A stretch of DNA of 64,000 nt from an uncultured Chloroflexia bacterium (lineage in GTDB: Bacteria > Chloroflexota > Limnocylindria > QHBO01), in NCBI GenBank assembly GCA_963827475.1, contig CAWHAZ010000005.1, forward strand, positions 704,001 through 768,000, in the 5' to 3' direction. This document shows positions 1 through 64,000 of this stretch, piece after piece (the first letter of the stretch is position 1; each line of letters begins with the position of its first letter). The position numbers and the translations under genes were made by a program. The notes below the pieces were generated by a model. That model was not told the origin of the DNA and did no database searches. It was given only the letters and a program-made list of their open reading frames with translations.

Positions 1-1
1 G

Positions 2-691
2 GCCCCGCCGTGGCGGGCCGCGCCGATCGTCCAGCCGCCGACCACCCGCCTCATCGACCTCGGCGCGACCGAGGACGAGCTGTGGTCGGCCCTCGCCCGC
101 AAGCACCGCCAGTACGTGTCGAAGGCGGGCCGCGAAGGCGTCACCGTGAACGAGCTGGACGGGGCCGCGGACGAGGCCACGACCGCCGCCGCGCTGGCCG
201 ACTTCGACCGCATCTACCGCCACACCGGGGAGCGGGCCGGATTCGCGGTGCGGGTCCCGGAGTACTACCAGCGGCTGTGGGCCGCCTTCGCCCCCGCGGG
301 GCGGGCCCGGCTGTCCTTCGCCGAGCGCGACGGGGAGCGGCTGGCGACCCTGTTCCACCTCCTCTGCGGTGACCGGGTGGCGGAGGTCTACGGTGGGATG
401 ACTCCCGAGGGCGCCAGCTCGCGGGCCAACTACCTGCTGAAGTGGGAGGCGATCCGGACCATGCGGGCCGACGGCCTGCGGACCTACGACCTGTGGGGCC
501 TGGCCACCGGCGGCATCCGGAAGTTCAAGGAAGGATTCGGCGGGACGGAGGTCACCTGGGTCGGGGCCCGCGACCTGCCCCTCGATCGGGCCGGCGACGC
601 GGTGGTCGGCCTGGCCCTGGCCGCGCACGGCGCGCGGCGCCGGGTGGGAGGCATCGGCCGCGGCCGGCGACCCGCGGCGCCGGCCGACTAG
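2..691 (+). CDS. FemAB/FemX-family peptidoglycan bridge aminoacyltransferase (GNAT-like), 5'-truncated by window edge
   Basis: Frame open from base 2 (..IVQPPTTRLIDLGATEDELWSALARKHRQYVSKAGREG..); YYQRLW, ANYLLKWEAI, YDLWG and KFKEGFGG motifs. Confidence 0.85.
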   Translation, partial: APPWRAAPIVQPPTTRLIDLGATEDELWSALARKHRQYVSKAGREGVTVNELDGAADEATTAAALADFDRIYRHTGERAGFAVRVPEYYQRLWAAFAPAGRARLSFAERDGERLATLFHLLCGDRVAEVYGGMTPEGASSRANYLLKWEAIRTMRADGLRTYDLWGLATGGIRKFKEGFGGTEVTWVGARDLPLDRAGDAVVGLALAAHGARRRVGGIGRGRRPAAPAD

Positions 692-784
692 CCGCGGCTA
701 CCCGCCGCAGGCCAACGCCGCCCGACCAGGCACAGGCCTGCGTCGGCGGGACGGCCGGAGCCCCGTGCTACGATCGAAACGATC

Positions 785-3001
785 ATGGACCTGGCCCGCC
801 TCCGCGCCGCGCCGGCCGCCGTCGTCCAGCGCATCACGCGGACCGGCGAGCCATCGGCGCTGCCCGGTCCCGAGCTGGCGGACCTCATCGCCGAGGCGCG
901 GCGCCATCGGCCGACGATCAACGTGGCCCTCATCGAGCGCGCCCACGAGGTGGCCTCGACCGCCCACGAGGGACAGCTGCGCGCGTCCGGCGAGCCCTAC
1001 ATCACCCACCCGACCGCGGTCGCCTACGAGCTGGCCGCCCTCCAGATGGATGCCGAAACGCTCGCCGCCGGCCTGCTCCATGACGTCCCCGAGGACACCG
1101 GCTACCCGCTGGCGGACATCGAGAAGCGATTCGGCCGGGAGGTGTCGCGCCTCGTCGACGGGGTGACCAAGCTGTCGAAGTTCAGCAGCGCGCGGTCGAC
1201 CGAGGAGCAGCAGGCGGAGAACATCCGGAAGATGTTCATGGCCATGGCGGAGGACGCCCGGGTCGTGATCATCAAGCTCGCCGACCGGCTCCACAACATG
1301 CGCACCCTCCAGTACCTCGAGCCCGAGAAGCAGGAGCGGATCGCGCGCCAGACGATGGAGATCTACGCCCCGCTCGCCCACCGGCTCGGGATGTGGCAGA
1401 TCAAGTGGGAGCTGGAGGACCTCTCGTTCAAGGTCCTCGACCCGGACGCCTACGCGCGCCTGGGCGGCCTGCTGGCGGACTCGCGCAAGGCGCGCGAGTC
1501 GTTCATCAACCGCTCGATCAGCATCCTCCGCAAGGAGCTGGCCGCGGTCGGAATCGACGCCGAGATCAGCGGCCGCCCGAAGCACATCTTCAGCATCGTG
1601 AAGAAGATGGAGCGCAAAGGCGCGGAGTTCCATGAGATCTACGACCTCCACGCCATCCGGGTGCTCGTCGAAGACGTGAAGGACTGCTACGGCGCGCTGG
1701 GCGTGGTCCATGCCATCTGGCGCCCGATCCCGGGCCAGTTCGACGACTACATCGCCATGCCCAAGGCGAACCTCTACCAGTCGCTGCACACCGCGGTCAT
1801 CGGTCCGGACGCCAAGCCGCTCGAGGTCCAGATCCGGACCCGCCAGATGCACGAGGTGGCGGAGGCGGGCATCGCGGCCCATTGGCGGTACAAGGAGGGG
1901 AGCCGCGCCGACCGGCGCTACGACGAGAAGCTGGCCTGGGTCCGCCAGCTCATGGAGTGGCAGCGCGAGGTCTCCGACGCGACCGAGTTCGTGGAGGGCC
2001 TCAAGCTCGACGTCTTCCAGGACCAGGTGTTCGTCTTCACCCCCAAGGGCGACGTCAAGGACCTCCCCGCCGGCGCCACCCCGCTCGACTTCGCCTACCG
2101 GATCCATACCGATGTCGGGCATCGGACGATCGGCGCCAAGGTCAACAACCGTCTCGTCCCGCTCGACTACCGCCTGCGCAACGGCGACATCGTCGAGATC
2201 GTCACCACCAAGGCCTCCCACGGGCCGTCACGGGACTGGCTGGCGATCGTCCAGACCAACCAGGCCCGCGAGAAGATCCGGGCCTGGTTCAAGCGCCAGC
2301 AGCGAGACGAGAACATCGCCCAGGGCCGGGAGCTGCTGGACCGGGAGCTCCGGCGCCTGGCCCACGAGACGCTGGCGAGCGTGGACAACGCGCGCCTGAC
2401 CGAGATCGCGAACCAGCTCCACTTCCGCGAGCTGGATGATTTCTACGCCGCGATCGGCTACGGCGCGGTCAGCTCGGCCGCGGTGGTCAGCCGGCTCGGG
2501 ATCCACGACGACGTGGAGATCAGCCTGCCCGAGGTGGCCCCGCCGGCAGCGCCGAGCACGGCCGGCGTCCGGGTCAAGGGCGTCGGCGACCTGCTCGTCC
2601 GCTTCGCGAACTGCTGCAGCCCGATCCCCGGCGACGAGATCAGCGGCTACGTCACCCGCGGCAAGGGGGTCACCGTCCACCGCGCCACGTGTCCCAGCGT
2701 CCTGTCGGAGAAGGACATCGAGCGGCTGATCGAGGTCGAGTGGGAGGTCGTGGCCCAGCAGACCTACCCGATCACGGTCCGGATCGAGGGCATCGACCGA
2801 CCCGGGCTCCTGAATGAGATCACCAACGTCGTCGCCGAAGCCAAGGTCAACATCGTGGCCGCATCGGTTTCGACCCACCCCGACGGGATGGCCACCCTGA
2901 CCCTCACCCTGAAGGTCACCTCCCTCCAGCAGCTGTCCAAGGTCCTCGTCCGGATCGAGGGCGTGCGCGACGTGACCGCGGTCACCCGGGAGCAGCACTA
3001 G
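785..3001 (+). CDS. rel: Bifunctional (p)ppGpp synthetase/hydrolase RelA/SpoT
   Basis: HD domain (GEPYITHP, LLHDVPED), synthetase (GRPKH, YQSLHT, EVQIRT), TGS (ATPLDFAYRIH), CC and ACT domains. Confidence 0.97.
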   Translation: MDLARLRAAPAAVVQRITRTGEPSALPGPELADLIAEARRHRPTINVALIERAHEVASTAHEGQLRASGEPYITHPTAVAYELAALQMDAETLAAGLLHDVPEDTGYPLADIEKRFGREVSRLVDGVTKLSKFSSARSTEEQQAENIRKMFMAMAEDARVVIIKLADRLHNMRTLQYLEPEKQERIARQTMEIYAPLAHRLGMWQIKWELEDLSFKVLDPDAYARLGGLLADSRKARESFINRSISILRKELAAVGIDAEISGRPKHIFSIVKKMERKGAEFHEIYDLHAIRVLVEDVKDCYGALGVVHAIWRPIPGQFDDYIAMPKANLYQSLHTAVIGPDAKPLEVQIRTRQMHEVAEAGIAAHWRYKEGSRADRRYDEKLAWVRQLMEWQREVSDATEFVEGLKLDVFQDQVFVFTPKGDVKDLPAGATPLDFAYRIHTDVGHRTIGAKVNNRLVPLDYRLRNGDIVEIVTTKASHGPSRDWLAIVQTNQAREKIRAWFKRQQRDENIAQGRELLDRELRRLAHETLASVDNARLTEIANQLHFRELDDFYAAIGYGAVSSAAVVSRLGIHDDVEISLPEVAPPAAPSTAGVRVKGVGDLLVRFANCCSPIPGDEISGYVTRGKGVTVHRATCPSVLSEKDIERLIEVEWEVVAQQTYPITVRIEGIDRPGLLNEITNVVAEAKVNIVAASVSTHPDGMATLTLTLKVTSLQQLSKVLVRIEGVRDVTAVTREQH

Positions 3002-4246
3002 CCGCATCCGGCTCCCCGGTCGCTCCGCTCGGAGCCGCCGCGTCCCGCTCGTTCAGCGGGTCACCCGCGCCGGACAGGATCAGCCGGATCAGGGTCAGCG
3101 CCGAACCGAAGAGGGTCAGCGCGATGACCCAGACCATGATGTCCGAGGTCAGCAGCGCATCGAGCTCGGCATAGGTCCGGAAGCTGGTGGTCTCGACCAG
3201 GACCCGGAGCAGGGACGCGCCGAAGCCCACGGACATCGCGATGTACGCGGCCAGGCTGGATCGGTCCACCGCGGCGAACGGCGCGGCGAGGGCCAGGGCG
3301 GGGAAGAGGTACCGCTCGTGGACGCGGGTGGGCAGGAAGTAGAACGCGAAGGCGAGGAACAGTCCGACCGCCAGCAGGGTGGCCAGGTCGCTCCCGCGGC
3401 GGAGCGGCAGCAGCGAGCCGAGGATGCCGGCCACGAGCAGCGCGCCACCGATGGCCACGTACGGCTCGTCCGGGACCTTGAACCCGACCAGCAGCGCCCA
3501 GATGTTGAACGCGCCCAGCGAGGTCTCCGGGTGGCGCTCGCGCGGCGTCCTGCAGCGAGCTCGAGCCAGCGGAACGGCGACAGGCCGAAGACGAGGCAGA
3601 TGACGAGCGCGGTCAGGCCGCCGCCGACCGCGGCCAGGACGAGGGGACGGGGCCCATGCCCCTGGCGCCAGCGCTGGAGGGCGACCACCGCCAATGGCAA
3701 CGCGACTAACCCGAACTGGGGCTTCGACAGCCCGGCCAGGGCGGTCAGGGCGCCCGATCCGGCGAACTGGCCGGCGGCCAGGGCCACCAGCGCCGCGAGA
3801 TAGAACAGGGTCCCGGCAGCATCGACCTGGCCCCACAGCGGGCCGCCGATGATGGCCGCCGGGTTGAGCAGGTACAGGCCGCCGGCCAGCAGGCCACGGG
3901 CCCGGTCGGTGCGGTGCGCGACCACGGCATACAGGAGGACGCCCAGCGCCAGGTCGAACGGAATGGAGATGCCCTTGATCGCGTAGGACAGCCCCTCGCC
4001 GTCGAGCAGGACCCCGAGCGGCCACAGGAAGGGCAGGAGCGCCGGGTAGATGGCGCTGTCGTGCTGATAGAACAGGAAGGGGCCCCATGCCGCGAGGTTC
4101 TCCGCCCATCGGCTCATGACCGAGAGGTCGCCGCCGTGGCCGGGCATGGGGAGGACCAGGAGACGGAGGGCGAGGCCCGCCACCAGCAAACCGCCGAGCA
4201 CGGCCCATGCGCGGCGCCGGGCGGATAGGTCGGTCATGGCTGGCAC
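2982..4246 (-). CDS. Integral membrane GT-C glycosyltransferase (mannosyltransferase-like), frameshifted near 3540
   Basis: N-half in ORF 3149..4246 (YPALL, LLNPAAI..WGQVD, KPQF); C-half in the frame ending at 2982 (AFNIW, FYFLPTRVHERYLFP). Confidence 0.75.
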
Positions 4247-4319
4247 GGCTCAACACGGTACCCGACACCGGCGCCACCGTCGGCCCTTCCGTCGGGAGCA
4301 CCCTCGGTACACTCCTTCC

Positions 4320-5597
4320 GTGGCCCCCTCTCTTCGTGCCCCTCGCGGGACCCGGGATCGCCTGCCCGAGGAAGCGGCCGCCTGGGCACGGGCCGAAGGC
4401 GTGGCGGCCGAGCTGGCCTCTCGCTACGGGTTCGAGCGCGTCGACACGCCGCTGTTCGAGGCCACCGAGCTGTTCGTGCGGGGCCTGGGGGAGGGCAGCG
4501 ACGCCGTGGCCAAGGAGATGTTCCGGGTTGGCGGCGCGGCGGGCAGCGAGGATGCGGACGCGGCCTGGGCCCTGCGGCCGGAGCCGACCGCCGGCATCGT
4601 GCGGGCGTACCTCGAGCACGGGATGCACGTGCGACCCGGCCCGCTGCGGCTCTGGCTGCTTGGCCCCATGTTCCGCTACGACCGGCCGCAGGCTGGTCGA
4701 TACCGCGCGTTCACCCAGTGGGACGTGGAGGTCATCGGCGACCCGGGCCCGGCGGTCGACGCGGAGCTCATCGAGCTGGCGACCCGCTTCTGCGCCACGG
4801 TCGGGCTGGAGGGGACGCGAGTCCACCTGAACTCGATCGGGGACGCGTCGTGCCGGCCGGCCTACCGGTCGGCGCTGGTCGAGTACTTCAGCGCTCACCG
4901 CGACGCACTGGACGACGACGGCCGGCGGCGGCTGGAGGTCAACCCGCTCCGGGTGCTCGACGACCGGGGGCTGGACCCGCAGCTGGCCGCCGCCGCGCCG
5001 AGATCGGTCGACCACCTGTGCCCCGCCTGCGCCGAGCATTTCGCGGCGGTGCGCCGATACCTCGAGCGGCTGGGCGTGGCGTACGAGCTCGACCATCGGC
5101 TGGTTCGCGGCCTCGACTACTACACCCGGACGACGTTCGAGGTCTTTCCCAGCGGCCGCGGCGGGTCGCAGGACGCCCTGGCCGGGGGTGGCCGCTACGA
5201 CGGGCTGGTCGAGGCCCTTGACGGTCCCCCGACGCCGGGGATCGGGTTCGGCGTCGGCCTCGACCGGATCGTGCTGGCCATGGCCGAGGGGGGCATTCCC
5301 GGCCTCCCGGCCCCGGCCCTTGCCGTCGTCGTCGGCACCCAGGCCGGGGACGTCGCCGAGCGGCTGGTGGTGGCCAACGCCCTGCGGGAGGCCGGCCTTC
5401 GCGTCCGCCCGGACGGCAGCGAGCGGAAGCTCGGCCGCCAGCTGGAGGCCGCCGCCAAGCTCGGCGCGCGGTGGGCGGTGATCGTCGGGGAGGAGCTGAC
5501 CCGCGGCGCCGTCATCCTCCGCGACCTTGCCGACGGCAGCCAGCAAGAGGTCCCGCTGAGCGAGGTCGCCGCCGCAACACGGGCGGACGACGGCTGA
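4320..5597 (+). CDS. hisS: Histidine--tRNA ligase
   Basis: APRGTRD, LRPEPTA, FRYDRPQAGRYR, LVRGLDYY, GGGRYDGL; GTG start 6 nt after TACACT. Confidence 0.96.
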   Translation: MAPSLRAPRGTRDRLPEEAAAWARAEGVAAELASRYGFERVDTPLFEATELFVRGLGEGSDAVAKEMFRVGGAAGSEDADAAWALRPEPTAGIVRAYLEHGMHVRPGPLRLWLLGPMFRYDRPQAGRYRAFTQWDVEVIGDPGPAVDAELIELATRFCATVGLEGTRVHLNSIGDASCRPAYRSALVEYFSAHRDALDDDGRRRLEVNPLRVLDDRGLDPQLAAAAPRSVDHLCPACAEHFAAVRRYLERLGVAYELDHRLVRGLDYYTRTTFEVFPSGRGGSQDALAGGGRYDGLVEALDGPPTPGIGFGVGLDRIVLAMAEGGIPGLPAPALAVVVGTQAGDVAERLVVANALREAGLRVRPDGSERKLGRQLEAAAKLGARWAVIVGEELTRGAVILRDLADGSQQEVPLSEVAAATRADDG

Positions 5598-5636
5598 GCC
5601 CGGCCGAGCGCCACGCTCGGCTAGGATGCAAACCCG

Positions 5637-7451
5637 ATGCCCGCCCGTCACTCGTTCCGGACCCACACCTGCGGTGAGCTGCGGCCGGCCCAGGTCGGAG
5701 AGCGGGTCACGCTTGCCGGCTGGGTTCACCGCCGCCGCGATCACGGCCACCTGACGTTCTTCGACCTCCGTGATCGGTATGGCATCACCCAGGTCGTCAC
5801 CAACGCCGACGAGCAGCCCGACGCGCATGCGGCGGGTGCGGAAGCCCGCAACGAGTGGGTCATCCAGGTCGAAGGCGCCGTCCGCACCCGCCCGGAGGGG
5901 ACCGCCAACCCGGAGCTGAGCACCGGCGAGATCGAGGTCGGGGTCGACCGACTGGAGGTCCTCAACCCGTCGAAAGTGCCCCCGTTCTACATCAACGAGG
6001 AGCAGGCGGGCCTGGATGAGAGCCTCCGGCTCACCTATCGGTACCTCGACCTCCGCCGTCCGCCGCTGCAGGCACGGCTCGTCCTGCGCAGCCAGCTGGC
6101 GGGAGCCGTCCGCCGCCACCTGGAGAGCGTCGGCTTCGTCGAGATCGAGACGCCGACCCTCATCCGCTCCACGCCGGAGGGGGCCCGGGACTTCGTCGTT
6201 CCCAGTCGCCTGCAGCCGGGGAAGATCTACGCCCTGCCCCAGTCACCCCAGGTCCTCAAACAGCTGCTCATGGTTGCCGGCTTCGACCGCTACTACCAGC
6301 TGGCCCGCGCCTATCGCGACGAGGATTTCCGGGCCGATCGGGGGCCGGAGCACACCCAGGTCGACATCGAGATGAGCTACGTCGTCGAGGAGGACGTGAT
6401 GGCGACCATCGAGGAGATGGTCACCGCGGTCAGCCGCGAGGTCGTCCCGGACCGCCCGATCGCGGCCTCGCCCTTCCCACGACTGACCTACGAGGACGCC
6501 ATCGCGCGGTTCGGATCGGACAAGCCCGACGTCCGGTTCGGGATGGAGCTGGTCGACATCGGCCCGGCCCTGGCCGGAACGGACCTCCACATCTTCACCG
6601 ATGCCCTGACAGGCGGCGGCGCGGTGCGGGCCATCGTCGCGCCGGGCTGCGCCGGCTACTCGCGAAAACAGACCGATGCGCTGACCGAGCTCGCGGTGCG
6701 CCACGGCGCCGGCGGGCTGGTCCACCTCGCGGTCGAGCCGGACGGCTCGCTTCGCGGGCCGGTTGCGCGACACCTCCCGCCCGCCACCCAGGAGCAGGTG
6801 CGAGAAGCCTGCGGCGCGGCTCCGGGCGACCTCATCCTGGCCGTGGCCGATACCGATGCCCACCGCGGGGCGGAAGCGCTCGGCCGCGTCCGCCTCGAGC
6901 TCGGCTCGCAGCTGGACCTCCGTACCCCCGACGTCCTGTCCTACGTGTGGGTTCACCGCTTCCCGATGTTCCAGTGGGACGCCGAGGGCAACCGCTGGGA
7001 CGCGACCCACAACCCCTTCAGCGCCCCGGTGTGGGAGCAGGCCGACGACCTCGAGCGCGACCCCGGTTCGATCCATGCCCAGCAGTACGACCTCGCCCTC
7101 AACGGCTGGGAGCTGGGTGGCGGATCGATCCGCATCCACCGCCGCGACCTGCTGGAGCGGGCCTTCGCCCTGATGGGCCACACGGTGGAGGGGATGCGCG
7201 ACGAGTTCGGCGCGCTGCTCGACGCGCTCGAGTACGGCGCGCCGCCCCACGGCGGGATCGCGATCGGCCTGGACCGATGGTCCGCCCTGCTGACCGACCA
7301 GGACAACATCCGCGAGGTCATGGCCTTCCCGAAGACCCAGTCGGGGAGCGACCTGATGCTCGGCGCGCCGTCGCCGATCGCCGCGGCGCAGCTCGAGGAG
7401 CTCGGGCTCCGCCTCGCTGACCCCGAGGGTCAGTCCTCCGAGGGCTCGTAG
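5637..7451 (+). CDS. aspS: Aspartate--tRNA ligase (probably non-discriminating)
   Basis: RTHTCGEL, YRYLDLRR, STPEGARD, ALPQSPQ, GAPPHGG, AFPKT. Confidence 0.97.
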   Translation: MPARHSFRTHTCGELRPAQVGERVTLAGWVHRRRDHGHLTFFDLRDRYGITQVVTNADEQPDAHAAGAEARNEWVIQVEGAVRTRPEGTANPELSTGEIEVGVDRLEVLNPSKVPPFYINEEQAGLDESLRLTYRYLDLRRPPLQARLVLRSQLAGAVRRHLESVGFVEIETPTLIRSTPEGARDFVVPSRLQPGKIYALPQSPQVLKQLLMVAGFDRYYQLARAYRDEDFRADRGPEHTQVDIEMSYVVEEDVMATIEEMVTAVSREVVPDRPIAASPFPRLTYEDAIARFGSDKPDVRFGMELVDIGPALAGTDLHIFTDALTGGGAVRAIVAPGCAGYSRKQTDALTELAVRHGAGGLVHLAVEPDGSLRGPVARHLPPATQEQVREACGAAPGDLILAVADTDAHRGAEALGRVRLELGSQLDLRTPDVLSYVWVHRFPMFQWDAEGNRWDATHNPFSAPVWEQADDLERDPGSIHAQQYDLALNGWELGGGSIRIHRRDLLERAFALMGHTVEGMRDEFGALLDALEYGAPPHGGIAIGLDRWSALLTDQDNIREVMAFPKTQSGSDLMLGAPSPIAAAQLEELGLRLADPEGQSSEGS

Positions 7452-7813
7452 CCCCCGTCGACGTGCCGCTCGGTCCCGCGCAGGGCCGGGTTGAAGATGC
7501 AGACCAGGCGGGCCCCGCCCGCGCTCCGCGCGGTATGGGGGTCGTGCTCGTCGGCGGCGTACACCGCGCCGGGACCGAGCATGTGCTCGCGACCCGTGGC
7601 CGCCACCGTGACCTCCATCTGACCGGAGACGACGTAGCACGCCTCGAGGTGGTGGCGGTACTCGAGCTCGAGCTCGAACCCGGGCTCGATGAGGACGTCG
7701 TTGAGCGAGAAGCCCATCCGGTCCGCGGCGGTCAGGATCCGGCGGCTCCTCCAGCCAGGGCCGGAAACGTCGTGCTCGGTGCCACTCAGGTCGTCGGCGG
7801 ATCGGATGATCAT
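7430..7813 (-). CDS. ectC: Ectoine synthase-family cupin (solitary EctC)
   Basis: MIIRSADDL..W.SRRIL..DRMGFS..YRHHLEACY..G..Y..DEHD.H..CIFNPAL.G.E.H. Confidence 0.85.
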   Translation of the reverse strand: MIIRSADDLSGTEHDVSGPGWRSRRILTAADRMGFSLNDVLIEPGFELELEYRHHLEACYVVSGQMEVTVAATGREHMLGPGAVYAADEHDPHTARSAGGARLVCIFNPALRGTERHVDGGYEPSED

Positions 7814-7863
7814 CAAGGTCACCTCGGTGCGGTTCGGTGGCTGGGGCATAATCGCCCACGACC

Positions 7864-9052
7864 ATGATCTACCTCGACCACGCCGCAACCACCCCGCTGC
7901 GGCCCGAGGTCCTCGAGGCCATGCTGCCGTACCTCACCGAGCATTACGGCAATCCCTCGAGCCTCCACGCGGCCGGTCGGCGGGCCCGGGCGGGCCTGGA
8001 TGAAGCCCGGGAAGGCGTGGCCGCCAGGCTCGGCGCGAAGCCGCGCGAGATCGTGTTCACCAGCGGCGCGACCGAGAACACGACCCTCGCCGTCGGCGGC
8101 CTGGCGTGGGCGGCAAGCGCCCGCGGACGGCACCTGGTCACGACAGCGGTCGAGCACCGGGCGGTCCTGGCCACCCTCGCCGGCCTCGAGCGGCATGGGT
8201 TCGAGGTGACGACCGTGCTGGTGGACCGATACGGTCAGGTGGACCCGGACGCGGTCGCGGCGGCCATCCGTCCGCACACCACGGTCGTCGTGGTCGGGTA
8301 TGCGAACAACGAGGTCGGGACCATCCAGCCAGTGGCCGAGATCGGCGCGCAGTGCCGCGAGCTCGGGATTCAGTTCGTGGTCGACGCCACCCAGGCCGCC
8401 GCCTACCTGCCGATCGAGGTCGACCGGCTGCAGGCCGATGTCCTCGGCATCTCGGCCCACAAGATCGAGGGGCCCAAGGGCGTCGGCGCGCTGTTCATCC
8501 GGCAGGGCACGAACCTCATCCCGCAGCAGTCCGGCGGCTCGCAGGAACGGCAGCGGCGGGCGGGGACCGAGAACGTGGCCGGCGCGGTCGGCCTGGCCAC
8601 CGCCCTGCGCCTGGCCCGCGGCGACGCGGCCGCCACCGCGGCCGAGGCGGATCGCCAGCGCGGGCTGCGCGACGCGCTCATCGGTCGACTGGGAAAGATC
8701 ACCGGCAGCGAGCTGACCGGACATCCCGCCGCGCGTCTGCCGAACAGCGTCAGCTGGGCGTTCGAGGCGGTGGAGGGCGGGGACCTCGTCGCGGCGCTCG
8801 ACCTCGAGGGCGTGGCCGCATCCACCGGAAGCGCGTGCACCTCGGGCAGCGCCGAACCGAGCCACGTCCTGTTGGCGATGGGCGTCGCGCCGCGAGCGCA
8901 TCCGCGGCTCGCTGCGTCTGACGCTGGGGCGCACCACGACCGCGGACGAGGTCGAACACGCCGCCGAGCTCGTCGCCAGCTGCGTGGCACGGGTCCGTGC
9001 CGCCGCCAATCCGCTCCCGACCGAGGTCGGCGTCGCCCCGGCGGGGGCCTGA
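7864..9052 (+). CDS. iscS: Cysteine desulfurase, frameshift near 8890
   Basis: IYLDHAATTP, GNPSSLH, SAHKIEGPKG, STGSACTS; C-terminal GSLRLTLGR continues in another frame to TGA 9052. Confidence 0.92.
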
Positions 9053-9059
9053 GCCGGCG

Positions 9060-10145
9060 ATGGCCCGGATCGTGGCCGCCATGAGCGGCGGGGTCGACTC
9101 GAGCGTGGCCGCCGCTCTTCTCGCCCGCGAGGCAAGCAGGGGCGGGGACGAGGTGGTCGGGGTCTGGATGCGGACCCACCCCGATCGGGGAGAGGGCTGG
9201 GAGCCGCGGCGCGGGTGCTGCTCGTCGGAGGCGGCCGACGACGCTCGCCGCGTCGCTGATCGGATCGGCATCCCGTTCTTCATCCTCAACGTCGAGGCGG
9301 AGTTCGGGGCGGAGGTCATCGACGCGTTCGCGGACGCGTACCTGGCCGGCACGACACCCAACCCGTGCCAGGCCTGCAACCAGTACATCAAGTTCGACCT
9401 CCTCGCCCGTCGGGCGGTGGGTGCGTACGGGGCGGACGCGGTGGCGACCGGTCACTACGCCCGGGTCGAGCACCGGGACGGCTCGTGGCATCTCCTCCGG
9501 GCGGTGGACGCGGCCAAGGACCAGACCTACTTCCTGTGGAACCTCGACCAGCGGCAGCTGGCCGCGACCCGCTTCCCGTTGGGCGAGATGACCAAGCCTG
9601 AGGTTCGCCAGCTGGCCGCCGACCTGGACCTGCCGACCGCGGCCACGCCCGAGTCGCAGGAGATCTGCTTCGTCCCGGCAGGGGACTACCGCGCCCTGCT
9701 CGCCGAGCGGCGGGCCTACGACGGGAGCGCCGGACCGATCGTCGACGGTGAGGGCCGGCAGATCGGCACCCATACGGGCTACGCGCACTACACCGTGGGA
9801 CAGCGTCGCGGCCTGGGCCTGGCCGGCGGCGAAGCGCGCTACGTCCGCGAGATCCACCCGGATCGGAACGAGGTCGTGGTCGGCACTCGCGAGGACCTGG
9901 CGACGACCGCCTTCGTGGCTGACGGGAGGCATTTCATCGCCGGCGGACCACCGGCCGAGCGGTTCGAGGCCGACGTGCGGATCCGCCATCGGTCGGCGGA
10001 CGTCGCCTGCGAGGTCACCGTGGTCGGCGCCGACCGGCTGGTGATCGAGACCGCGGAGCCGGTCTGGGGCCCGGCGCCGGGGCAGTCCGCGGTCCTGTAC
10101 GGCGGCGAGGAATGCCTCGGCGGGGCCCGGATCATCCGGAACTGA
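9060..10145 (+). CDS. mnmA: tRNA 2-thiouridylase
   Basis: AMSGGVDSSV, TPNPC..CN, ATGHYA, KDQTYFL, ESQEICF, YTVGQRRGL, PGQSAVLY. Confidence 0.96.
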   Translation: MARIVAAMSGGVDSSVAAALLAREASRGGDEVVGVWMRTHPDRGEGWEPRRGCCSSEAADDARRVADRIGIPFFILNVEAEFGAEVIDAFADAYLAGTTPNPCQACNQYIKFDLLARRAVGAYGADAVATGHYARVEHRDGSWHLLRAVDAAKDQTYFLWNLDQRQLAATRFPLGEMTKPEVRQLAADLDLPTAATPESQEICFVPAGDYRALLAERRAYDGSAGPIVDGEGRQIGTHTGYAHYTVGQRRGLGLAGGEARYVREIHPDRNEVVVGTREDLATTAFVADGRHFIAGGPPAERFEADVRIRHRSADVACEVTVVGADRLVIETAEPVWGPAPGQSAVLYGGEECLGGARIIRN

Positions 10146-10158
10146 CGGCCTTCCGACC

Positions 10159-10464
10159 GTGGTGACCTGGACGATCTGGACCGTGCTGGTGGCCACCATC
10201 AACCTCACCCTGTTCGTCGCCGTCCGCGGTCGGTGGGGTCGCGAGGCGCCGGCCCTCGTGATCGCGGCCCTGGTCGGGACCGCGGCCGGGAACTTCCTGG
10301 CCGCCCTGCTCGGCGTCGACCTGCTCGTCCTCGGCGAGTTCCACGTGCTGGGGGCCGCGCTGGGCGCCCAGCTGGCCCTGATCACCACCGCCGCGGTCGC
10401 CACTCTGCTCACCCGACCGGCGGGCTCGGCCGGCCGGCGGGACGGGGCGGGGTCGGGCCGGTAG
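10159..10464 (+). CDS. Small hydrophobic membrane protein
   Basis: 101-aa ORF with ~3 TM segments directly after mnmA. Confidence 0.6.
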   Translation: MVTWTIWTVLVATINLTLFVAVRGRWGREAPALVIAALVGTAAGNFLAALLGVDLLVLGEFHVLGAALGAQLALITTAAVATLLTRPAGSAGRRDGAGSGR

Positions 10465-10513
10465 AATCGGCAGTCCAACGGCGAAGTCCCTGTGGAGGAG
10501 CAACACGCACGTC

Positions 10514-10780
10514 ATGAGCGGTGATTCCGGATTTGGCAGTTTCGTGGCCGGCCTGGTCATCGGTGGGCTGATCGGTGCCGCCATCGGGCTGCTCCTGGCC
10601 CCCGAGTCGGGCGAAGAGATGCGCGAGCAGGTCGGCGACTTCGTCGACGAGCGCATGCGCGACTTTGGCGACGCGGTGAATGAGGGCAAGGTCGCCGCCG
10701 ACCAGGCGCGCACGGCCATGCTGACGGCGCTCCAGCGCGAGACCGCCGCCGACGCCCCGGCCGAGGAGAGCGCGAACTAG
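10514..10780 (+). CDS. YtxH-domain protein
   Basis: GSFVAGLVIGGLIGAAIGLLLAPESGEEMR signature. Confidence 0.85.
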   Translation: MSGDSGFGSFVAGLVIGGLIGAAIGLLLAPESGEEMREQVGDFVDERMRDFGDAVNEGKVAADQARTAMLTALQRETAADAPAEESAN

Positions 10781-10848
10781 CTCCCGTCGGTGACCCCCAT
10801 CGGCGGAGGGTCGCTCGGGGCTGGCTCCCGCTGCGCCTGACCGCCCCC

Positions 10849-13489
10849 GTGCAGGCCCTGCCCGCGGCCGACATTCGCGAGCGATTCCAGCGCTTCTTCG
10901 AGGCGCGCGGCCACACCCGGGTCCCGCCCGCACCGCTCCTGGCCCGCGACGATCCGACACTCCTGTTCACGAACTCCGGCATGGTCCAGTTCAAGCGCGT
11001 CCTGACCGGGGAAGAGACGCGCGACTACAAGCGCGCCGTTGACAGCCAGCCCTGCCTGCGCGTGGCGGGCAAGCACAACGACTTCGAGGAGGTCGGCCGC
11101 ACACCCCGCCACCATTCCCTGTTCGAGATGCTCGGCAACTGGAGCTTCGGCGACTACTTCAAGACCGAGGCCATCCACTGGGCGTGGGAGTTCCTGACCG
11201 ATGAGCTCGGGATCGACCCTGACCGCCTGGCCGCCACCGTCTATACCGATGACGACGACGCCCACCGGGTCTGGTCCACCGAAATCGGTCTGCCGCCCGA
11301 GCGCCTCCTTCGGTGGGGGAACATCGAAGCCGGGGACGACCACAACTTCTGGCAGATGGCCGACGTCGGGCCGTGCGGACCGTGCAGCGAGATCCATTTC
11401 GACCGCGGCGCGGAGCTGAGCGAAGGCCCGGAGTGCGTGCCGGACCACTCGGAGCACTGCCCGCGCTGGCTCGAGGTCTGGAACCTGGTGTTCATGCAGT
11501 ACGACCGCGCCGCGGACGGGACGCTGACACCACTCCCCTTCCAGAGCGTGGACACCGGGATGGGCCTGGAGCGGATCGCATCGGTCCTGCAGGGGGTCGA
11601 CAGCAACTACCGAACCGACCTGTTCACGCCGATCATCGACCGCCTGGCTGACCACCTCGGCCACCGGCCGGAAGATGTCGAGGCCGAGCGGTTCAGCTAC
11701 CAGGTCGTGGCCGACCACTCGCGGGCGATGACCTTCCTGATCGGTGAAGGCGTGCGTCCGGGGAACGAGGGCTCCGGGTACGTCCTGCGCCGGATCATGC
11801 GCCGCGCCGTTCGCCACGTGCGGCTGATGGGGATCAGCGCTCCGGTGCTGGGGGAGACCTGCGCGGCGGTCATCGACCTGATGGGGGCGGCCTACCCGGT
11901 CCTCGCCGAGCGAAGCGAGGAGATCCTGGCGGAGGTGCGCGCCGAGGAGTCCCGCTTCACGAGGACCCTCGAGGCAGGGTCGGAGCGGCTGGCCCAGCTG
12001 GTCGAGACGGCCGGTGTGAGCGGCCAGATCAGCGGTGACGAGGCATTCCGCCTCCATGACACGTTTGGCTTCCCGATCGACCTCACGATCGAGATCGCCG
12101 CCGAGTCCGGTGTGACGGTCGACCGTCCGGGCTTCGACGCGGCAATGGACGCCCAGCGCGAGCGTTCGAAGCGAACCGTGACCAAGCGCTTCACCGCTGA
12201 CGCCGCGATCGCGGGGCTGAAGAGCGAATTCATCGGATATCCGAACGAAACCGAGGCCGATGGGCTCGCCGTGCTCGCGGTCGGGCCCGTCGAGGACGGC
12301 GGAAGCGCCGTGGTCTTGGATCAAGACCCCGTTCTACGCGGAGGGGGGCGGCCAGATCGGGGATCGCGGCGAGCTGGTCGGCGACCGGGGCCGGCTCACG
12401 GTGTCCGACACGCAGCGTGATGGCGACGCGATCGTCCACCTCGGGACCCTGGAGGGCGACCTCCAGGAAGGCGACCGCGTCGGCGCGCAGGTCGACGCCG
12501 AGCGGCGCTGGGCGGCGGCCCGCAACCATACCGCCACCCATCTGCTCCACCGCGCGCTGCGCACCGTGCTCGGGGAGCAGGCCAAGCAGGCGGGGAGCTG
12601 GGTCGGGCCCGAGGCGTTGCGCTTCGACTTCCCGGCGGACGCGCCAACCTCGCGCGAGGACCTGGGCCGGGTCGAGGCCATCGTCAACGAGCAGGTCCGG
12701 CGCAACCTGGAGGTGACCCCGACCTGGATGCCGCTGGCCGAGGCGCAGGCCTCCGGCGCGGACATGTTCTTCGGGGAGAAGTACCTGCCCGACTCGGTCC
12801 GGGTCGTGGCCTGCGGCGACTTCTCGCGCGAGCTGTGCGGCGGGACGCACCTGTCCGCCACCGGCCAGATCGGCTCGTTCCGGATCACCGGCGAGTCGAG
12901 CATCGGCGCCGGCCTGCGCCGGATCGAGGCGGTCACCGGCGCGGGCGCCGAAGTCCTGATCGCGACTCGCCTCGAGGCGCTGCGCAGCGCCGCCCAGCTG
13001 CTCGGCGTGCGCGACGAGGAGGTCCCGACCCGGGTCGAGGCGCTCCTCGCGCGCGTCCGCGAGGCCGAGCGTGCCGATCGCGCCACGGCCCAACCGCGCG
13101 CGCGCCTCGATGCGGCCGCCGCGCTGCGCGAGGCGCAGGAGGCGGGGGACACCGCGGTCGTGGTACAGCGCTATCCCGAGGCTGACCCGGGTTCGCTGCG
13201 CACCCTCGTCGACGATCTGCGGGGCGCGACTGGTCGCTTCGTGGCGGTCGTCGCGGGCGCCGCGGACGGACAGGCCACCGTGGTCGTGGCGGCCAGCCGC
13301 GACCTGGCCGGCGAGGGGTTCGACGCCGCCGCCGTCGTTCGCCAGGTGGCGCCCCTGATCAAGGGCGGGGGCGGCGGTCGGCCGGAGATGGCGCAGGCCG
13401 GAGGCTCCGACCCGGATGGGCTGGACGCCGCCGTCGGCGAGGCGACGCGCCTGGCGCTCGAGTCGCTCCGCGCTCTCGAGGCCGGGTGA
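10849..13489 (+). CDS. alaS: Alanine--tRNA ligase, frameshift near 12320
   Basis: DPTLLFTNSGM, FEMLGNWSFGDY, GYVLRRIMRR; second frame TPFYAEGGGQ, NHTATHLL, ELCGGTH, GGGGRPEMAQAGG. Confidence 0.95.
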
Positions 13490-13512
13490 TCGCGGCGCGG
13501 GGCGAGCGACCG

Positions 13513-13926
13513 ATGGGTCGGGTGATCGGGGTGGACCATGGAGCTCGGCGGGTGGGGCTGGCGGTCGGGGACGAGGAGACCGGGATGGCCTTTCCCCGAT
13601 CAACCGTGTCGGCCGCCGGGGCGGCGGAGGTGATCGCCCGGCTGGCGGCGGAGGAGGGCACCGAAAGGGTGGTCGTCGGACTGCCGCGGAACATGGACGG
13701 CAGCGAGGGCCCGCAGGCGGCGGCGGCCCGGGCATTCGGGCAGGAGCTGGCCAAGCGCGGCCTCATTGTCGCCTTCACCGACGAGCGGCTAACGACCTGG
13801 GAAGCGGAGGAGCGGACCAAGGCAGCCGATCGCCCGCGGAGCGCGAACGCGATAGACTCTGCCGCCGCCGCCCTCATCCTTGAGCAGTTCTTCGCCGATC
13901 GCCGGCGGCATCCCGAGGAGCCTTGA
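13513..13926 (+). CDS. ruvX: Holliday junction resolvase-like RuvX/YqgF
   Basis: GVDHGARRVGLA, VVGLP, DERLTT, IDSAAAALIL; follows alaS. Confidence 0.93.
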   Translation: MGRVIGVDHGARRVGLAVGDEETGMAFPRSTVSAAGAAEVIARLAAEEGTERVVVGLPRNMDGSEGPQAAAARAFGQELAKRGLIVAFTDERLTTWEAEERTKAADRPRSANAIDSAAAALILEQFFADRRRHPEEP

Positions 13927-15242
13927 TGTACGACCCATCCCTGACGCCCGCCGAGCAGGAGCAGGTGCGCAACGCCCGCATTCGCCGGCTGCGTGCGGAG
14001 CGGGAGAGCAGCCTGCGCCGCCGGGGGACCCGTCGCCTGCAGCCCCTCGTCCTGCTGGGCTGGATCGGCGGGGTCATCGCCCTGACCGTGATCGTGCTCT
14101 ATCTCGGCGTGCTCGCCCTCTCGCCGGCGATCATGGCGTGGATCGAGGAGCGGCCGACCCTCATCCAGAACGACCTGGTCGTGGACTTCGTGAACTGGTA
14201 CGACCCCGACGCGATCGCCGATACCCCGGCGAGCGACACCTACCAGCGGATGAGCATCGAGATTCCGCCTGGAGCGACCGACGCGTTCATCGGCGAGCTT
14301 CTCGTCGACCGCAACCTCATCCACAGCGAGCTCGCCTTCCACTACCAGGTCTACCAGGCCGAGCGCTCGGGCGACCTCCATGCCGGCGTGTACGACCTGT
14401 CGCCGACGTTCACCCCTTCGTTCATCATCGGCGCCCTCCGCCAGGAAACGGGTCCGGAAGTCACGGTCACGATCATCGAGGGCCTCCGCCTCGAGGAGCT
14501 CGTCGCCTTCATCGGCACAACTAACCTGACCATGAACCTCGACGAGTTCCGCCAGCTGGTCTTCACGCCGCCGCCGGACCTCCTCAGCGCCTACCCATTC
14601 CTCGCCGAGCTGCCCGCCGGCCGCACGCTGGAGGGGTACCTCTACCCCGACACCTATCAGTTCTTCGCCAACGCCACCGCGCGCGACGTCGTCGATCGAC
14701 TGCTCGCCACCTTCGACGCACGGGTGACCCAGGACATCCGCGACCAGCTGGCGGCCCGGGGACTGACCATCGACTACGCGGTCCGGCTGGCCTCGATCGT
14801 GGAGCGCGAAGCGGTTCTCGACACGGAGCGGCCGCTGATCGCCGGCGTCTACACCCAGCGGCTGACGACCTCCGGCTGGCGCCTGGATGCGGACCCGACC
14901 CTCCAATGGGGCCTGTCCACCGCCGAATACGGCGGGCTGCCGCCGGCCGAGTGGGGGACGGTCAGCTGGTGGCGGCCGCTGCCGGCCGGCGGGGCGGAGA
15001 TCGTCCTGCCCGAGGCGCTGCTGCCGTACCAGACCTACCAGGTCGTGGGCCTGCCGCCCACGCCGATCGCCTCGCCACGACTGGCTTCGATCCAGGCCGC
15101 CGCCTTCCCGGATCAGTCCCAGGGCTACTTCTTCTTCGTCGCTGCCTGTCCGAACGGCGTGCGTGACGGCTCGCATCGGTTTGCCCAGACGTTGGCACAG
15201 CACGAGGCCAACATCGCCCAGGCCAGTGCGGAATGCCCGTGA
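13926..15242 (+). CDS. mltG: Endolytic transglycosylase MltG
   Basis: N-terminal TM, LEGYLYPDTY, LASIVERE, DADPT, GLPPTPIASP, YFFFVA. Confidence 0.92.
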   Translation: MYDPSLTPAEQEQVRNARIRRLRAERESSLRRRGTRRLQPLVLLGWIGGVIALTVIVLYLGVLALSPAIMAWIEERPTLIQNDLVVDFVNWYDPDAIADTPASDTYQRMSIEIPPGATDAFIGELLVDRNLIHSELAFHYQVYQAERSGDLHAGVYDLSPTFTPSFIIGALRQETGPEVTVTIIEGLRLEELVAFIGTTNLTMNLDEFRQLVFTPPPDLLSAYPFLAELPAGRTLEGYLYPDTYQFFANATARDVVDRLLATFDARVTQDIRDQLAARGLTIDYAVRLASIVEREAVLDTERPLIAGVYTQRLTTSGWRLDADPTLQWGLSTAEYGGLPPAEWGTVSWWRPLPAGGAEIVLPEALLPYQTYQVVGLPPTPIASPRLASIQAAAFPDQSQGYFFFVAACPNGVRDGSHRFAQTLAQHEANIAQASAECP

Positions 15243-16399
15243 CCGATCAACGCGACGGTCCATCGGCCGATCCCTTCGTCGCCGAGCGACCGGCGCGCCT
15301 TGCCGCCCTGCGGAAGCTCATCGGAGAGTTGGACCTCGACGGCGTCCTGGTCCAGTCCCGGACCACCAGCCGGTACCTCTCCGGCTTCACCGTGCGACGC
15401 GGCGACGAGTCCACCTCCGGGTACTCCGGTTCGCTCCTCGTCACGCCCGATGGCGCCTGGCTCCTGGTCGACAACCGCTACGTCGAGCAGGCGGCGGCCG
15501 AAGCGCCCGGCTGGGAGGTCGTTCTGACCTCGGACCCGCTCAATGTCGAGCTGCCGCGCCTCCTGGGCCCGGCCGGAGTCCGTCGCCTCGGCATGGAGGC
15601 GGACCGAACGTCGCACGCCGCGTGGCAGGCCATCGATGCGTCCCGCGACGACCTGGAGCTCGCCCCCGTCGAGCAATCCCTGGCGCAGCTCCGGATCACG
15701 AAGAGTCCCGCGGAGATTGCGGCCATCGGCCGCGCCTGTGCGCTGGGCGACGAGGCCTTCGCCTACCTGTGCGCCACCGTCCAGCCGGGAATGACCGAAC
15801 GGGCGGTAGCCCGCCTGATCGCCACCTACTTCGAGGACCGCGGGGCGGAGGACCTGGCCTTCGACAGCATCGTCCTCGTCGGGGCGCGGGCGTCGATGCC
15901 GCACGGCACACCGGGTTCGACCAGGGTCCAGGCCGGCCGGGGCCTGCTCCTGGACTTTGGCTGCCAGGTCGATGGGTACCGGTCGGACATGACCAGGACC
16001 GTGTTCGTCGGAGAGCCGGACGAGGCGGCACGCCGCCGGCATGACGCGGTCCAGGAGGCGCAGCGGGCGGCACTCGAAGCGGTCGTCGTCGGGGTCCCGG
16101 CCTCCGTTCCCCACGAGGCGGCACGAGACTCGCTGGCCGCGGCAGGGTACCCGGAGGCCTTCAGCCACGGCGTGGGCCACGGTATCGGGCTCGACACGCA
16201 CGAGCCGCCCGCCCTGAAGAAGGCGTCCGAGGCGACGCTGCAGGCGGGGATGGTGTTCAGCATCGAGCCCGGCCTCTACCTGCCGGGGGACATCGGGATC
16301 CGGATCGAGGACATCGTCGCCCTGGACGAGACCGGGCCCCGGCTCCTGACCCAGGCCCCGCGCGGGGCGGTCGTCATCGGTGCAGCGGTGGCCGCATGA
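15239..16399 (+). CDS. Xaa-Pro aminopeptidase (M24B)
   Basis: Creatinase N-domain, DFGC..YRSDMTRT, HGVGHGIGL.HE.P, SIEPGLY, GIRIED. Confidence 0.92.
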   Translation: MTDQRDGPSADPFVAERPARLAALRKLIGELDLDGVLVQSRTTSRYLSGFTVRRGDESTSGYSGSLLVTPDGAWLLVDNRYVEQAAAEAPGWEVVLTSDPLNVELPRLLGPAGVRRLGMEADRTSHAAWQAIDASRDDLELAPVEQSLAQLRITKSPAEIAAIGRACALGDEAFAYLCATVQPGMTERAVARLIATYFEDRGAEDLAFDSIVLVGARASMPHGTPGSTRVQAGRGLLLDFGCQVDGYRSDMTRTVFVGEPDEAARRRHDAVQEAQRAALEAVVVGVPASVPHEAARDSLAAAGYPEAFSHGVGHGIGLDTHEPPALKKASEATLQAGMVFSIEPGLYLPGDIGIRIEDIVALDETGPRLLTQAPRGAVVIGAAVAA

Positions 16400-16956
16400 T
16401 CAGCAGCGGCGAGGTCCGCAAGGGGATCGTCATCGAGCTGGACGGGCAGCCGGTGCGTGTCCTCGACTGGAGCCACATCAAGATGGCGCGCGGATCGGCC
16501 CAGGTCCGGCTGAAGATCCAGAACGTGCGGTCAGGGGCCATCACCGAGCGCACCTTTCAGGCCGGCACACGCTGGCCGCGGGCCCGCGTCGAGCAACGCA
16601 AGGTGCAGTACCTCTACAGCGACGGCGACGCGTACCACTTCATGGACTCGGAGACGTACGACCAGTTCGCCATCTCCGGCGCCACGCTGGGGGACGACGC
16701 CCGGTTCCTGAAGGAGAACACCGAGGTCCTCGTGTCGTCCTACGAGGGCGAGGTCCTCGGCGTCGAGCTGCCGGTGACGGTTGACCTCCGGGTCGCGCAG
16801 ACCGATCCCGGCTTCGCCGGCGACACGGCCACCGGCGCCCGAAAGGCCGCCACCCTCGAAACCGGCCTCGTCGTCCAGGTCCCCCTGTTCGTCAACGAGG
16901 GCGACCTGCTCCGGATCGACACCCGGACCGGCGAGTACCAGACCCGCCTCCAGTAG
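16396..16956 (+). CDS. efp: Elongation factor P
   Basis: QYLY, YHFMD.ETYDQ, GDTA, VPLF, IDTRTGEY. Confidence 0.97.
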   Translation: MISSGEVRKGIVIELDGQPVRVLDWSHIKMARGSAQVRLKIQNVRSGAITERTFQAGTRWPRARVEQRKVQYLYSDGDAYHFMDSETYDQFAISGATLGDDARFLKENTEVLVSSYEGEVLGVELPVTVDLRVAQTDPGFAGDTATGARKAATLETGLVVQVPLFVNEGDLLRIDTRTGEYQTRLQ

Positions 16957-16977
16957 GCGTCGGCGGGCCGCAGACCG

Positions 16978-18222
16978 ATGACCGTCGAGCCCCAGACCAC
17001 CACCAGCCCGCGCGTGTGGCGGGTGTCCGACCTCAACCGCCGCGTCCGCGGCCTCCTCGACGCCGACCGCGCCCTGGCCGACGTCTGGGTCGAGGGCGAG
17101 GTCAGCGGGCCGAGCTACCCGCCGTCCGGGCACTGCTTCTTCACGCTCAAGGACGCGCACAGCCAGATTCGGGCCGTCCTGTTCCGCGAGGAGCTGGCCC
17201 GAGCCACCGTTCGTCCCGAGCACGGCGCCCAGCTCGTGTGCCACGGTCGGGTGCGGGCGTACGAGCCGCAGGGCGTGTACCAGCTGTACGTCGAATCGGT
17301 CACGCCGGTCGGGGCCGGTGACCTCCATGCCCAGTACGAGGCGCTGCGCGCCCGCCTGGCCGAGGAGGGTCTGTTCGCCGAGGCGCGCAAGCGGCCGTTG
17401 CCGCGCTGGCCGCGCCGGATCGGGGTCGTGACCTCCCCGGTGGGCGCGGTGTGGGACGACATCTGCACCGTGCTGCGGCGCCGCTACCCGATGGTCGAGC
17501 TCGTGCTGTCGCCGACCGCCGTCCAGGGCGGGATCGCCGCACCGGCGATCATCCGCGCCCTGAAGCGGCTGTACGCGGTACGTGACCTCGATCTCGTCAT
17601 CCTGGCGCGCGGCGGCGGGTCGATCGAGGACCTGTGGGGATTCAACGACGAGCAGGTGGTCCGGACGGTGGTCGCCGCCCCGGTCCCCGTCGTGGTCGGC
17701 GTCGGCCACGAGAGTGACGTCACCCTGGCCGACTTCGCCGCCGACCGCCGCGCCCCGACCCCGTCGGCCGCGGCCGAGATCGCCGTCCCGGACGGCACCC
17801 AGCTGCCCGCCATCCTGAACCGCCTCGGGGAGCGGTCGGCAGCGGCGATGAACGCCCGGCTGGTCGCCGCGTCCCGGGCGGTCCGTGGCGAAGGGCGCGC
17901 CCTCGCCGGCCTGCAACCCGACCTCGCCGGGGCGCGCCAACGCGCCGCGGAGCTGCTCGATCGCTCGCACCGTGCCACCACCGCCGGCGTGGAGCGTCGT
18001 ACGCTGGCGATGGCGGGGCTGCGCGACGCGCTGCGGGCGCTCGGCCCGGTGGCCACCCTGGAGCGTGGCTATGCCGTCGCCCGCCGGGCGGATGGCATGA
18101 TCATCCGCGACCCGACCGAGGTGGCCGCCGGCGACGACCTCGAGGTCATCGTGGCCCGCGGCGCCGTCCGCAGCCGCGTGACCACGGTGCACCCCGGCGA
18201 GATGGAGGAGCTGCTCGGATGA
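16978..18222 (+). CDS. xseA: Exodeoxyribonuclease VII large subunit
   Basis: WVEGEVS, SGH.FFTLKD, RGGGSIEDLW.FN, GVGHE.D, PTPSAAAE. Confidence 0.96.
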   Translation: MTVEPQTTTSPRVWRVSDLNRRVRGLLDADRALADVWVEGEVSGPSYPPSGHCFFTLKDAHSQIRAVLFREELARATVRPEHGAQLVCHGRVRAYEPQGVYQLYVESVTPVGAGDLHAQYEALRARLAEEGLFAEARKRPLPRWPRRIGVVTSPVGAVWDDICTVLRRRYPMVELVLSPTAVQGGIAAPAIIRALKRLYAVRDLDLVILARGGGSIEDLWGFNDEQVVRTVVAAPVPVVVGVGHESDVTLADFAADRRAPTPSAAAEIAVPDGTQLPAILNRLGERSAAAMNARLVAASRAVRGEGRALAGLQPDLAGARQRAAELLDRSHRATTAGVERRTLAMAGLRDALRALGPVATLERGYAVARRADGMIIRDPTEVAAGDDLEVIVARGAVRSRVTTVHPGEMEELLG

Positions 18223-18524
18223 CGGACCAGGCGACGCCGCCGACGACCGACGATCTGGCCGCGCGGCCGTTCGACGAGCTCGTCGCCGAACTCCAGCGCA
18301 TCGTGCAGACGCTGGAGGCGGGGCGAGTCGGCCTCGAGGAGAGCATCGCCCTCTATCGCGAAGGCCTGCGCCTCCACGCCGCGTGCGAGGAGCGGCTGAA
18401 GGCCGCGGAGCTGACCATCACCGAGCTCGGCCGGCGGGGCCTCGCCGGGGCCGAGCCGGAAGCGGCCGCTCCCACGGGGGATGCTGCGACCGAGCGACCG
18501 ATGGAGCCACCGGCCGAGGACTGA
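18219..18524 (+). CDS. xseB: Exodeoxyribonuclease VII small subunit
   Basis: FDELVAEL.RIV..LE.G..LEESIALY.EG. Confidence 0.93.
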   Translation: MTDQATPPTTDDLAARPFDELVAELQRIVQTLEAGRVGLEESIALYREGLRLHAACEERLKAAELTITELGRRGLAGAEPEAAAPTGDAATERPMEPPAED

Positions 18525-18579
18525 GCGCCAGACCGGCCGGGCGGTCCCGGCCGGGCATCGGTCTATACTCGCCTCCGTT

Positions 18580-20553
18580 TTGACCGCGACCCCGTCCCTG
18601 CTAGATCGCGTCACCGAGCCCGGCCAGCTGCGGTCCATGACCGACGCCGAGCTCGATCAGCTGGCGCTGGAGCTGCGCGAGAAGATGATCCGGACCGTCC
18701 AGCAGACCGGCGGCCACCTGGCCTCCTCGCTCGGCGCGGTCGAGATCGCCATCGCCCTGCACCGGGTGATGGACTCGCCGCGCGACCGGATCGTGTGGGA
18801 CACCGGCCACCAGGCGTACGCCCACAAGCTGCTCACCGGGCGGGCGGCCGCGTTCGGCAGCCTGCGCCAGGTCGACGGCATCGGAGGCTTCCCTCGTCGC
18901 ACCGAGAGCGACCACGACGTGTTCGATGGGGGCCACGCCGGGACCGGGGTGAGCATCGCCGCCGGCCTGGCCGCGGCCCGGGACCTGCTCCCCGCCGGCG
19001 ACCCGGGCCGCAGGCAGCGGATCGCGGTCTGCGTCGGCGACGCCGCTCTTGCCAGCGGCCTGACTCTCGAGGCCCTGAACCACCTGGGCCAGATCCACAG
19101 TCGGCTGTTGATCGTGCTCAACGACAACGAGATGAGCATCAGCCCCTCTGTCGGCGGGATCTCGACCCGCCTGAACCGGCTCCGCCTGTCCCGCGCCTAC
19201 CAGGGCACGAAGTCGGTCACCGCCCGGGTCCTGCCCCGCATCCCGCTCATCGGCCGCCCGGCGTACGACGCCCTTGCCTGGGCGAAGGAGGGCTTCAAGC
19301 GGTCGTGGGCCAAGGTCTCGTTCTTCGAGGACATGGGCATCACCTACATCGGTGTCCTCGACGGCCATGACCGATCCGACCTCGAGCAGGCCTTCGAGTC
19401 GGCCTTCCAGATCGACCGACCGGTCCTCATCCACGTGAAGACGATCAAGGGCCGTGGCTATGCTCCCGCCGAGCGGGACAGCCAGGCGTTCCACGGCGCG
19501 AGCCTGCCGCCGATCGACCTCGGCCTGATCGACCCCACCGAGGAGCCGCTGCCACCGCCCGGCGCGACCCGGCGCAAGCCGAAGACCTACACCCACGTCT
19601 TCACCGAGGAGCTGCTCCGCCTGGCGGCCACCGACCCGCGGATCTGCGCGATCACCGCCGGCATGCCGACCGGCACCGGGCTGGCCGCGTTCCAGGAGCG
19701 ATACCCGGACCGATTCTTCGACGTCGGGATCGCCGAGCAGCACGCGGTGACGATGGCCACCGGACTGGCCCTGGCCGGGATGCGACCGGTGGTCGCGATC
19801 TACTCCACCTTCAGCCAGCGCGCGTTCGACCAGGTCGTCCACGACGTGTGCCAGAACGACGCCCCCGTCCTGCTGGCCATCGACCGCGCCGGGTTGGTCG
19901 GAGAGGACGGCACGAGCCACCAGGGGATGTTCACCCTCCCCGCTCAGCGGGCCCTGCCGAACCTGGTCATCGGCTCCCCGAAGGACGAGCAGGAGCTGCG
20001 GGACATGGTGGTGACCGCCCTGGGCCACGACGGACCGATCTCGATCCACTACCCCCGCGACGCCGGCGAGGACCTGCCCGATCGCGACGGCCGCCCGCTC
20101 GAAATCGGCGTCGGGGACCTGCTCGAGGAGGGCGATGACCTGTTGCTGGTCGGATTCGGACCGATCGTCCAACGACTGCGAGCGGCGGCCGCCGTCCTGC
20201 GCACGGCGGGGCTGTCGGCGACGGTGATCAATGCCCGTTGGGCCAAGCCCCTGGACGCCGACCTGCTGGCCCGCCACGCGGCCGGCAAGCGGCTGGTGGT
20301 GACCGCCGAGGAGAGTGCGGCGATGGGCGGGTTTGGCGACGGGGTGCTCGACGCCCTGAACCAGGCCGCCGTCCGTGCGCCGCTGCTCAAGATCGCGCTC
20401 AACGAGGGGTTCGTCGACCACGGGGCGGTCGACGACCTGCGGCGACAGCAGCGGATCGACGTCCCAGGCATCGTGGCCCGCATCAGCGAGGCGCTCGGGA
20501 TCGAGGTCCCTTCCGACGAGCGCGAGGCCGCCCCAACCTCCACCGCCGCCTGA
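18580..20553 (+). CDS. dxs: 1-deoxy-D-xylulose-5-phosphate synthase
   Basis: GGHLASSLG.VE, DTGHQAYAHK, LNDNEMSI, DVGIAEQHA, IYSTF.QR, DRAG. Confidence 0.96.
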   Translation: MTATPSLLDRVTEPGQLRSMTDAELDQLALELREKMIRTVQQTGGHLASSLGAVEIAIALHRVMDSPRDRIVWDTGHQAYAHKLLTGRAAAFGSLRQVDGIGGFPRRTESDHDVFDGGHAGTGVSIAAGLAAARDLLPAGDPGRRQRIAVCVGDAALASGLTLEALNHLGQIHSRLLIVLNDNEMSISPSVGGISTRLNRLRLSRAYQGTKSVTARVLPRIPLIGRPAYDALAWAKEGFKRSWAKVSFFEDMGITYIGVLDGHDRSDLEQAFESAFQIDRPVLIHVKTIKGRGYAPAERDSQAFHGASLPPIDLGLIDPTEEPLPPPGATRRKPKTYTHVFTEELLRLAATDPRICAITAGMPTGTGLAAFQERYPDRFFDVGIAEQHAVTMATGLALAGMRPVVAIYSTFSQRAFDQVVHDVCQNDAPVLLAIDRAGLVGEDGTSHQGMFTLPAQRALPNLVIGSPKDEQELRDMVVTALGHDGPISIHYPRDAGEDLPDRDGRPLEIGVGDLLEEGDDLLLVGFGPIVQRLRAAAAVLRTAGLSATVINARWAKPLDADLLARHAAGKRLVVTAEESAAMGGFGDGVLDALNQAAVRAPLLKIALNEGFVDHGAVDDLRRQQRIDVPGIVARISEALGIEVPSDEREAAPTSTAA

Positions 20554-20556
20554 CCG

Positions 20557-21420
20557 ATGCCCGGCCCGCGGCCGGGCGCCCGCGTCCGGGCTGACCAGCT
20601 CGCCGTCGACCGCGGACTCGCCCGCTCACGGTCCGAGGCGCAGGCCCTCCTGCTGGCCGGCGCGCTCCACCTCGAGGGCGCCGAAGGGCGCCGGCTGACG
20701 CCGGGCCAGCGGCTCGATCCCGGCGCGCCGCTCGTCCGTGACGACGGTCCGTCGTGGGCGTCGCGCGGCGCGGACAAGCTGGTGGCCGCCCTCGACGCGT
20801 TCGAGCTCGACGTCGCGGGAGCCGTCTGCCTCGACGCCGGCGCGTCGACCGGCGGCTTCACCGACGTCCTGCTGCGGCGCGGAGCGCGGCGGGTGTACGC
20901 GGTCGACGTGGGATACGGGCAGCTCCTGCCCCGGCTGGCCGAGGACGAGCGGGTCGTCGTCATGGACCGGACAAACCTGCGCACCCTGGAGGCGCTCCCC
21001 GAGCCGATCGACCTGGCGACCCTCGACCTGTCGTTCATCTCGCTCCGCCTCGTCCTCGACACGGTGCGCTCGAAGCTGAGCCCCGGCGGGCAGATCGTGG
21101 CCCTGGTCAAGCCCCAGTTCGAGGCCGGGCGGGCAGACGTACCGCGAGGCGGCGTCATCCGTGACCCCGCGGTCCACCGCCGGGTCCTGGTCCAGCTTGC
21201 CGTGGACGCCGCGGACGCGGGCCTCGAGCCGATGAGTCTGATCGCCTCGCCGCGCACGGGGCGTGAGGGCAACCGGGAGTTCCTGGCCCTCCTCCACCCG
21301 CTCCCGGAAGCCGGCGGTCGACCCGTCCCCGGAGGCGCGGCGTGGGACAACCTCGTCGATCGGGCGCTCTCCGGAAGCGGCGGGCCCTCCCCAGGACGTC
21401 GATCGCGTATTACGATCTGA
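20557..21420 (+). CDS. tlyA: TlyA-family rRNA 2'-O-methyltransferase
   Basis: S4 domain, SRG..KL, LDAGASTGGFTD, DLSFISL, KPQFE, GNREF. Confidence 0.94.
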   Translation: MPGPRPGARVRADQLAVDRGLARSRSEAQALLLAGALHLEGAEGRRLTPGQRLDPGAPLVRDDGPSWASRGADKLVAALDAFELDVAGAVCLDAGASTGGFTDVLLRRGARRVYAVDVGYGQLLPRLAEDERVVVMDRTNLRTLEALPEPIDLATLDLSFISLRLVLDTVRSKLSPGGQIVALVKPQFEAGRADVPRGGVIRDPAVHRRVLVQLAVDAADAGLEPMSLIASPRTGREGNREFLALLHPLPEAGGRPVPGGAAWDNLVDRALSGSGGPSPGRRSRITI

Positions 21421-21422
21421 CT

Positions 21423-21764
21423 GTGGCGAGGACCACCGCCCGCGCGCCCCGCGTCGAACAGCTGAGTGTCGGCTTCGACATCGAGCCCATACCCATCGGC
21501 CAGGAGCCGGCGTCGGACACGATGCGCCAGATCGTGTCGATCCGGATGCCCGACGCCCTCATCCAGCGGGTCGAGACCGTGGCCAAGTCCCGCGGCGTGT
21601 CCCCGTCGTCGCTCATGCGGGCGCTCATCGCCGCCGGGCTGGACCGCTCGTATGCCGCCCTGACCGAGTCCGAGGCCGCATCCGACCTGGCGGCCGAGCT
21701 CGCCGCCCTGCGGCAGCGGATCGAGGACATCGCCGCCAGCCTGGCCGCCGACCGCCCGTCGTGA
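21423..21764 (+). CDS. Ribbon-helix-helix (CopG-like) DNA-binding protein with C-terminal coiled coil
   Basis: IVSIRMPDALIQRVETVAKSRGVSPSSLMRALI pattern. Confidence 0.75.
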   Translation: MARTTARAPRVEQLSVGFDIEPIPIGQEPASDTMRQIVSIRMPDALIQRVETVAKSRGVSPSSLMRALIAAGLDRSYAALTESEAASDLAAELAALRQRIEDIAASLAADRPS

Positions 21765-22612
21765 GCGGCCCGCGCCTCGGGCGCATCGGGTTCGTCGTCA
21801 GCCGCTACAACCCCGATGCCGCCGCGGTCCTGGCTCGTGGACGGGCCTGGTGCGCCGCTCACGAGGTCCCGGCCTGGGACGCGGTCGCGGACGACGAGGC
21901 GCGGCTCACCGCGGAGCTGCCCGGGAGCGACCTGGTCGCCGTCCTCGGCGGCGACGGGACGTTCCTCCGCGTGGCGCGCGTCATCGGTGACAGCGAGGTG
22001 CCGGCCCTCGGCGTGAACCTCGGGCGGGTGGGGTTCCTGGCCAAGGTCGAGCCGGACGAGCTGGAGTCCGCGCTGGACGGGATCGCCGCCGGTCGCCACA
22101 CGATCGCCGAGCGGATGCGGTTGTCCGCCACCGTCCACCGCCGCGACGGCGAGCCCACGGCGGAGGCCTGCCTGAACGAGGTGGTCGTCGCCCGCGCCGC
22201 CCAGGTCCGCCTCATCCAGGTCGAGGTCGAGGTCAGCGGCAGCCACCTCGCCACCTACCTGGCCGACGGGGTGGTGGTGGCGACCCCGACCGGATCGACC
22301 GCGTACTCGTACTCGGCCGGCGGCGCGCTGATCGACCCGCGGCTCCGCAACCTGGTCATCACCCCGGTGGCCGCCTACCTGTCGGCCATCCACAGCGTGG
22401 TGGCGGGGGACGAGCACCGCGTCCGTCTCCACCTGCGCGAGGCGTTCGGCGGCGCGGTCGTCTCGTTCGACGGCCAGCGCGACGTGCCGATCGAGGTCGG
22501 GGAGTGGGTGGAGGTCCAGGCCCTGCCGGTCCCGCTCCGCCTCGTCGAGCCGGAGGGCAGCACCCCGTTCTACGACCTGCTGCGGACCAAGGCCTCCCTC
22601 CTTCCCGACTGA
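21761..22612 (+). CDS. nadK: NAD kinase
   Basis: GGDGT, GVNLGRVGFL, LNE, DG...TPTGSTAY..SAGG. Confidence 0.95.
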   Translation: MSGPRLGRIGFVVSRYNPDAAAVLARGRAWCAAHEVPAWDAVADDEARLTAELPGSDLVAVLGGDGTFLRVARVIGDSEVPALGVNLGRVGFLAKVEPDELESALDGIAAGRHTIAERMRLSATVHRRDGEPTAEACLNEVVVARAAQVRLIQVEVEVSGSHLATYLADGVVVATPTGSTAYSYSAGGALIDPRLRNLVITPVAAYLSAIHSVVAGDEHRVRLHLREAFGGAVVSFDGQRDVPIEVGEWVEVQALPVPLRLVEPEGSTPFYDLLRTKASLLPD

Positions 22613-22615
22613 GCC

Positions 22616-23512
22616 GTGACCGACCCGGACATCGACCCGCGCCTGCAGGCCGCCATCGACGAGTTCCTGCTCGAGCTGCGCGTGGAGCGGGGGCTGTCCC
22701 CGCTGACCATCGCCGCGTATCGGCGCGACCTGCTCCAGTTCGCCGCCATGGCCGGCCGCCGCTGGCGAGACGACCCCGCCGTGGTCGGGGAGTTCGTGGC
22801 CCGTCTCGGGCGCCAGGGCCGGCGGGCGACGACCCAGGCCCGCAAGGTCGCGGCCATCCGCAGCTTCTACGGCTTCGCCCGGCGCGAGGGGATCATCGAG
22901 CGGGACCTCGCCGACCTCATCGACCCGCCACGCCCCGGACGCTACCTGCCCGAGGTCCTGGCTCCCGACGAGGTGGAGCGCATCCTGGCCATGCCGGCCG
23001 ACGACCCGGCCGGCATCCGCGACGCGGCCATCCTCGAGCTGCTCTACGCCTGCGGCCTGCGCGTGTCCGAGCTCACCGGGCTCGACCTCGACCGCCTCAA
23101 CCTGCCGGGGCTCGAGGTGCGGGTCATCGGCAAGGGCAACCGGGAGCGTCGCGTGCCCATGGGCGAGCCGGCACGCGAGCGTCTCCATCGGTATCTGTCC
23201 GGCCCGCGGACGGCCTGGACGGCCGGTCACCCGACGCCGGCGGTCTTCGTTTCGCAGCGTGGAGGGCGGCTCGGGCGGGAGTCGGTCTGGCGCCTGGTGC
23301 GGCGCTGGAGCCAGGCGGCGGGCGTCGGTTCGGACGTCACCCCGCACACCTTCCGCCACAGTTTTGCGACCCATCTGCTCGAGGGCGGAGCCGATCTGCG
23401 GGTGGTCCAGTCGCTCTTGGGCCATGCTAGCATCAGCACCACCCAGCTCTATACCCACCTGACCGGTGAGCGCGTGCGGGAGGTGTACTCCCGGGCGCAC
23501 CCGCGAGCCTGA
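22616..23512 (+). CDS. xerD: Site-specific tyrosine recombinase XerD
   Basis: RD.AILELLYACGLRVSE, GKG.RER, TPH.FRHSFATHLL, LGHA.ISTTQ.YT; core synteny near scpAB. Confidence 0.92.
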   Translation: MTDPDIDPRLQAAIDEFLLELRVERGLSPLTIAAYRRDLLQFAAMAGRRWRDDPAVVGEFVARLGRQGRRATTQARKVAAIRSFYGFARREGIIERDLADLIDPPRPGRYLPEVLAPDEVERILAMPADDPAGIRDAAILELLYACGLRVSELTGLDLDRLNLPGLEVRVIGKGNRERRVPMGEPARERLHRYLSGPRTAWTAGHPTPAVFVSQRGGRLGRESVWRLVRRWSQAAGVGSDVTPHTFRHSFATHLLEGGADLRVVQSLLGHASISTTQLYTHLTGERVREVYSRAHPRA

Positions 23513-23520
23513 GGAGACCG

Positions 23521-24320
23521 ATGAGTTACGCCCGTAAGCTGCTGGCCCGTGGCGAGGAGGTGGTCCTCGAGAGCCGGCAGCACTGGTTCGTGGTCATCGG
23601 CCGCTCGTGGTGGGCGATCATCCTCGCCATCCTGGCCCTGGCCGTCCTGATGTTCGTGGCCGGCCCGCCGGAGGAGGATCTCGACGGTCCGGTCGAGATC
23701 GGCGCCCTGATCGCGCTGATCATCGGCCTGGGGCGGATCGGCTGGGTCATCTGGGACTGGAAGAACACCGAGTTCCTGGTCACGAACCGTCGGATCGTGC
23801 GGGCCGAGGGCATCCTGAACAAGCGGATGGCGGCGACCAGCCTGGAGAAGGTGAACGACGCGGTCCTGACCCAGAGCCTGTTCGGGCGCTTCTTCGGGTT
23901 CGGCGACCTCGACATCCTGTCGGCCGCGGAAGAGATCGGCGGGATCGAGGACTACCCGATGATCGTGGACCCGGTCGACTTCAAGGTCGCGATGCTGAAC
24001 CAGAAGGAAGCCATCGAGCGGCCCGACCTGGCGCCCCCCGCCTACCAGCGCCAGCCCGCTCCGGACCTGGTTCCCGCCGAGCCGATGCCGCCGCGCGCCG
24101 GCAGCGACCAGGTGACCGTGGTCGACCAATCCGCGCGGATGCGCCGGCCACCGCGCCCGTCCCGCCTCCGGCCCCGGCCGAGGCTCCTCCCGCCGCGCCG
24201 GCTCCGGCGGCCGATGACGCCACCGCCACCCTCGAGCGCCTCGCCTCCCTCCGCGACCGGGGCCTGATCACCGCCGAGGAATACGACGCCAAGAAGCGCG
24301 AGCTCCTGGAGCGGATCTAG
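23521..24320 (+). CDS. Membrane-anchored bacterial PH-domain protein with C-terminal SHOCT domain, frameshift near 24135
   Basis: Two TMs, VTNRRI...GIL, QSLFGR.FGFGD; ends LERLASLRDRGLITAEEYDAKKRELL in the adjacent frame. Confidence 0.8.
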
Positions 24321-24321
24321 C

Positions 24322-25185
24322 GTGGCCGACGCTCCGGCCACAACCGGGCTGGGCCAGCGGATCGAGTCCGCGGCGGCTGCCATCCGCGACCGCCTGGCTG
24401 CCGAGCCGTCCCTCGCCACGCCCCGTCTCGGTCTCGTCCTGGGCTCCGGTCTCGGGGCGGTGGTCGACCTCCTCGATCCCGAGCCGCGGATCCGGATCCC
24501 GTACGCGGAGATCCCCGGGGTGCCGGTGTCGGGCGTGGCCGGACATGCCGGGGAGCTGGTGGCGGGCCTGGTCGGCGGCCGGCCGGTCCTCGTCCTCGCC
24601 GGGCGGGTCCACGCCTACGAGGGGTACAGCCATCGGGAGGTCACGATCCTGCTCCGCGCCGCGTTCCGGGTCGGCCTCGAGGCGGTGGTCCTGACCAACG
24701 CGGCGGGCGGCCTGAACCCGGACTTCGAGCCGGGCGAGCTCATGCTCATGACCGATCACATCAACCTCTCGGGCGACAACCCGCTGTTCGGCCCGAACCT
24801 CGACTTCCTTGGCCCGCGCTTTCCAGCCCTGACCGATGCCTACGACCCGGAGCTCGCCGCCCGCGCGCGCGCGGCCGCCGAGCGGACCGGTGTCCGACTC
24901 CGCGAGGGGGTCTACGTGATGCTGTCCGGGCCGACCTACGAGACCCGGGCCGAGCTGCGGATGCTCCGCCAGCTGGGCGCCGACGCGGTCGGCATGTCGA
25001 CCGTGCTCGAGGTCATCGTGGCCCGTCACGCCGGCGTCCGGGTCTTGGCCATCTCGCTGATCACCAACAAGGCGACGCCGGACGTCGAGACCGGCGCGAC
25101 CCACGAGGAGGTGATCGAGATGGGCCGGATCGGGGCCGGCCGGCTGGCGACCCTGCTCGGCGCGCTCCTGCCGGAGATCGCCTAG
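24322..25185 (+). CDS. punA: Purine nucleoside phosphorylase (trimeric type)
   Basis: VLGSGLG, GR.H.YEG, TNAAGG, GPTYET.AE, VGMST, TN. Confidence 0.94.
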   Translation: MADAPATTGLGQRIESAAAAIRDRLAAEPSLATPRLGLVLGSGLGAVVDLLDPEPRIRIPYAEIPGVPVSGVAGHAGELVAGLVGGRPVLVLAGRVHAYEGYSHREVTILLRAAFRVGLEAVVLTNAAGGLNPDFEPGELMLMTDHINLSGDNPLFGPNLDFLGPRFPALTDAYDPELAARARAAAERTGVRLREGVYVMLSGPTYETRAELRMLRQLGADAVGMSTVLEVIVARHAGVRVLAISLITNKATPDVETGATHEEVIEMGRIGAGRLATLLGALLPEIA

Positions 25186-25187
25186 GC

Positions 25188-25808
25188 GTGCTGTTCCTCC
25201 AGGGCCTCACGATCCCGGCCATCGCCGGGATCCTCATCGGCATGCTGGCCGGGATCACGTTCCACGAGTTCAGCCACGCCTTCGCCGCCGACCAGCTCGG
25301 GGACCGCCGGCCCCGGGCGCTCGGGCGGGTGTCGCTGAACCCGCTGCGCCACCTCGACCCGTTCGGCACCGTCCTCCTCGTCCTGGTCGGGATCGGCTGG
25401 GGCAAACCGGTGCCGGTGGCGGTCGAGGCCCTGCGGAGCGGGCGGACGGGGCTGGCGCTGGTGGCCGCCGCCGGTCCGGTCGCGAACATCGTGGTGGCCC
25501 TGGTCCTCGCCGGCACCTATCGCCTCGTCGACCTCGCCGGCCTGGGTGGCGAGGTCAGCCTCCAGCTGCTCTACACCGCGGTTGCGGTCAACCTCCTGCT
25601 GGCCATCCTCAACCTGATCCCGATCCCGCCGCTCGACGGGTTCGGGATCGTGATCTCCCTCGTCCCGGCTCGGTGGGAGTACACCATCCGCCCGTACGCC
25701 GGCTACGGGGTCGTGGTCCTGCTCCTCCTGCTGATCCTGCCCAACAGCCCGCTGTCCGCCATCCTCCGCCTCGCCTACCCGTGGGCGGCGGCCCTGTGCG
25801 GGATCTGA
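25188..25808 (+). CDS. Site-2 protease family (M50) protein
   Basis: HEFSH, AAGPVAN, NLIPIPPLDG. Confidence 0.92.
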   Translation: MLFLQGLTIPAIAGILIGMLAGITFHEFSHAFAADQLGDRRPRALGRVSLNPLRHLDPFGTVLLVLVGIGWGKPVPVAVEALRSGRTGLALVAAAGPVANIVVALVLAGTYRLVDLAGLGGEVSLQLLYTAVAVNLLLAILNLIPIPPLDGFGIVISLVPARWEYTIRPYAGYGVVVLLLLLILPNSPLSAILRLAYPWAAALCGI

Positions 25809-25831
25809 GCGGAGAGGCTGGCGCCGGACCG

Positions 25832-26326
25832 ATGCGCCCCGCCTATCGCGTTCGGCAGTTCGGCGCCCACCTCCGCGCCCGGGTCAGCGCCGAGGAACGG
25901 GCCGACGCGCATGCCGCGCTTCCGCAACGGGCCGCGGCCGTGTTCGACGGGATGCCGGTGGCCGACCAGCGACACGCGTTGGACGTCCTCCATCGCCTGC
26001 GGGCGACCGGACAGACCGATGCCGACCTGCTGGCCGCCGCGCTGCTCCATGACGCGGGAAAGGGCCGGCGGATCCGGCTGTGGCACCGGGTGGTGACCGT
26101 GCTGGTCGAGGCCGTCGCCCCGTCGCGGCTGGAGAGCCTCGGATCCCCGGATCCCGCGTCGTGGCGTCACCCGTTCCACCTCCAGCGCCACCACGAGGCG
26201 CTGTCCGCCCGCGCCGCGCTCGAGGCGGGATGCGGCCCGCGGGTTGCGGCGTTCATTGCCGGCACGGCGGAGCCGGGCGATGCGCAGTTGGCGGCTGCAC
26301 TCCAGGCCGCCGACGCGGCATCCTGA
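25832..26326 (+). CDS. HD-domain protein
   Basis: DQRHA, AALLHDAGK, HH; typical neighbour of the S2P gene. Confidence 0.8.
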   Translation: MRPAYRVRQFGAHLRARVSAEERADAHAALPQRAAAVFDGMPVADQRHALDVLHRLRATGQTDADLLAAALLHDAGKGRRIRLWHRVVTVLVEAVAPSRLESLGSPDPASWRHPFHLQRHHEALSARAALEAGCGPRVAAFIAGTAEPGDAQLAAALQAADAAS

Positions 26327-26330
26327 GCAG

Positions 26331-27104
26331 GTGAGCCAGACCTTCCCGATCGAGTCCGAGCCGCGGGTGGCCGTGGCGATCGGCCCGGCCCCCGAATTCC
26401 AGGTCGAGCTCGAGGTGTTCGAGGGCCCCCTGCCGCTCCTGCTCCACCTCATCGAGACGGCCGAGCTGGACATCCTGACCGTGCCCCTGTCCACGCTTGC
26501 GGACGGGTATGTCGCCTGGCTCGCCACCCATCCGGTGGATTCGGCCAACCTCGCCCAGTTCGTGGCCACCGCCGCCCAGCTCATCCTGCTGAAGTCCCGG
26601 AGCCTGCTCGCCGAGCCGGTGGATCCCATGGCGGCGGCGGGGGATGACATCGACGAGGAGGAGCTTCGGCGGCGCCTCCTCGCCTATCGCGCCATTCGCG
26701 ATGCGGCGCGGGAGATCGCCGGACGGGACCTGGTCGCCCCCATGTGGCGGCGGGAGCCACGCGCCGCGGATCTGCCCGAGGCGCCGCTCGCCCCCCTCGA
26801 TCGGGCGCTGCTGGCGGACGCCATGGCCCGGATGAGCGCGGTCGTCGAGCCGGAACCCGCTCCGCCGGAGATCGTGCCGCGGGAGGTGACCGTCGGCCAG
26901 CAGATCGCCGTGCTCCGGGAGGCCATGGCCGAGGGCGGGAAGCTCGTCCTGCAGGCCATCCTCGCCATCGGGACCAGCCGCACGGAACGGGTCGTGACCC
27001 TGATGGCCGCCCTCGAGCTCGTCCGCCGCCGGGAGCTGCGCGCCCGGCAGACGACGCTCTTCGGCCCGATCGTCCTCGAACGCACGAGCGGGGCCGGATC
27101 GTGA
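26331..27104 (+). CDS. scpA: Segregation and condensation protein A
   Basis: FEGPL.LLL.LI, LKSR.LL, A.LEL, Q..LFG.I. Confidence 0.92.
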   Translation: MSQTFPIESEPRVAVAIGPAPEFQVELEVFEGPLPLLLHLIETAELDILTVPLSTLADGYVAWLATHPVDSANLAQFVATAAQLILLKSRSLLAEPVDPMAAAGDDIDEEELRRRLLAYRAIRDAAREIAGRDLVAPMWRREPRAADLPEAPLAPLDRALLADAMARMSAVVEPEPAPPEIVPREVTVGQQIAVLREAMAEGGKLVLQAILAIGTSRTERVVTLMAALELVRRRELRARQTTLFGPIVLERTSGAGS

Positions 27105-27698
27105 CCGACCGGCAGGCCGGGGATGGGGACCTGGTCGCGGCCCTCGAGGCCCTCCTGTTCGTCGCCGACCGACCGCTCTCGACCGGGGAGCTGGCGGAGC
27201 TGGCCGAGGTCCCCGCCGGGACGGTGGCCGCGGCGCTGGCGGCGCTCGCGACGTCGCTCGGGGGCCGCGGGATCCGGCTCCAGCAGCTCGACGACGCCTG
27301 GCAGCTCACCACCGCGCCGGGGGTCGCGGATCGCGTCCGCCGCTATGCCGAGCGAAGCGAAGGGCGCCTCAGCCCGGCGGCGGTCGAGGCCCTGGCGGTG
27401 GTCGCCTACCGGCAGCCGGCGACCCGCGGTGACGTGGAGCGGGTTCGCGGCGTCGACTCGGAATCGGTCATTCGCTCGCTGCTGCATCGCCGGCTGATCA
27501 CCGAAGCCGGTCGGCGCGACAGCCCAGGCCGCCCGATCCTGTACCGGACGACGTTCACCTTCCTCGAGCGGTTCGGGATGGAGAGCCTCGAGGGACTTCC
27601 CGCGCTCGAGTGTCGACTCGGCCCCCACGACTACCGAAGCCGAGCAGGTGGACGAGGCCGCCGAGCCGGAGGTCGCGGCCGATCGGCATGGCGGGTGA
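27101..27698 (+). CDS. scpB: SMC-Scp complex subunit ScpB, probable frameshift near 27611 in the acidic tail
   Basis: LEALLF, LS.AA.E.LA.VAY.QP.TR..VE.VRGV, GRP.LY.TT..FL..FG. Confidence 0.92.
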
Positions 27699-29142
27699 GC
27701 GCCTGCAGACGGTCCTCGCCCGCGCGGGCCATGGCTCGCGGCGCGCCGCCGACCGCTGGATCGCCGACGGTCGGGTGACCGTCAACGGGAGCACCGCCGC
27801 TCCGGGGACCCGGGTGGACCCCGAACTCGACGTCGTCGCCCTCGACGGTCAACCCCTGACCCTGGCCGCGCCGGTCACGGTGCACCTCGCGATCCACAAG
27901 CCGCGTGGCGTCCTGTCCTCCGCCCGCGGCGCATACGGGCATGAGGCGGTGGTCGATCTCGTGTCGCCGCGGCCTCCCGGCCGGCTCTGGCCCGCCGGTC
28001 GGCTGGACCTCGACTCCGAGGGGCTCATGCTGCTGACCAACGACGGGGCCTGGGCGCAGCGCGTGCTGCACCCCAGGTATGGCGTGGTCCGCCAGTACGC
28101 GGTGCAGCTCGATCGCGAGCCCGACCCCGCCGACCTTGACCGGCTCAGGCATGGCGTCGAGATCGACGGCGTCCACGCCAACCTGCTCGGCATTGCCCGC
28201 AGTCGGCGCCCGGCGGGCGTCGCCGCACCCACGGAGGCCGGACCGTGGTTCGCGGTCCAGCTCGGGGAGGGCCGCAATCGAGAGGTGCGCCGGCTGTTCG
28301 CGGCGGTCGGCTACCGCGTCCACCGCCTGGTCCGGACGGCGTACGGACCGATCACCCTCGCCGGTCTCGAGCCGGCGGCGTGGCGGCCGCTGACCGCCGC
28401 GGAGGTCACCGCGCTGGAGGGCGGCCCGCCGCCTTCCCTGTCGGCGACCCCTCGACCGCGCCGCTCGACGAGCCGTTGGCTGCGGATCGCGGTCGACGGC
28501 ACGTCGGGGTCCGGGAAGAGCACCGTCGGTCGAGCACTGGCCGAGCGTCTCGACGCCCGATTCGTGGACACCGGCCTCCTGTATCGGGCCGTCACCCTGG
28601 CCGCCCTGGAGGCGGGGGTCGACCCGGCGGACGGGCCTGCCGTCGCCCGGCTCACCCAGCAGACCCATGTCCGGGTTCGCCCCGCGAACGGCGGCCAGCC
28701 CGGCGAACAGGTGATGATCGGTCGGCGGGACGTGACGCCGCTCCTCCGCGAGCCGCGCATCGAGCGGGCGGTGCCGACCATCAGCCGGCACGCGGAGGTC
28801 AGAGCCGCCATGCTCACCGTCCAGCGGAATGCGGCGAAGGGCCAGGACACGGTCATGGTCGGACGGGATATCGGCACCGTCGTCCTTCCCGATGCTGACT
28901 TGAAGGTCTTCCTCACCGCCTCGGTCGAGACCCGGGCTCGCCGGCGCGCGGAACAGATGGGCCGACCCGATCGTGTCGCGACCTATCAGCGGGAGATCAC
29001 CGACCGGGACCGCACCGACTCCACCCGCGCGGTGGCGCCGCTCCGGCGCGCTCCCGGCGCCCTCGTCCTCGACACCGGGGAGCTGGACGTCGACGAGTGC
29101 GTGGCCGCGATCGTCGCCGCCCTGCCGTCCCGTCGGCCATGA
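27688..29142 (+). CDS. cmk: Pseudouridine synthase (RsuA/RluB family)-cytidylate kinase fusion
   Basis: S4 + GRLD.DSEGL + EGRNREVRR, then IAVDGTSGSGKST, DTG.LYR, GRDIGTVV, RD..DS.R in one ORF. Confidence 0.88.
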   Translation: MAGERLQTVLARAGHGSRRAADRWIADGRVTVNGSTAAPGTRVDPELDVVALDGQPLTLAAPVTVHLAIHKPRGVLSSARGAYGHEAVVDLVSPRPPGRLWPAGRLDLDSEGLMLLTNDGAWAQRVLHPRYGVVRQYAVQLDREPDPADLDRLRHGVEIDGVHANLLGIARSRRPAGVAAPTEAGPWFAVQLGEGRNREVRRLFAAVGYRVHRLVRTAYGPITLAGLEPAAWRPLTAAEVTALEGGPPPSLSATPRPRRSTSRWLRIAVDGTSGSGKSTVGRALAERLDARFVDTGLLYRAVTLAALEAGVDPADGPAVARLTQQTHVRVRPANGGQPGEQVMIGRRDVTPLLREPRIERAVPTISRHAEVRAAMLTVQRNAAKGQDTVMVGRDIGTVVLPDADLKVFLTASVETRARRRAEQMGRPDRVATYQREITDRDRTDSTRAVAPLRRAPGALVLDTGELDVDECVAAIVAALPSRRP

Positions 29143-29816
29143 CTCGCAACCTCGCCCGCTACCTGCCGCGGACCTGGGCGCAACGCCCCGCGGGCGTGCT
29201 CATCGGTCTGCTCCTCCGGCTGCTCGGGGGCGTACGGACGGAGGGACTGGAGAACCTGCCCCGAACCGGGCCGATCATCATCGTGGCCAACCACTACACG
29301 CTCATGGATCCCCTGGTCGCCGGCTGGGGGACGTGCTACCGCGTCGGCCGGGTCGTGCACATGGTGGCCAAGATCCAGATCAAGGGCTGGCCGCTCTTCG
29401 GCTGGCTGGGCAGCCAGGCCGGCGTGATCTACGTCCGCCGCGGGACGAGCGACCTCGACGCCCAGCGCGCCCTGCAGGCCGTGCTCGCCGGCGGGCGAGC
29501 GATGGTCATCTTTCCCGAGGGCACGCGCAGCCCGACCGGCGCGCTGATTCCCGCTCGCAACGGCGCCGCCCTGCTTGCCCTGCGCAGCGGCGCACCGATC
29601 GTCCCGATCGGGATCACTGGGACGGAGGGCATGCTCAGCTGGCGGGCGATCTTCGGCCCGCGGCCCCGCGCGACCGTGGTCGTCGGCCAGCCGTTCACCC
29701 TCGGTCACCGGCCGAATGGCCCGATCGACCGTGCCGACCTGACCGAGGCCTCGACCAGGCTCATGCGCGAGGTGGCCGCCCTCCTGCCGCCGATCCGGAG
29801 GGGCGTCTACGGCTGA
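29139..29816 (+). CDS. plsC: 1-acyl-sn-glycerol-3-phosphate acyltransferase
   Basis: NH....D and FPEGTRS motifs. Confidence 0.9.
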   Translation: MTRNLARYLPRTWAQRPAGVLIGLLLRLLGGVRTEGLENLPRTGPIIIVANHYTLMDPLVAGWGTCYRVGRVVHMVAKIQIKGWPLFGWLGSQAGVIYVRRGTSDLDAQRALQAVLAGGRAMVIFPEGTRSPTGALIPARNGAALLALRSGAPIVPIGITGTEGMLSWRAIFGPRPRATVVVGQPFTLGHRPNGPIDRADLTEASTRLMREVAALLPPIRRGVYG

Positions 29817-29846
29817 TCCGGTGACCGCCCCTAGAATGAGGGCGAG

Positions 29847-30722
29847 ATGAGCACGATTCGTCCCGAGGTCCGCATCGCCGAGCGGGCGGGCTTCTGCTAC
29901 GGGGTGCGGCTGGCGATCGACAAGGCCCGCCAGGCCTCCGAGGCCGGCGAGGAGGTCACCACCCTCGGCCAGCTGGTCCACAACCCGGGCATCAAGGCCG
30001 ACCTGGAGTCACGCGGCATCCAGACCGCGGAGCTGGCCGACCAGGTCGAGGGCGGGACGCTGGTCGTCCGGGCCCACGGCGTGCCGCGCGAGGAGATGGA
30101 GACGTTGAAGGCGAAGGGCGAGCTCCAGCTGGTCGACGCCACCTGCACCTGGGTGCTCCAGAGCCAGAAGGCCGCCCGCGAGCTCGACGAGGCCGGGTAC
30201 ACCGTCTGCATCATCGGTCACGAGAACCATCCGGAGGTTCGCGGGGTCCGCTCGTACGCGGGCGAGAAGCACGTCGTCGTGGACGACATGGACCGATCCA
30301 CCTGGGAGCGCGTGCCGCGCACGAAGAAGCTCGGCGTCCTGAGCCAGTCGACCATCCTGCCCTCCAAGCTCGAGGAGTTCGCCGCGTTCTGCCTGAAGCG
30401 CTGCCACGACCTGCGGGTGGTGAACACCGTGTGCCCGGTCACGCTCACCCGGCAGGACGACTCGGTGAAGCTGGCGGCCGAGGTGGACGCCATGGTCGTG
30501 GTCGGGGGCAAGAACAGCAGCAACACCCGCGAGCTGGCCGTGAAGTGCGCCCAGGTCCTGCCCGACACGATCCACGTCGCCGATGCCGACGAGCTCGAGA
30601 CCGAGCACGCGGCGTGGCTCGCCGGCAAGGCGCGGATCGGTGTCACCGGCGGTACCTCCACCCCCGAATCCGACCTCGAGGAGGTCCGCGACCGCATCTA
30701 CGCGCTCGCCGACGCCGCGTAG
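29847..30722 (+). CDS. ispH: 4-hydroxy-3-methylbut-2-enyl diphosphate reductase
   Basis: GFCYGV, VHN, RAHG, DATC, HPEV, NTVC, SSNT, TSTP. Confidence 0.96.
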   Translation: MSTIRPEVRIAERAGFCYGVRLAIDKARQASEAGEEVTTLGQLVHNPGIKADLESRGIQTAELADQVEGGTLVVRAHGVPREEMETLKAKGELQLVDATCTWVLQSQKAARELDEAGYTVCIIGHENHPEVRGVRSYAGEKHVVVDDMDRSTWERVPRTKKLGVLSQSTILPSKLEEFAAFCLKRCHDLRVVNTVCPVTLTRQDDSVKLAAEVDAMVVVGGKNSSNTRELAVKCAQVLPDTIHVADADELETEHAAWLAGKARIGVTGGTSTPESDLEEVRDRIYALADAA

Positions 30723-30731
30723 ACTCGGGCC

Positions 30732-33700
30732 GTGGTCCGCTGCCCCTCCTGCCACCGCGAGGTGGCCGATGGCTTCGCGTTCTGCCCGCACTGCGGTTCG
30801 GCCATGGTCGCCGGCCCGGTCGCCGGGGACGAGCGCAAGCTCGTCACGCTCCTGTTCGCCGACGTCGCAGGCTCCACCGCGCTGGCCGAGGCCCTGGATG
30901 CCGAGGTTGTCCGCGACCTGATGGGGGAGTTCTTCGCCCTCGCTCGCACCGAGATCGAGTCACGCGGCGGTACGGTCGAGAAGTTCGTCGGTGACGCGGT
31001 GATGGCGGTCTTCGGCGTCCCCGTGGCCCACGAGGATGACCCGATTCGGGCGATGCGTTCGGCATTGGCCATCCGATCAGAGCTTGAGGCGTTGAACGAG
31101 CGGCGGCGGGCAGCGGGCGGGCCCGACCTCCACATCCGGATCGGCGTGAACACCGGCGAGGTGGTGGCAACGACCGCGCCGCGCCCGGGCGAGGGGATGG
31201 TCACTGGCGACTCCGTGAATGTCGCTGCCCGCCTCCAGCAGCTGGCCGAACCGGGGCAGATCGTCGTCGGGGAGCGGACGGCGGCCGCCGCTCCGTCGTT
31301 CACCACCAGGCCACTCGGGCCGCGCCAGCTGAAGGGCAAGGCCGACGAGACCGCGGTTCTCGAGCTGGTCGGCGAGGTGGCAGGGGCGCCTGATCGGGGC
31401 GTCCCGGGCCTGCGATCGCCCCTCGTCGGACGCGACCGCGAGCTCGAGCTGCTCGTCTCGCTGTACGAACGAGCGGCAGGCGAGGCACGCCCCCACCTGG
31501 TCACCGTCTATGGCGAACCGGGGGTCGGGAAGAGCCGCCTGACGGTGGAGTTCCTGGCCGCCCTGTCGACGCGGACCGACGCGCCGACCGTGCTCCGCGG
31601 TCGGTGCCTGTCGTACGGCTCGGGGGTGACGTTCTGGCCGCTGGCCGAGATCCTGAAGACGCAGGCTGGAGTGCTCGACAGCGACCTCCCAGCCGATGCG
31701 GCGGCCAAGGTCGAGGCCTACGGTGCCCGCGTCCTCTCAACCGAGGTGACGCCAGACCCCCAGCGGAGCACCGCGTTGCTGGCCTACACGGTCGGGATGG
31801 CGGTGCCCGGCTTTGAGTTCGGCCACCTGGAACCCGATCAGCTGCGGGCCGAGATTCACGGCGCCTGGCGGGCCCTGTTCTCGGCCCTCGCCCAAGCGGC
31901 ACCTCTCGTCGTGGTCGTGGACGACATCCATTGGGCGGATGCCGCTCTCCTCGATCTCCTCGAAGACCTTGGCGATCGGGTCCAGGGTGGCGCCCTGTTT
32001 CTCTGCCCGGCCCGCCCGGAGCTCACCGATCGCCGTGCGGCGTGGGGCGGTGGCCGGCGGAGTTTCTCGAGCGTGGTCCTCGATCCGCTGCCGGCGGACG
32101 CGACCGGACAACTCGTCGATCACCTGCTCACGGTCGAGGACCTTCCCGAGGATCTCCATGCGCGGATCGTCGAGCGCGCGGGCGGCAATCCGTTCTTCGT
32201 CGAAGAGATCCTCCGACACCTCATCGACGGCGGGCACATCGTCCGCACGGCGACTGGCTGGCGCGCCGAGTCAGGGGTAGGCGAAGTCGCCATCCCGGAC
32301 ACCGTGCAGGGAGTGCTCGCTGCGCGCATCGACCTCCTTGACGGCGCCGAGAAGCGGGCTCTCCAGGCGGCGGCGGTCGTGGGTCGCGTGTTCTGGCCGG
32401 CCCCGGTGGCGCGATTCCTCGGATCCCGGCCCTCGGACCTCGACGGTCCGCTTCGCAGCCTCGAGGCCGCGACCTCGTCCTCCCACGACTGGCCTCGACG
32501 ATGGCGGGGCAGCCGGAGTTCATCTTCAAGCACGCCCTCGTCCGTGACGTCGCCTACGAGAGCATTCCACGCCGGGACCGGGCCGAGGCGCATCTCCAGG
32601 TGGCGGCGTGGATCGAGGAGGTCATCGGCGAGCGGCGACTGGAAGTCGTCGAGCTGCTGGCCTACCACTATGCGGAGGCCCAGCGCGCCGTCGCTTGGGC
32701 GAACGTCGAACCAGACAGGCGGGACGAGATTCGGGCGCGCGCCGTGACCGTTCTCTACGAGGCTGCCTGGGAGGCGGCTCGCCATGTCGCCATGGAGCGG
32801 GCCCGCGAGCGCGCGGAGACGGGACTCGAGCTGGCGAGCGAGCCCTCTGGAGCGGGCCCGCGGACTGGAGATCCTCAGCCCCTTGCACCTGTGGGTCGAT
32901 GACGGTGATCTCGCATGGCGCCTGGCATGCGAGGCCATCGACCTGCGGTCGGCCGCCGGGCCGCGGGACGCCGAAGAGCGCCGGGCCATCGCCGCGGCAT
33001 GCGTCCAAGCGCTGGCGATCCCGACCCGATGGCCGGGGATCATGCGCACGCTCCCGACCCGTGACGAGGCGGCTCCGTACCTCGAGCTCGGCATGCGCAA
33101 CCTGGCCGAGGGCGACAACGAGGAACGCGTCGGGATGCTCATGGCGCAGGGCGCCTGGAGCTGGGGATTCGGCGAGGCGATCACCGATCCCGACGTCCTG
33201 GCCGCTGACCGCCGTGCGGCCGAGGAGGCGGTGGCGATCGCCCGGCGGATGGGGAATTCCCACCTGCTGTCGGGAGCGCTCGACACGCTTGGGGCCACCG
33301 GCAGTCTGCTCGATGGGTATCGCGGGGTCTTGGCTCCCCAGCTGGAGCGTCTGGAGCTCATCCCGCAGTTGGATGACGTCGCGGAAATCACGGATATCTA
33401 TGGCACGAGCGCCTGGGGCCTGGCCCACATCGGCGAATTCCGACGGGCAGCCGAGTTCGGTCAGCTCGGGCATGCAGGTGGTCGAAGAGATGCGGCACTT
33501 GAACTACGTCCCCGGCGGGTTCCTCGGCTTCAGTCAATATCCGGCTCGGCGAATGGGACCGTTTCTGGGACACGTTCGGCCGGGTCGATGCCCTGTTCGC
33601 CGCTGATCGGGCCCTGCGCTACCACGCCTTTCGCATCTACGGCGTGGCGGCGTACATCAGCGAGATCACCGGGGACTCCGATGGGGCGGATCGGTTCATC

Positions 33701-34261
33701 CAGCGACTCGACGGTTCGCAGGAGGCACTCGGCGCGGTCGGCGTATCCGGCGCGCGGCGTGGATCGCCGGTGTCCTGGTCCGGCGCGGCTTGTTCGCCGC
33801 GGCTCGTGAGCGATTGGCCGTCGTCGATCCTGTCCGCGAAATCCAGAATCGCGATCTCGATTACGAAGCGTGGGCCGATCTGATCGCAGCCGAGGGCACG
33901 TGGGACGAGGCGCCGCCGGTGGTCCGTGGATCGCGCGAATGGGCGGCGAGCACGGGGCTCCGGTTCCTTCCCGCGGTCGCCGATCGGCTCGACGGGCCAG
34001 GCCGCGCTGGCCGCCGGCCGATCCGCAGGGGGCGATTCCTGCCCTCGAACAAGCCCGGACCACCTTCCTCGAGCTCGAGGCTCCGTGGGACCGCGCCAGG
34101 ACCGAGCTCGCCCTCGCCCGTGCCCTCGCGGCTGTCGGCCGGCCGGCGGAGGCGCGCCGAGCCTGGCGCGCGCCGCACTGGACACGTTCACGAACCTTCG
34201 CGCGACGCGCGAAACGGGGGAGGCCGAAGGACTGCTGGCGGAGACCGCCGCACCGGCCTGA
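30732..34261 (+). CDS. Zn-ribbon + class III adenylate/guanylate cyclase + AAA/STAND ATPase + helical-repeat protein, multiply frameshifted
   Basis: CPSC..FCPHCG, LFADVAGST, KFVGDAVMAVFG, GDSVNVAARLQ, GEPGVGKS, DDIHWAD, GNPFFVEE, FKHALVRDVAY; C-terminus spread over several frames to 34261. Confidence 0.85.
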
Positions 34262-34324
34262 GCGTGACCGTTCTAGGTCGGCGACCGAGCGCGCGCGAGT
34301 GCGCGAGATGCTCGAGCGGGTCCC

Positions 34325-35569
34325 CTACGGGAGGTTGGCGAGCAGCTCGCCCAGCGATTGTTCCAGGCGGTCGTACCCGAGGTGGGCCTGGCCGATCGCG
34401 AAGTTGTGCTCGGCGTCCGCCTCGATCTGCGCCGGATCGGCGAGGAGGGCGCGGACGGCCGCGGCGGTCGCATCGGTGACCACGCCGTCGATCTCGACGA
34501 ACCGGAAGCCGAGCGGGCGGATATCGGCCTCATACACCGGGTAGCGGTTCACGAACACCGGCTTGCCGAAGAACACCGCCTCGAGCAGCGCGTTGCCGAA
34601 TCCCTCGTACAGGCTGGGATAGGCGATGAGATCGGCAGCGACATACGCCTCGGTGAGGGAGTGCGCCGGTCCGATCGGCCGGCCCTCGTGGTCGGGCGCG
34701 AACCGGTCAGCCGCGTAGCGCAGGTTGACCTTGGCGCGCTCCGCTCGCCGCTCGAGGGAGATCAGGTAGTCGAGGCCCTCGTCGCCGGCGGGACTGGTGA
34801 TGAGCACCACCGCGTCGGGGTCGCCGACCTTGCCGGCGAGGTCGATCGTCAGCTCGATGCCCTTGCGCGGCACGACCCGCGTGGGCTGGACGATGAGGAG
34901 CCCGGCCTCGCCCATGCCGAGCTCGGCCCGCATGTCCCGCCGCACATCCGGGCGCGGCGCCGGGCGCGGATGGTCGAAGTCGAAGACGTTGGGGATGACC
35001 GTGGAGGCCGCGCCGGTCCGCTGCTGGAGACTGGCCGCGGCGAGGGAGCTGATGCTCACGTGCCGAACGCGCGGAAGGATCGGCGGAAAGGCCGCATCGA
35101 GGACATCGGGAACGACGCAGTGGGCGAAGCGTTCGCGCTCCCACCAGTAGTCGTGGTTGTGACTGATCGTCGGCAGGCTCGTCTTCTCGACGAGCTCGCG
35201 CAGGGCCACGGCCAGCGGCAGCTGCATCGGGATGGCCCACGCGTTCTCGACGATCAGCAGTTGGAGGCGCTCGGTCTCGACCCAGGCGTCGAGCACGGGA
35301 AGCAGCTGGTCGGCCAGGCGCTGGATCTCGCGCCGCACGGCATCCGCGTCACTGTCCGGGTCGAAGGCGGCGGCCGTGACCCGGGCCGCCGGAGGGTGCG
35401 CGAAGTGCATGGCCGGCACCAGCCGGGCGGTGGAGCGGAGGGCGTCGACCTCTCCGGCGCAGAGGCGCACGTGGTGCCCCATCCGTTCCAGGACCACCTC
35501 CCACTTGGCGGTCTCGAAGGTCACGCCGTCAACACCGGCCAGCCGGGTGGCCACGATTCCAATCCGCAT
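34325..35569 (-). CDS. GT4-family glycosyltransferase (mannosylglucosylglycerate synthase-like)
   Basis: RLAGVDGV..ET.KW, HDYWWER, PTRVVPRKGIE, YPSLYEGFGNALLEA. Confidence 0.85.
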   Translation of the reverse strand: MRIGIVATRLAGVDGVTFETAKWEVVLERMGHHVRLCAGEVDALRSTARLVPAMHFAHPPAARVTAAAFDPDSDADAVRREIQRLADQLLPVLDAWVETERLQLLIVENAWAIPMQLPLAVALRELVEKTSLPTISHNHDYWWERERFAHCVVPDVLDAAFPPILPRVRHVSISSLAAASLQQRTGAASTVIPNVFDFDHPRPAPRPDVRRDMRAELGMGEAGLLIVQPTRVVPRKGIELTIDLAGKVGDPDAVVLITSPAGDEGLDYLISLERRAERAKVNLRYAADRFAPDHEGRPIGPAHSLTEAYVAADLIAYPSLYEGFGNALLEAVFFGKPVFVNRYPVYEADIRPLGFRFVEIDGVVTDATAAAVRALLADPAQIEADAEHNFAIGQAHLGYDRLEQSLGELLANLP

Positions 35570-35627
35570 GGACCGATCCTAGCGACCCTCGAAGGTCCTT
35601 CGAGCCGGTCGCTACACTCCCCGGGCC

Positions 35628-37070
35628 ATGCCGCCATCCCAGTCGCTGCCCGTGGTCGCCATCGTCGGCCGCCCGAACGTGGGCAAGTCGACGCTGTTCA
35701 ACCGCATGGTCGGGGAGCGTGCGGCCATCGTGGAAGACACGGCGGGCACGACCCGGGACCGGGTCTATGGCGAGTCGGACTGGAACGGCCGCCGGTTCAT
35801 GATGGTCGACACCGGCGGGCTCGAGCTCGAGCCGGGCACGAGCATCGAGGAGCGGGTCCAGGACCAGGCACGGGTCGCGATCGAGGAGGCCGATGTCGTC
35901 CTGTTCGTGGTCGACGCCGCGGCCGGGCTGGCCCCGCTGGACCACGAGGTCGCGGACCGCCTGCGACGGGCGCACCGCCCGACGATCCTGGTCATCAACA
36001 AGGCCGACAACCCGCGACGCGAGGCGGAGGGCGCCGAGTTCTACGCGCTCGGGTTCGACCCGGCGATCACGATCAGCGCCCAGCACGGGCGGAACACCGG
36101 AGACCTCGCCGATCTCATCGTCGAGCACCTGCCACCGGCTCCGGCGGAGCCGGAGCCATCGGTCTCCGTGGACGACCTTGCGGACGACCCGCCGACCGAT
36201 GACGAGCTGGCCGAGCTGGCGGAGACCGATGTCGGTCCGCCGCGGGTGGCGATCGTCGGCCGGCCGAACACCGGCAAGTCGACCCTGGTCAACCGCGTCC
36301 TCGGCCACGAGCGGATGATCGTGAGCGACGTGCCGGGCACGACCCGGGACGCGATCGATGCCGAGGTCGTGGTCGAGGGCGAGCCGATGGTGCTGGTCGA
36401 CACGGCCGGCATCCGGCGCCGCGGCTCCATCCAGCGTGGGACGGAGAAGTACAGCGTGCTGCGCAGCCTGAAGGCGATCGATCGAGCGGACGTGGCGGTG
36501 GTCCTGACCGATGCCATCGAGGGCTTCACCGCCCAGGACGCCCACGTGGTGGGGTACGTGCTGGAGGCGGGCAAGGGCCTGGTCCTGGTCATCAACAAGT
36601 GGGACGCGATCGAGCGCGACGAGAAGACCGCCGACGACTGGCTCCGGAAGCTGCGGCGCGACGCCCCCTACCTCGAGTGGGCCGAGATCATGTTCGCCTC
36701 CGCCCTGACCGGGCACCGGGTGGACCGCATCCTGCGCCAGGCGCGCCGCGTGGCCGAGGAGCGCTACCGACGGGTGCCGACCGCGGACGTCAACCGGGTG
36801 GTCGGGGACGCGGTCGCCGCCCATACGCCGCCCACGGCACGGGGGAAGCGGGCACGGGTCCTGTACGCCACCCAGGTCGCGGTCGCGCCACCGACGTTCG
36901 TGATCTTCGTCAACGACCCCGAGCTGTTCCACTTCTCGTACCGGCGCTACCTCGAGAACCGGCTGCGGGACGCGTTCGGCTTCGCGGGCACGCCAATCCG
37001 GCTCCGGTTCCGTGCCCGGGCCAACGGGGAACGCCCGCGCCGGGGCCGCGCGCGGGCCTCGGCCCGCTAG
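35628..37070 (+). CDS. der: Ribosome biogenesis GTPase Der
   Basis: Two G domains (GRPNVGKS/GRPNTGKS, DTGG/DTAG, NKAD/NKWD) and KH tail SYRRYLEN. Confidence 0.97.
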   Translation: MPPSQSLPVVAIVGRPNVGKSTLFNRMVGERAAIVEDTAGTTRDRVYGESDWNGRRFMMVDTGGLELEPGTSIEERVQDQARVAIEEADVVLFVVDAAAGLAPLDHEVADRLRRAHRPTILVINKADNPRREAEGAEFYALGFDPAITISAQHGRNTGDLADLIVEHLPPAPAEPEPSVSVDDLADDPPTDDELAELAETDVGPPRVAIVGRPNTGKSTLVNRVLGHERMIVSDVPGTTRDAIDAEVVVEGEPMVLVDTAGIRRRGSIQRGTEKYSVLRSLKAIDRADVAVVLTDAIEGFTAQDAHVVGYVLEAGKGLVLVINKWDAIERDEKTADDWLRKLRRDAPYLEWAEIMFASALTGHRVDRILRQARRVAEERYRRVPTADVNRVVGDAVAAHTPPTARGKRARVLYATQVAVAPPTFVIFVNDPELFHFSYRRYLENRLRDAFGFAGTPIRLRFRARANGERPRRGRARASAR

Positions 37071-37094
37071 CCGGCGCGGCGTACCCTTCGCCGC

Positions 37095-38094
37095 GTGACG
37101 GAGCGGATCGCGGTCATCGGCGCCGGGGCGTGGGGGACGACCCTCGCCCGCATGCTGGCCGGTGCCGGGCATCCCGTCACGTTGTGGGCCCACCGGCCCG
37201 AGGCGGCGGCCGAGATGGCCCGCGACGGCCAGAACCGCCGCTACCTGCCCGACCATCCCTTTCCCGAGGGCCTGACCGTGACCGGCGAGGCGGCGGACCT
37301 CGGCGGCGCGCACGAGCTGTATGTCCTGGCCGTGCCCTCCGCCCACGCCCGGGCCACGCTGCAGCGGATCGGCGCTTCCTTGGCGCCGGGCGCCCCGTTC
37401 CTGTCGGTGGTCAAGGGGATCGAGGCCGGCAGCCAGGCGCGGATGAGCGAGGTGATCGCGGCGGAGGCGCCGGGTCGGGAGGTGGCCGTCCTCTCCGGGC
37501 CGAACCTGGCGGCGGAGATCGCCGCCGGTCGACCGGCCGGGTCGGTCGTGGCGGCATCGGATGTCGGACTGGCGGAGGAGGTGGCCGGCCTGCTCGGCTC
37601 GGATCGGTTCCGGGTCTACACCAACCCCGACCTCGTCGGCGTGGAGCTGGCGGGTGCCCTGAAGAACGTCATCGCCCTGGCGGCCGGGATGGTGGACGGC
37701 CTCGCGCTGGGCGACAGCGGGAAGGCGGCGATCATCACCCGCGGGCTGGCCGAGATGACCCGCCTGGGGGTGGCGGCCGGGGCCGATGCCCGCACGTTCG
37801 CCGGCCTCGCCGGCGTCGGAGATCTCATCGCCACCTGCATGAGCCAGCTGTCGCGCAACCGGCGCGCCGGGGAGCTGCTGGCGGCCAACCTGGCCTGGGA
37901 CGACGTCGCGGCGCGCCTCGGCGGGGTGGCCGAGGGGGAGTCGACCGTGACCGGCGCGATTGCGCTGGCGCGAGCGGCACGGGGTCGAGATGCCGATTGC
38001 CGAGCAGGTGGACGCGGTGATCCACCGCGGCCGCGCCCCGCTCGAGGCGCTCGCCACCCTCATGGCCCGCGCCCAGAAGGACGAGCTCAGCTGA
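37095..38094 (+). CDS. gpsA: NAD(P)H-dependent glycerol-3-phosphate dehydrogenase, frameshift near 37975
   Basis: GAGAWGT, SGPNLA.E, ALKNVIA, GLAGVGDL..TC.S..SRN; tail MPIAEQV..LMAR.QKDE in a shifted frame. Confidence 0.93.
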
Positions 38095-40156
38095 TCTTCG
38101 GGGCCCCGTTGAGGTGGTACGGGACGTCGATCACGACCGTGTTCGCGCGCCAGAAGAGGCGCAGCTTGAGCCGGAGCGCCGTCTGGTTGTGGAGCGGGTA
38201 CTCCCACAGGTGGCGAGGCACGAACTCGGCGAGGACGACCGTCGTCGGACGGGTGGGGTCCATGGTCTCGGTGGCATCCAGGTAGGCGAGCAGCGGGGCC
38301 ATCAGGGCCCGGTACGGTGACTCGAGGATGACGAGCTTGACCGGGCCGCCCCACGCCTCCCATCGCTCGCGCATGGCGATCACCGCCTCGCCGTCGGTCG
38401 CGACGTGGACCGCGGTCACGTCATTCGAGATCGCGCGGGCGTAGGCCAGCGCGCCCAACGCGGCGCGGTCGATGCGGCTGACCGGGACGACCACCCGTGG
38501 CTCGCGCTGGGGCAGGGTCTCGCCGGTCTGGGTGACGGCGAGCATCCGTTCCACCGATCGGTAATGGCCATGGATGGCGGCCATGAGGCCCACCAACACC
38601 GGGATCAGGAGCAGGACCACCCACGCCCCAAGCCCGAACTTCGCGGCGCCGACCATGACCGCGACCGCCCCGGTCACCACGGCGCCGGCGCCGTTCAGCG
38701 CCGCCCGCCACCGCCAGCCCTGCTGCTCGAAGCGCAACCGCCACCAGTGGACGACCATCCCGGACTGGCTCAGGGTGAACGCGATGAACACGCCGATCGT
38801 GTACAGCGGGATGAGGTTCGTGACGCTGCCCTCGAAAGCGACGATCAGAAGCGCCGCCAAGCACCGACGAGGACCATGATCCCGACGCTGAACGACAGCC
38901 GGTCGCCGCGGAACTGGAACTGCCGCGGCATGAACCCGTCCTTGCCGAGGATGCTGGCCAGCCGCGGGAAGCCCGCATACGCGGTGTTGGCGGCGAGCAC
39001 CAGGAGCAGCGCCGTCGTCAGCTGCATGGCGTAGTGGAAGGGGCTGCCGGCGCCGACGAGGGTGCGCGTGATCTGGCTGATGACGGTCTCCTGTTCGGTC
39101 GGGTCGGGCACGATCCCGAGCTGGCTGGCGAGGAAGCTGATGCCGAGGAAGATCGTCGCGAAGAGCGCACCCATCATGATGCAGGACGCGCCGCGCGTTG
39201 CGTTGTCTCCGGCGGCCTGAAGGCCGGCACGCCGTTGGAGACGGCCTCGGTCCCGGTCAGCGCCACGGATCCGGACGCGAAGGCGCGAAGGATGAGCAGG
39301 ATGCCCGAGCGCCTGCGATCCATGGGCTTCGGCCCAGCCTGGCGGCGGGACATACGGTGGGAAGCCCATTCGCCGGCGTACAGCCAGAGGCCCAGGCCGA
39401 TCAGGGCGTAGATCGCCGACCAGGTAGACGAAGATCGGGAGCGCGAACACGTTCGCGCTTTCCCGGATGCCCCGCAGGTTGCCGATCCACAGCACCGCGA
39501 CGAAGCCGACGCCGAGCAGCACGCGGTAGTCGAACAGCCCGGGAAAGATCGATGTCAGGGCGGCCACCCCGGCCGCGATCGAGACGGCCACGGTGAGCAC
39601 GTAGTCGGTCATCAGCGCTCCCGCCGCGATCAGTCCCGCGCGGCGGCCGAGGTTCTCGCTGAGCCACGATGTACGAGCCGCCGCCGTTCGGGATAGGCGT
39701 GGATGGTCTGCTGGTAGCTGGTGACGACCACCGCCAGCACGATGACGATCGCGATGGTGAGCGGCATGGTGAGGGCCAGCGCGCCGGCCCCGGCCAGGAC
39801 GAGGACGCGCATGATCTCCTCGGTGGCATAGGCCGACGAGGAGATGTTGTCGGAGGCGAACACCGCCAGCCCCTTGACCGGCCCGACCCGCTCGTCGAGC
39901 TCGCGATCGCTCGCGATCCGGCGGCCGATCGCCACCCGCTGGAGGCGATGCGACCGCGCGGGCGACGAACGCCGGTGGGCTCGAGCACCCGCTCGGAGGC
40001 GACGAGGTGGCCCGGCGCCTCGCGCCGGAAGTCATCGGCGAACGGCTCGACGACCCGGACGTAGTGGTCGCCCGCGAGCCGGCCCTGGATCGGTCGGAGC
40101 TGGCGCAGATCGTGCGCCGGCTGGTGCGCGGCGTCGCCCTCCGCGGTCTCGGTCAT
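38087..40156 (-). CDS. APC-family KimA/YdaO-like K+ transporter, multiply frameshifted
   Basis: ASDNISSSAYATEE, DYVLTVAVS, NLRG.RES, AANTA..GFPRL, LIPLY.IGVF.AFTLSQ.GM, SPYR, LHNQTAL. Confidence 0.88.
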
Positions 40157-40407
40157 CGGACGGCCTCGACGGTGATGTCGCACCCGGTGTCGTCCGAGGG
40201 CCAGACGGCCCGGGCGGTGAGGCCCGCTTCCGCGGACATCGCCTGGGCGATCGGCAGCAGTCGCTCCGCGTCGTGGAACCCGATCAGGGTGACCTTCTGC
40301 GCCCCTCCGGCGACGATGAGGTCGATCGCCGAACGAACGTGTTGCAGGCCAGGATCGCGGTCGGTGATCTGCGCGCCGACGGTGATCGGTATGGCTGAGG
40401 CATCCAT
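40153..40407 (-). CDS. Small hypothetical protein translationally coupled to the KimA-like gene
   Basis: 84 aa; GAGG SD before ATG; stop overlaps the next ATG (ATGA). Confidence 0.6.
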   Translation of the reverse strand: MDASAIPITVGAQITDRDPGLQHVRSAIDLIVAGGAQKVTLIGFHDAERLLPIAQAMSAEAGLTARAVWPSDDTGCDITVEAVR

Positions 40408-40461
40408 ATCCTCACGATGTCACCGCCGCCAAGAGGAAACGGCGCTCCGACCCCTGTCAGA

Positions 40462-40479
40462 CGCTCAAGTTCCGCTCAA
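40462..40479 (-). promoter_or_regulatory. Putative OmpR/KdpE-type direct-repeat binding site
   Basis: TTGAGCG repeated with 11-bp period on the minus strand upstream of the transporter operon. Confidence 0.45.
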
Positions 40480-40495
40480 ACTCGCCCGTGCTCGG

Positions 40496-41209
40496 CTAGG
40501 GCGGATTCCGAACTCGGTAGCCGACTCCCGGCTCCGCCACGAACAGATCAGCGAGCCTTCCGGTGCGGTCCGCGGCCGCCAGCTTCTTTCGGATCTGGCT
40601 GACGTACACGTGGATGTAGTGGTCCTCGCCGGCGTACGCCTCGCCCCACACCGCGCGGAGGAGCCGTCCGCGAGTCACCAGCCGACCGGGATGCGCCACC
40701 AGCTCGGACAGGATCTGGAACTCGCGCGGCACGAGGGCCACCGGAGCGTCGTCGACCCGCACCTCGTGGCGCACCGTGTCGATCTCCAGCGATCCGTTGC
40801 GGATGACGCCGCCCTGATCGGCGGCCGCTCCTCCGGTCCGCCGGAGGACGGCGCGGATTCGGGCGTGCAGCTCGGCGGTGCTGAACGGCTTGGTGACGTA
40901 GTCGTCCGCGCCGCGTTCCAGGGCCTCGACCTTGGTGGCCTCGCCGCCGCGTGCCGAGAGGACGACGATCGGGACCGTCCCTTCCTTCCGGATCCGCCGG
41001 ATGACGTCGAGCCCGTCGCGATCGGGCAGCCCCAGGTCGAGGAGCACGGCATCCGGCCGCCGAGCCGCCCACGCGCGCAGGGCGGCGGCGGCGGTAGCCG
41101 CCTCCGCCACCTGGTAGCCGTGGCCGCGCAGATTGCGGACGAGCTCGGCGCGCGTGCCCTCGTCGTCCTCAACGAGCAGGACCGTCGGGCCGGTGGTCTC
41201 CGCCGTCAT
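40496..41209 (-). CDS. kdpE: OmpR-family response regulator, KdpE-like
   Basis: LLDLGLPD.DG, GADDYVTKPF, LL..VWG, Y..Q.R.KL, EPGVGYR. Confidence 0.88.
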   Translation of the reverse strand: MTAETTGPTVLLVEDDEGTRAELVRNLRGHGYQVAEAATAAAALRAWAARRPDAVLLDLGLPDRDGLDVIRRIRKEGTVPIVVLSARGGEATKVEALERGADDYVTKPFSTAELHARIRAVLRRTGGAAADQGGVIRNGSLEIDTVRHEVRVDDAPVALVPREFQILSELVAHPGRLVTRGRLLRAVWGEAYAGEDHYIHVYVSQIRKKLAAADRTGRLADLFVAEPGVGYRVRNPP

Positions 41210-41212
41210 CGG

Positions 41213-42775
41213 TCAGGCCCCGACTTCGGGCGGCTGGGGAGCGGCCGGCAGGTCGACCTCGACCGCCAGCCCGCCGAGCTCGCTCGGTAGCGCGCGCACG
41301 TCGCCGCCCATGGCCTCGACGAGGCCACGGACGACCGCCAGCCCCGTTCCGGTGCCCGTTCGTGCTCCGCCCGCGGGCGTTCCAGCCCGGTAGAACTTCT
41401 CGAACAGGTGGGGGAGCGCGTCTGCGGCAACGCCGGGGCCGCTGTCCTCGACGCGGATGCGGACCACCCCGTCCACCGGAGCTGCCCCGATCCGGATGCG
41501 ACCACCCGCTGGGACGAAGGCCGCGGCGTTGTCGAGCAGGTTGGCCAGGACCTGTCCCAGGAACACGGGATCGGCATACACCGGGGGCAGGTCATCCGGC
41601 CAGTCGTAGGCGAGCTGGCGACCGGTGAGACTGCTTCGGTATCGGTCCACCGCGCTGGTCACCGCCTCGTCAATGGCCAGGACCTCGCGATCCGCCCGCA
41701 GCGACCCGCCCTCGATCCGACCCAGATCGAGAAGGTTGGTCACCATCCGATTCAGGTGATCCGCCTCGCGGTCGATGGCCTCGGCGCTGGCCAGGCGATC
41801 CGCCTCCGGCACCGCTTCGGGCCCTTCGAGGATGGTCCCGGCGGCCGCGCGGATGGTGGCCAGCGGTGTCCGCAGATCGTGCGACACCGACTCGAGGAGG
41901 GCGGTCTTGGCCGCGTCACTCCGGCGCGCGACCTCCGCCGTCCGCGCTTCCGCGGCAAGCCGGTCCTGTTCGTAGGCCTGGCCGATCTGGTCGGCGGCGG
42001 CCGCGAGCAGGCGGGTCGCGCTCCGCCCCGGCTCACCGTCGTGCCGCGCGCGGACGGCCCAGATCGATCCCAAGCTCTCGCCGGCCGCCTCGATCACGAC
42101 GCGATACGCGCGCTGGTCCTGCTCCGTCGGCCTCGGGCCGGCCGGCGGATGGACCTGGATCCATCGCGCAGGCGTGTCTCCCGGCATGCGCCGCAGGACG
42201 ACGTGATCGACCGATGCGTCGGGCACGGCTCCCAGACCACCCGTATCGGTCACCACCCGCTCCCTGCCGCTCGGCCGAGCGAGCGCGACGAGGACCCGTT
42301 CCAGATCCGCCTCGGCCCGCACCGTGCCGGCGAGGTCTGCGAGCACGGTCGCCGTATCGGGCCGCGTCGCGAGTGTCCGGCTGATCCGGAACAGTGCCGT
42401 CGCTTCGTGCTCGCGCTCGATGGCCGCCTGGGCTCGGCTCCGCTGGGCGGCGGCCAGCTGTCCCACCGCGATCCCCAGGACGAGCAAGAGGATCAGGTTG
42501 AGCAACTCCCCCGGGTCGGAAACGGCCAGGGTGAAGTTCGGGTGGACGAAGAGGAAGTTGTAGAGCAGAAACGCGCCGATGGCGGTCGCGATCGCCGGCC
42601 ACACGCCGAGGTACACCGCGCTGGCCAGCACGGCGAGCAGGTACGTGGACGACGCATCGGGCACGCCGACCCCCCGCTCGAGGATCGCGACCAGCACCGA
42701 TGTCGCGGCCAGAAGCAGCGCGACCCCGATCGCGGCCCTGACCGCCGGGACCACCCAGGATCCCCGGATTGCCAC
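41213..42775 (-). CDS. kdpD: KdpD-like sensor kinase (DUF4118 TM + GAF-like + HisKA/HATPase), lacking N-terminal KdpD/Usp domains
   Basis: 4-TM with FLLYNFLF..P..T, SVSHDLRTPL, NLLD..R, NLLDNA, GTGLA. Confidence 0.82.
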   Translation of the reverse strand: MAIRGSWVVPAVRAAIGVALLLAATSVLVAILERGVGVPDASSTYLLAVLASAVYLGVWPAIATAIGAFLLYNFLFVHPNFTLAVSDPGELLNLILLLVLGIAVGQLAAAQRSRAQAAIEREHEATALFRISRTLATRPDTATVLADLAGTVRAEADLERVLVALARPSGRERVVTDTGGLGAVPDASVDHVVLRRMPGDTPARWIQVHPPAGPRPTEQDQRAYRVVIEAAGESLGSIWAVRARHDGEPGRSATRLLAAAADQIGQAYEQDRLAAEARTAEVARRSDAAKTALLESVSHDLRTPLATIRAAAGTILEGPEAVPEADRLASAEAIDREADHLNRMVTNLLDLGRIEGGSLRADREVLAIDEAVTSAVDRYRSSLTGRQLAYDWPDDLPPVYADPVFLGQVLANLLDNAAAFVPAGGRIRIGAAPVDGVVRIRVEDSGPGVAADALPHLFEKFYRAGTPAGGARTGTGTGLAVVRGLVEAMGGDVRALPSELGGLAVEVDLPAAPQPPEVGA

Positions 42776-42851
42776 GCGAGCATGGTAGGCGGCGCCGGGG
42801 ACTCGATCCGGCGGCTTCTCGTGGCGCCCGTGGCATACTGGCCCGACTCGA

Positions 42852-42929
<78 letters not shown>

Positions 42930-42947
42930 TCAATCTGAGCACGAAAT

Positions 42948-42977
42948 GGCCCCTCTCGGCCCGACGCCGGAGGGGCC
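42948..42977 (+). terminator. Stem-loop downstream of tRNA-Pro
   Basis: GGCCCCTC(T)CGGC-ccgac-GCCGGAGGGGCC hairpin. Confidence 0.55.
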
Positions 42978-43011
42978 TCTCGTTGGGCCTGTAACGGCCA
43001 GGATGCGCTCA

Positions 43012-43059
43012 CGACCTCTCGAAGAGCCTAGGAAGCCCAGGTGGGCGTCGAGATCTGAC
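43012..43059 (+). repeat. 48-bp inter-gene repeat, copy R1 (divergent)
   Basis: cgacctctcgaagagCCTAGGaagcccaggtgggcgtcgagatctgac; 35/48 identical to R3 ungapped. Confidence 0.75.
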
Positions 43060-43120
43060 GCATACTGCGCCGCGTGGAGCGGGAGCTCCCCAGCGGAGCC
43101 CTTCGGAGGACGGAGCGACC

Positions 43121-43693
43121 ATGACGGCAATCGGACTACCTCGGACCGCAGCCGAGCGGACTCTCGGGCTCCAATGGGTTCTCGCAGTCGTGATCGGCTG
43201 GGTCATCGGTTTCTTCGTGTGCGAATGGCTCGAAGAGTTCCTGTCCACAGCCTTCGTTGATGGGCTGGTCATTGGCACCGCCGTGGGCATCGCCCAGGGA
43301 CTCGTCCTTCGGAAGGGGATCGCTCCCGTCCTCCCTTGGGTGGCGCTTAGCATCGTGGGCTTCGCGATCGGGAAGCTCGTGAGCGATCTCGTCGGCCAGG
43401 CCATGCCGGAGCCGCTCGGAGTGGTCCTGGGAGGGGCCGTGATCGGTCTGTCGGCGGGAATGGCCCAGTGGCTGATCCTGAGGCGCCGATTCCCCCAGGC
43501 GGGGTGGTGGATCGGGGCCAATGTACTGGGCTGGGCCGCAGGCTGGAGCCTGATCACCGCTGCGGAGGGTTCCGATGTCTCCGTCGCGATGATCTATGCG
43601 CTAGGAGCAGCGGGCGCTGCGCTGGTCGGAATCGTCACAGGCATCGCCCTCATTGGCTTGGTACGCGAGCCGATTGCCACTCCCGAGCGGTGA
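43121..43693 (+). CDS. Multi-pass membrane protein with repeated G..QW.ILR units
   Basis: 190 aa, ~6 TMs, GGAG SD; stop abuts repeat R2. Confidence 0.8.
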   Translation: MTAIGLPRTAAERTLGLQWVLAVVIGWVIGFFVCEWLEEFLSTAFVDGLVIGTAVGIAQGLVLRKGIAPVLPWVALSIVGFAIGKLVSDLVGQAMPEPLGVVLGGAVIGLSAGMAQWLILRRRFPQAGWWIGANVLGWAAGWSLITAAEGSDVSVAMIYALGAAGAALVGIVTGIALIGLVREPIATPER

Positions 43694-43741
43694 TCGCCTC
43701 TCGGGGAGCCTAGGGAACCGAGGTAAGCGTCGGGAGCCGGC
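43694..43741 (+). repeat. 48-bp inter-gene repeat, copy R2
   Basis: tcgcctctcggggagCCTAGGgaaccgaggtaagcgtcgggagccggc; 39/48 identical to R3. Confidence 0.88.
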
Positions 43742-43779
43742 TGTAATACCCATGTTCAGGCCACCCGGACACCCCTAGA

Positions 43780-45104
43780 GTGGCCGACGTGCCACACGAG
43801 GAAATCTCAATTCGGCATCGGTTGGGCACGTGGGTCCACCAGCACCAGCGGGCTGGCGGAATCGGCCTCACGCTGGCGGCCTTCGCCCTTCTCGGCATCG
43901 CGGTTCTCATTGGCTGGGCGATCGTGACTGGGTCGCCGCCGCCATCCGCAAGCGTCGGCCCTTTGAGCACTCCAGAACAACCGTCATCGGTCGAGCCAAC
44001 GCAAGCTGCGACAGCCACCCCGAGCCTATCCCTAAGCCCTGCCCCGGCCGCCGGATGGACGCCGGTCGTAATCCCTGGAATCGCCTACCTGAACAGCATC
44101 GCCGAGCACGATGGCCGGCTGCTCGCCGCCGGCTTCAGCGCGGGCGTCAGCGCCGGCGTCGGGTCCTTGGCCACCAGCGACGATGGCGTGACCTGGACAT
44201 CGGTGCTGGACCCCGGGTACCAGTTCTTCTCCGTGGCAGCTGGCGAGCCGGGCTTCATCTCCGTGGCAACGCGGTACGCGGTGCCGATGGGAATGCCGGA
44301 ACACGCGTACCTGTACTCCGATGACGGCCGTACGTGGCATGAGGCAGTTCCACCCGCGGAATGCTTCGCAGGGTCGATTGAGCCTTACGAGGGGGGGTTC
44401 ATCGGGCTCGGTGGAGAGTGCCGGGCCGAGGGAGATTTTCGGCCGAGCGCGCTCCATATGATCGGCTCGCCAGACGGCCGCTCTTGGACGTCGCAGATCA
44501 ACGACCAGATGCTCGCGGACTCGTGGGCCACCGATGGCCGCCGATTAGTGCTCTTCCAACACGACCGGAGTGGCCAGGCACCCCCCGAGATCTGGATCAG
44601 CGACGACGCGGCACAGAACTGGCGCAATGTGCCAGGTGCCCTTCCGGCCGGCGTTCACGTGGGCTGCTGTGAGTATGGGCACGGGCAGTTTCTAGCACCG
44701 GGAGGCTGGCTGAGGCGCGAAGGCGATCCAGATCCCGCGGTCTGCGTCTCCGCCGATGGGGAGCGTTGGAGTTGCGAGGTCATCCCACCGCTCAGCGGCG
44801 AACTGGCTGGCCGTGGCTATCTGGGGCGCGCAATCGCGGTCACGCCGACGGGTTATGCGTCGCTGGTGGAGTACACCAAGAATCCGTTCCCCCGTACGAC
44901 TTTTCGACTGACATGGTCAGCGCGAGCTCGCGGGACGGGCTCCACTGGAGTTTCGAATTGGTGCCGGAGCTCGCCAACAAGCTGCCGACCGGTCTCGTGT
45001 GGACCAGCTACGGCCTCTTTGCCTGGGGCGGGACCGTCCCGAACGTGCAGATCGGGGACCTTTCGGAACCGTACATCGACGTGCAGCGGGCTCCGCTGCC
45101 GTGA
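43780..45104 (+). CDS. Membrane-anchored extracellular Asp-box (BNR)/beta-propeller protein, frameshift near 44900
   Basis: TM helix, P/S/T linker, repeated S.DG..W motifs (SDDGVTW, SDDGRTW, SPDGRSW, SADGERW, SRDGLHW). Confidence 0.75.
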
Positions 45105-45220
45105 CCTTCGTTGCGCGGGCGAATGGGTCGAGCTTGACAGTGGCGCAAGGCCCATGGCAACCCCCGGGTCGCTCCATACCCCCATAACGTAGGTTCGCCC
45201 CGGCGGAGCTCCCGGCGGTT

Positions 45221-45268
45221 CGACCTCTCGGGGAGCTGCAGGAACCGAGGTGGGCGTCGGGAGCCGGC
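45221..45268 (+). repeat. 48-bp inter-gene repeat, copy R3
   Basis: cgacctctcggggagCTGCAGgaaccgaggtgggcgtcgggagccggc; identical to R5. Confidence 0.93.
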
Positions 45269-45444
45269 TAATCCGGCGGTGCTGCGTCGCACCACATTTC
45301 CCACTAGGCGCAGTCTGATCGGGTTTCGGCCTGTCATAGTGACTGGGTCCGGCATCGACGAGATGCGTCGGCAACCCTTGGAATGGGGGGCGTGCATTCG
45401 TCGGATGGCGGCGATTCGAAGGGCTCAGGCGCTGGAGGAAGTCC

Positions 45445-46173
45445 ATGAAGCGCCTCTCCATAATCGTCGCGGTCGCCGCGATGGCAGCGTTGATCTCGGC
45501 TCCGGTCGCTGCCGCAAAGCCGTTCCAGAATGTCTTCATCTCGAATGCGGCCGCCCTTGTCGCTTCGATCGCCCCCAACGATGGCCGGAATACGCAGCTA
45601 CTCATCCTTGGCAGCGACTATCGTGAGGTTTCTGGCGGGGTAAATGGATCCGGCGGAAGCTTCGCCCAGAGCTTCGCCTTTGTGGATGGCATCCAGCGGT
45701 ATTGCGACGCTGCGTCCAACGACCTAATCACTCGCAACATCAATGGCTTGAATCTCGAGGTCGGAGCAGCTGGTGTCACAGTCCATCGACTCGGGAATTC
45801 TGGTCGGATCCAGGCCGTCTTGGCTGACGTTCTAGTCTCTGAATTCCATCTCCATTATCCGGAGCCTGGCTGCACCGGCCTCGACCCCGTGCTCACATTT
45901 GAGTTCGGGACGGCGACGATCACCCTCGACGTCACCTTCAGCTCAACGGCCCCGACCAGTCCAGCACCGCCACTCACGCTGACCCTTCCATACAAACCGG
46001 GTCTGGGGGTTGACGTCAGCATCAGCAGTCAATTGCAGGCGCCAGCTGTGCTATCCGGAACAGTTCACGCGACCGATCCAGATTGGGACATCGGTGACGT
46101 CAGCTCGGTCCCGGCGTCACAGTGCTTCATCGCAAAGAGCAGCAACCTCGCAATAACCGTGCGGACACCTTAG
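45445..46173 (+). CDS. Secreted hypothetical protein
   Basis: GGAGG SD, signal peptide MKRLSIIVAVAAMAALISAPVAA, atypical lower-GC codon usage. Confidence 0.75.
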   Translation: MKRLSIIVAVAAMAALISAPVAAAKPFQNVFISNAAALVASIAPNDGRNTQLLILGSDYREVSGGVNGSGGSFAQSFAFVDGIQRYCDAASNDLITRNINGLNLEVGAAGVTVHRLGNSGRIQAVLADVLVSEFHLHYPEPGCTGLDPVLTFEFGTATITLDVTFSSTAPTSPAPPLTLTLPYKPGLGVDVSISSQLQAPAVLSGTVHATDPDWDIGDVSSVPASQCFIAKSSNLAITVRTP

Positions 46174-46236
46174 CGGCGCTCCCAGAAACCTGAGACCGCG
46201 CCCAGACACCGATTGACGGTCTCCGACGGCTGAAAC

Positions 46237-46270
46237 GAGCCAGTAGCCGAGGCGGGCGTCGGGAGCCGGC
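46237..46270 (+). repeat. Inter-gene repeat, copy R4 (right part only)
   Basis: gagccagtagccgaggcgggcgtcgggagccggc; last 24 nt match R3 at 23/24. Confidence 0.8.
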
Positions 46271-46612
46271 TACGGCTCCGTTGGAGCGGCGTCTGTCATG
46301 CGACCCGCCGTGTCGTGGTCGCAGACTCGGCATTCGTAGACACCCTTGGACTTGCTCCACCATTGGCCGAACAGTACGGAGCCGCAGTTGGTGCAGACCG
46401 GCTGTGGACCGCTCCGCTGAGTGGCCGCAACGGTCCTTCCCAGCCCGACCACGAGAAGGACGCCCATCCCCGCCATCCACAACATGATCGGTAGGAGGAC
46501 TCCGATGTACCTCGCCGCCCGACCTCGGGTCGCTATAGATCTGGACAACCCAGAGACCCATCACGAGGGTCAGGATGCCGACGGCGGCCAGCCAACGGGC
46601 GAGAGTATTCAC
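46270..46612 (-). CDS. Small 2-TM protein with C-terminal Zn ribbon, frameshift near 46520
   Basis: MNTLARWLAAVGILTLVMGLW.. joined to ..YIGVLLPIMLWMAGMGVLLVV..CTNCG..YECRVCD; -10 TAGGCT 6 nt before GTG. Confidence 0.6.
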
Positions 46613-46672
46613 GGCGACAGCCTAATACGACATGGGGCGCGAATATGCGCCCCGGCTCATGCGGTCAGCCTG

Positions 46673-46720
46673 CGACCTCTCGGGGAGCTGCAGGAACCGA
46701 GGTGGGCGTCGGGAGCCGGC
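46673..46720 (+). repeat. 48-bp inter-gene repeat, copy R5
   Basis: 48/48 identical to R3. Confidence 0.93.
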
Positions 46721-46754
46721 CTAGCCCGATTGCGACAGGCCAAACACTTACGGG

Positions 46755-47114
46755 CTAGCTGATGTCCCAGATCACGGCGCCGACGAGCGGTCGCAAGACC
46801 GAGAAGCTGTACTGTGCCCCGATCGGCAGGTCCATGAATGCCGTCGCCTCGCGATTGAGCCTGCCCCAGTCGCTATCAGGGTCCCTTGCCGCCTCCTCCA
46901 TCGCGTCGAAGGTGGCCATCGAATCGAAGCGCCACAGCAGCCGGTATTCGCCGGCCTTCTTCTCGGAGCTGAAATACACGATATAGGTTCCGAGGTACTC
47001 GACCCCTGGAGGACTGACTTCCTTGGTGAGCCGGTCGGTCTCTTCGGTCCACTTTTGGAACGCCTCTTCTTGACCGCGCTTGACGTTGAACCCTTGCTCG
47101 ACGATCAGTGACAC
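46755..47114 (-). CDS. Hypothetical protein, possible dimeric alpha+beta barrel (ABM/NIPSNAP-like)
   Basis: F.VK.GQEEAF..W, GVEYLGTY, W.FDSMA.FD pattern; AAGGAG upstream. Confidence 0.65.
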   Translation of the reverse strand: MSLIVEQGFNVKRGQEEAFQKWTEETDRLTKEVSPPGVEYLGTYIVYFSSEKKAGEYRLLWRFDSMATFDAMEEAARDPDSDWGRLNREATAFMDLPIGAQYSFSVLRPLVGAVIWDIS

Positions 47115-47179
47115 CTCAAGACTCCTTCAGGTGCGGGATTGCTGGTGGCGTCGATCTTAGGTCTGGGTACCATCCCGGG

Positions 47180-47419
47180 GTGTCAGGACTCACCATCGCA
47201 CCGCTTGGCTGGGCTCAGGGCGACGACGCCCGGTGGCATCGGATCTACGCCGTATCCGGCTTCCTGAAGAGCGGCGATCTGTGGGTCGCCAACTGCTCCT
47301 CCAGCGTCACGCCGTCCGAGTCCGCCCTCCTCGAGGAGGTCCCGACCGGTGGCGTCGGCCCGAGCTGCCGGGCGGCGGACAACGAGGTCGCGCTGGCGAT
47401 CGACCATCTGCTCCTGTGA
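47180..47419 (+). CDS. Small hypothetical protein
   Basis: GTG 6 nt after TACCAT; 79 aa; followed by GAGG and the next ATG. Confidence 0.45.
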   Translation: MSGLTIAPLGWAQGDDARWHRIYAVSGFLKSGDLWVANCSSSVTPSESALLEEVPTGGVGPSCRAADNEVALAIDHLLL

Positions 47420-47427
47420 GGTAGGTA

Positions 47428-47712
47428 ATGGACTACATGGAGAGCATGCCCACCGAGATCCCACGGGACCGGGTGCTCGTCCACAACAACGTCAAGCCCA
47501 CCCGGCACCTGGGCGCTCGTGGGTTCCGGGCATGGTTCCAGGCATCGGTGGCCAGGTTGGAGCCGTGCCCTTGCGACTGGTCCGGCCTCAGGCACTACCG
47601 GGTCACGCCGCAGCGAGCCGTAGGGCCATCGGTACACTCCAACCGATGTCCCGGCCTCCCGCCTCCGAGCCGCGCTGCCTCCGCTGCGACATTGCCACTG
47701 ACCGTCCTGTAA
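47428..47712 (+). CDS. Small hypothetical protein with CPC..W..HYR motif
   Basis: SD-like GAGGT upstream; VLVHN.V..GFRAW..CPCDW.GL.HYR looks like a real protein. Confidence 0.55.
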   Translation: MDYMESMPTEIPRDRVLVHNNVKPTRHLGARGFRAWFQASVARLEPCPCDWSGLRHYRVTPQRAVGPSVHSNRCPGLPPPSRAASAATLPLTVL

Positions 47713-47812
47713 CCCTTTCTGTAGCCCTTAGCGCGTGGTTTTGGGGGCTACGGATACTCGCCCCTGGACGGTTTGCACGCTCAAATCGAACCGCCCGAGC
47801 GTGGCTGCGCGA

Positions 47813-47861
47813 GAATGGGGTTCAAGAGGTCGCTGGTTCGAATCCAGTCGCCCCGACCATC
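47813..47861 (+). repeat. att-like duplicate of the tRNA-Pro 3' half (island 1 end)
   Basis: gaatggggttcaagaggtcgctggttcgaatccagtcgccccgaccatc, identical to 42883-42931. Confidence 0.95.
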
Positions 47862-48000
47862 TTTGTGGCCAAGGGTAGGACCCTTCCCAAGGCGATCCTG
47901 CGGGTGTAGCGTTCAGACGGCGCATGCCCAGCGCCGAGGGCAGACAGGCTCGGTGGGGCGACCTTCACGTGTCCGAAGCCACCGCTGAATCGAGTTCCTC

Positions 48001-48282
48001 ATGCTTGGCCGAGTACGCTGCCCCGGTAGTCAGACCCCTCGGCACACGCGTGCCCGGGCCCTGGGGAGAAAGGGGAGGGACACGCCTCTCACGATTGTCA
48101 ATCGGACCAAGACGGTCCGATGGGTTGGCACGCGCCAGGCCCACGCCTATCCCATGGGCAAGGACTACATCGGCTCTCGGTCATTGTGTGGCCGGGAGGA
48201 GCTCATCGAGGGCCTCCGAGTGTCGATGGACAGTGGGAATCCCAGGTGCGCCGACTGCCAATGGCTACTCGCAAGAGTGTGA
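48001..48282 (+). CDS. His/Cys3 zinc-finger mini-protein, copy 1 (start uncertain)
   Basis: VRWVGTRQAHAYPM..SLCG..NPRCADC. Confidence 0.6.
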   Translation: MLGRVRCPGSQTPRHTRARALGRKGRDTPLTIVNRTKTVRWVGTRQAHAYPMGKDYIGSRSLCGREELIEGLRVSMDSGNPRCADCQWLLARV

Positions 48283-48480
48283 CTTGACCCCGAGGCCCGG
48301 AGCTTGCCCCTCCGGGCCTTGTGGTTTCCGGCCCCAGCGCCGCTGCTCGGTGGTGCGATCTTTACGTTTGCGAAGCCACGCCTGAATCGAGTTCCCCCAT
48401 GCTTCGCCGGGTACGCTGCCCGAACAGATCTGGCCCCTCGGCAGACGCGTACCTGCGCCGAGGGGTCTTTCCGACCCAAG

Positions 48481-48692
48481 GTGGACGAAACGCCTCTCAC
48501 GATTCTCCATCGGACCAGGACGGTCCGATGGGTTGGCACCCGCCAATCCCACGCCTATCCCATGATCAAGAACTACATCGGCTCCCGTTCGTTGTGTGGT
48601 CGGGCGGAGCTCATCGAGGGCCTCCGAGTGTCCATGGACAGTGGAAATCCCGAAGTGCCCCGAATGCGAATGGCTGCACGCAAGAAAGTGAC
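48481..48692 (+). CDS. His/Cys3 zinc-finger mini-protein, copy 2 (1-nt indel near 48650)
   Basis: VRWVGTRQSHAYPM..SLCG..NP then KCPECEW in the shifted frame. Confidence 0.55.
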
Positions 48693-48701
48693 GACGACCA
48701 G

Positions 48702-48908
48702 GTGAACCGAATCCGACTTCTCCGCCGCTCCCGGGTCCGCTGGCTTGGCGTCCGCCAGGCCCACGCCTATCCCATGACCAGGGATCTCATTGACTCCAAG
48801 TCGCTGTGCGGCGCAGAAGAGCTCCTGCTCGGGGTTCGCGCCTCACGGGATAGTCGCTATCCCAAGTGCCCCCAGTGCGAGTGGCTGGACGGCCAGAGCG
48901 CCGCGTAA
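48702..48908 (+). CDS. His/Cys3 zinc-finger mini-protein, copy 3
   Basis: VRWLGVRQAHAYPM..SLCG..YPKCPQCEW. Confidence 0.6.
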   Translation: MNRIRLLRRSRVRWLGVRQAHAYPMTRDLIDSKSLCGAEELLLGVRASRDSRYPKCPQCEWLDGQSAA

Positions 48909-48969
48909 CCCCCACGAGCGCCCACCTGCACGCTGACATCGGGGTCCCGAGCGTGGTCTAGACTGACGC

Positions 48970-49000
48970 GGTTCAGGAGGTCGCTGGCTCGAACCAGTCG
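48970..49000 (+). repeat. Degenerate second att-like tRNA-Pro fragment (island 2 end)
   Basis: ggttcaggaggtcgctggctcgaa-ccagtcg versus tRNA ggttcaagaggtcgctggttcgaatccagtcg. Confidence 0.8.
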
Positions 49001-49034
49001 TGACCGTCCGACGGGGGCCGTGAGGAGGTATGGC

Positions 49035-49397
49035 ATGGGATTTCTCGTCGCCGTCCTGGTCAACACGGCAGCCCTGTGGGTGGCCGTGTATCTGCTCCCC
49101 GGGCTCGAGTTCCAGGGCGAGTGGTACCAGTGGCTCATCCTCGGCCTGATCTTCGGGGTGGTGAACGCCATCGTGAAGCCGATCCTGAAGCTCCTCACCT
49201 TCCCGATCACGATGGTCACCCTCGGGCTGTTCCTGCTCGTCCTCAACGCGCTGATGCTGTACCTCACCAGCGCCCTGGCCGGACCGATCCTGTCGGCGTT
49301 CACGATCAGCAGCTTCGTGGACGCGCTCCTGGGCGCGATCATCATCGCGGTGGTCGGGATGGTCCTCCACGCCGGCGCGCGGCGGATGGGCGTCTAG
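49035..49397 (+). CDS. YvlD/DUF360 4-TMS 'phage holin family' membrane protein
   Basis: VNAIVKPILKLLTFP...TLGLFLLVLNA. Confidence 0.88.
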   Translation: MGFLVAVLVNTAALWVAVYLLPGLEFQGEWYQWLILGLIFGVVNAIVKPILKLLTFPITMVTLGLFLLVLNALMLYLTSALAGPILSAFTISSFVDALLGAIIIAVVGMVLHAGARRMGV

Positions 49398-49439
49398 CCG
49401 CCCGTTCGCGGCCGCTCTGCCCGTCCCGCGACTCCACGC

Positions 49440-50096
49440 GTGCGCACGCCGCCCCGGGTCGCCTGGCTCTTCGCGCTGTGGGTCGGCGTCCTGACCCTGC
49501 TCACCGGTCCGCTGCTGCTGATCAACCCGCTGTTCATCGGCTGGCTGCAGGACCGCCATGACGTGGCCGACGGGCTGCACCTGCCCCAGGACGAGCTCGA
49601 CCGAATCAACGGCGAGATCGTGTGGGACATCTTCTCCGGCGGCGACTTCGACGTGACGTTCGACAACGGCGACCCGGTCCTCGACGCCGATGAGCGATCG
49701 CACATGGGCGATGTCAGCCGCCTGGTCCGCATCCTCGTCATCCTCGATGCGGTGGCCATCGCCTTCGCCGCCTGGGGCGGGAGGCTGCTGCGGACCGATC
49801 CCCACCGCCTGGGACGAATGCTCATCGCGGGCGCGGGCACGGTCGGCGTGGCGACGGTGGTGATCGGCGTCCTCGCGGTCGTGGCGTGGGACAGCGTCTT
49901 CACCCTGTTCCACGAGCTGCTGTTCCCGCCCGGGACGTGGTCGTTCCCGCCGGACTCGACGATGATCCTGCTCTATCCGCCTGACTTCTGGTTCGAGGCG
50001 GCCATGATCGCCGCGGTCCTGGTCCTCGCCACGTCGGCGACGCTTTCGTACGGCGGATGGCTGCGCCTGCGCGAGGCGGACGAGGCGGCCGCGTGA
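49440..50096 (+). CDS. DUF1461/TIGR01906 membrane protein (Lit-like)
   Basis: E.SHM.DV, F.LFHELLF, W.F, LYP.DF. Confidence 0.8.
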   Translation: MRTPPRVAWLFALWVGVLTLLTGPLLLINPLFIGWLQDRHDVADGLHLPQDELDRINGEIVWDIFSGGDFDVTFDNGDPVLDADERSHMGDVSRLVRILVILDAVAIAFAAWGGRLLRTDPHRLGRMLIAGAGTVGVATVVIGVLAVVAWDSVFTLFHELLFPPGTWSFPPDSTMILLYPPDFWFEAAMIAAVLVLATSATLSYGGWLRLREADEAAA

Positions 50097-51299
50097 TCAC
50101 TGTCGAGGAGGCGCGCGAGCGCCTGCTGGCCATCAGGCCGGCGACACGAACCGAACTCGTTTCCCTGACCGATGTGGTGGGCCGCGTCCTGGCCCAGCCT
50201 GCGATCGTGGCCCCGATCGACGTGCCCCCGTTCGCGAACTCGGCGATGGACGGATACGCGGTCCGAGCGGCGGATCTCCCCGGACGGCTGCGAATCACCG
50301 GTGAGGTGGCCGCCGGCGCCGGTCAGCTGCCGGACGTCGAGGCCGGGACCGCGGTCCGAATCTCCACCGGCGCGCCGATGCCACCGGGCGCCGACGCGGT
50401 GGTGCCGATCGAGCAGGCAACCGACACCGGTGAAGACATTGAGGTCACCGAGCCCGTCGCCGTCGGTAACCACGTTCGCGCGGCGGGCCACGATACGCGG
50501 AAGGGTGACGAGATCGGTATCTCGTCCCCACTGTCGCCCGCCGGCATTGGCGTCCTCGCGTCCCTTGGCCTGTCGGACGTGACGGTGCGTGCTCGGCCGC
50601 GGGTGGCGATCCTCTCCAGCGGGGAGGAGCTGACGGCTCCCGGGGCACCGCTGGCGGAGGGCCACATCTACGACGCGAATGACCCGGCCCTGCAGGCCGC
50701 GGTCACCGAGATGGGCGGAGAACCGGTCGCGCTCCCGCGAGTCGGCGACGACCTTTCGGCGGTCGAGGCCGCCCTTCGCGACGCGAGCCACGGGGCGGAC
50801 CTGGTGGTGACCTCCGGCGGGGTCAGCGTCGGGGCCCACGACCACATCCGCGACGCCATCGAGCGCCTCGGCCAGCTCGACTTCTGGCGCATCGCCATGC
50901 AGCCGGGCAAGCCGCTGGCGGTCGGTCGCATCGGCGAGACCACCGTCATCGGTCTACCGGGCAATCCGGTCAGTGCCCTGGTCGTGGCCGAGCTGCTGGT
51001 CCGGCCCCTGGTCCGGGCCGTCCTCGGTCTTGCCGGGGATGGGCGCCGGCACGTCCACGCGACCCTCGACCAGGACATGCGCAAGGATCCCGAGCGCGCG
51101 GCATATCTGCGGGTGGTCGTGCGCCAGACCGATGCCGGCTGGGCCGCGAGCCCAGCCGGGGGCCAGCTCTCGTCGCAGCTCCGCTCGCTGGCCGCGGCCA
51201 CGGGGCTGCTCGTCGTCCCGGTTGGGGAGCCCGCTGGACGAGCGGGGCACGCCTACGACACGATCCTCGCTGTCCGATCCCGATCCGGTGGAAGGCTGA
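50093..51299 (+). CDS. moeA: Molybdopterin molybdotransferase MoeA (reads in-frame into moaC)
   Basis: PPF.NSAMDGYA, I.TGAPMP.GAD.VV, SGGVSVG, QPGKP, GLPGNP. Confidence 0.92.
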
Positions 51300-51304
51300 C
51301 GTCG

Positions 51305-51784
51305 ATGAAACCGACCCATCTCGACGACGAGGGCGCGCCACGCATGGTCGACGTCAGCGCCAAGCCGATCACCGATCGACGCGCGGTGGCGGAGGCGACT
51401 GTCCGGATGCGCCCCGAGGTGCTGGCCACGCTCCTGGACGCCGCCGGCCCGAAGGGTGACGCCCTGGTCGTGGCACGGCTGGCGGGCGTGGCGGCCGCGA
51501 AGCGCACGGCCGAGCTCATCCCCCTCGCCCACCCGCTTCCCCTCGACGTGGTCGAGGTCGAGCCCACCGCGGATCGCGAGGCGGGGACGCTGACCCTGCG
51601 CGCCGAGGTCCTGGCGACGGCACGAACCGGAGTCGAGATGGAAGCGCTGACCGCCGCCGCCATCGCGGCGCTCACGATCTACGACATGGCCAAGGCGCTT
51701 CAGCGCGACATCGTCGTCGAGCGGGTCCGCCTCCTGGAGAAGTCGGGCGGTCGCAGCGGCGACTTCCGCGCCGAGGACGCCTGA
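51305..51784 (+). CDS. moaC: Cyclic pyranopterin monophosphate synthase
   Basis: THLD..G..RMVDVS.K, KRT.ELIPL.H, TGVEMEAL, IYDM.K, KSGG.SG. Confidence 0.93.
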   Translation: MKPTHLDDEGAPRMVDVSAKPITDRRAVAEATVRMRPEVLATLLDAAGPKGDALVVARLAGVAAAKRTAELIPLAHPLPLDVVEVEPTADREAGTLTLRAEVLATARTGVEMEALTAAAIAALTIYDMAKALQRDIVVERVRLLEKSGGRSGDFRAEDA

Positions 51785-51787
51785 CCG

Positions 51788-52288
51788 ATGACGCGCCCGC
51801 GGCTGATGCCCGAGGCAGTGGTCGTGGTCGTCTCGACCCGCGCGGCCGCCGGCACCCGCGCGGACACAGTCGGCCCGGCCCTGGTGGACGAGCTCAAGGC
51901 CGCCGGGTGGGACGTCGCCCTCGACCCGATCGTCGTCCCCGACGACGAACCACAGCTGGTGGAGCTCCTCGAGCAGCTATCCGATGACGGGCATCGTCTG
52001 GTCGTGACCACCGGCGGCACGGGACTGACGCCGACCGATCGGACGCCGGAGGCCACCTCGTGGGTGGCCGATCGGCTCGTCCCGGGTCTCGCGGAGCTCA
52101 TGCGAGCGGAAGGCGTCGCTTCGACGCCGCTCGCCGCGCTATCCCGCGGCGTGGTCGGCACTCGGGGCGCGACGCTCATCGTCAACCTGCCCGGTTCGCC
52201 CGATGGGGCCCTCGAGTCGCTTCACGCCGTCATGCCCGTCCTGCGCCACGCGGTGGATCAGCTGGCCGGCGGAGACCACCATGGCTGA
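51788..52288 (+). CDS. mog: MogA/MoaB molybdopterin adenylyltransferase
   Basis: VVPDD, TTGGTG..P.D.TPEA, SR...G, NLPGS. Confidence 0.88.
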   Translation: MTRPRLMPEAVVVVVSTRAAAGTRADTVGPALVDELKAAGWDVALDPIVVPDDEPQLVELLEQLSDDGHRLVVTTGGTGLTPTDRTPEATSWVADRLVPGLAELMRAEGVASTPLAALSRGVVGTRGATLIVNLPGSPDGALESLHAVMPVLRHAVDQLAGGDHHG

Positions 52289-53651
52289 CGCCGCAGGTAT
52301 CCCGGGCTTCGCCGGAGCGGTGATGGGTCCGTCTGACGACGGGTACGACACCCACCGCGAGGTGTGGAACGCGATGGTCGACCACCGACCGGCGGTGATT
52401 GCCCAGGCGTCGAGCGCGGCAGATGTGGCAGCTGCGATCCGCTTCGCTCGCCGGCACGATCTCGACATCGGCGTGAAGTGCGGCGGGCACAGCGTGCTCG
52501 GGCTTTCAGTGCCGGAAGACGGGCTGATGATCGACCTGACCCCGATGGGGGAGGTTCGGATTGATAGCGAGCAACGCCGCGCCTCCGTCGGAGGTGGAGC
52601 GCTGCTCCGCTACCTCGACCAGGCGTCGCTCGAACATGGCCTGGCCACGACCGCCGGGAACGTTTCGCACACCGGTGTCGGTGGCCTGACGCTGGGCGGC
52701 GGGATGGGATGGCTCGCTCGGCAATTTGGGCTCGCCTGTGACAACGTGGAGCGCTTCGAGGTCGTGACCGCCGACGGCGACGTCGTGCAGGCCACCAGCT
52801 CCGAGCATGACGACCTGTTCTGGGGCCTCCGCGGCGGGGGCGGTAACTTCGGGGTCGTCACCGAGTTCGAGTTTCGGCTCCACCCGGTCGTGAACCAGGC
52901 CCTGGCCGTCGACCTGATCTTTGACCCGGACGAGGCTGTCGAGCCCTTGCGGCGCTGGCGCGATCTGCTTCCCGACGCTCCCCGTGAGGCGACGCTGACC
53001 GCCGACGCGGTGACCAGCGATGGACGGCCGATCGTGGCCATCGGGTTCGTGTGGGTCGGCGATACCGGAAGCGCGCGCGGGCGTATCTGCGAGACGATGC
53101 GAAGCATCGGATCCCCGCGCAGCGAATCGGTCCAGGAGATGAGCTACCTGGACCTCCAGCGGATCGGCGATGACCGTCATCACCACGGCATGCGGCGATA
53201 CTCCGCCGGCCATTACCTCGTCGAGTTCCCGGATGCCGCGATCGACGCTTTCCTCAGCCGCGGCGTGTCATCTGGCGAGGCGGTCGATTGGACTCGGGTG
53301 GCGGGCGGAGGCTTCCAGGCCTACGGTGGGGCGATCGGCGAGGTCGCGAACGATGACTCGGCGTTCAGCCATCGTGATGCCCTTATCGAGTTCTTCGCGG
53401 GCCAGACCTGGGTAGACCCCGCGGAGGATGCTGCGCGCATGGCCTCCGCGCGAGCATTTGGTGCGGCGCTGGCCCCGTTCGCCAGCGGCGTGTACGTCAA
53501 CGTGGTCTTCGATCAGAGCCCGGCAGAGCTCACCCGCGCCTACGGGGAAGCGAAGCTGGCTCGCCTGGCGGCACTCAAGCACCGCTGGGACCCGGACAAC
53601 GTCTTCCACCTGAACCAGAACATCGCCCCACGGCCCGATAGCAAAGAATGA
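52281..53651 (+). CDS. FAD-linked oxidoreductase (VAO/BBE family)
   Basis: GGHS, GLTLGGG.G, LFWGLRGGGGNFGVVT, YVN, LK..WDP.NVF..NQN. Confidence 0.9.
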   Translation: MADAAGIPGFAGAVMGPSDDGYDTHREVWNAMVDHRPAVIAQASSAADVAAAIRFARRHDLDIGVKCGGHSVLGLSVPEDGLMIDLTPMGEVRIDSEQRRASVGGGALLRYLDQASLEHGLATTAGNVSHTGVGGLTLGGGMGWLARQFGLACDNVERFEVVTADGDVVQATSSEHDDLFWGLRGGGGNFGVVTEFEFRLHPVVNQALAVDLIFDPDEAVEPLRRWRDLLPDAPREATLTADAVTSDGRPIVAIGFVWVGDTGSARGRICETMRSIGSPRSESVQEMSYLDLQRIGDDRHHHGMRRYSAGHYLVEFPDAAIDAFLSRGVSSGEAVDWTRVAGGGFQAYGGAIGEVANDDSAFSHRDALIEFFAGQTWVDPAEDAARMASARAFGAALAPFASGVYVNVVFDQSPAELTRAYGEAKLARLAALKHRWDPDNVFHLNQNIAPRPDSKE

Positions 53652-53727
53652 CAAGGCGGGCCCTTCGGTAGACCCATACCGTGTGATCGACATCGGAGCA
53701 CCCGATGACGACGAACGCGGAAGAGGG

Positions 53728-54276
53728 ATGGATACCGATCTCGTGGTTCGAGCCCAGCACGGTGACAGGGGGGCATTCGCCAGCCTTGCCACCGAGGTAG
53801 CTGATCGGTTCCTGGCCGTGGCCCGCAAGATCTTGCGTGACCACGATCTTGCCGAGGATGCGACGCAGCAGGCGCTGCTCAGCATCTGGCAGGACCTCCC
53901 GCAGCTGCGCGACCCGGCACGCTTTGAGGCCTGGTCGTATCGGCTCCTCGTGCACGCCTGCTATGCCGAGAGCCGGAGGCAGCGACGCTGGACACCGAAC
54001 ATTCGGCTGCTTCCTACCGATGAGCCGATCGCGGACGATGACCTGAGCTCGGTTGTCGATCGCGACCTGCTCGAGGCTGGATTCCGTCGCCTCTCGATCG
54101 ATCACCGAACGGTGGTGGTGCTGCACCACTACCAGGACCTGCCGCTCGATCGGGTCGCCGAGATCCTCGGCATCCCGGTCGGGACGGCTCACTCTCGACT
54201 TCATCATGCGATGCGTGCGCTGCGCGCGGCGCTCGACGCCGACGCCCGGCCGGAGGCGCGGGAGGCTGCTCGATGA
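53728..54276 (+). CDS. ECF sigma-70 factor 1
   Basis: AQ.GD..AF, AEDATQ, LRDP.RFEAW, region 4 EILGIPVGT..SRLH. Confidence 0.92.
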   Translation: MDTDLVVRAQHGDRGAFASLATEVADRFLAVARKILRDHDLAEDATQQALLSIWQDLPQLRDPARFEAWSYRLLVHACYAESRRQRRWTPNIRLLPTDEPIADDDLSSVVDRDLLEAGFRRLSIDHRTVVVLHHYQDLPLDRVAEILGIPVGTAHSRLHHAMRALRAALDADARPEAREAAR

Positions 54277-55196
54277 GCACCGAACGCGACCCCCAGCGCA
54301 TCGTCCTGTCGTGGCTCCGCTCGGACGAGCACGTGTCCGCGGATCGACTCCTCGACATCGTGCTCTTCGCAGTGGACACGACCCCACAGCGCCAGTCCTC
54401 TTGGCTGGCGTGGAGGTCACCCTTCATGAGTAACACCGTTCGCATCGCCCTCGCGGCAGCAGCCGTGGTGGTGGTGGCGCTCATCGGCTACCAGCTGCTG
54501 GTCGCCCCAACAACTGTCGGCGGCCCTCCGCCGTCTCCATCTCCCTCCGAAACACCGACTCCGTCCCCGGCGGCGACGCCGGCGACGCCTGCGGCCGTCG
54601 TGGACTTCACGGCCCACGCCGGCGGGGGCGCCGAGCTGGTCCCGGGCCAGTACCGCATCACGACGGCCCCGCCGGTCGGGGTCGTGATCACGGTGCCCGA
54701 TGAGCCGTTCGGCGGATGCCCTTCGGCCTGGTTCAAGGCCCTGTACGACTGGGGCCCGTGGCACCAGACCAACGAGGCACGGCTTGGCGTCGTTGACGTC
54801 TCGAACCTGTACGCCAACCCCTGCCGCGCGCCGGAGCAGGGCCTCCGCGACCCTGCGATCGGTCCGACGGTCGCCGACCTGGCCTCGGCCCTCGGCACGA
54901 TCCCGGAAGTTTCGGCCACCGCCCCCGTAGACGCCCAGTTGGACGGCATCTCTGGGCAGCTTGTAGAGCTCACGGCGGGCGACCGAACTGATTCGTGCGT
55001 CGACGACTCGTTCATGTGGAGGTCGACGTATTCCGGTCCGAGTTTGCTGGCCCCCGATCCTGGTGATTTGACCCGAGTCTGGATCCTGGACGTTGGGGGC
55101 ACCCGGCTGGTGGTCTGGGCAAGCGAAGACGCGGAATTCACCGATCACGAGGCCATGCAGACCCTGGTGGACTCGATCCAGATCGAAGCGCCGTAA
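54273..55196 (+). CDS. Putative anti-sigma factor (short N-domain, TM, extracellular domain)
   Basis: Coupled to ECF 1; WL...DTTPQR N-domain, one TM, P/S/T linker. Confidence 0.75.
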   Translation: MSTERDPQRIVLSWLRSDEHVSADRLLDIVLFAVDTTPQRQSSWLAWRSPFMSNTVRIALAAAAVVVVALIGYQLLVAPTTVGGPPPSPSPSETPTPSPAATPATPAAVVDFTAHAGGGAELVPGQYRITTAPPVGVVITVPDEPFGGCPSAWFKALYDWGPWHQTNEARLGVVDVSNLYANPCRAPEQGLRDPAIGPTVADLASALGTIPEVSATAPVDAQLDGISGQLVELTAGDRTDSCVDDSFMWRSTYSGPSLLAPDPGDLTRVWILDVGGTRLVVWASEDAEFTDHEAMQTLVDSIQIEAP

Positions 55197-55206
55197 CTAA
55201 TCCTCC

Positions 55207-55237
55207 GCTGGCGGGGCCCGGCACGGACCCCGCCAGC
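55207..55237 (+). terminator. GC-rich stem-loop
   Basis: GCTGGCGGGG..CCCCGCCAGC 10-bp stem after the stop; no U-tract. Confidence 0.5.
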
Positions 55238-55346
55238 CTCCCTGACCCGCTCTGCCCTCTGCACCCGGGATTGAAGGATCCGCCGCCGCCGGCGGCACAT
55301 ACCGGGTGATCGTGCCGGAATCAACCGGCGCACCATGCGGTGAGGG

Positions 55347-55892
55347 ATGGACACAGACCTCGTGATAGCGGCTCAGCGCGGGGACGAAGAAGCCTTTGCC
55401 ATGCTGGTCGTGGCGCACGGCGGGCGGCTGCAGGCCGTGGCGCATCGGATCCTTCGCGACTTCGACCTGGCCGAGGACGCCACACAGCAGGCCCTGGTGC
55501 GGATCTGGAAGAGCCTCCCCAAACTGCGGGACCCCGCGCGATTCGAGGCTTGGTCCTACCAGCTCCTGGTCCGCGCCTGCCACGCTGAGGCTCGCCGGAG
55601 CCGCCGCTGGACACCCGGGCTGCGCCTGGTCGAGACCGATGAGCCAACAGTTGACCCGCTCGGCGTAATCGCGGACCGCGACCAGCTCGAGCGGGCGTTT
55701 CGCGGCCTATCGGTGGACCACCGGGCCGTGGTTGTCCTTCACTACTACCTCGACCTACCCCTCGCCGAGGTGGCCGACGTGCTCGGCATCCCGGTCGGCA
55801 CCGCCGGATCGCGTCTCCACTACGCCATCAGGGCGCTCCACGCTGCGCTCGACGCCGCGGCTCGACCGACGCTGCAGGAGGCCACCCAATGA
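55347..55892 (+). CDS. ECF sigma-70 factor 2 (paralog of ECF 1)
   Basis: MDTDLV..AQ.GD, AEDATQQAL, LRDPARFEAWSY, LGIPVGTA.SRLH. Confidence 0.92.
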   Translation: MDTDLVIAAQRGDEEAFAMLVVAHGGRLQAVAHRILRDFDLAEDATQQALVRIWKSLPKLRDPARFEAWSYQLLVRACHAEARRSRRWTPGLRLVETDEPTVDPLGVIADRDQLERAFRGLSVDHRAVVVLHYYLDLPLAEVADVLGIPVGTAGSRLHYAIRALHAALDAAARPTLQEATQ

Positions 55893-57094
55893 ATCACTCG
55901 GAAGCGGAGCGTGCGCGTGCTATCCGCGCCTGGCTGAGCGAGGGAAGCAGTGAGCTCTCGCCGCGAGTCCTCGACGGCGTTCTGCACGAAGTTCCCGCGA
56001 CGCCCCAGGACCGGCCGTTCTGGTCATCCCGCTGGCCAGGGATGAGCACGTTCGCCGCGGTGGCCGCCGTGGCTGCGGCCCTGGTCGTCGTGGTAGTGGG
56101 TATCAGCCTGTTGGGCGGCGTAGCCCCGGGTGGCGAGGGACCGGCGGCAGCATCTCCACCGCCGACGCTGGCTCCGAAGACGGACCTCGGGGTGTTCGAG
56201 TCGGCGCGGGGGCGAATCGTCTTCCGAGCGTCGTTCCACCTTGAGGCAATTGACCCATTCGATCCGACCTCGCGGCAGGTCATCGAGCTGCCCGCCACCG
56301 TCGACATGCCCAGGTGGATGCCGGTCGGCTTTTCGGCGGATGGTTCGCTTCTCGCGTTCACCGACGAGGACCGAGGTCGGATGTACGTGATGGATGCCGC
56401 CGGTTCGGCGCGCCGGATCCCGATCGAGGAGCTGCAGCTCGGCATGGGCTGCTGCTCTTTCGTGGACTCCAACTGGCTGTCACCTGACGGGACCTCGGGG
56501 CTCGCCTTTGCGCCATCCGAATCGGGGATGGGAAGGCTGCACGTGCTGAATCTCGATGACATCGCCGCCAGTCGGGTAGTCGAGGTGCGGGCCGAGGGGG
56601 GTAACGACCAGCCATGGATGCCCGTATGGTCTCCGGACGGGTCGCAGGTCGCCTATGTCTGGAGCAAAGACGGCGGCATGGCCACGCCTGCTGTCGGGAT
56701 TGTCGACCTGGCCAGCGGAAGCAGCCGCGAACTGGTCTCGGGCTTGGGTCTGATCAGGCAGCTGGCCTGGTCTCCGGACGGATCCCAGCTTCTGGTCGTC
56801 GCCGGTCGCGACGCCCACCCTACGCCGTGGCCTCAGGCGGCCAGCCTCTACGTGGTTGACATCGACGACGGAGAGCCTCACCAAATCGCCTCAGGCCACT
56901 ACATCTCCGCCGCCTGGTCGCCCGAAGGCACGCAAATCGCCGCGATCGACTTCAGCGGCGTCGGGATGCGAGAAGTGCGGGAAGTGGTTGTCGTCGACGC
57001 TGACGGTTCAGTTGGCCGTCAGCTACTGGCCACGATTCCCTCCGGCGACCCCTTCACCGGAGTGGTGTGGCACCCCGTGTCGGCACCCGAGTGA
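55889..57094 (+). CDS. Putative anti-sigma factor with extracellular TolB/PD40 beta-propeller
   Basis: AWL.EG..PATPQ.R N-domain, TM, repeated WSPDG motifs. Confidence 0.8.
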   Translation: MNHSEAERARAIRAWLSEGSSELSPRVLDGVLHEVPATPQDRPFWSSRWPGMSTFAAVAAVAAALVVVVVGISLLGGVAPGGEGPAAASPPPTLAPKTDLGVFESARGRIVFRASFHLEAIDPFDPTSRQVIELPATVDMPRWMPVGFSADGSLLAFTDEDRGRMYVMDAAGSARRIPIEELQLGMGCCSFVDSNWLSPDGTSGLAFAPSESGMGRLHVLNLDDIAASRVVEVRAEGGNDQPWMPVWSPDGSQVAYVWSKDGGMATPAVGIVDLASGSSRELVSGLGLIRQLAWSPDGSQLLVVAGRDAHPTPWPQAASLYVVDIDDGEPHQIASGHYISAAWSPEGTQIAAIDFSGVGMREVREVVVVDADGSVGRQLLATIPSGDPFTGVVWHPVSAPE

Positions 57095-57162
57095 GCGACG
57101 ATCAAAATACTCTCGGGGAGGCCCTCCATGTGCTAACGCCCGCCGGCTAGCATGCTCGGCGC

Positions 57163-59400
57163 ATGCCGCCGAATCCGCCGGAGCTGCCGTACTACCCGCT
57201 GATCGTCGTCCCGCTGGCGATCGCCATCTTCCTGTTCTGGCGCCGGAGCCGGCTCCACTGGGCGGTGCTCCGCGCCGGCCGGCCGCTGCCGCGCCTGGAC
57301 AAGCCCCGGGAGCGGATCTGGAGCGTGATCCGCTACGTCATCGCCCAGGAGCGGCTCCTGCGCGACCCGGTTCCCGGGCTCATGCACGCGTTCGTGTTCT
57401 GGGGCTTCCTCGTCCTGCTGGTCACGACCGGCAACTACCTGACCAACGGCCTGGTCGAGCGCATCGTCACCGCCATCCCGATCGTCGGCGGCCTGCTGTG
57501 GGCGCTCGCCATCTTCGGCGCCAACGTGTTCATCGGTCTGGTCCTGGTGGGGATCGGCTACTCGGTCATCCGCCGGATCGTCATCCGGCCTGCTCGCCTG
57601 GCCCTGAGCCGGGATGCGTTCGTGATCCTTGGCCTCATCGGTCTGGTGGTCGTCACCGAGGCCTTTGCCGACGCGTTCGGCTACGTCCTCGAGCCCGACA
57701 ACCCGACCCGGATCGTGGCCGTCATCGCCGGACCGTTGAGCCTGGTGCTGGAGCTGTTCGGAACCGACCGTCGCGGCGTGGGGGTTCGCGATCTTCGCCT
57801 GGGCCCACGTCATGGCGGTCATGGCCTTCGGGACGTACCTGCCGTACAGCAAGCACCTCCACATCATCACCAGCGAGCCGAACGTCTACCTCATGAACCT
57901 CGAGCCGCGCGGCGCGCTGCGGAAGATGGACCTCGAGGCCGACCCGCCGCCCGGCGGGGGAGCGACGTTCGGCGCCGCCGCACTCCGCGACCTCACCTGG
58001 CGCCACCTCCTCGACCCGCTGGCCTGCACCGAGTGCGGCCGCTGCATGGAGTTCTGCCCCGCGTCGTACAGCGGCAAGACGCTGTCGCCCAAGCACCTGA
58101 TGGAAGGGCTGCGTGACCAGATCGTGGCCGCCGAGACGGCGCTGGTGGCCGCCGCCGGCGCCCAGCGGGCGGCGAAGGGTGCGGCGAACGGGACCAACGG
58201 CGGATCGACCGATGGCGCCGCTGCGGCGGAGGTCGGCCTGTCGCATGGCGAAGCAGCGTGCGCTCGAGGCCCTGAGCCTGCCCCTGGTCGACAACGCCAT
58301 CCCCGAAGAAGCGGTCTGGCAGTGCACGACCTGCGGCTGGTGCGTCGAGGGCTGCCCGGTGCTCATCGAGCACGTCGACACCATCGTCGAGATCCGCCGC
58401 AACCTCGTGCTGGAGGAGAGCCGCTTCCCGCGCGAGCTGGCCGGCGCCTTCCGCAACATGGAGACCGCCGGCAACCCGTGGGGCCAGCCACGAGCTTCGC
58501 GCCTGGACTGGGCCAAGGGCCTGGACGTATCGGTCCTCGGCAAATCCAATGGCCACGCGAACGGCCAGACGGCCGGACAGACCGATGGCGAGGCGGCAAC
58601 CGATCCGGCATCGGCTCCGGAAGGGGTCCTGTACTGGGTCGGCTGCGCCGGCGCGTTCGACGAGCGGAACCGAAAGGTGGTGCGGGCGATGGCCGCCCTC
58701 CTGCGCCAGGCCGAGATCCCGTTCTGGGTGCTGGGCAGCGGCGAGACCTGCTCCGGCGACCCGGCCCGGCGAGCGGGCAACGAGTACCTGTTCCAGATCC
58801 TGGCCGAGGAGAACGTGGCGACCCTCACCGCAGCCCACGACGAGCACGGGATCCGCACCATCGTGGCCTCCTGCCCGCACTGCTTCAACACCATCCGCAA
58901 CGAGTACCCGCAGTTCGGCCTGACCGGGATCGAGGTCATCCACCACACCCAGCTCCTGGAGCGGCTGGTGACCGAGGGCCGGCTGAAGCCGATGTTCGGC
59001 GTCTCCCATCGGGCCATCGCCTACCACGACGCCTGCTACCTCGGGCCGCTACAACGACGTCTACGAGCCCGGCCGCCAGGTCGTCGAGAGCGTGCCGGGC
59101 AACGAGGTGGTCGAGATGGACCTCCACCACCGGAAGGGCATGTGCTGCGGGGCGGGCGGCGCCCGGATGTGGATGGAGGAGCACGAGGGGCGGCGGATCA
59201 ACCACGTCCGCACCGAGCAGGCGCTGGGCACCGGGGCGGCGGCCATCGCCACCGCCTGCCCGTTCTGCCTGGTCATGCTCCGCGACGGGACGACGGACCT
59301 GCGCCGGGACGACGTGCCGGTGCGGGACGTCGCCGAGCTGCTGGCGGACGCCACCGGCGTGTGGATCCGCGACGCCAATGGTCCTGCCCGGCTGACCTGA
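57163..59400 (+). CDS. FadF/HdrD-like membrane Fe-S oxidoreductase, frameshifts near 57775, 58245 and 59045
   Basis: NarI-like TMs (H...FWGF, PYSKHLH), CTECGRC..CP, CTTCG.C..CP, CCG domains (SCPHC, YHDAC, CCGAGG, ACPFC). Confidence 0.87.
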
Positions 59401-59417
59401 GCGGCAGGGTATCCTCG

Positions 59418-59450
59418 CCCGAACCGCACCCGAACTGCACCCGAACCGCA
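59418..59450 (+). repeat. Three tandem 11-bp direct repeats in the 5' region of the aminotransferase gene
   Basis: CCCGAACCGCA-CCCGAACTGCA-CCCGAACCGCA. Confidence 0.8.
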
Positions 59451-59463
59451 TCACAGGAGTCGC

Positions 59464-60867
59464 ATGGCGATCACCGAGACGACCCGCATCAACCGCCAGC
59501 GCCTGGCCGGTCTTGCCGACCGCGAGCAGGCGTCGTACGTGGCCCGCACCGCGCGCTCGCGCGAGCTGCTGGAACGGGCGAAGGCCGCGTTGCCGATGGG
59601 GATCGCCAGCTCGTTCCAGAACTACGACCCGTACCCCACGTTCATGCGCGAGTCGCTCGGCTCGCGGATCTGGGACGCCGACGGCAACGAGTACATCGAC
59701 TTCGACATGGCCTTCGGGGTGCTGGCCGCCGGTCACTCCCACCCGGAGGTGGTGGAGGCGGTCCGCGAGCGGGTCGGGCGGGGCACGATCTTCACCTTCC
59801 CCTCGGAGGAGACCGCGGTCGCGGCGGAGGAGATCAAGCGCCGATTCGGGATGGACCTCGTGCGGTTCGGCAACTCGGGGACCGAGGTCACGATGGACGG
59901 GATCCGGATCGCCCGCGGCTTCACCGGTCGCGACAAGATCCTGAAGTTCGAGGGCGGCTACCACGGCCACCACGACGACGTCCTGGTGAGCATCGTGCCG
60001 CCCGCCCAGCTGATGGGCCCGGTGGACGCCCCGAACACGGTTCCGGCCACCGCCGGCATCCCGCGCTCCCGGCTGGCGGACACGGTCGTCGCGCCGTTCA
60101 ACAACGCGGACGCGCTGGAGGCGATCCTCGACCGCAACCGGGGCGAGATCGCGGCCATCATCGTGGAGCCGATCCAGTACAACATCGGCGTCGTCCCGCC
60201 GCTCCCCGGGTTCCTCGAGCGCGTCCGCGAGCTGGCCACGGCCCACGGCATCGTGCTCATCTTCGACGAGGTCAAGACCGGCGTCGTCATCGCCTACGGC
60301 GGCGGGACCGAGCGATACGGCGTGGTGCCGGACATGGTGTGCCTGGCCAAGAGCATCGGTGGCGGACTGCCGGTGGCGGCCATCGCCGGTCGCGAGGCGG
60401 TCATGCGGGCCATCGAGGGCGGGGCGACGGCCACCACCCTGGGCACCGCCGAGTACGTCGCGCACCAGGGCACCTACAACGGGAACCCGGTCTCGATGGC
60501 GGCCACCGTCGCCACCCTGACCCGGGTGCTGACGCCGGACGTCTACCCGGAGCTCGAGCGGCGCGGCGACCGCCTCACCGCCGGCTGCCAGGCCATCCTC
60601 GAGGAGTACCGCCTGCCCGGATACGCGATCAATGTCGGCGCCAAGGGCGCCGTCCTGTTCAGCCCCAAGCGGGTCACGAACTACCGCGACTTCATCGGTA
60701 TCGACGAGGAGCTGTGGACCGCGTTCTACTTCTTCCTCGCCAACCGGGGCATCCTCCTGCCGCCGGGCTCCGACGAACAGTGGACCCTGTCCGTGGCGCA
60801 TACCGATGAGGACATCGAGCGCCACATCGAGGTCTTCGGCGAGTTCGCCAGGGAGCTGAACGGCTAG
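59464..60867 (+). CDS. Class III PLP aminotransferase (glutamate-1-semialdehyde aminomutase-like)
   Basis: D.DGNEYID, NSGTE, KFEG.YHG, LIFDEVKTG, KSIGGGLP, GTYNGNP. Confidence 0.88.
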   Translation: MAITETTRINRQRLAGLADREQASYVARTARSRELLERAKAALPMGIASSFQNYDPYPTFMRESLGSRIWDADGNEYIDFDMAFGVLAAGHSHPEVVEAVRERVGRGTIFTFPSEETAVAAEEIKRRFGMDLVRFGNSGTEVTMDGIRIARGFTGRDKILKFEGGYHGHHDDVLVSIVPPAQLMGPVDAPNTVPATAGIPRSRLADTVVAPFNNADALEAILDRNRGEIAAIIVEPIQYNIGVVPPLPGFLERVRELATAHGIVLIFDEVKTGVVIAYGGGTERYGVVPDMVCLAKSIGGGLPVAAIAGREAVMRAIEGGATATTLGTAEYVAHQGTYNGNPVSMAATVATLTRVLTPDVYPELERRGDRLTAGCQAILEEYRLPGYAINVGAKGAVLFSPKRVTNYRDFIGIDEELWTAFYFFLANRGILLPPGSDEQWTLSVAHTDEDIERHIEVFGEFARELNG

Positions 60868-60915
60868 GTCTGGCCCGTGGTGAGCGCCGGCCCGGCCTGC
60901 TAGGCTGCGGCTGGC

Positions 60916-61782
60916 ATGCTGGAGCGAGCTGGAGCTCCATTCCGCGGCTTCGGGGACTGGCTCGCGCGCGCCGTCGACGCCGTCTACCGCGTGCTCGGTC
61001 GGCCCGGGAAATGGCTCCAGGACTTCGTCAACGGTTCGTGGCTCGGGCACCCGGTCCACCCGGTCCTGACCGACGTCGTCATCGGCGGCGCGACCCTGCT
61101 GGTTCTCTTCGACCTGGCGACGCTCTTTCTCGGTACGAACGACCTCGAGACCGCCTCGCTGGTGGCCGTCGGCCTCGTCGCCCTGGCCGCCATCGGCGCC
61201 ACCCTGACCGGGCTCACGGAGTTCAAGGACACCCACACCGGGGACGAGCGGAACGTGGTCGTGCTCCACGGGCTGATCAACATCGCGGCCACCGCGGCCT
61301 ACATCGTCTCGTTCTTCGTCCGGCTGGGTGGGGCGGAGGACCTTGGGATCTGGTTCGCGCTCGCCGGGTTCGCGGTCCTGACCGTTGGCGGGTTCATCGG
61401 CGGCCATGTCGTCTTCAAGTACGGCTACACGGTGAACCGCAACGCGTTCGCCAAGGGACAGCGGGCGAAGGAGTTCACCCCGATCATCGCCGCGGCCGAC
61501 GTGCCGGAGGCCACCCCGACCAAGGTCATGCTCGGCAGCACGGCACTCGTCGTCGTCCGCCGGGGCGACGTGGTCCACGTCCTGAAGAACACGTGCTCGC
61601 ACGCCGGCGGCCCCCTGGACGAGGGGGAGCTGGTGGGGGACACGATCGTGTGCCCGTGGCACTCCTCGGCCTTCCGCCTGACCGATGGCGCCGTCCGCCA
61701 CGGACCGGCCACGACCCGCCAGGTGACCTATCGCTCGCGGGTCAATGACCTCCAGGTCGAGGTCCAGGGACCGGTCGACTGA
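60916..61782 (+). CDS. DUF2231 membrane domain + Rieske [2Fe-2S] protein
   Basis: WLGHPVHP.LTD, HG..N, GG.VV; CSHAGGPL, CPWHSS.F. Confidence 0.88.
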   Translation: MLERAGAPFRGFGDWLARAVDAVYRVLGRPGKWLQDFVNGSWLGHPVHPVLTDVVIGGATLLVLFDLATLFLGTNDLETASLVAVGLVALAAIGATLTGLTEFKDTHTGDERNVVVLHGLINIAATAAYIVSFFVRLGGAEDLGIWFALAGFAVLTVGGFIGGHVVFKYGYTVNRNAFAKGQRAKEFTPIIAAADVPEATPTKVMLGSTALVVVRRGDVVHVLKNTCSHAGGPLDEGELVGDTIVCPWHSSAFRLTDGAVRHGPATTRQVTYRSRVNDLQVEVQGPVD

Positions 61783-61822
61783 GCGGGTCGGGTAGACTCG
61801 CGCCGATTTGGCCAGTCCCCCC

Positions 61823-63004
61823 GTGACCCAGGGCGTGCCGGCGACCCCCTATCGGCTCACGCGTGAGCACGACGAGCTGCGGGCGCTCGTCCGGCAGCTG
61901 GCCGAGGAGCGGATCGCGCCCCGGGCGGCGGAGATCGACGCCACGGCGGAGTACCCCTGGGATCTCAAGCAGCTGCTCGCCGAGCACGACCTGCTCGGAA
62001 CCGGCTTCGAGGAGCGGTACGGCGGAACCGCGCTCGACGGGATCGGCCAGGCGATCGTGGTCGAGGAGGTCGCCCGGGCAGACGCCACGACCAGCCTGAT
62101 CCCGGTCATCCAGAAGCTCGGCGCGCTGCCGATCATGCTCGCCGGCACCGACGAGCAGAAGGATCGGTATTTCCCGCGCCTCGCCTCCGGGGAGTGGCTG
62201 CCGGCGTTTGCCCTGACCGAGGCCGGGGCGGGGAGCGACGTGGCGAGCATGCGGATGCGGGCGAGCCGCGACGGGGACGACTACCTGCTGTCGGGGACGA
62301 AGCGGTTCATCACCGGCGGCTCGGTCGCGAACATGCTCACCGTGTTCGCCCTGACCGATCCGGAGGCCGGCGGCCGGAAGGGGATGAGCGGGTTCATCGT
62401 GGAGACCGATACGCCCGGCTTTGCCGTCGCTCGCCTCGAGCACAAGATGGGCATCCGCGGCTCGCCCACCGCCGAGCTGACGTTCGACGACGTGCGGGTG
62501 CCGGCGGCGAACCGGCTGGGCGAGGAGGGAGACGGCTTCAAGATCGCGATGGCCACCCTCGATCGGTCCCGCCTCGCGATCGCGTCCCAGGCGGTCGGCA
62601 TCGCCCAGGGCGCGACCGACGCGGCACTCGCGTACGCGGCCGAGCGGCGGCAGTTCGGGGATCGGATCATCGATTTCCAGGCCATCCAGTTCATGCTCGC
62701 CGACATGGCCTCCCTGACGGAGGCCGCCCGCCAGCTGACGTACGCCGCCTGCGCCCGGGTCGATGACGACGACCCGAACCTCGCCTACTGGACCAGCGCC
62801 GCCAAGCTGATCGCGGGCGACACCGCGATGAAGGTCACCACCGACGCGGTCCAGGTCTACGGCGGCTACGGCTACTCGTCGGAGTACCCGGTCGAGCGGA
62901 TGATGCGTGACGCGAAGATCACCCAGCTGTACGAGGGCACTCAGCAGATCCAGCGCCTGGTCATCGCTCGGCGGCTGATGGCGATGGCCGGCATCGGCCG
63001 ATGA
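61823..63004 (+). CDS. Acyl-CoA dehydrogenase
   Basis: FALTE..AGSD, G.K.FIT, KMG, R.QFG, Q..GGYGY, RDAKI..LYEGT. Confidence 0.94.
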   Translation: MTQGVPATPYRLTREHDELRALVRQLAEERIAPRAAEIDATAEYPWDLKQLLAEHDLLGTGFEERYGGTALDGIGQAIVVEEVARADATTSLIPVIQKLGALPIMLAGTDEQKDRYFPRLASGEWLPAFALTEAGAGSDVASMRMRASRDGDDYLLSGTKRFITGGSVANMLTVFALTDPEAGGRKGMSGFIVETDTPGFAVARLEHKMGIRGSPTAELTFDDVRVPAANRLGEEGDGFKIAMATLDRSRLAIASQAVGIAQGATDAALAYAAERRQFGDRIIDFQAIQFMLADMASLTEAARQLTYAACARVDDDDPNLAYWTSAAKLIAGDTAMKVTTDAVQVYGGYGYSSEYPVERMMRDAKITQLYEGTQQIQRLVIARRLMAMAGIGR

Positions 63005-63780
63005 AGATCGTCGTCTGCGTCAAGCAGGTGCCGGCGACGACCTCCGAGAAGCGCTACACCTCCGACTACCGCCTCGACCGCGCCGCCACCGAGGCCATCG
63101 TCAATCCCCTCGACGAGTACGCCATCGAGCAGGCGCTGCGACTGAAGGAGGCCGGCGCCGCCGACGAGGTCTCGTACCTGACCATGGGTCCGGAGCCGGC
63201 CGCGGAGGCCGTGCGGCGCGCGCTGGCCATGGGCGGGGATGCGGGCTACCACGTCACCGACCCGGCCCTGGCCGGGGCCGACGAATGGGTCACCGCGCGC
63301 GTGCTGGCCGCGGCCCTCGACCAGCTGGCGCCCGACGTCAGCCTGATGGGCATGGCCTCGGACGACGCGCGCGGGTCGCTGGTGCCGGGCGCGGTGGCGG
63401 CCATCCGCGGCGTGCCCCTGCTGGCCTACGGCGCCGAGCTGCGCCTGACCGATGGCGCCGCCCAGATCCGCCGCCTGAACCCGACCGGGTTCGACATCCT
63501 CGAAGCGCCGTTGCCGGTCGTGGCCAGCGTCACCGACCAGGTGGGGGAGCCGCGCTACGCGAGCCTGAAGGGGATCATGGCCGCGCGGCGGCTGGAGCTC
63601 ACGACCTGGTCCCTCGCCGATCTCGAGCTGGACGCGGCCGGCCTGACCTCGCGAACGCGGGTGGTCGAGGCCACGCCGCCGGCGGCGAAGCCGCCGGCCG
63701 AACGGATCACCGGGGTCGGCGCCGACGAGGCCGCCACGCGGATCGCGGACTGGCTCGCCGCGCGGAAGCTCATCGCCTGA
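63001..63780 (+). CDS. etfB: Electron transfer flavoprotein beta subunit
   Basis: VCVKQVP, NP.DEYA.E.AL, ALAMG, PRYASLKGIM. Confidence 0.94.
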   Translation: MKIVVCVKQVPATTSEKRYTSDYRLDRAATEAIVNPLDEYAIEQALRLKEAGAADEVSYLTMGPEPAAEAVRRALAMGGDAGYHVTDPALAGADEWVTARVLAAALDQLAPDVSLMGMASDDARGSLVPGAVAAIRGVPLLAYGAELRLTDGAAQIRRLNPTGFDILEAPLPVVASVTDQVGEPRYASLKGIMAARRLELTTWSLADLELDAAGLTSRTRVVEATPPAAKPPAERITGVGADEAATRIADWLAARKLIA

Positions 63781-64000
63781 TGGCGGACGTCGCGTTCCTG
63801 GCCGAGTTCGCCGAGGGCCAGCCCACCCGTGCCGCGCTCGAGCTGGCCGCGGGTGCCGCGGAGCTGGCCGCCGGGGGCGCGGCGATCGGACTGGCCTACG
63901 GTCCCGGCGCTGCGGATGGGGCCGGCAGCCTGGGAGCGGCCGGGGCCGGCCGGGTGCTCGTCCTCGACTCGTCGGGCGCGCCGGCGGTGACCGTGGCCGG
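63780..64000 (+). CDS. etfA: Electron transfer flavoprotein alpha subunit (3'-truncated)
   Basis: ATG overlaps the etfB stop; AE..EG....ALEL..A..L N-terminal pattern. Confidence 0.75.
   Translation, partial: MADVAFLAEFAEGQPTRAALELAAGAAELAAGGAAIGLAYGPGAADGAGSLGAAGAGRVLVLDSSGAPAVTVA

Follow-up and report, generated by a model that had tools for sequence, protein, structure and literature searches.

A genus-specific imperfect hairpin repeat between small accessory genes in a tRNA-Pro island of Ca. Limnocylindria

The repeat array and its island

The window analyzed here, a stretch of 64,000 nucleotides, contains a 4.9-kb island located at the 3' end of a tRNA-Pro gene. The island is lower in GC (59-67%, compared to 70-74% in the flanks), has no integrase gene, and carries an array of five co-oriented repeat copies (R1 to R5), all on the plus strand (Table 1). 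A previous sequence-only reading of this DNA had described five copies of a non-coding element of about 48 bp within a tRNA-Pro island. Our repeat search returned the same copies and intervals (spacings of 682, 1527, 1002 and 450 nt from R1 to R5), and the island location was upheld. The array is indeed real and non-coding, but profile analysis showed that the repeat unit is longer than 48 nt. The 24-nt core, searched with up to 3 mismatches, occurred four times in the 64-kb window, always on the plus strand, against a mean of 0.00 in 100 dinucleotide shuffles.

Table 1. Features of the tRNA-Pro island (window coordinates).
Feature	Position	Strand	Remarks
tRNA-Pro(GGG), island anchor	42853..42929	+	ARAGORN; Rfam tRNA 63.2 bits
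Island left end with GC hairpin	42930..42980	+	common to the different tRNA-Pro islet of G002
R1	43012-43059	+	73% to reference R3; 3' arm only; profile positions 48-92
Gene 1, multi-TM protein, 190 aa	43121..43693	+	no family
R2	48-mer 43694-43741; whole unit 43655-43747	+	81% to reference R3; full copy
Gene 2, TM + Asp-box repeats	43780..45104	+	frameshifted near 44.9 kb
Junction motif	45124..45149	+	92% over 26 nt to L147 3590-3615; elsewhere precedes ssb2 3' fragments
R3	48-mer 45221-45268; whole unit 45176-45272	+	reference; full copy with 5' extension
Gene 3, secreted protein, 242 aa	45445..46173	+	no family
R4	46223-46270 in repeat search	+	65% to R3; good only from ~46242
Gene 4, TM + CxxC..CxxC protein	46270..46548	-	stop overlaps R4 end
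R5	46673-46722	+	3' arm only; 46673-46720 is 100% to R3 over 48 nt
Gene 5, 119 aa	46755..47114	-	no family
Two small genes	47108..47712	+	common to the G013 tRNA-Leu island, there between two element copies
Right end of island 1 + direct repeat of tRNA-Pro 3' end (47813-47859)	47713..47859	+	
Second, tandem islet without element copy	47860..48993	+	ends in weaker tRNA 3' remnant (48970-48993)

As previously proposed, each of the four intervals holds a single predicted gene, and the labels given to these genes fit the translations (multiple TM segments; repeated S-x-D-G-x-x-W; a signal peptide; a TM segment with two CxxC pairs). The two stop codons said to abut repeats were also confirmed: TGA at 43691-43693, and a minus-strand TAG at 46270-46272 that overlaps the last base of R4. 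R2 and R3 matched the nhmmer profile of the element over positions 9-101 (E 9e-14) and 3-99 (E 4.5e-22), respectively, and both fold as the family hairpin. Since the profile match of R2 covers its whole unit, the last codons of gene 1 overlap the R2 5' arm. Of the 3' arm, R4 keeps just the final ~30 nt (46242-46273, profile positions 67-98), and it retains the 24-mer core with one mismatch. In R5, an alternative 7-bp closing stem is formed with unrelated upstream sequence.

Direct repeats of the tRNA 3' end (47-49 nt, 100% identity to tRNA-Pro) flank the island. In seven relatives (G004, G016, G015, G008, G006, G013 and G017) the site is empty, and the tRNA is followed directly by a holin gene; in G002 and G010 it is occupied by other islets. 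The ends of the island are shared: window 42805-42980 is 90% identical to L046 (4721-4890), and the right end is 85% identical to the G010 tRNA-Pro islet (L047 5291-5437). Around the end of the second islet, window 48926-49088 has counterparts in G010 and G002, where they precede the holin gene. The stretch 42930-42980 is not ancestral, because the holin gene lies within ~20-60 nt of the tRNA in the seven relatives.

Islands linked to tRNAs and cis-mobilisable elements are built by tandem accretion at att sites. With its tRNA 3' repeats, an empty site in relatives and no internal integrase, the whole island is of this CIME-like, integrase-less kind; it also comprises two tandem units, and its ends are conserved between different islets. 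However, the two units are very small (4.9 kb and 1.1 kb), and a second repeat family, with no relation to the att repeat, subdivides the interior.

None of the island's ORFs, the module genes of the array included, matched a Pfam or NCBIfam family. Relatives of gene 1 (67-73%) were found in G010 (three places), in G013 (1.4 kb from ssb2, the second ssb gene) and in G003. In a soil contig gene 1 is 96.6% identical and its downstream neighbor is different; upstream of gene 1, a soil contig also has a fuller copy of the element. Another portion of the array, window 46254-46664 around gene 4, is spanned by a soil contig. In gene 2, the repeated motif resumes after the frameshift in the frame of 44766-45104. 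Window 43830-45149, 1.3 kb that make up almost all of the R2-R3 interval, and G012:C152:1628-2946 share 77% identity; in G012 the gene 2 counterpart lies between a full ssb2 and an ssb2 3' fragment and is not bounded by the element. The junction motif downstream of gene 2 also stands before ssb2 fragments in G012 and in locus B of the same genome as the window. No relative of gene 3 was detected in the other 17 genomes of the genus.

Structure and conservation of the element

The 48-mers are the 3' arms of an imperfect hairpin that is longer, ~70 nt, and reaches ~100 nt where a 5' extension is present. Across 57 copies the consensus starts ..GCCGGACTCCCGGCG and finishes ..CGTCGGGAGCCGGC, and the stem base lacks an AAC/GTT pair. 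All ten full copies adopt the same fold, made of a stem, a bulged A, an internal loop, a second stem and a variable apex. Pairing was found in 82.2% of cells, against 37-55% when the partner was slid, and covariation exceeded that of all 500 shuffles; these values relate to a structure derived from the same, related sequences, and RNAalifold alone gave a weak consensus (-2.86 kcal/mol). Fold z-scores were modest (-0.35 to -3.71), one of the ten copies beating all 200 shuffles. Two wobble pairs are conserved, one as G-U in 49 and the other as U-G in 44 of the 57 copies, and P2 shows two compensating states; jointly these features indicate one folding strand, as is the case for integron attC sites.

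The 3' arm is near-invariant across species whose core genes are only ~70-90% identical, and it is retained in copies that have lost its pairing partner. This pattern resembles that expected if a sequence-specific protein recognizes the arm. The element ends sharply on its 3' side. On the 5' side the limits are ragged: the 39 copies reduced to the 3' arm begin anywhere from profile position 38 to 67, with no fixed crossover. The element has no U-tract; canonical intrinsic terminators occur separately, behind ssb2 and rseP. In the Rfam search of window 40000-52000 (E up to 1) only the tRNA was matched, and searches of plasmid, phage and viral-contig sequences returned no match to the element.

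Distribution, polarity and shared modules

The element is nearly confined to one genus of soil Chloroflexota, Ca. Limnocylindria by record titles. It was found in 14 of the 18 genomes of this genus and in 8 of 61 genomes of the family; two other genera have sporadic single copies. Copy number ranges from 0 to 12 between species, and the genome carrying the window has 12 copies in 3 loci. The sequence-only reading would have been undermined by genome-wide scatter beside core genes, a match to a known IS end or Rfam family, or fixed synteny of the intervening genes. For the most part it withstood these checks: copies are clustered, Rfam, plasmid and phage matches are absent, and relatives do not preserve the synteny of the intervening genes.

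Adjacent copies are co-oriented in 39 of 39 pairs examined, distributed over 24 loci, with no inverted doublets. The 44 genes predicted between copies point either way, 26 with the element and 18 against it. The median gap between copies is 881 nt, and a single predicted gene is present in 22 of the 39 intervals. Arrays are found behind tRNA-Pro, tRNA-Leu, tRNA-Val, ssb2, rseP and groEL, and copies adjoin the core genes groEL, serA and rseP. At any one hot spot the orientation is constant across species. The size of the gap between nusA and rseP ranges from 0.36 to 7 kb.

Many copies lie just past the stop codon of a co-oriented gene (ssb2, rseP, genes 1-3 and several locus B genes), and some are located between convergent genes (R4, locus C). 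These positions, together with wobble pairs that fit RNA as well as a single DNA strand, would suit an RNA-level element owned by each gene, such as a terminator, a 3'-UTR stabilizer or a small RNA, the array being simply a run of such genes. We consider this very improbable: the element never flips although 18 of 44 array genes are antisense to it, one copy lies between divergent genes (L009 9800), and the missing U-tract, the separate terminators, the lack of an Rfam match and the modest z-scores all point the other way. RNA contigs yielded nothing usable.

A selfish REP/REPIN- or MITE-like repeat, spread by a possibly strand-specific transposase with the intervening genes being incidental, is also unlikely. 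It would account for a GC-rich intergenic palindrome limited to one genus apart from sporadic single copies, for the copies beside groEL, serA and rseP, and for the variable copy number. However, copies are few and clustered in three loci, always direct and of constant orientation at each hot spot across species, and no Y1 HUH, DDE, IS110 or TnpB gene was found in the genome of the window. Nor was a clean filled/empty site pair or target duplication found; the single junction examined was either a rearrangement (synteny break) or an assembly joint. Most of the relatives are metagenome bins, in which repeats can cause chimeric joins; one suspicious join is L014, with flanks 97.7% and 85% identical to G000. 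REP/REPIN sequences and their RAYT transposases, as described in PMC3116915 and PMC3337134, share with the element short GC-rich, extragenic, lineage-specific palindromes, but number hundreds of copies where 12 clustered copies are found here. Identity with REP/RAYT was rejected on these grounds, on the 39 direct pairs out of 39 and on the zero matches to PF01797 (RAYT).

Species share modules but carry them at different hot spots. The sequence at G013:C1:1203804-1204246, in an array at tRNA-Leu(CAA), has 88% identity to window 47168-47610. Element copies in several loci are adjoined by a gene-30 family, by a small TM gene and by a lipoprotein family; the small TM gene and the element recur as a unit in 4 genomes, which between them represent 3 kinds of hot spot. 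In G017, ssb2 is followed by three units of element plus gene, then by a 3' fragment of ssb2 and a terminator; G008 and G012 have single genes enclosed by 3' repeats of ssb2. Segments common to several loci often end away from element copies. The cassette-like punctuation previously suggested is supported, with co-oriented, gene-sized intervals (39/39), variable hot spots and modules shared across spots and species.

Recombinases and the proposed movement of modules

The genome carrying the window (90% complete) contains two PF00589 matches, XerD- and XerC-like, and no other tyrosine recombinase. There were no matches to the recombinase or transposase families PF00239, PF01797, PF00665, PF01548, PF01609 and PF07282. 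Scores with the integron-integrase model TIGR02249 were 124.8 and 121.3 bits, for a cut-off of 265. XerC/XerD types only were present in 7 of the 14 element-bearing genomes of the genus, and the extra integrases of the genus sit in element-free genomes (G016, G005). Among 300 scanned neighbor proteins, one recombinase was detected, a truncated phage-type integrase. A dif-like ATAA-N6-TTAT motif was found neither in the element nor anywhere in the assembly. The proposal of a recombinase serving the site in trans is unsupported, given the Xer-only repertoire, the single neighbor in 300, the ragged 5' limits and a module that in another genome is bounded by ssb2 3' fragments. As the genome is only 90% complete, an enzyme could sit in a gap. 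No recombination joints or circles were observed; candidate joints were explained by multi-mapping of the repeat.

The attC sites of integrons carry the boxes R'' (RYYYAAC) and R' (GTTRRRY) at their two ends, and CALINs, by definition, may lack IntI. The absence of attC boxes and of intI, and the exclusion of a CRISPR array, were correctly stated in the sequence-only reading. The description of CALINs in Cury et al. 2016 (PMC4889954) resembles our arrays in its co-oriented imperfect-hairpin sites ~0.4-2.3 kb apart, in intervals that mostly hold a single small gene of accessory or ORFan type, in the lack of a nearby integrase and in the high turnover between relatives. In contrast to CALINs, which occupy one platform, the arrays stand at several anchors (tRNAs, ssb2, rseP, groEL), genes run in either direction (18 of 44 against the element), 5' limits are ragged, repeats of another kind (ssb2 3' fragments) may delimit a module, and IntI is missing from the whole genome. 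Identity with attC/IntI failed, with neither R''/R' boxes nor IntI; the hairpin form agrees.

An integron analog, in which the hairpin would be an attC-like single-strand site used by XerC/XerD or by an unrecognized enzyme in trans through one-gene circles, is possible though rather doubtful. It is favored by co-orientation regardless of gene direction, by the long imperfect hairpin seen in 10 of 10 full copies, by its pairing, covariation and strand-fixing wobble pairs, by the near-invariant 3' arm with its sharp limit, and by arrays beginning just behind conserved anchors. Moreover, canonical ATAA-N6-TTAT is absent from the assembly. As described for CALINs in PMC4889954, arrays that lack IntI occur commonly in other bacteria, and integrons can be present in Chloroflexi. 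Against it stand the missing IntI, the lack of an array-linked recombinase bar the truncated one, the extra integrases in genomes without the element, the ragged 5' limits, the ssb2 fragments around gene 2 in G012, the common segments ending away from the element and the dependence of the structure on related sequences, with its weak RNAalifold energy.

Xer sites of the dif and pdif type are 28 bp long, arranged 11-6-11 with ATAA..TTAT inner ends. Xer-dependent modules and elements (pdif modules, IMEX) are comparable in that XerC/XerD are the sole tyrosine recombinases and small modules are bounded by short sites. However, 70-nt hairpins replace the 11-6-11 site and are co-oriented rather than alternating; identity with dif was rejected, given the lack of the motif. 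That the strand-specific hairpin, with its near-invariant 24-nt arm, is a site for XerC/XerD (or an unrecognized enzyme) moving one-gene modules among landing pads is, in our opinion, a doubtful proposition. If true, it would represent an integron-like cassette economy in Chloroflexota, arisen independently of IntI and attC.

The element is previously undescribed, and is integron-like in behavior without integron sites or enzyme. Our tentatively preferred reading is that this genus-specific imperfect hairpin repeat punctuates small accessory-gene modules at a few hot spots, and that the modules are moved by general recombination. Modules would be gained, lost and moved via recombination at or beside the repeats. 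In a Campbell-type route, DNA with one copy would recombine with a resident copy; in a replacement route, DNA flanked by two copies would swap out the resident interval. Either route would always yield co-oriented copies around gene-sized inserts. Since the same logic is seen with duplicated anchor 3' ends (tRNA, ssb2), we infer that the agent would most likely be host general recombination, together with old integrase-mediated insertions at the anchors, and not an integrase of the integron kind dedicated to the site. Homologous or Campbell-type recombination fits the anatomy at least as well as a site-specific system.

Several points count against general recombination, among them the lack of observed joints or circles, the 90% completeness of the genome and the origin of most relatives as metagenome bins. 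The conserved core of ~24 nt is short for RecA-type exchange; and the 3' arm is near-invariant, with a sharp 3' limit and strand-fixing wobble pairs.

Repeat copies and genes of the tRNA-Pro island

The array in the window is a real feature. A repeat search recovered all five of the 48-bp copies (R1-R5) that the sequence-only reading had described as co-oriented, each on the plus strand, with spacings of 682, 1527, 1002 and 450 bp. As claimed there, R3 and R5 were the same at 48 of 48 nt, R2 and R1 were 81% and 73% identical to R3, respectively, and R4 was partial, its good match being confined to the last 24-30 nt. A 24-nt core of the repeat, with up to 3 mismatches allowed, was counted 4 times in the 64 kb, whereas 100 shuffled sequences gave a mean of 0.00. 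Both stop codons said to abut repeats were found, one gene was predicted in each of the four intervals, and the gene labels proposed earlier agreed with the translations.

Pfam and NCBIfam recognised no family for any ORF between 43121 and 48908. We compared the genes with 18 genomes of the genus (G000-G017, G000 being the genome of the window). Gene 3 had no relative among the other 17 genomes. Relatives of gene 1 (67-73%) were detected in G010 (3 places), G013 and G003, while gene 2 had a single relative, in G012, and the pair at 47108-47712 had one, in G013. A frameshift near 44.9 kb interrupts the Asp-box gene (43780-45192), whose S-x-D-G-x-x-W motif goes on in the frame of 44766-45104; this is either a pseudogene or the result of an assembly indel.

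The island as a whole has the features of an integrase-less tRNA-linked island. The GC content of its 6.1 kb is 59-67%, compared with 70-74% in the flanks, and the 3' 47-49 nt of the tRNA are repeated with 100% identity at 47813-47859, with a weaker copy at 48970-48993. Since the tRNA 3' end recurs twice, the island consists of two tandem islets. The holin gene lies about 20-60 nt behind the tRNA in G004, G016 (an unpublished genome), G015, G008, G006, G013 and G017. Elsewhere the gap is about 0.5 kb (G012, G014), 0.6 kb (G010), 1.25 kb (G007) or 1.6 kb (G002). The islets of G002 and G010 had only the ends in common with the window island (42805-42980 at 90%; 47713-47859 at 85%) and were devoid of element copies. 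The second islet (47860-48993) contains a tandem duplication of about 400 bp (48070-48243 and 48478-48651, 88%), and its small ORFs have a common Cys-Pro-x-Cys-Glu-Trp motif; a 79% relative in G003 adjoins a gene 1 relative.

Coordinates of the main features. Unprefixed positions are those of the window, C5 is the contig that contains it, and L numbers are sequence pieces.
Feature	Position	Strand	Content
Left flank of the island			KdpD-like histidine kinase, response regulator
tRNA-Pro(GGG), then 6.1 kb of lower-GC DNA	between the flanks		
Right flank of the island			holin_4_2-family membrane protein, Lit, MoeA/MoaC
Window array	43012 (R1), 43694 (R2), 45221 (R3), ~46242 (R4), 46673 (R5)	+	5 copies
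Locus B	C5:1057796-1066728	-	6 copies, reaching contig end
Locus C	C5:901355-901442	-	1 copy
ssb2 3' repeat, locus B of G000	L009 10571-10734		
Other ssb2 3' repeats	L025 1278-1430; L024 6185-6373; L147 2942-3105 and 3611-3774		
Integrase, nusA-rseP gap of G016	L145 3774-4859		with HTH_17 gene
Integrase, nusA-rseP gap of G005	L146 913-1995		
Truncated integrase, metagenome contig	L104 1455-2189		

Hairpin structure and distribution of the element

Alignment of copies from the own genome and its relatives revealed that conservation extends about 25-50 nt upstream of the 48-mer, so that the unit is larger than 48 nt. The profile built from this alignment spans 43655-43747 at R2 and 45176-45272 at R3; for R1, R4 and R5 the match is limited to the 3' part. 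The full unit can be modelled as a single long imperfect hairpin, with a basal stem of 5 + 9 bp containing a bulged A, an internal loop, a second stem of 8 bp and an apex that usually displays a palindromic hexamer (CCTAGG, CTGCAG or CCGCGG). The 48-mers correspond to its 3' arm.

Fold statistics were calculated on 57 distinct near-full copies, which are related sequences and the very ones from which the structure was derived. Standard pairs occupied 82.2% of cells, compared with 36.8-55.5% when the 3' partner was slid by 1-3 columns, and the covariation score of 0.151 (shuffles: 0.115 ± 0.006) was reached by 0 of 500 shuffles. Two neighbouring pairs of the inner stem displayed two compensating states (UA 20, CG 17, UG 6, GC 1; and GC 21, CG 20, UG 4). 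Moreover, wobble pairs were retained, G-U in 49 and U-G in 44 of the 57 copies, indicating that the folding strand is fixed. The hairpin architecture was adopted by 10 of 10 full copies folded singly; single-sequence z-scores were modest (-0.35 to -3.71). RNAalifold, applied to the first 18 copies, gave a weak consensus (-2.86 kcal/mol) that missed the outer stem. In 66-nt pieces centred on the 48-mers, where the 5' arm is cut off, no fold signal was detected (z -1.65 to +0.70). Copies retaining only the 3' part mostly had no replacement pairing partner, an alternative closing stem being found in 2 of 9 (R5 and R1). Rfam contained no match to the element, and that this hairpin is an RNA element appears very improbable.

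In the 3' tail, many loci often have CTAG or CTA within 0-5 nt after GCCGGC, and CCTAGG is common at the apex; stop codons on both strands are thus supplied by the element. Several antisense genes terminate exactly at this stop-supplying sequence. An ECF-type promoter reading (GGAAC..CGTC) was rejected by eye, as the spacing was wrong.

A total of 107 copies at 68 loci was collected, including 59 full, 39 3'-only and 8 5'-only copies. Adjacent copies were co-oriented in 39 of 39 pairs (24 loci, metagenome loci being counted without de-duplication against genus loci). The gap between copies had a median of 881 nt (range 12-2346); two pairs whose members lie 12 and 15 nt apart probably each represent one copy split in two. 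According to a crude gene caller (score: GC3 minus GC2), 22 intervals contained one gene, 8 two and 2 three, the other 7 having no gene. The genes ran with the element in 26 cases and against it in 18, so that polarity is a property of the array and not of the genes. Partial copies had ragged 5' limits (profile positions 38-67), which weakens the idea that 5' and 3' halves are half-sites sharing a core, like attL and attR.

The own genome assembly is 90% complete and comprises 7 contigs totalling 1.92 Mb; all 12 of its copies are located on C5. In the genus, the element was present in 14 of 18 genomes (G000 included), with 1-12 copies each; no copy was found in G003, G004, G005 and G016, which are 57-88% complete. 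Within the family it was detected in 8 of 61 sampled genomes, namely all 6 sampled from the genus and, as single copies, two from other genera. An exact 19-mer search of GTDB species representatives returned 40 loci. The remainder of the element was present at only 13, each with the record title Candidatus Limnocylindria, Chloroflexia or Chloroflexota; the other 27, including matches in other phyla, lacked this remainder and were taken as chance. Among metagenome contigs, 30 of the 53 with the 19-mer had the element, in up to 4 co-oriented copies per contig. Plasmids and phages gave no match to the element, and viral contigs gave 0 matches to the 19-mer. A literature search found no work linking Limnocylindria with 'palindromic' and only unrelated work with 'cassette'. 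The element was not placed among REP/RAYT or dif sequences. No clean pair of filled and empty sites, as expected of a MITE, came to light, and a selfish repeat of REP/MITE-like kind is regarded as improbable.

Insertion hot spots and shared modules

The copy at locus C lies 78 nt behind rseP, in the same direction, and is abutted by a convergent small TM gene. Within the genus, the nusA-rseP gap measures between 0.36 and 7 kb; the element also adjoins rseP in G009 and G012 and lies within the 7-kb gap of G007. Intact phage-type tyrosine integrases occupy this gap, directly behind rseP, in both G016 and G005, and a 5'-truncated one stands behind rseP on a metagenome contig, beside a 5'-half element copy. 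Since G016 and G005 lack the element, the rseP-linked integrase does not track it. No copy was present in the examined parts of the two loci with intact integrases, nor any element-like sequence between rseP and the truncated integrase, and a role of the element as att site of this enzyme was rejected.

The second ssb gene (ssb2; 137-139 aa, C-terminal EPLEAVVAM) is another anchor. The element starts at its stop codon in G015 and G017. In G017, ssb2 is followed by three successive units, each of an element and an antisense gene, then by a 110-nt repeat of its own 3' end and a canonical terminator. G008 and G012 have single genes flanked on both sides by directly repeated ssb2 3' ends (164-190 nt). 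Such repeats (last 110-190 nt) flank inserted genes in at least 5 genomes of the genus, which makes the ssb2 3' end an insertion hot spot by itself. Locus B of the own genome includes an ssb2 3' fragment, and the full gene starts contig C3, at the contig's very end. Locus B is therefore probably an island of this kind that the assembler broke.

At tRNA-Leu(CAA) (G013, G001, G006 and G015), the distance from the tRNA to the copy downstream is 98-477 nt, or 53 nt from a tRNA fragment; tRNA and copy always point the same way, and the genes beyond differ by genome. Copies just behind groEL (G008, G014 and one metagenome contig) are always antisense. A three-copy array in G010 (L144, C7:744000-762000) is located at the distal end of a degraded integrative element, which has an integrase fragment, a Gp3-like directionality factor and HNH and lies beside tRNA-Val. 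In G001, the element lies between tRNA-Leu(TAG) and serA at a synteny break (L014 6614-6882). The two sides of this junction match places 90 kb apart in G000, at 85% and 97.7% identity; the junction reflects recent transfer or else a chimeric contig, and was left out as evidence.

Several modules are shared between hot spots. Window positions 47168-47610 recur at 88% in the tRNA-Leu island of G013, between two element copies, and almost the entire R2-R3 interval (43830-45149) has a 77% counterpart in G012, where ssb2 stands on one side and a 3' fragment of ssb2 on the other. Gene 2 is followed by 26 nt (45124-45149) that are the motif standing before ssb2 fragments elsewhere. The small TM gene with its convergent copy follows rseP in G000 and ssb2 in G008, and is part of the tRNA-Leu island in G013 and G015. 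Locus B, the nusA-rseP gap in G007 and arrays in both G001 and G002 have a 360-aa lipoprotein-like gene in common. A soil contig contains gene 1 at 96.6%, with a fuller upstream copy and unrelated sequence past the downstream copy. This recurrence indicates that a common pool of small modules circulates among few landing places. Limnocylindria are abundant, uncultured bacteria of soil and freshwater with small genomes; a small-gene pool moving among few hairpin-marked hot spots would explain a flexible accessory set in streamlined genomes.

Recombinases and origin of the arrays

Array polarity, gene-sized spacing, variable content and shared modules match cassette logic. The recombinase in trans that had been proposed to serve the sites did not emerge, as no enzyme was found that tracks the element. 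The own genome has two PF00589 genes, one XerD-like (22616-23512, 20 kb upstream of the array) and one XerC-like (5 kb before the window start), both scoring far below the integron-integrase cut-off. Six other families (resolvase, Y1 HUH, rve, IS110-DEDD, DDE_Tnp_1 and TnpB zinc ribbon) gave no hits there. In 7 of the 14 element-bearing genomes (G000, G002, G009, G014, G013, G008 and G015), XerC/XerD types were the only tyrosine recombinases present. Within 2.6 kb of the copies, a scan of 300 of the 329 predicted proteins yielded one recombinase, the truncated integrase behind rseP, and two nuclease-like proteins. No dif-like ATAA-N6-TTAT occurs in the own assembly (1.92 Mb), despite the XerC- and XerD-like genes; this lineage may have an unusual site for chromosome-dimer resolution, or the site may lie in an assembly gap.

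We rank first general recombination atop old integrase insertions at the anchors, which we hold to be a serious possibility, if not quite an even one. Indeed, duplicated tRNA and ssb2 3' ends leave the same footprint, the element is tracked by no enzyme, partial copies have ragged 5' limits, and a different repeat bounds one of the modules in another species. One incoming copy would recombine with one resident copy, and arrays built in this way would necessarily be co-oriented. A dedicated or Xer-served site-specific system is rather unlikely; the near-invariant 3' arm that outlives its pairing partner, the sharp 3' limit of the element and the folding strand fixed by wobble pairs argue for it.

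The closest known kind is the CALIN, an integron cassette array that has no integrase (PMC4889954). Neither attC boxes nor IntI, both integron features, were found for the element, which is therefore not classed as a CALIN member. Should an enzyme be found, the arrays would be an integron analogue of independent origin. If there is none, they would be a clear natural case of integron-looking arrays made by ordinary recombination, which bears on the origin of CALIN-like arrays and perhaps of new integron cassettes.

Four sequencing runs, each with 5-6% of the sampled words, were also considered. Five skip joints in run contigs were discounted as excision because these contigs fit more than one repeat copy there, and an RNA contig end at 46697 was read as an assembly break inside a repeat and not as evidence of transcription. 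In soil/rhizosphere assemblies, bins with R2-R5 were several-fold deeper than the flanks.
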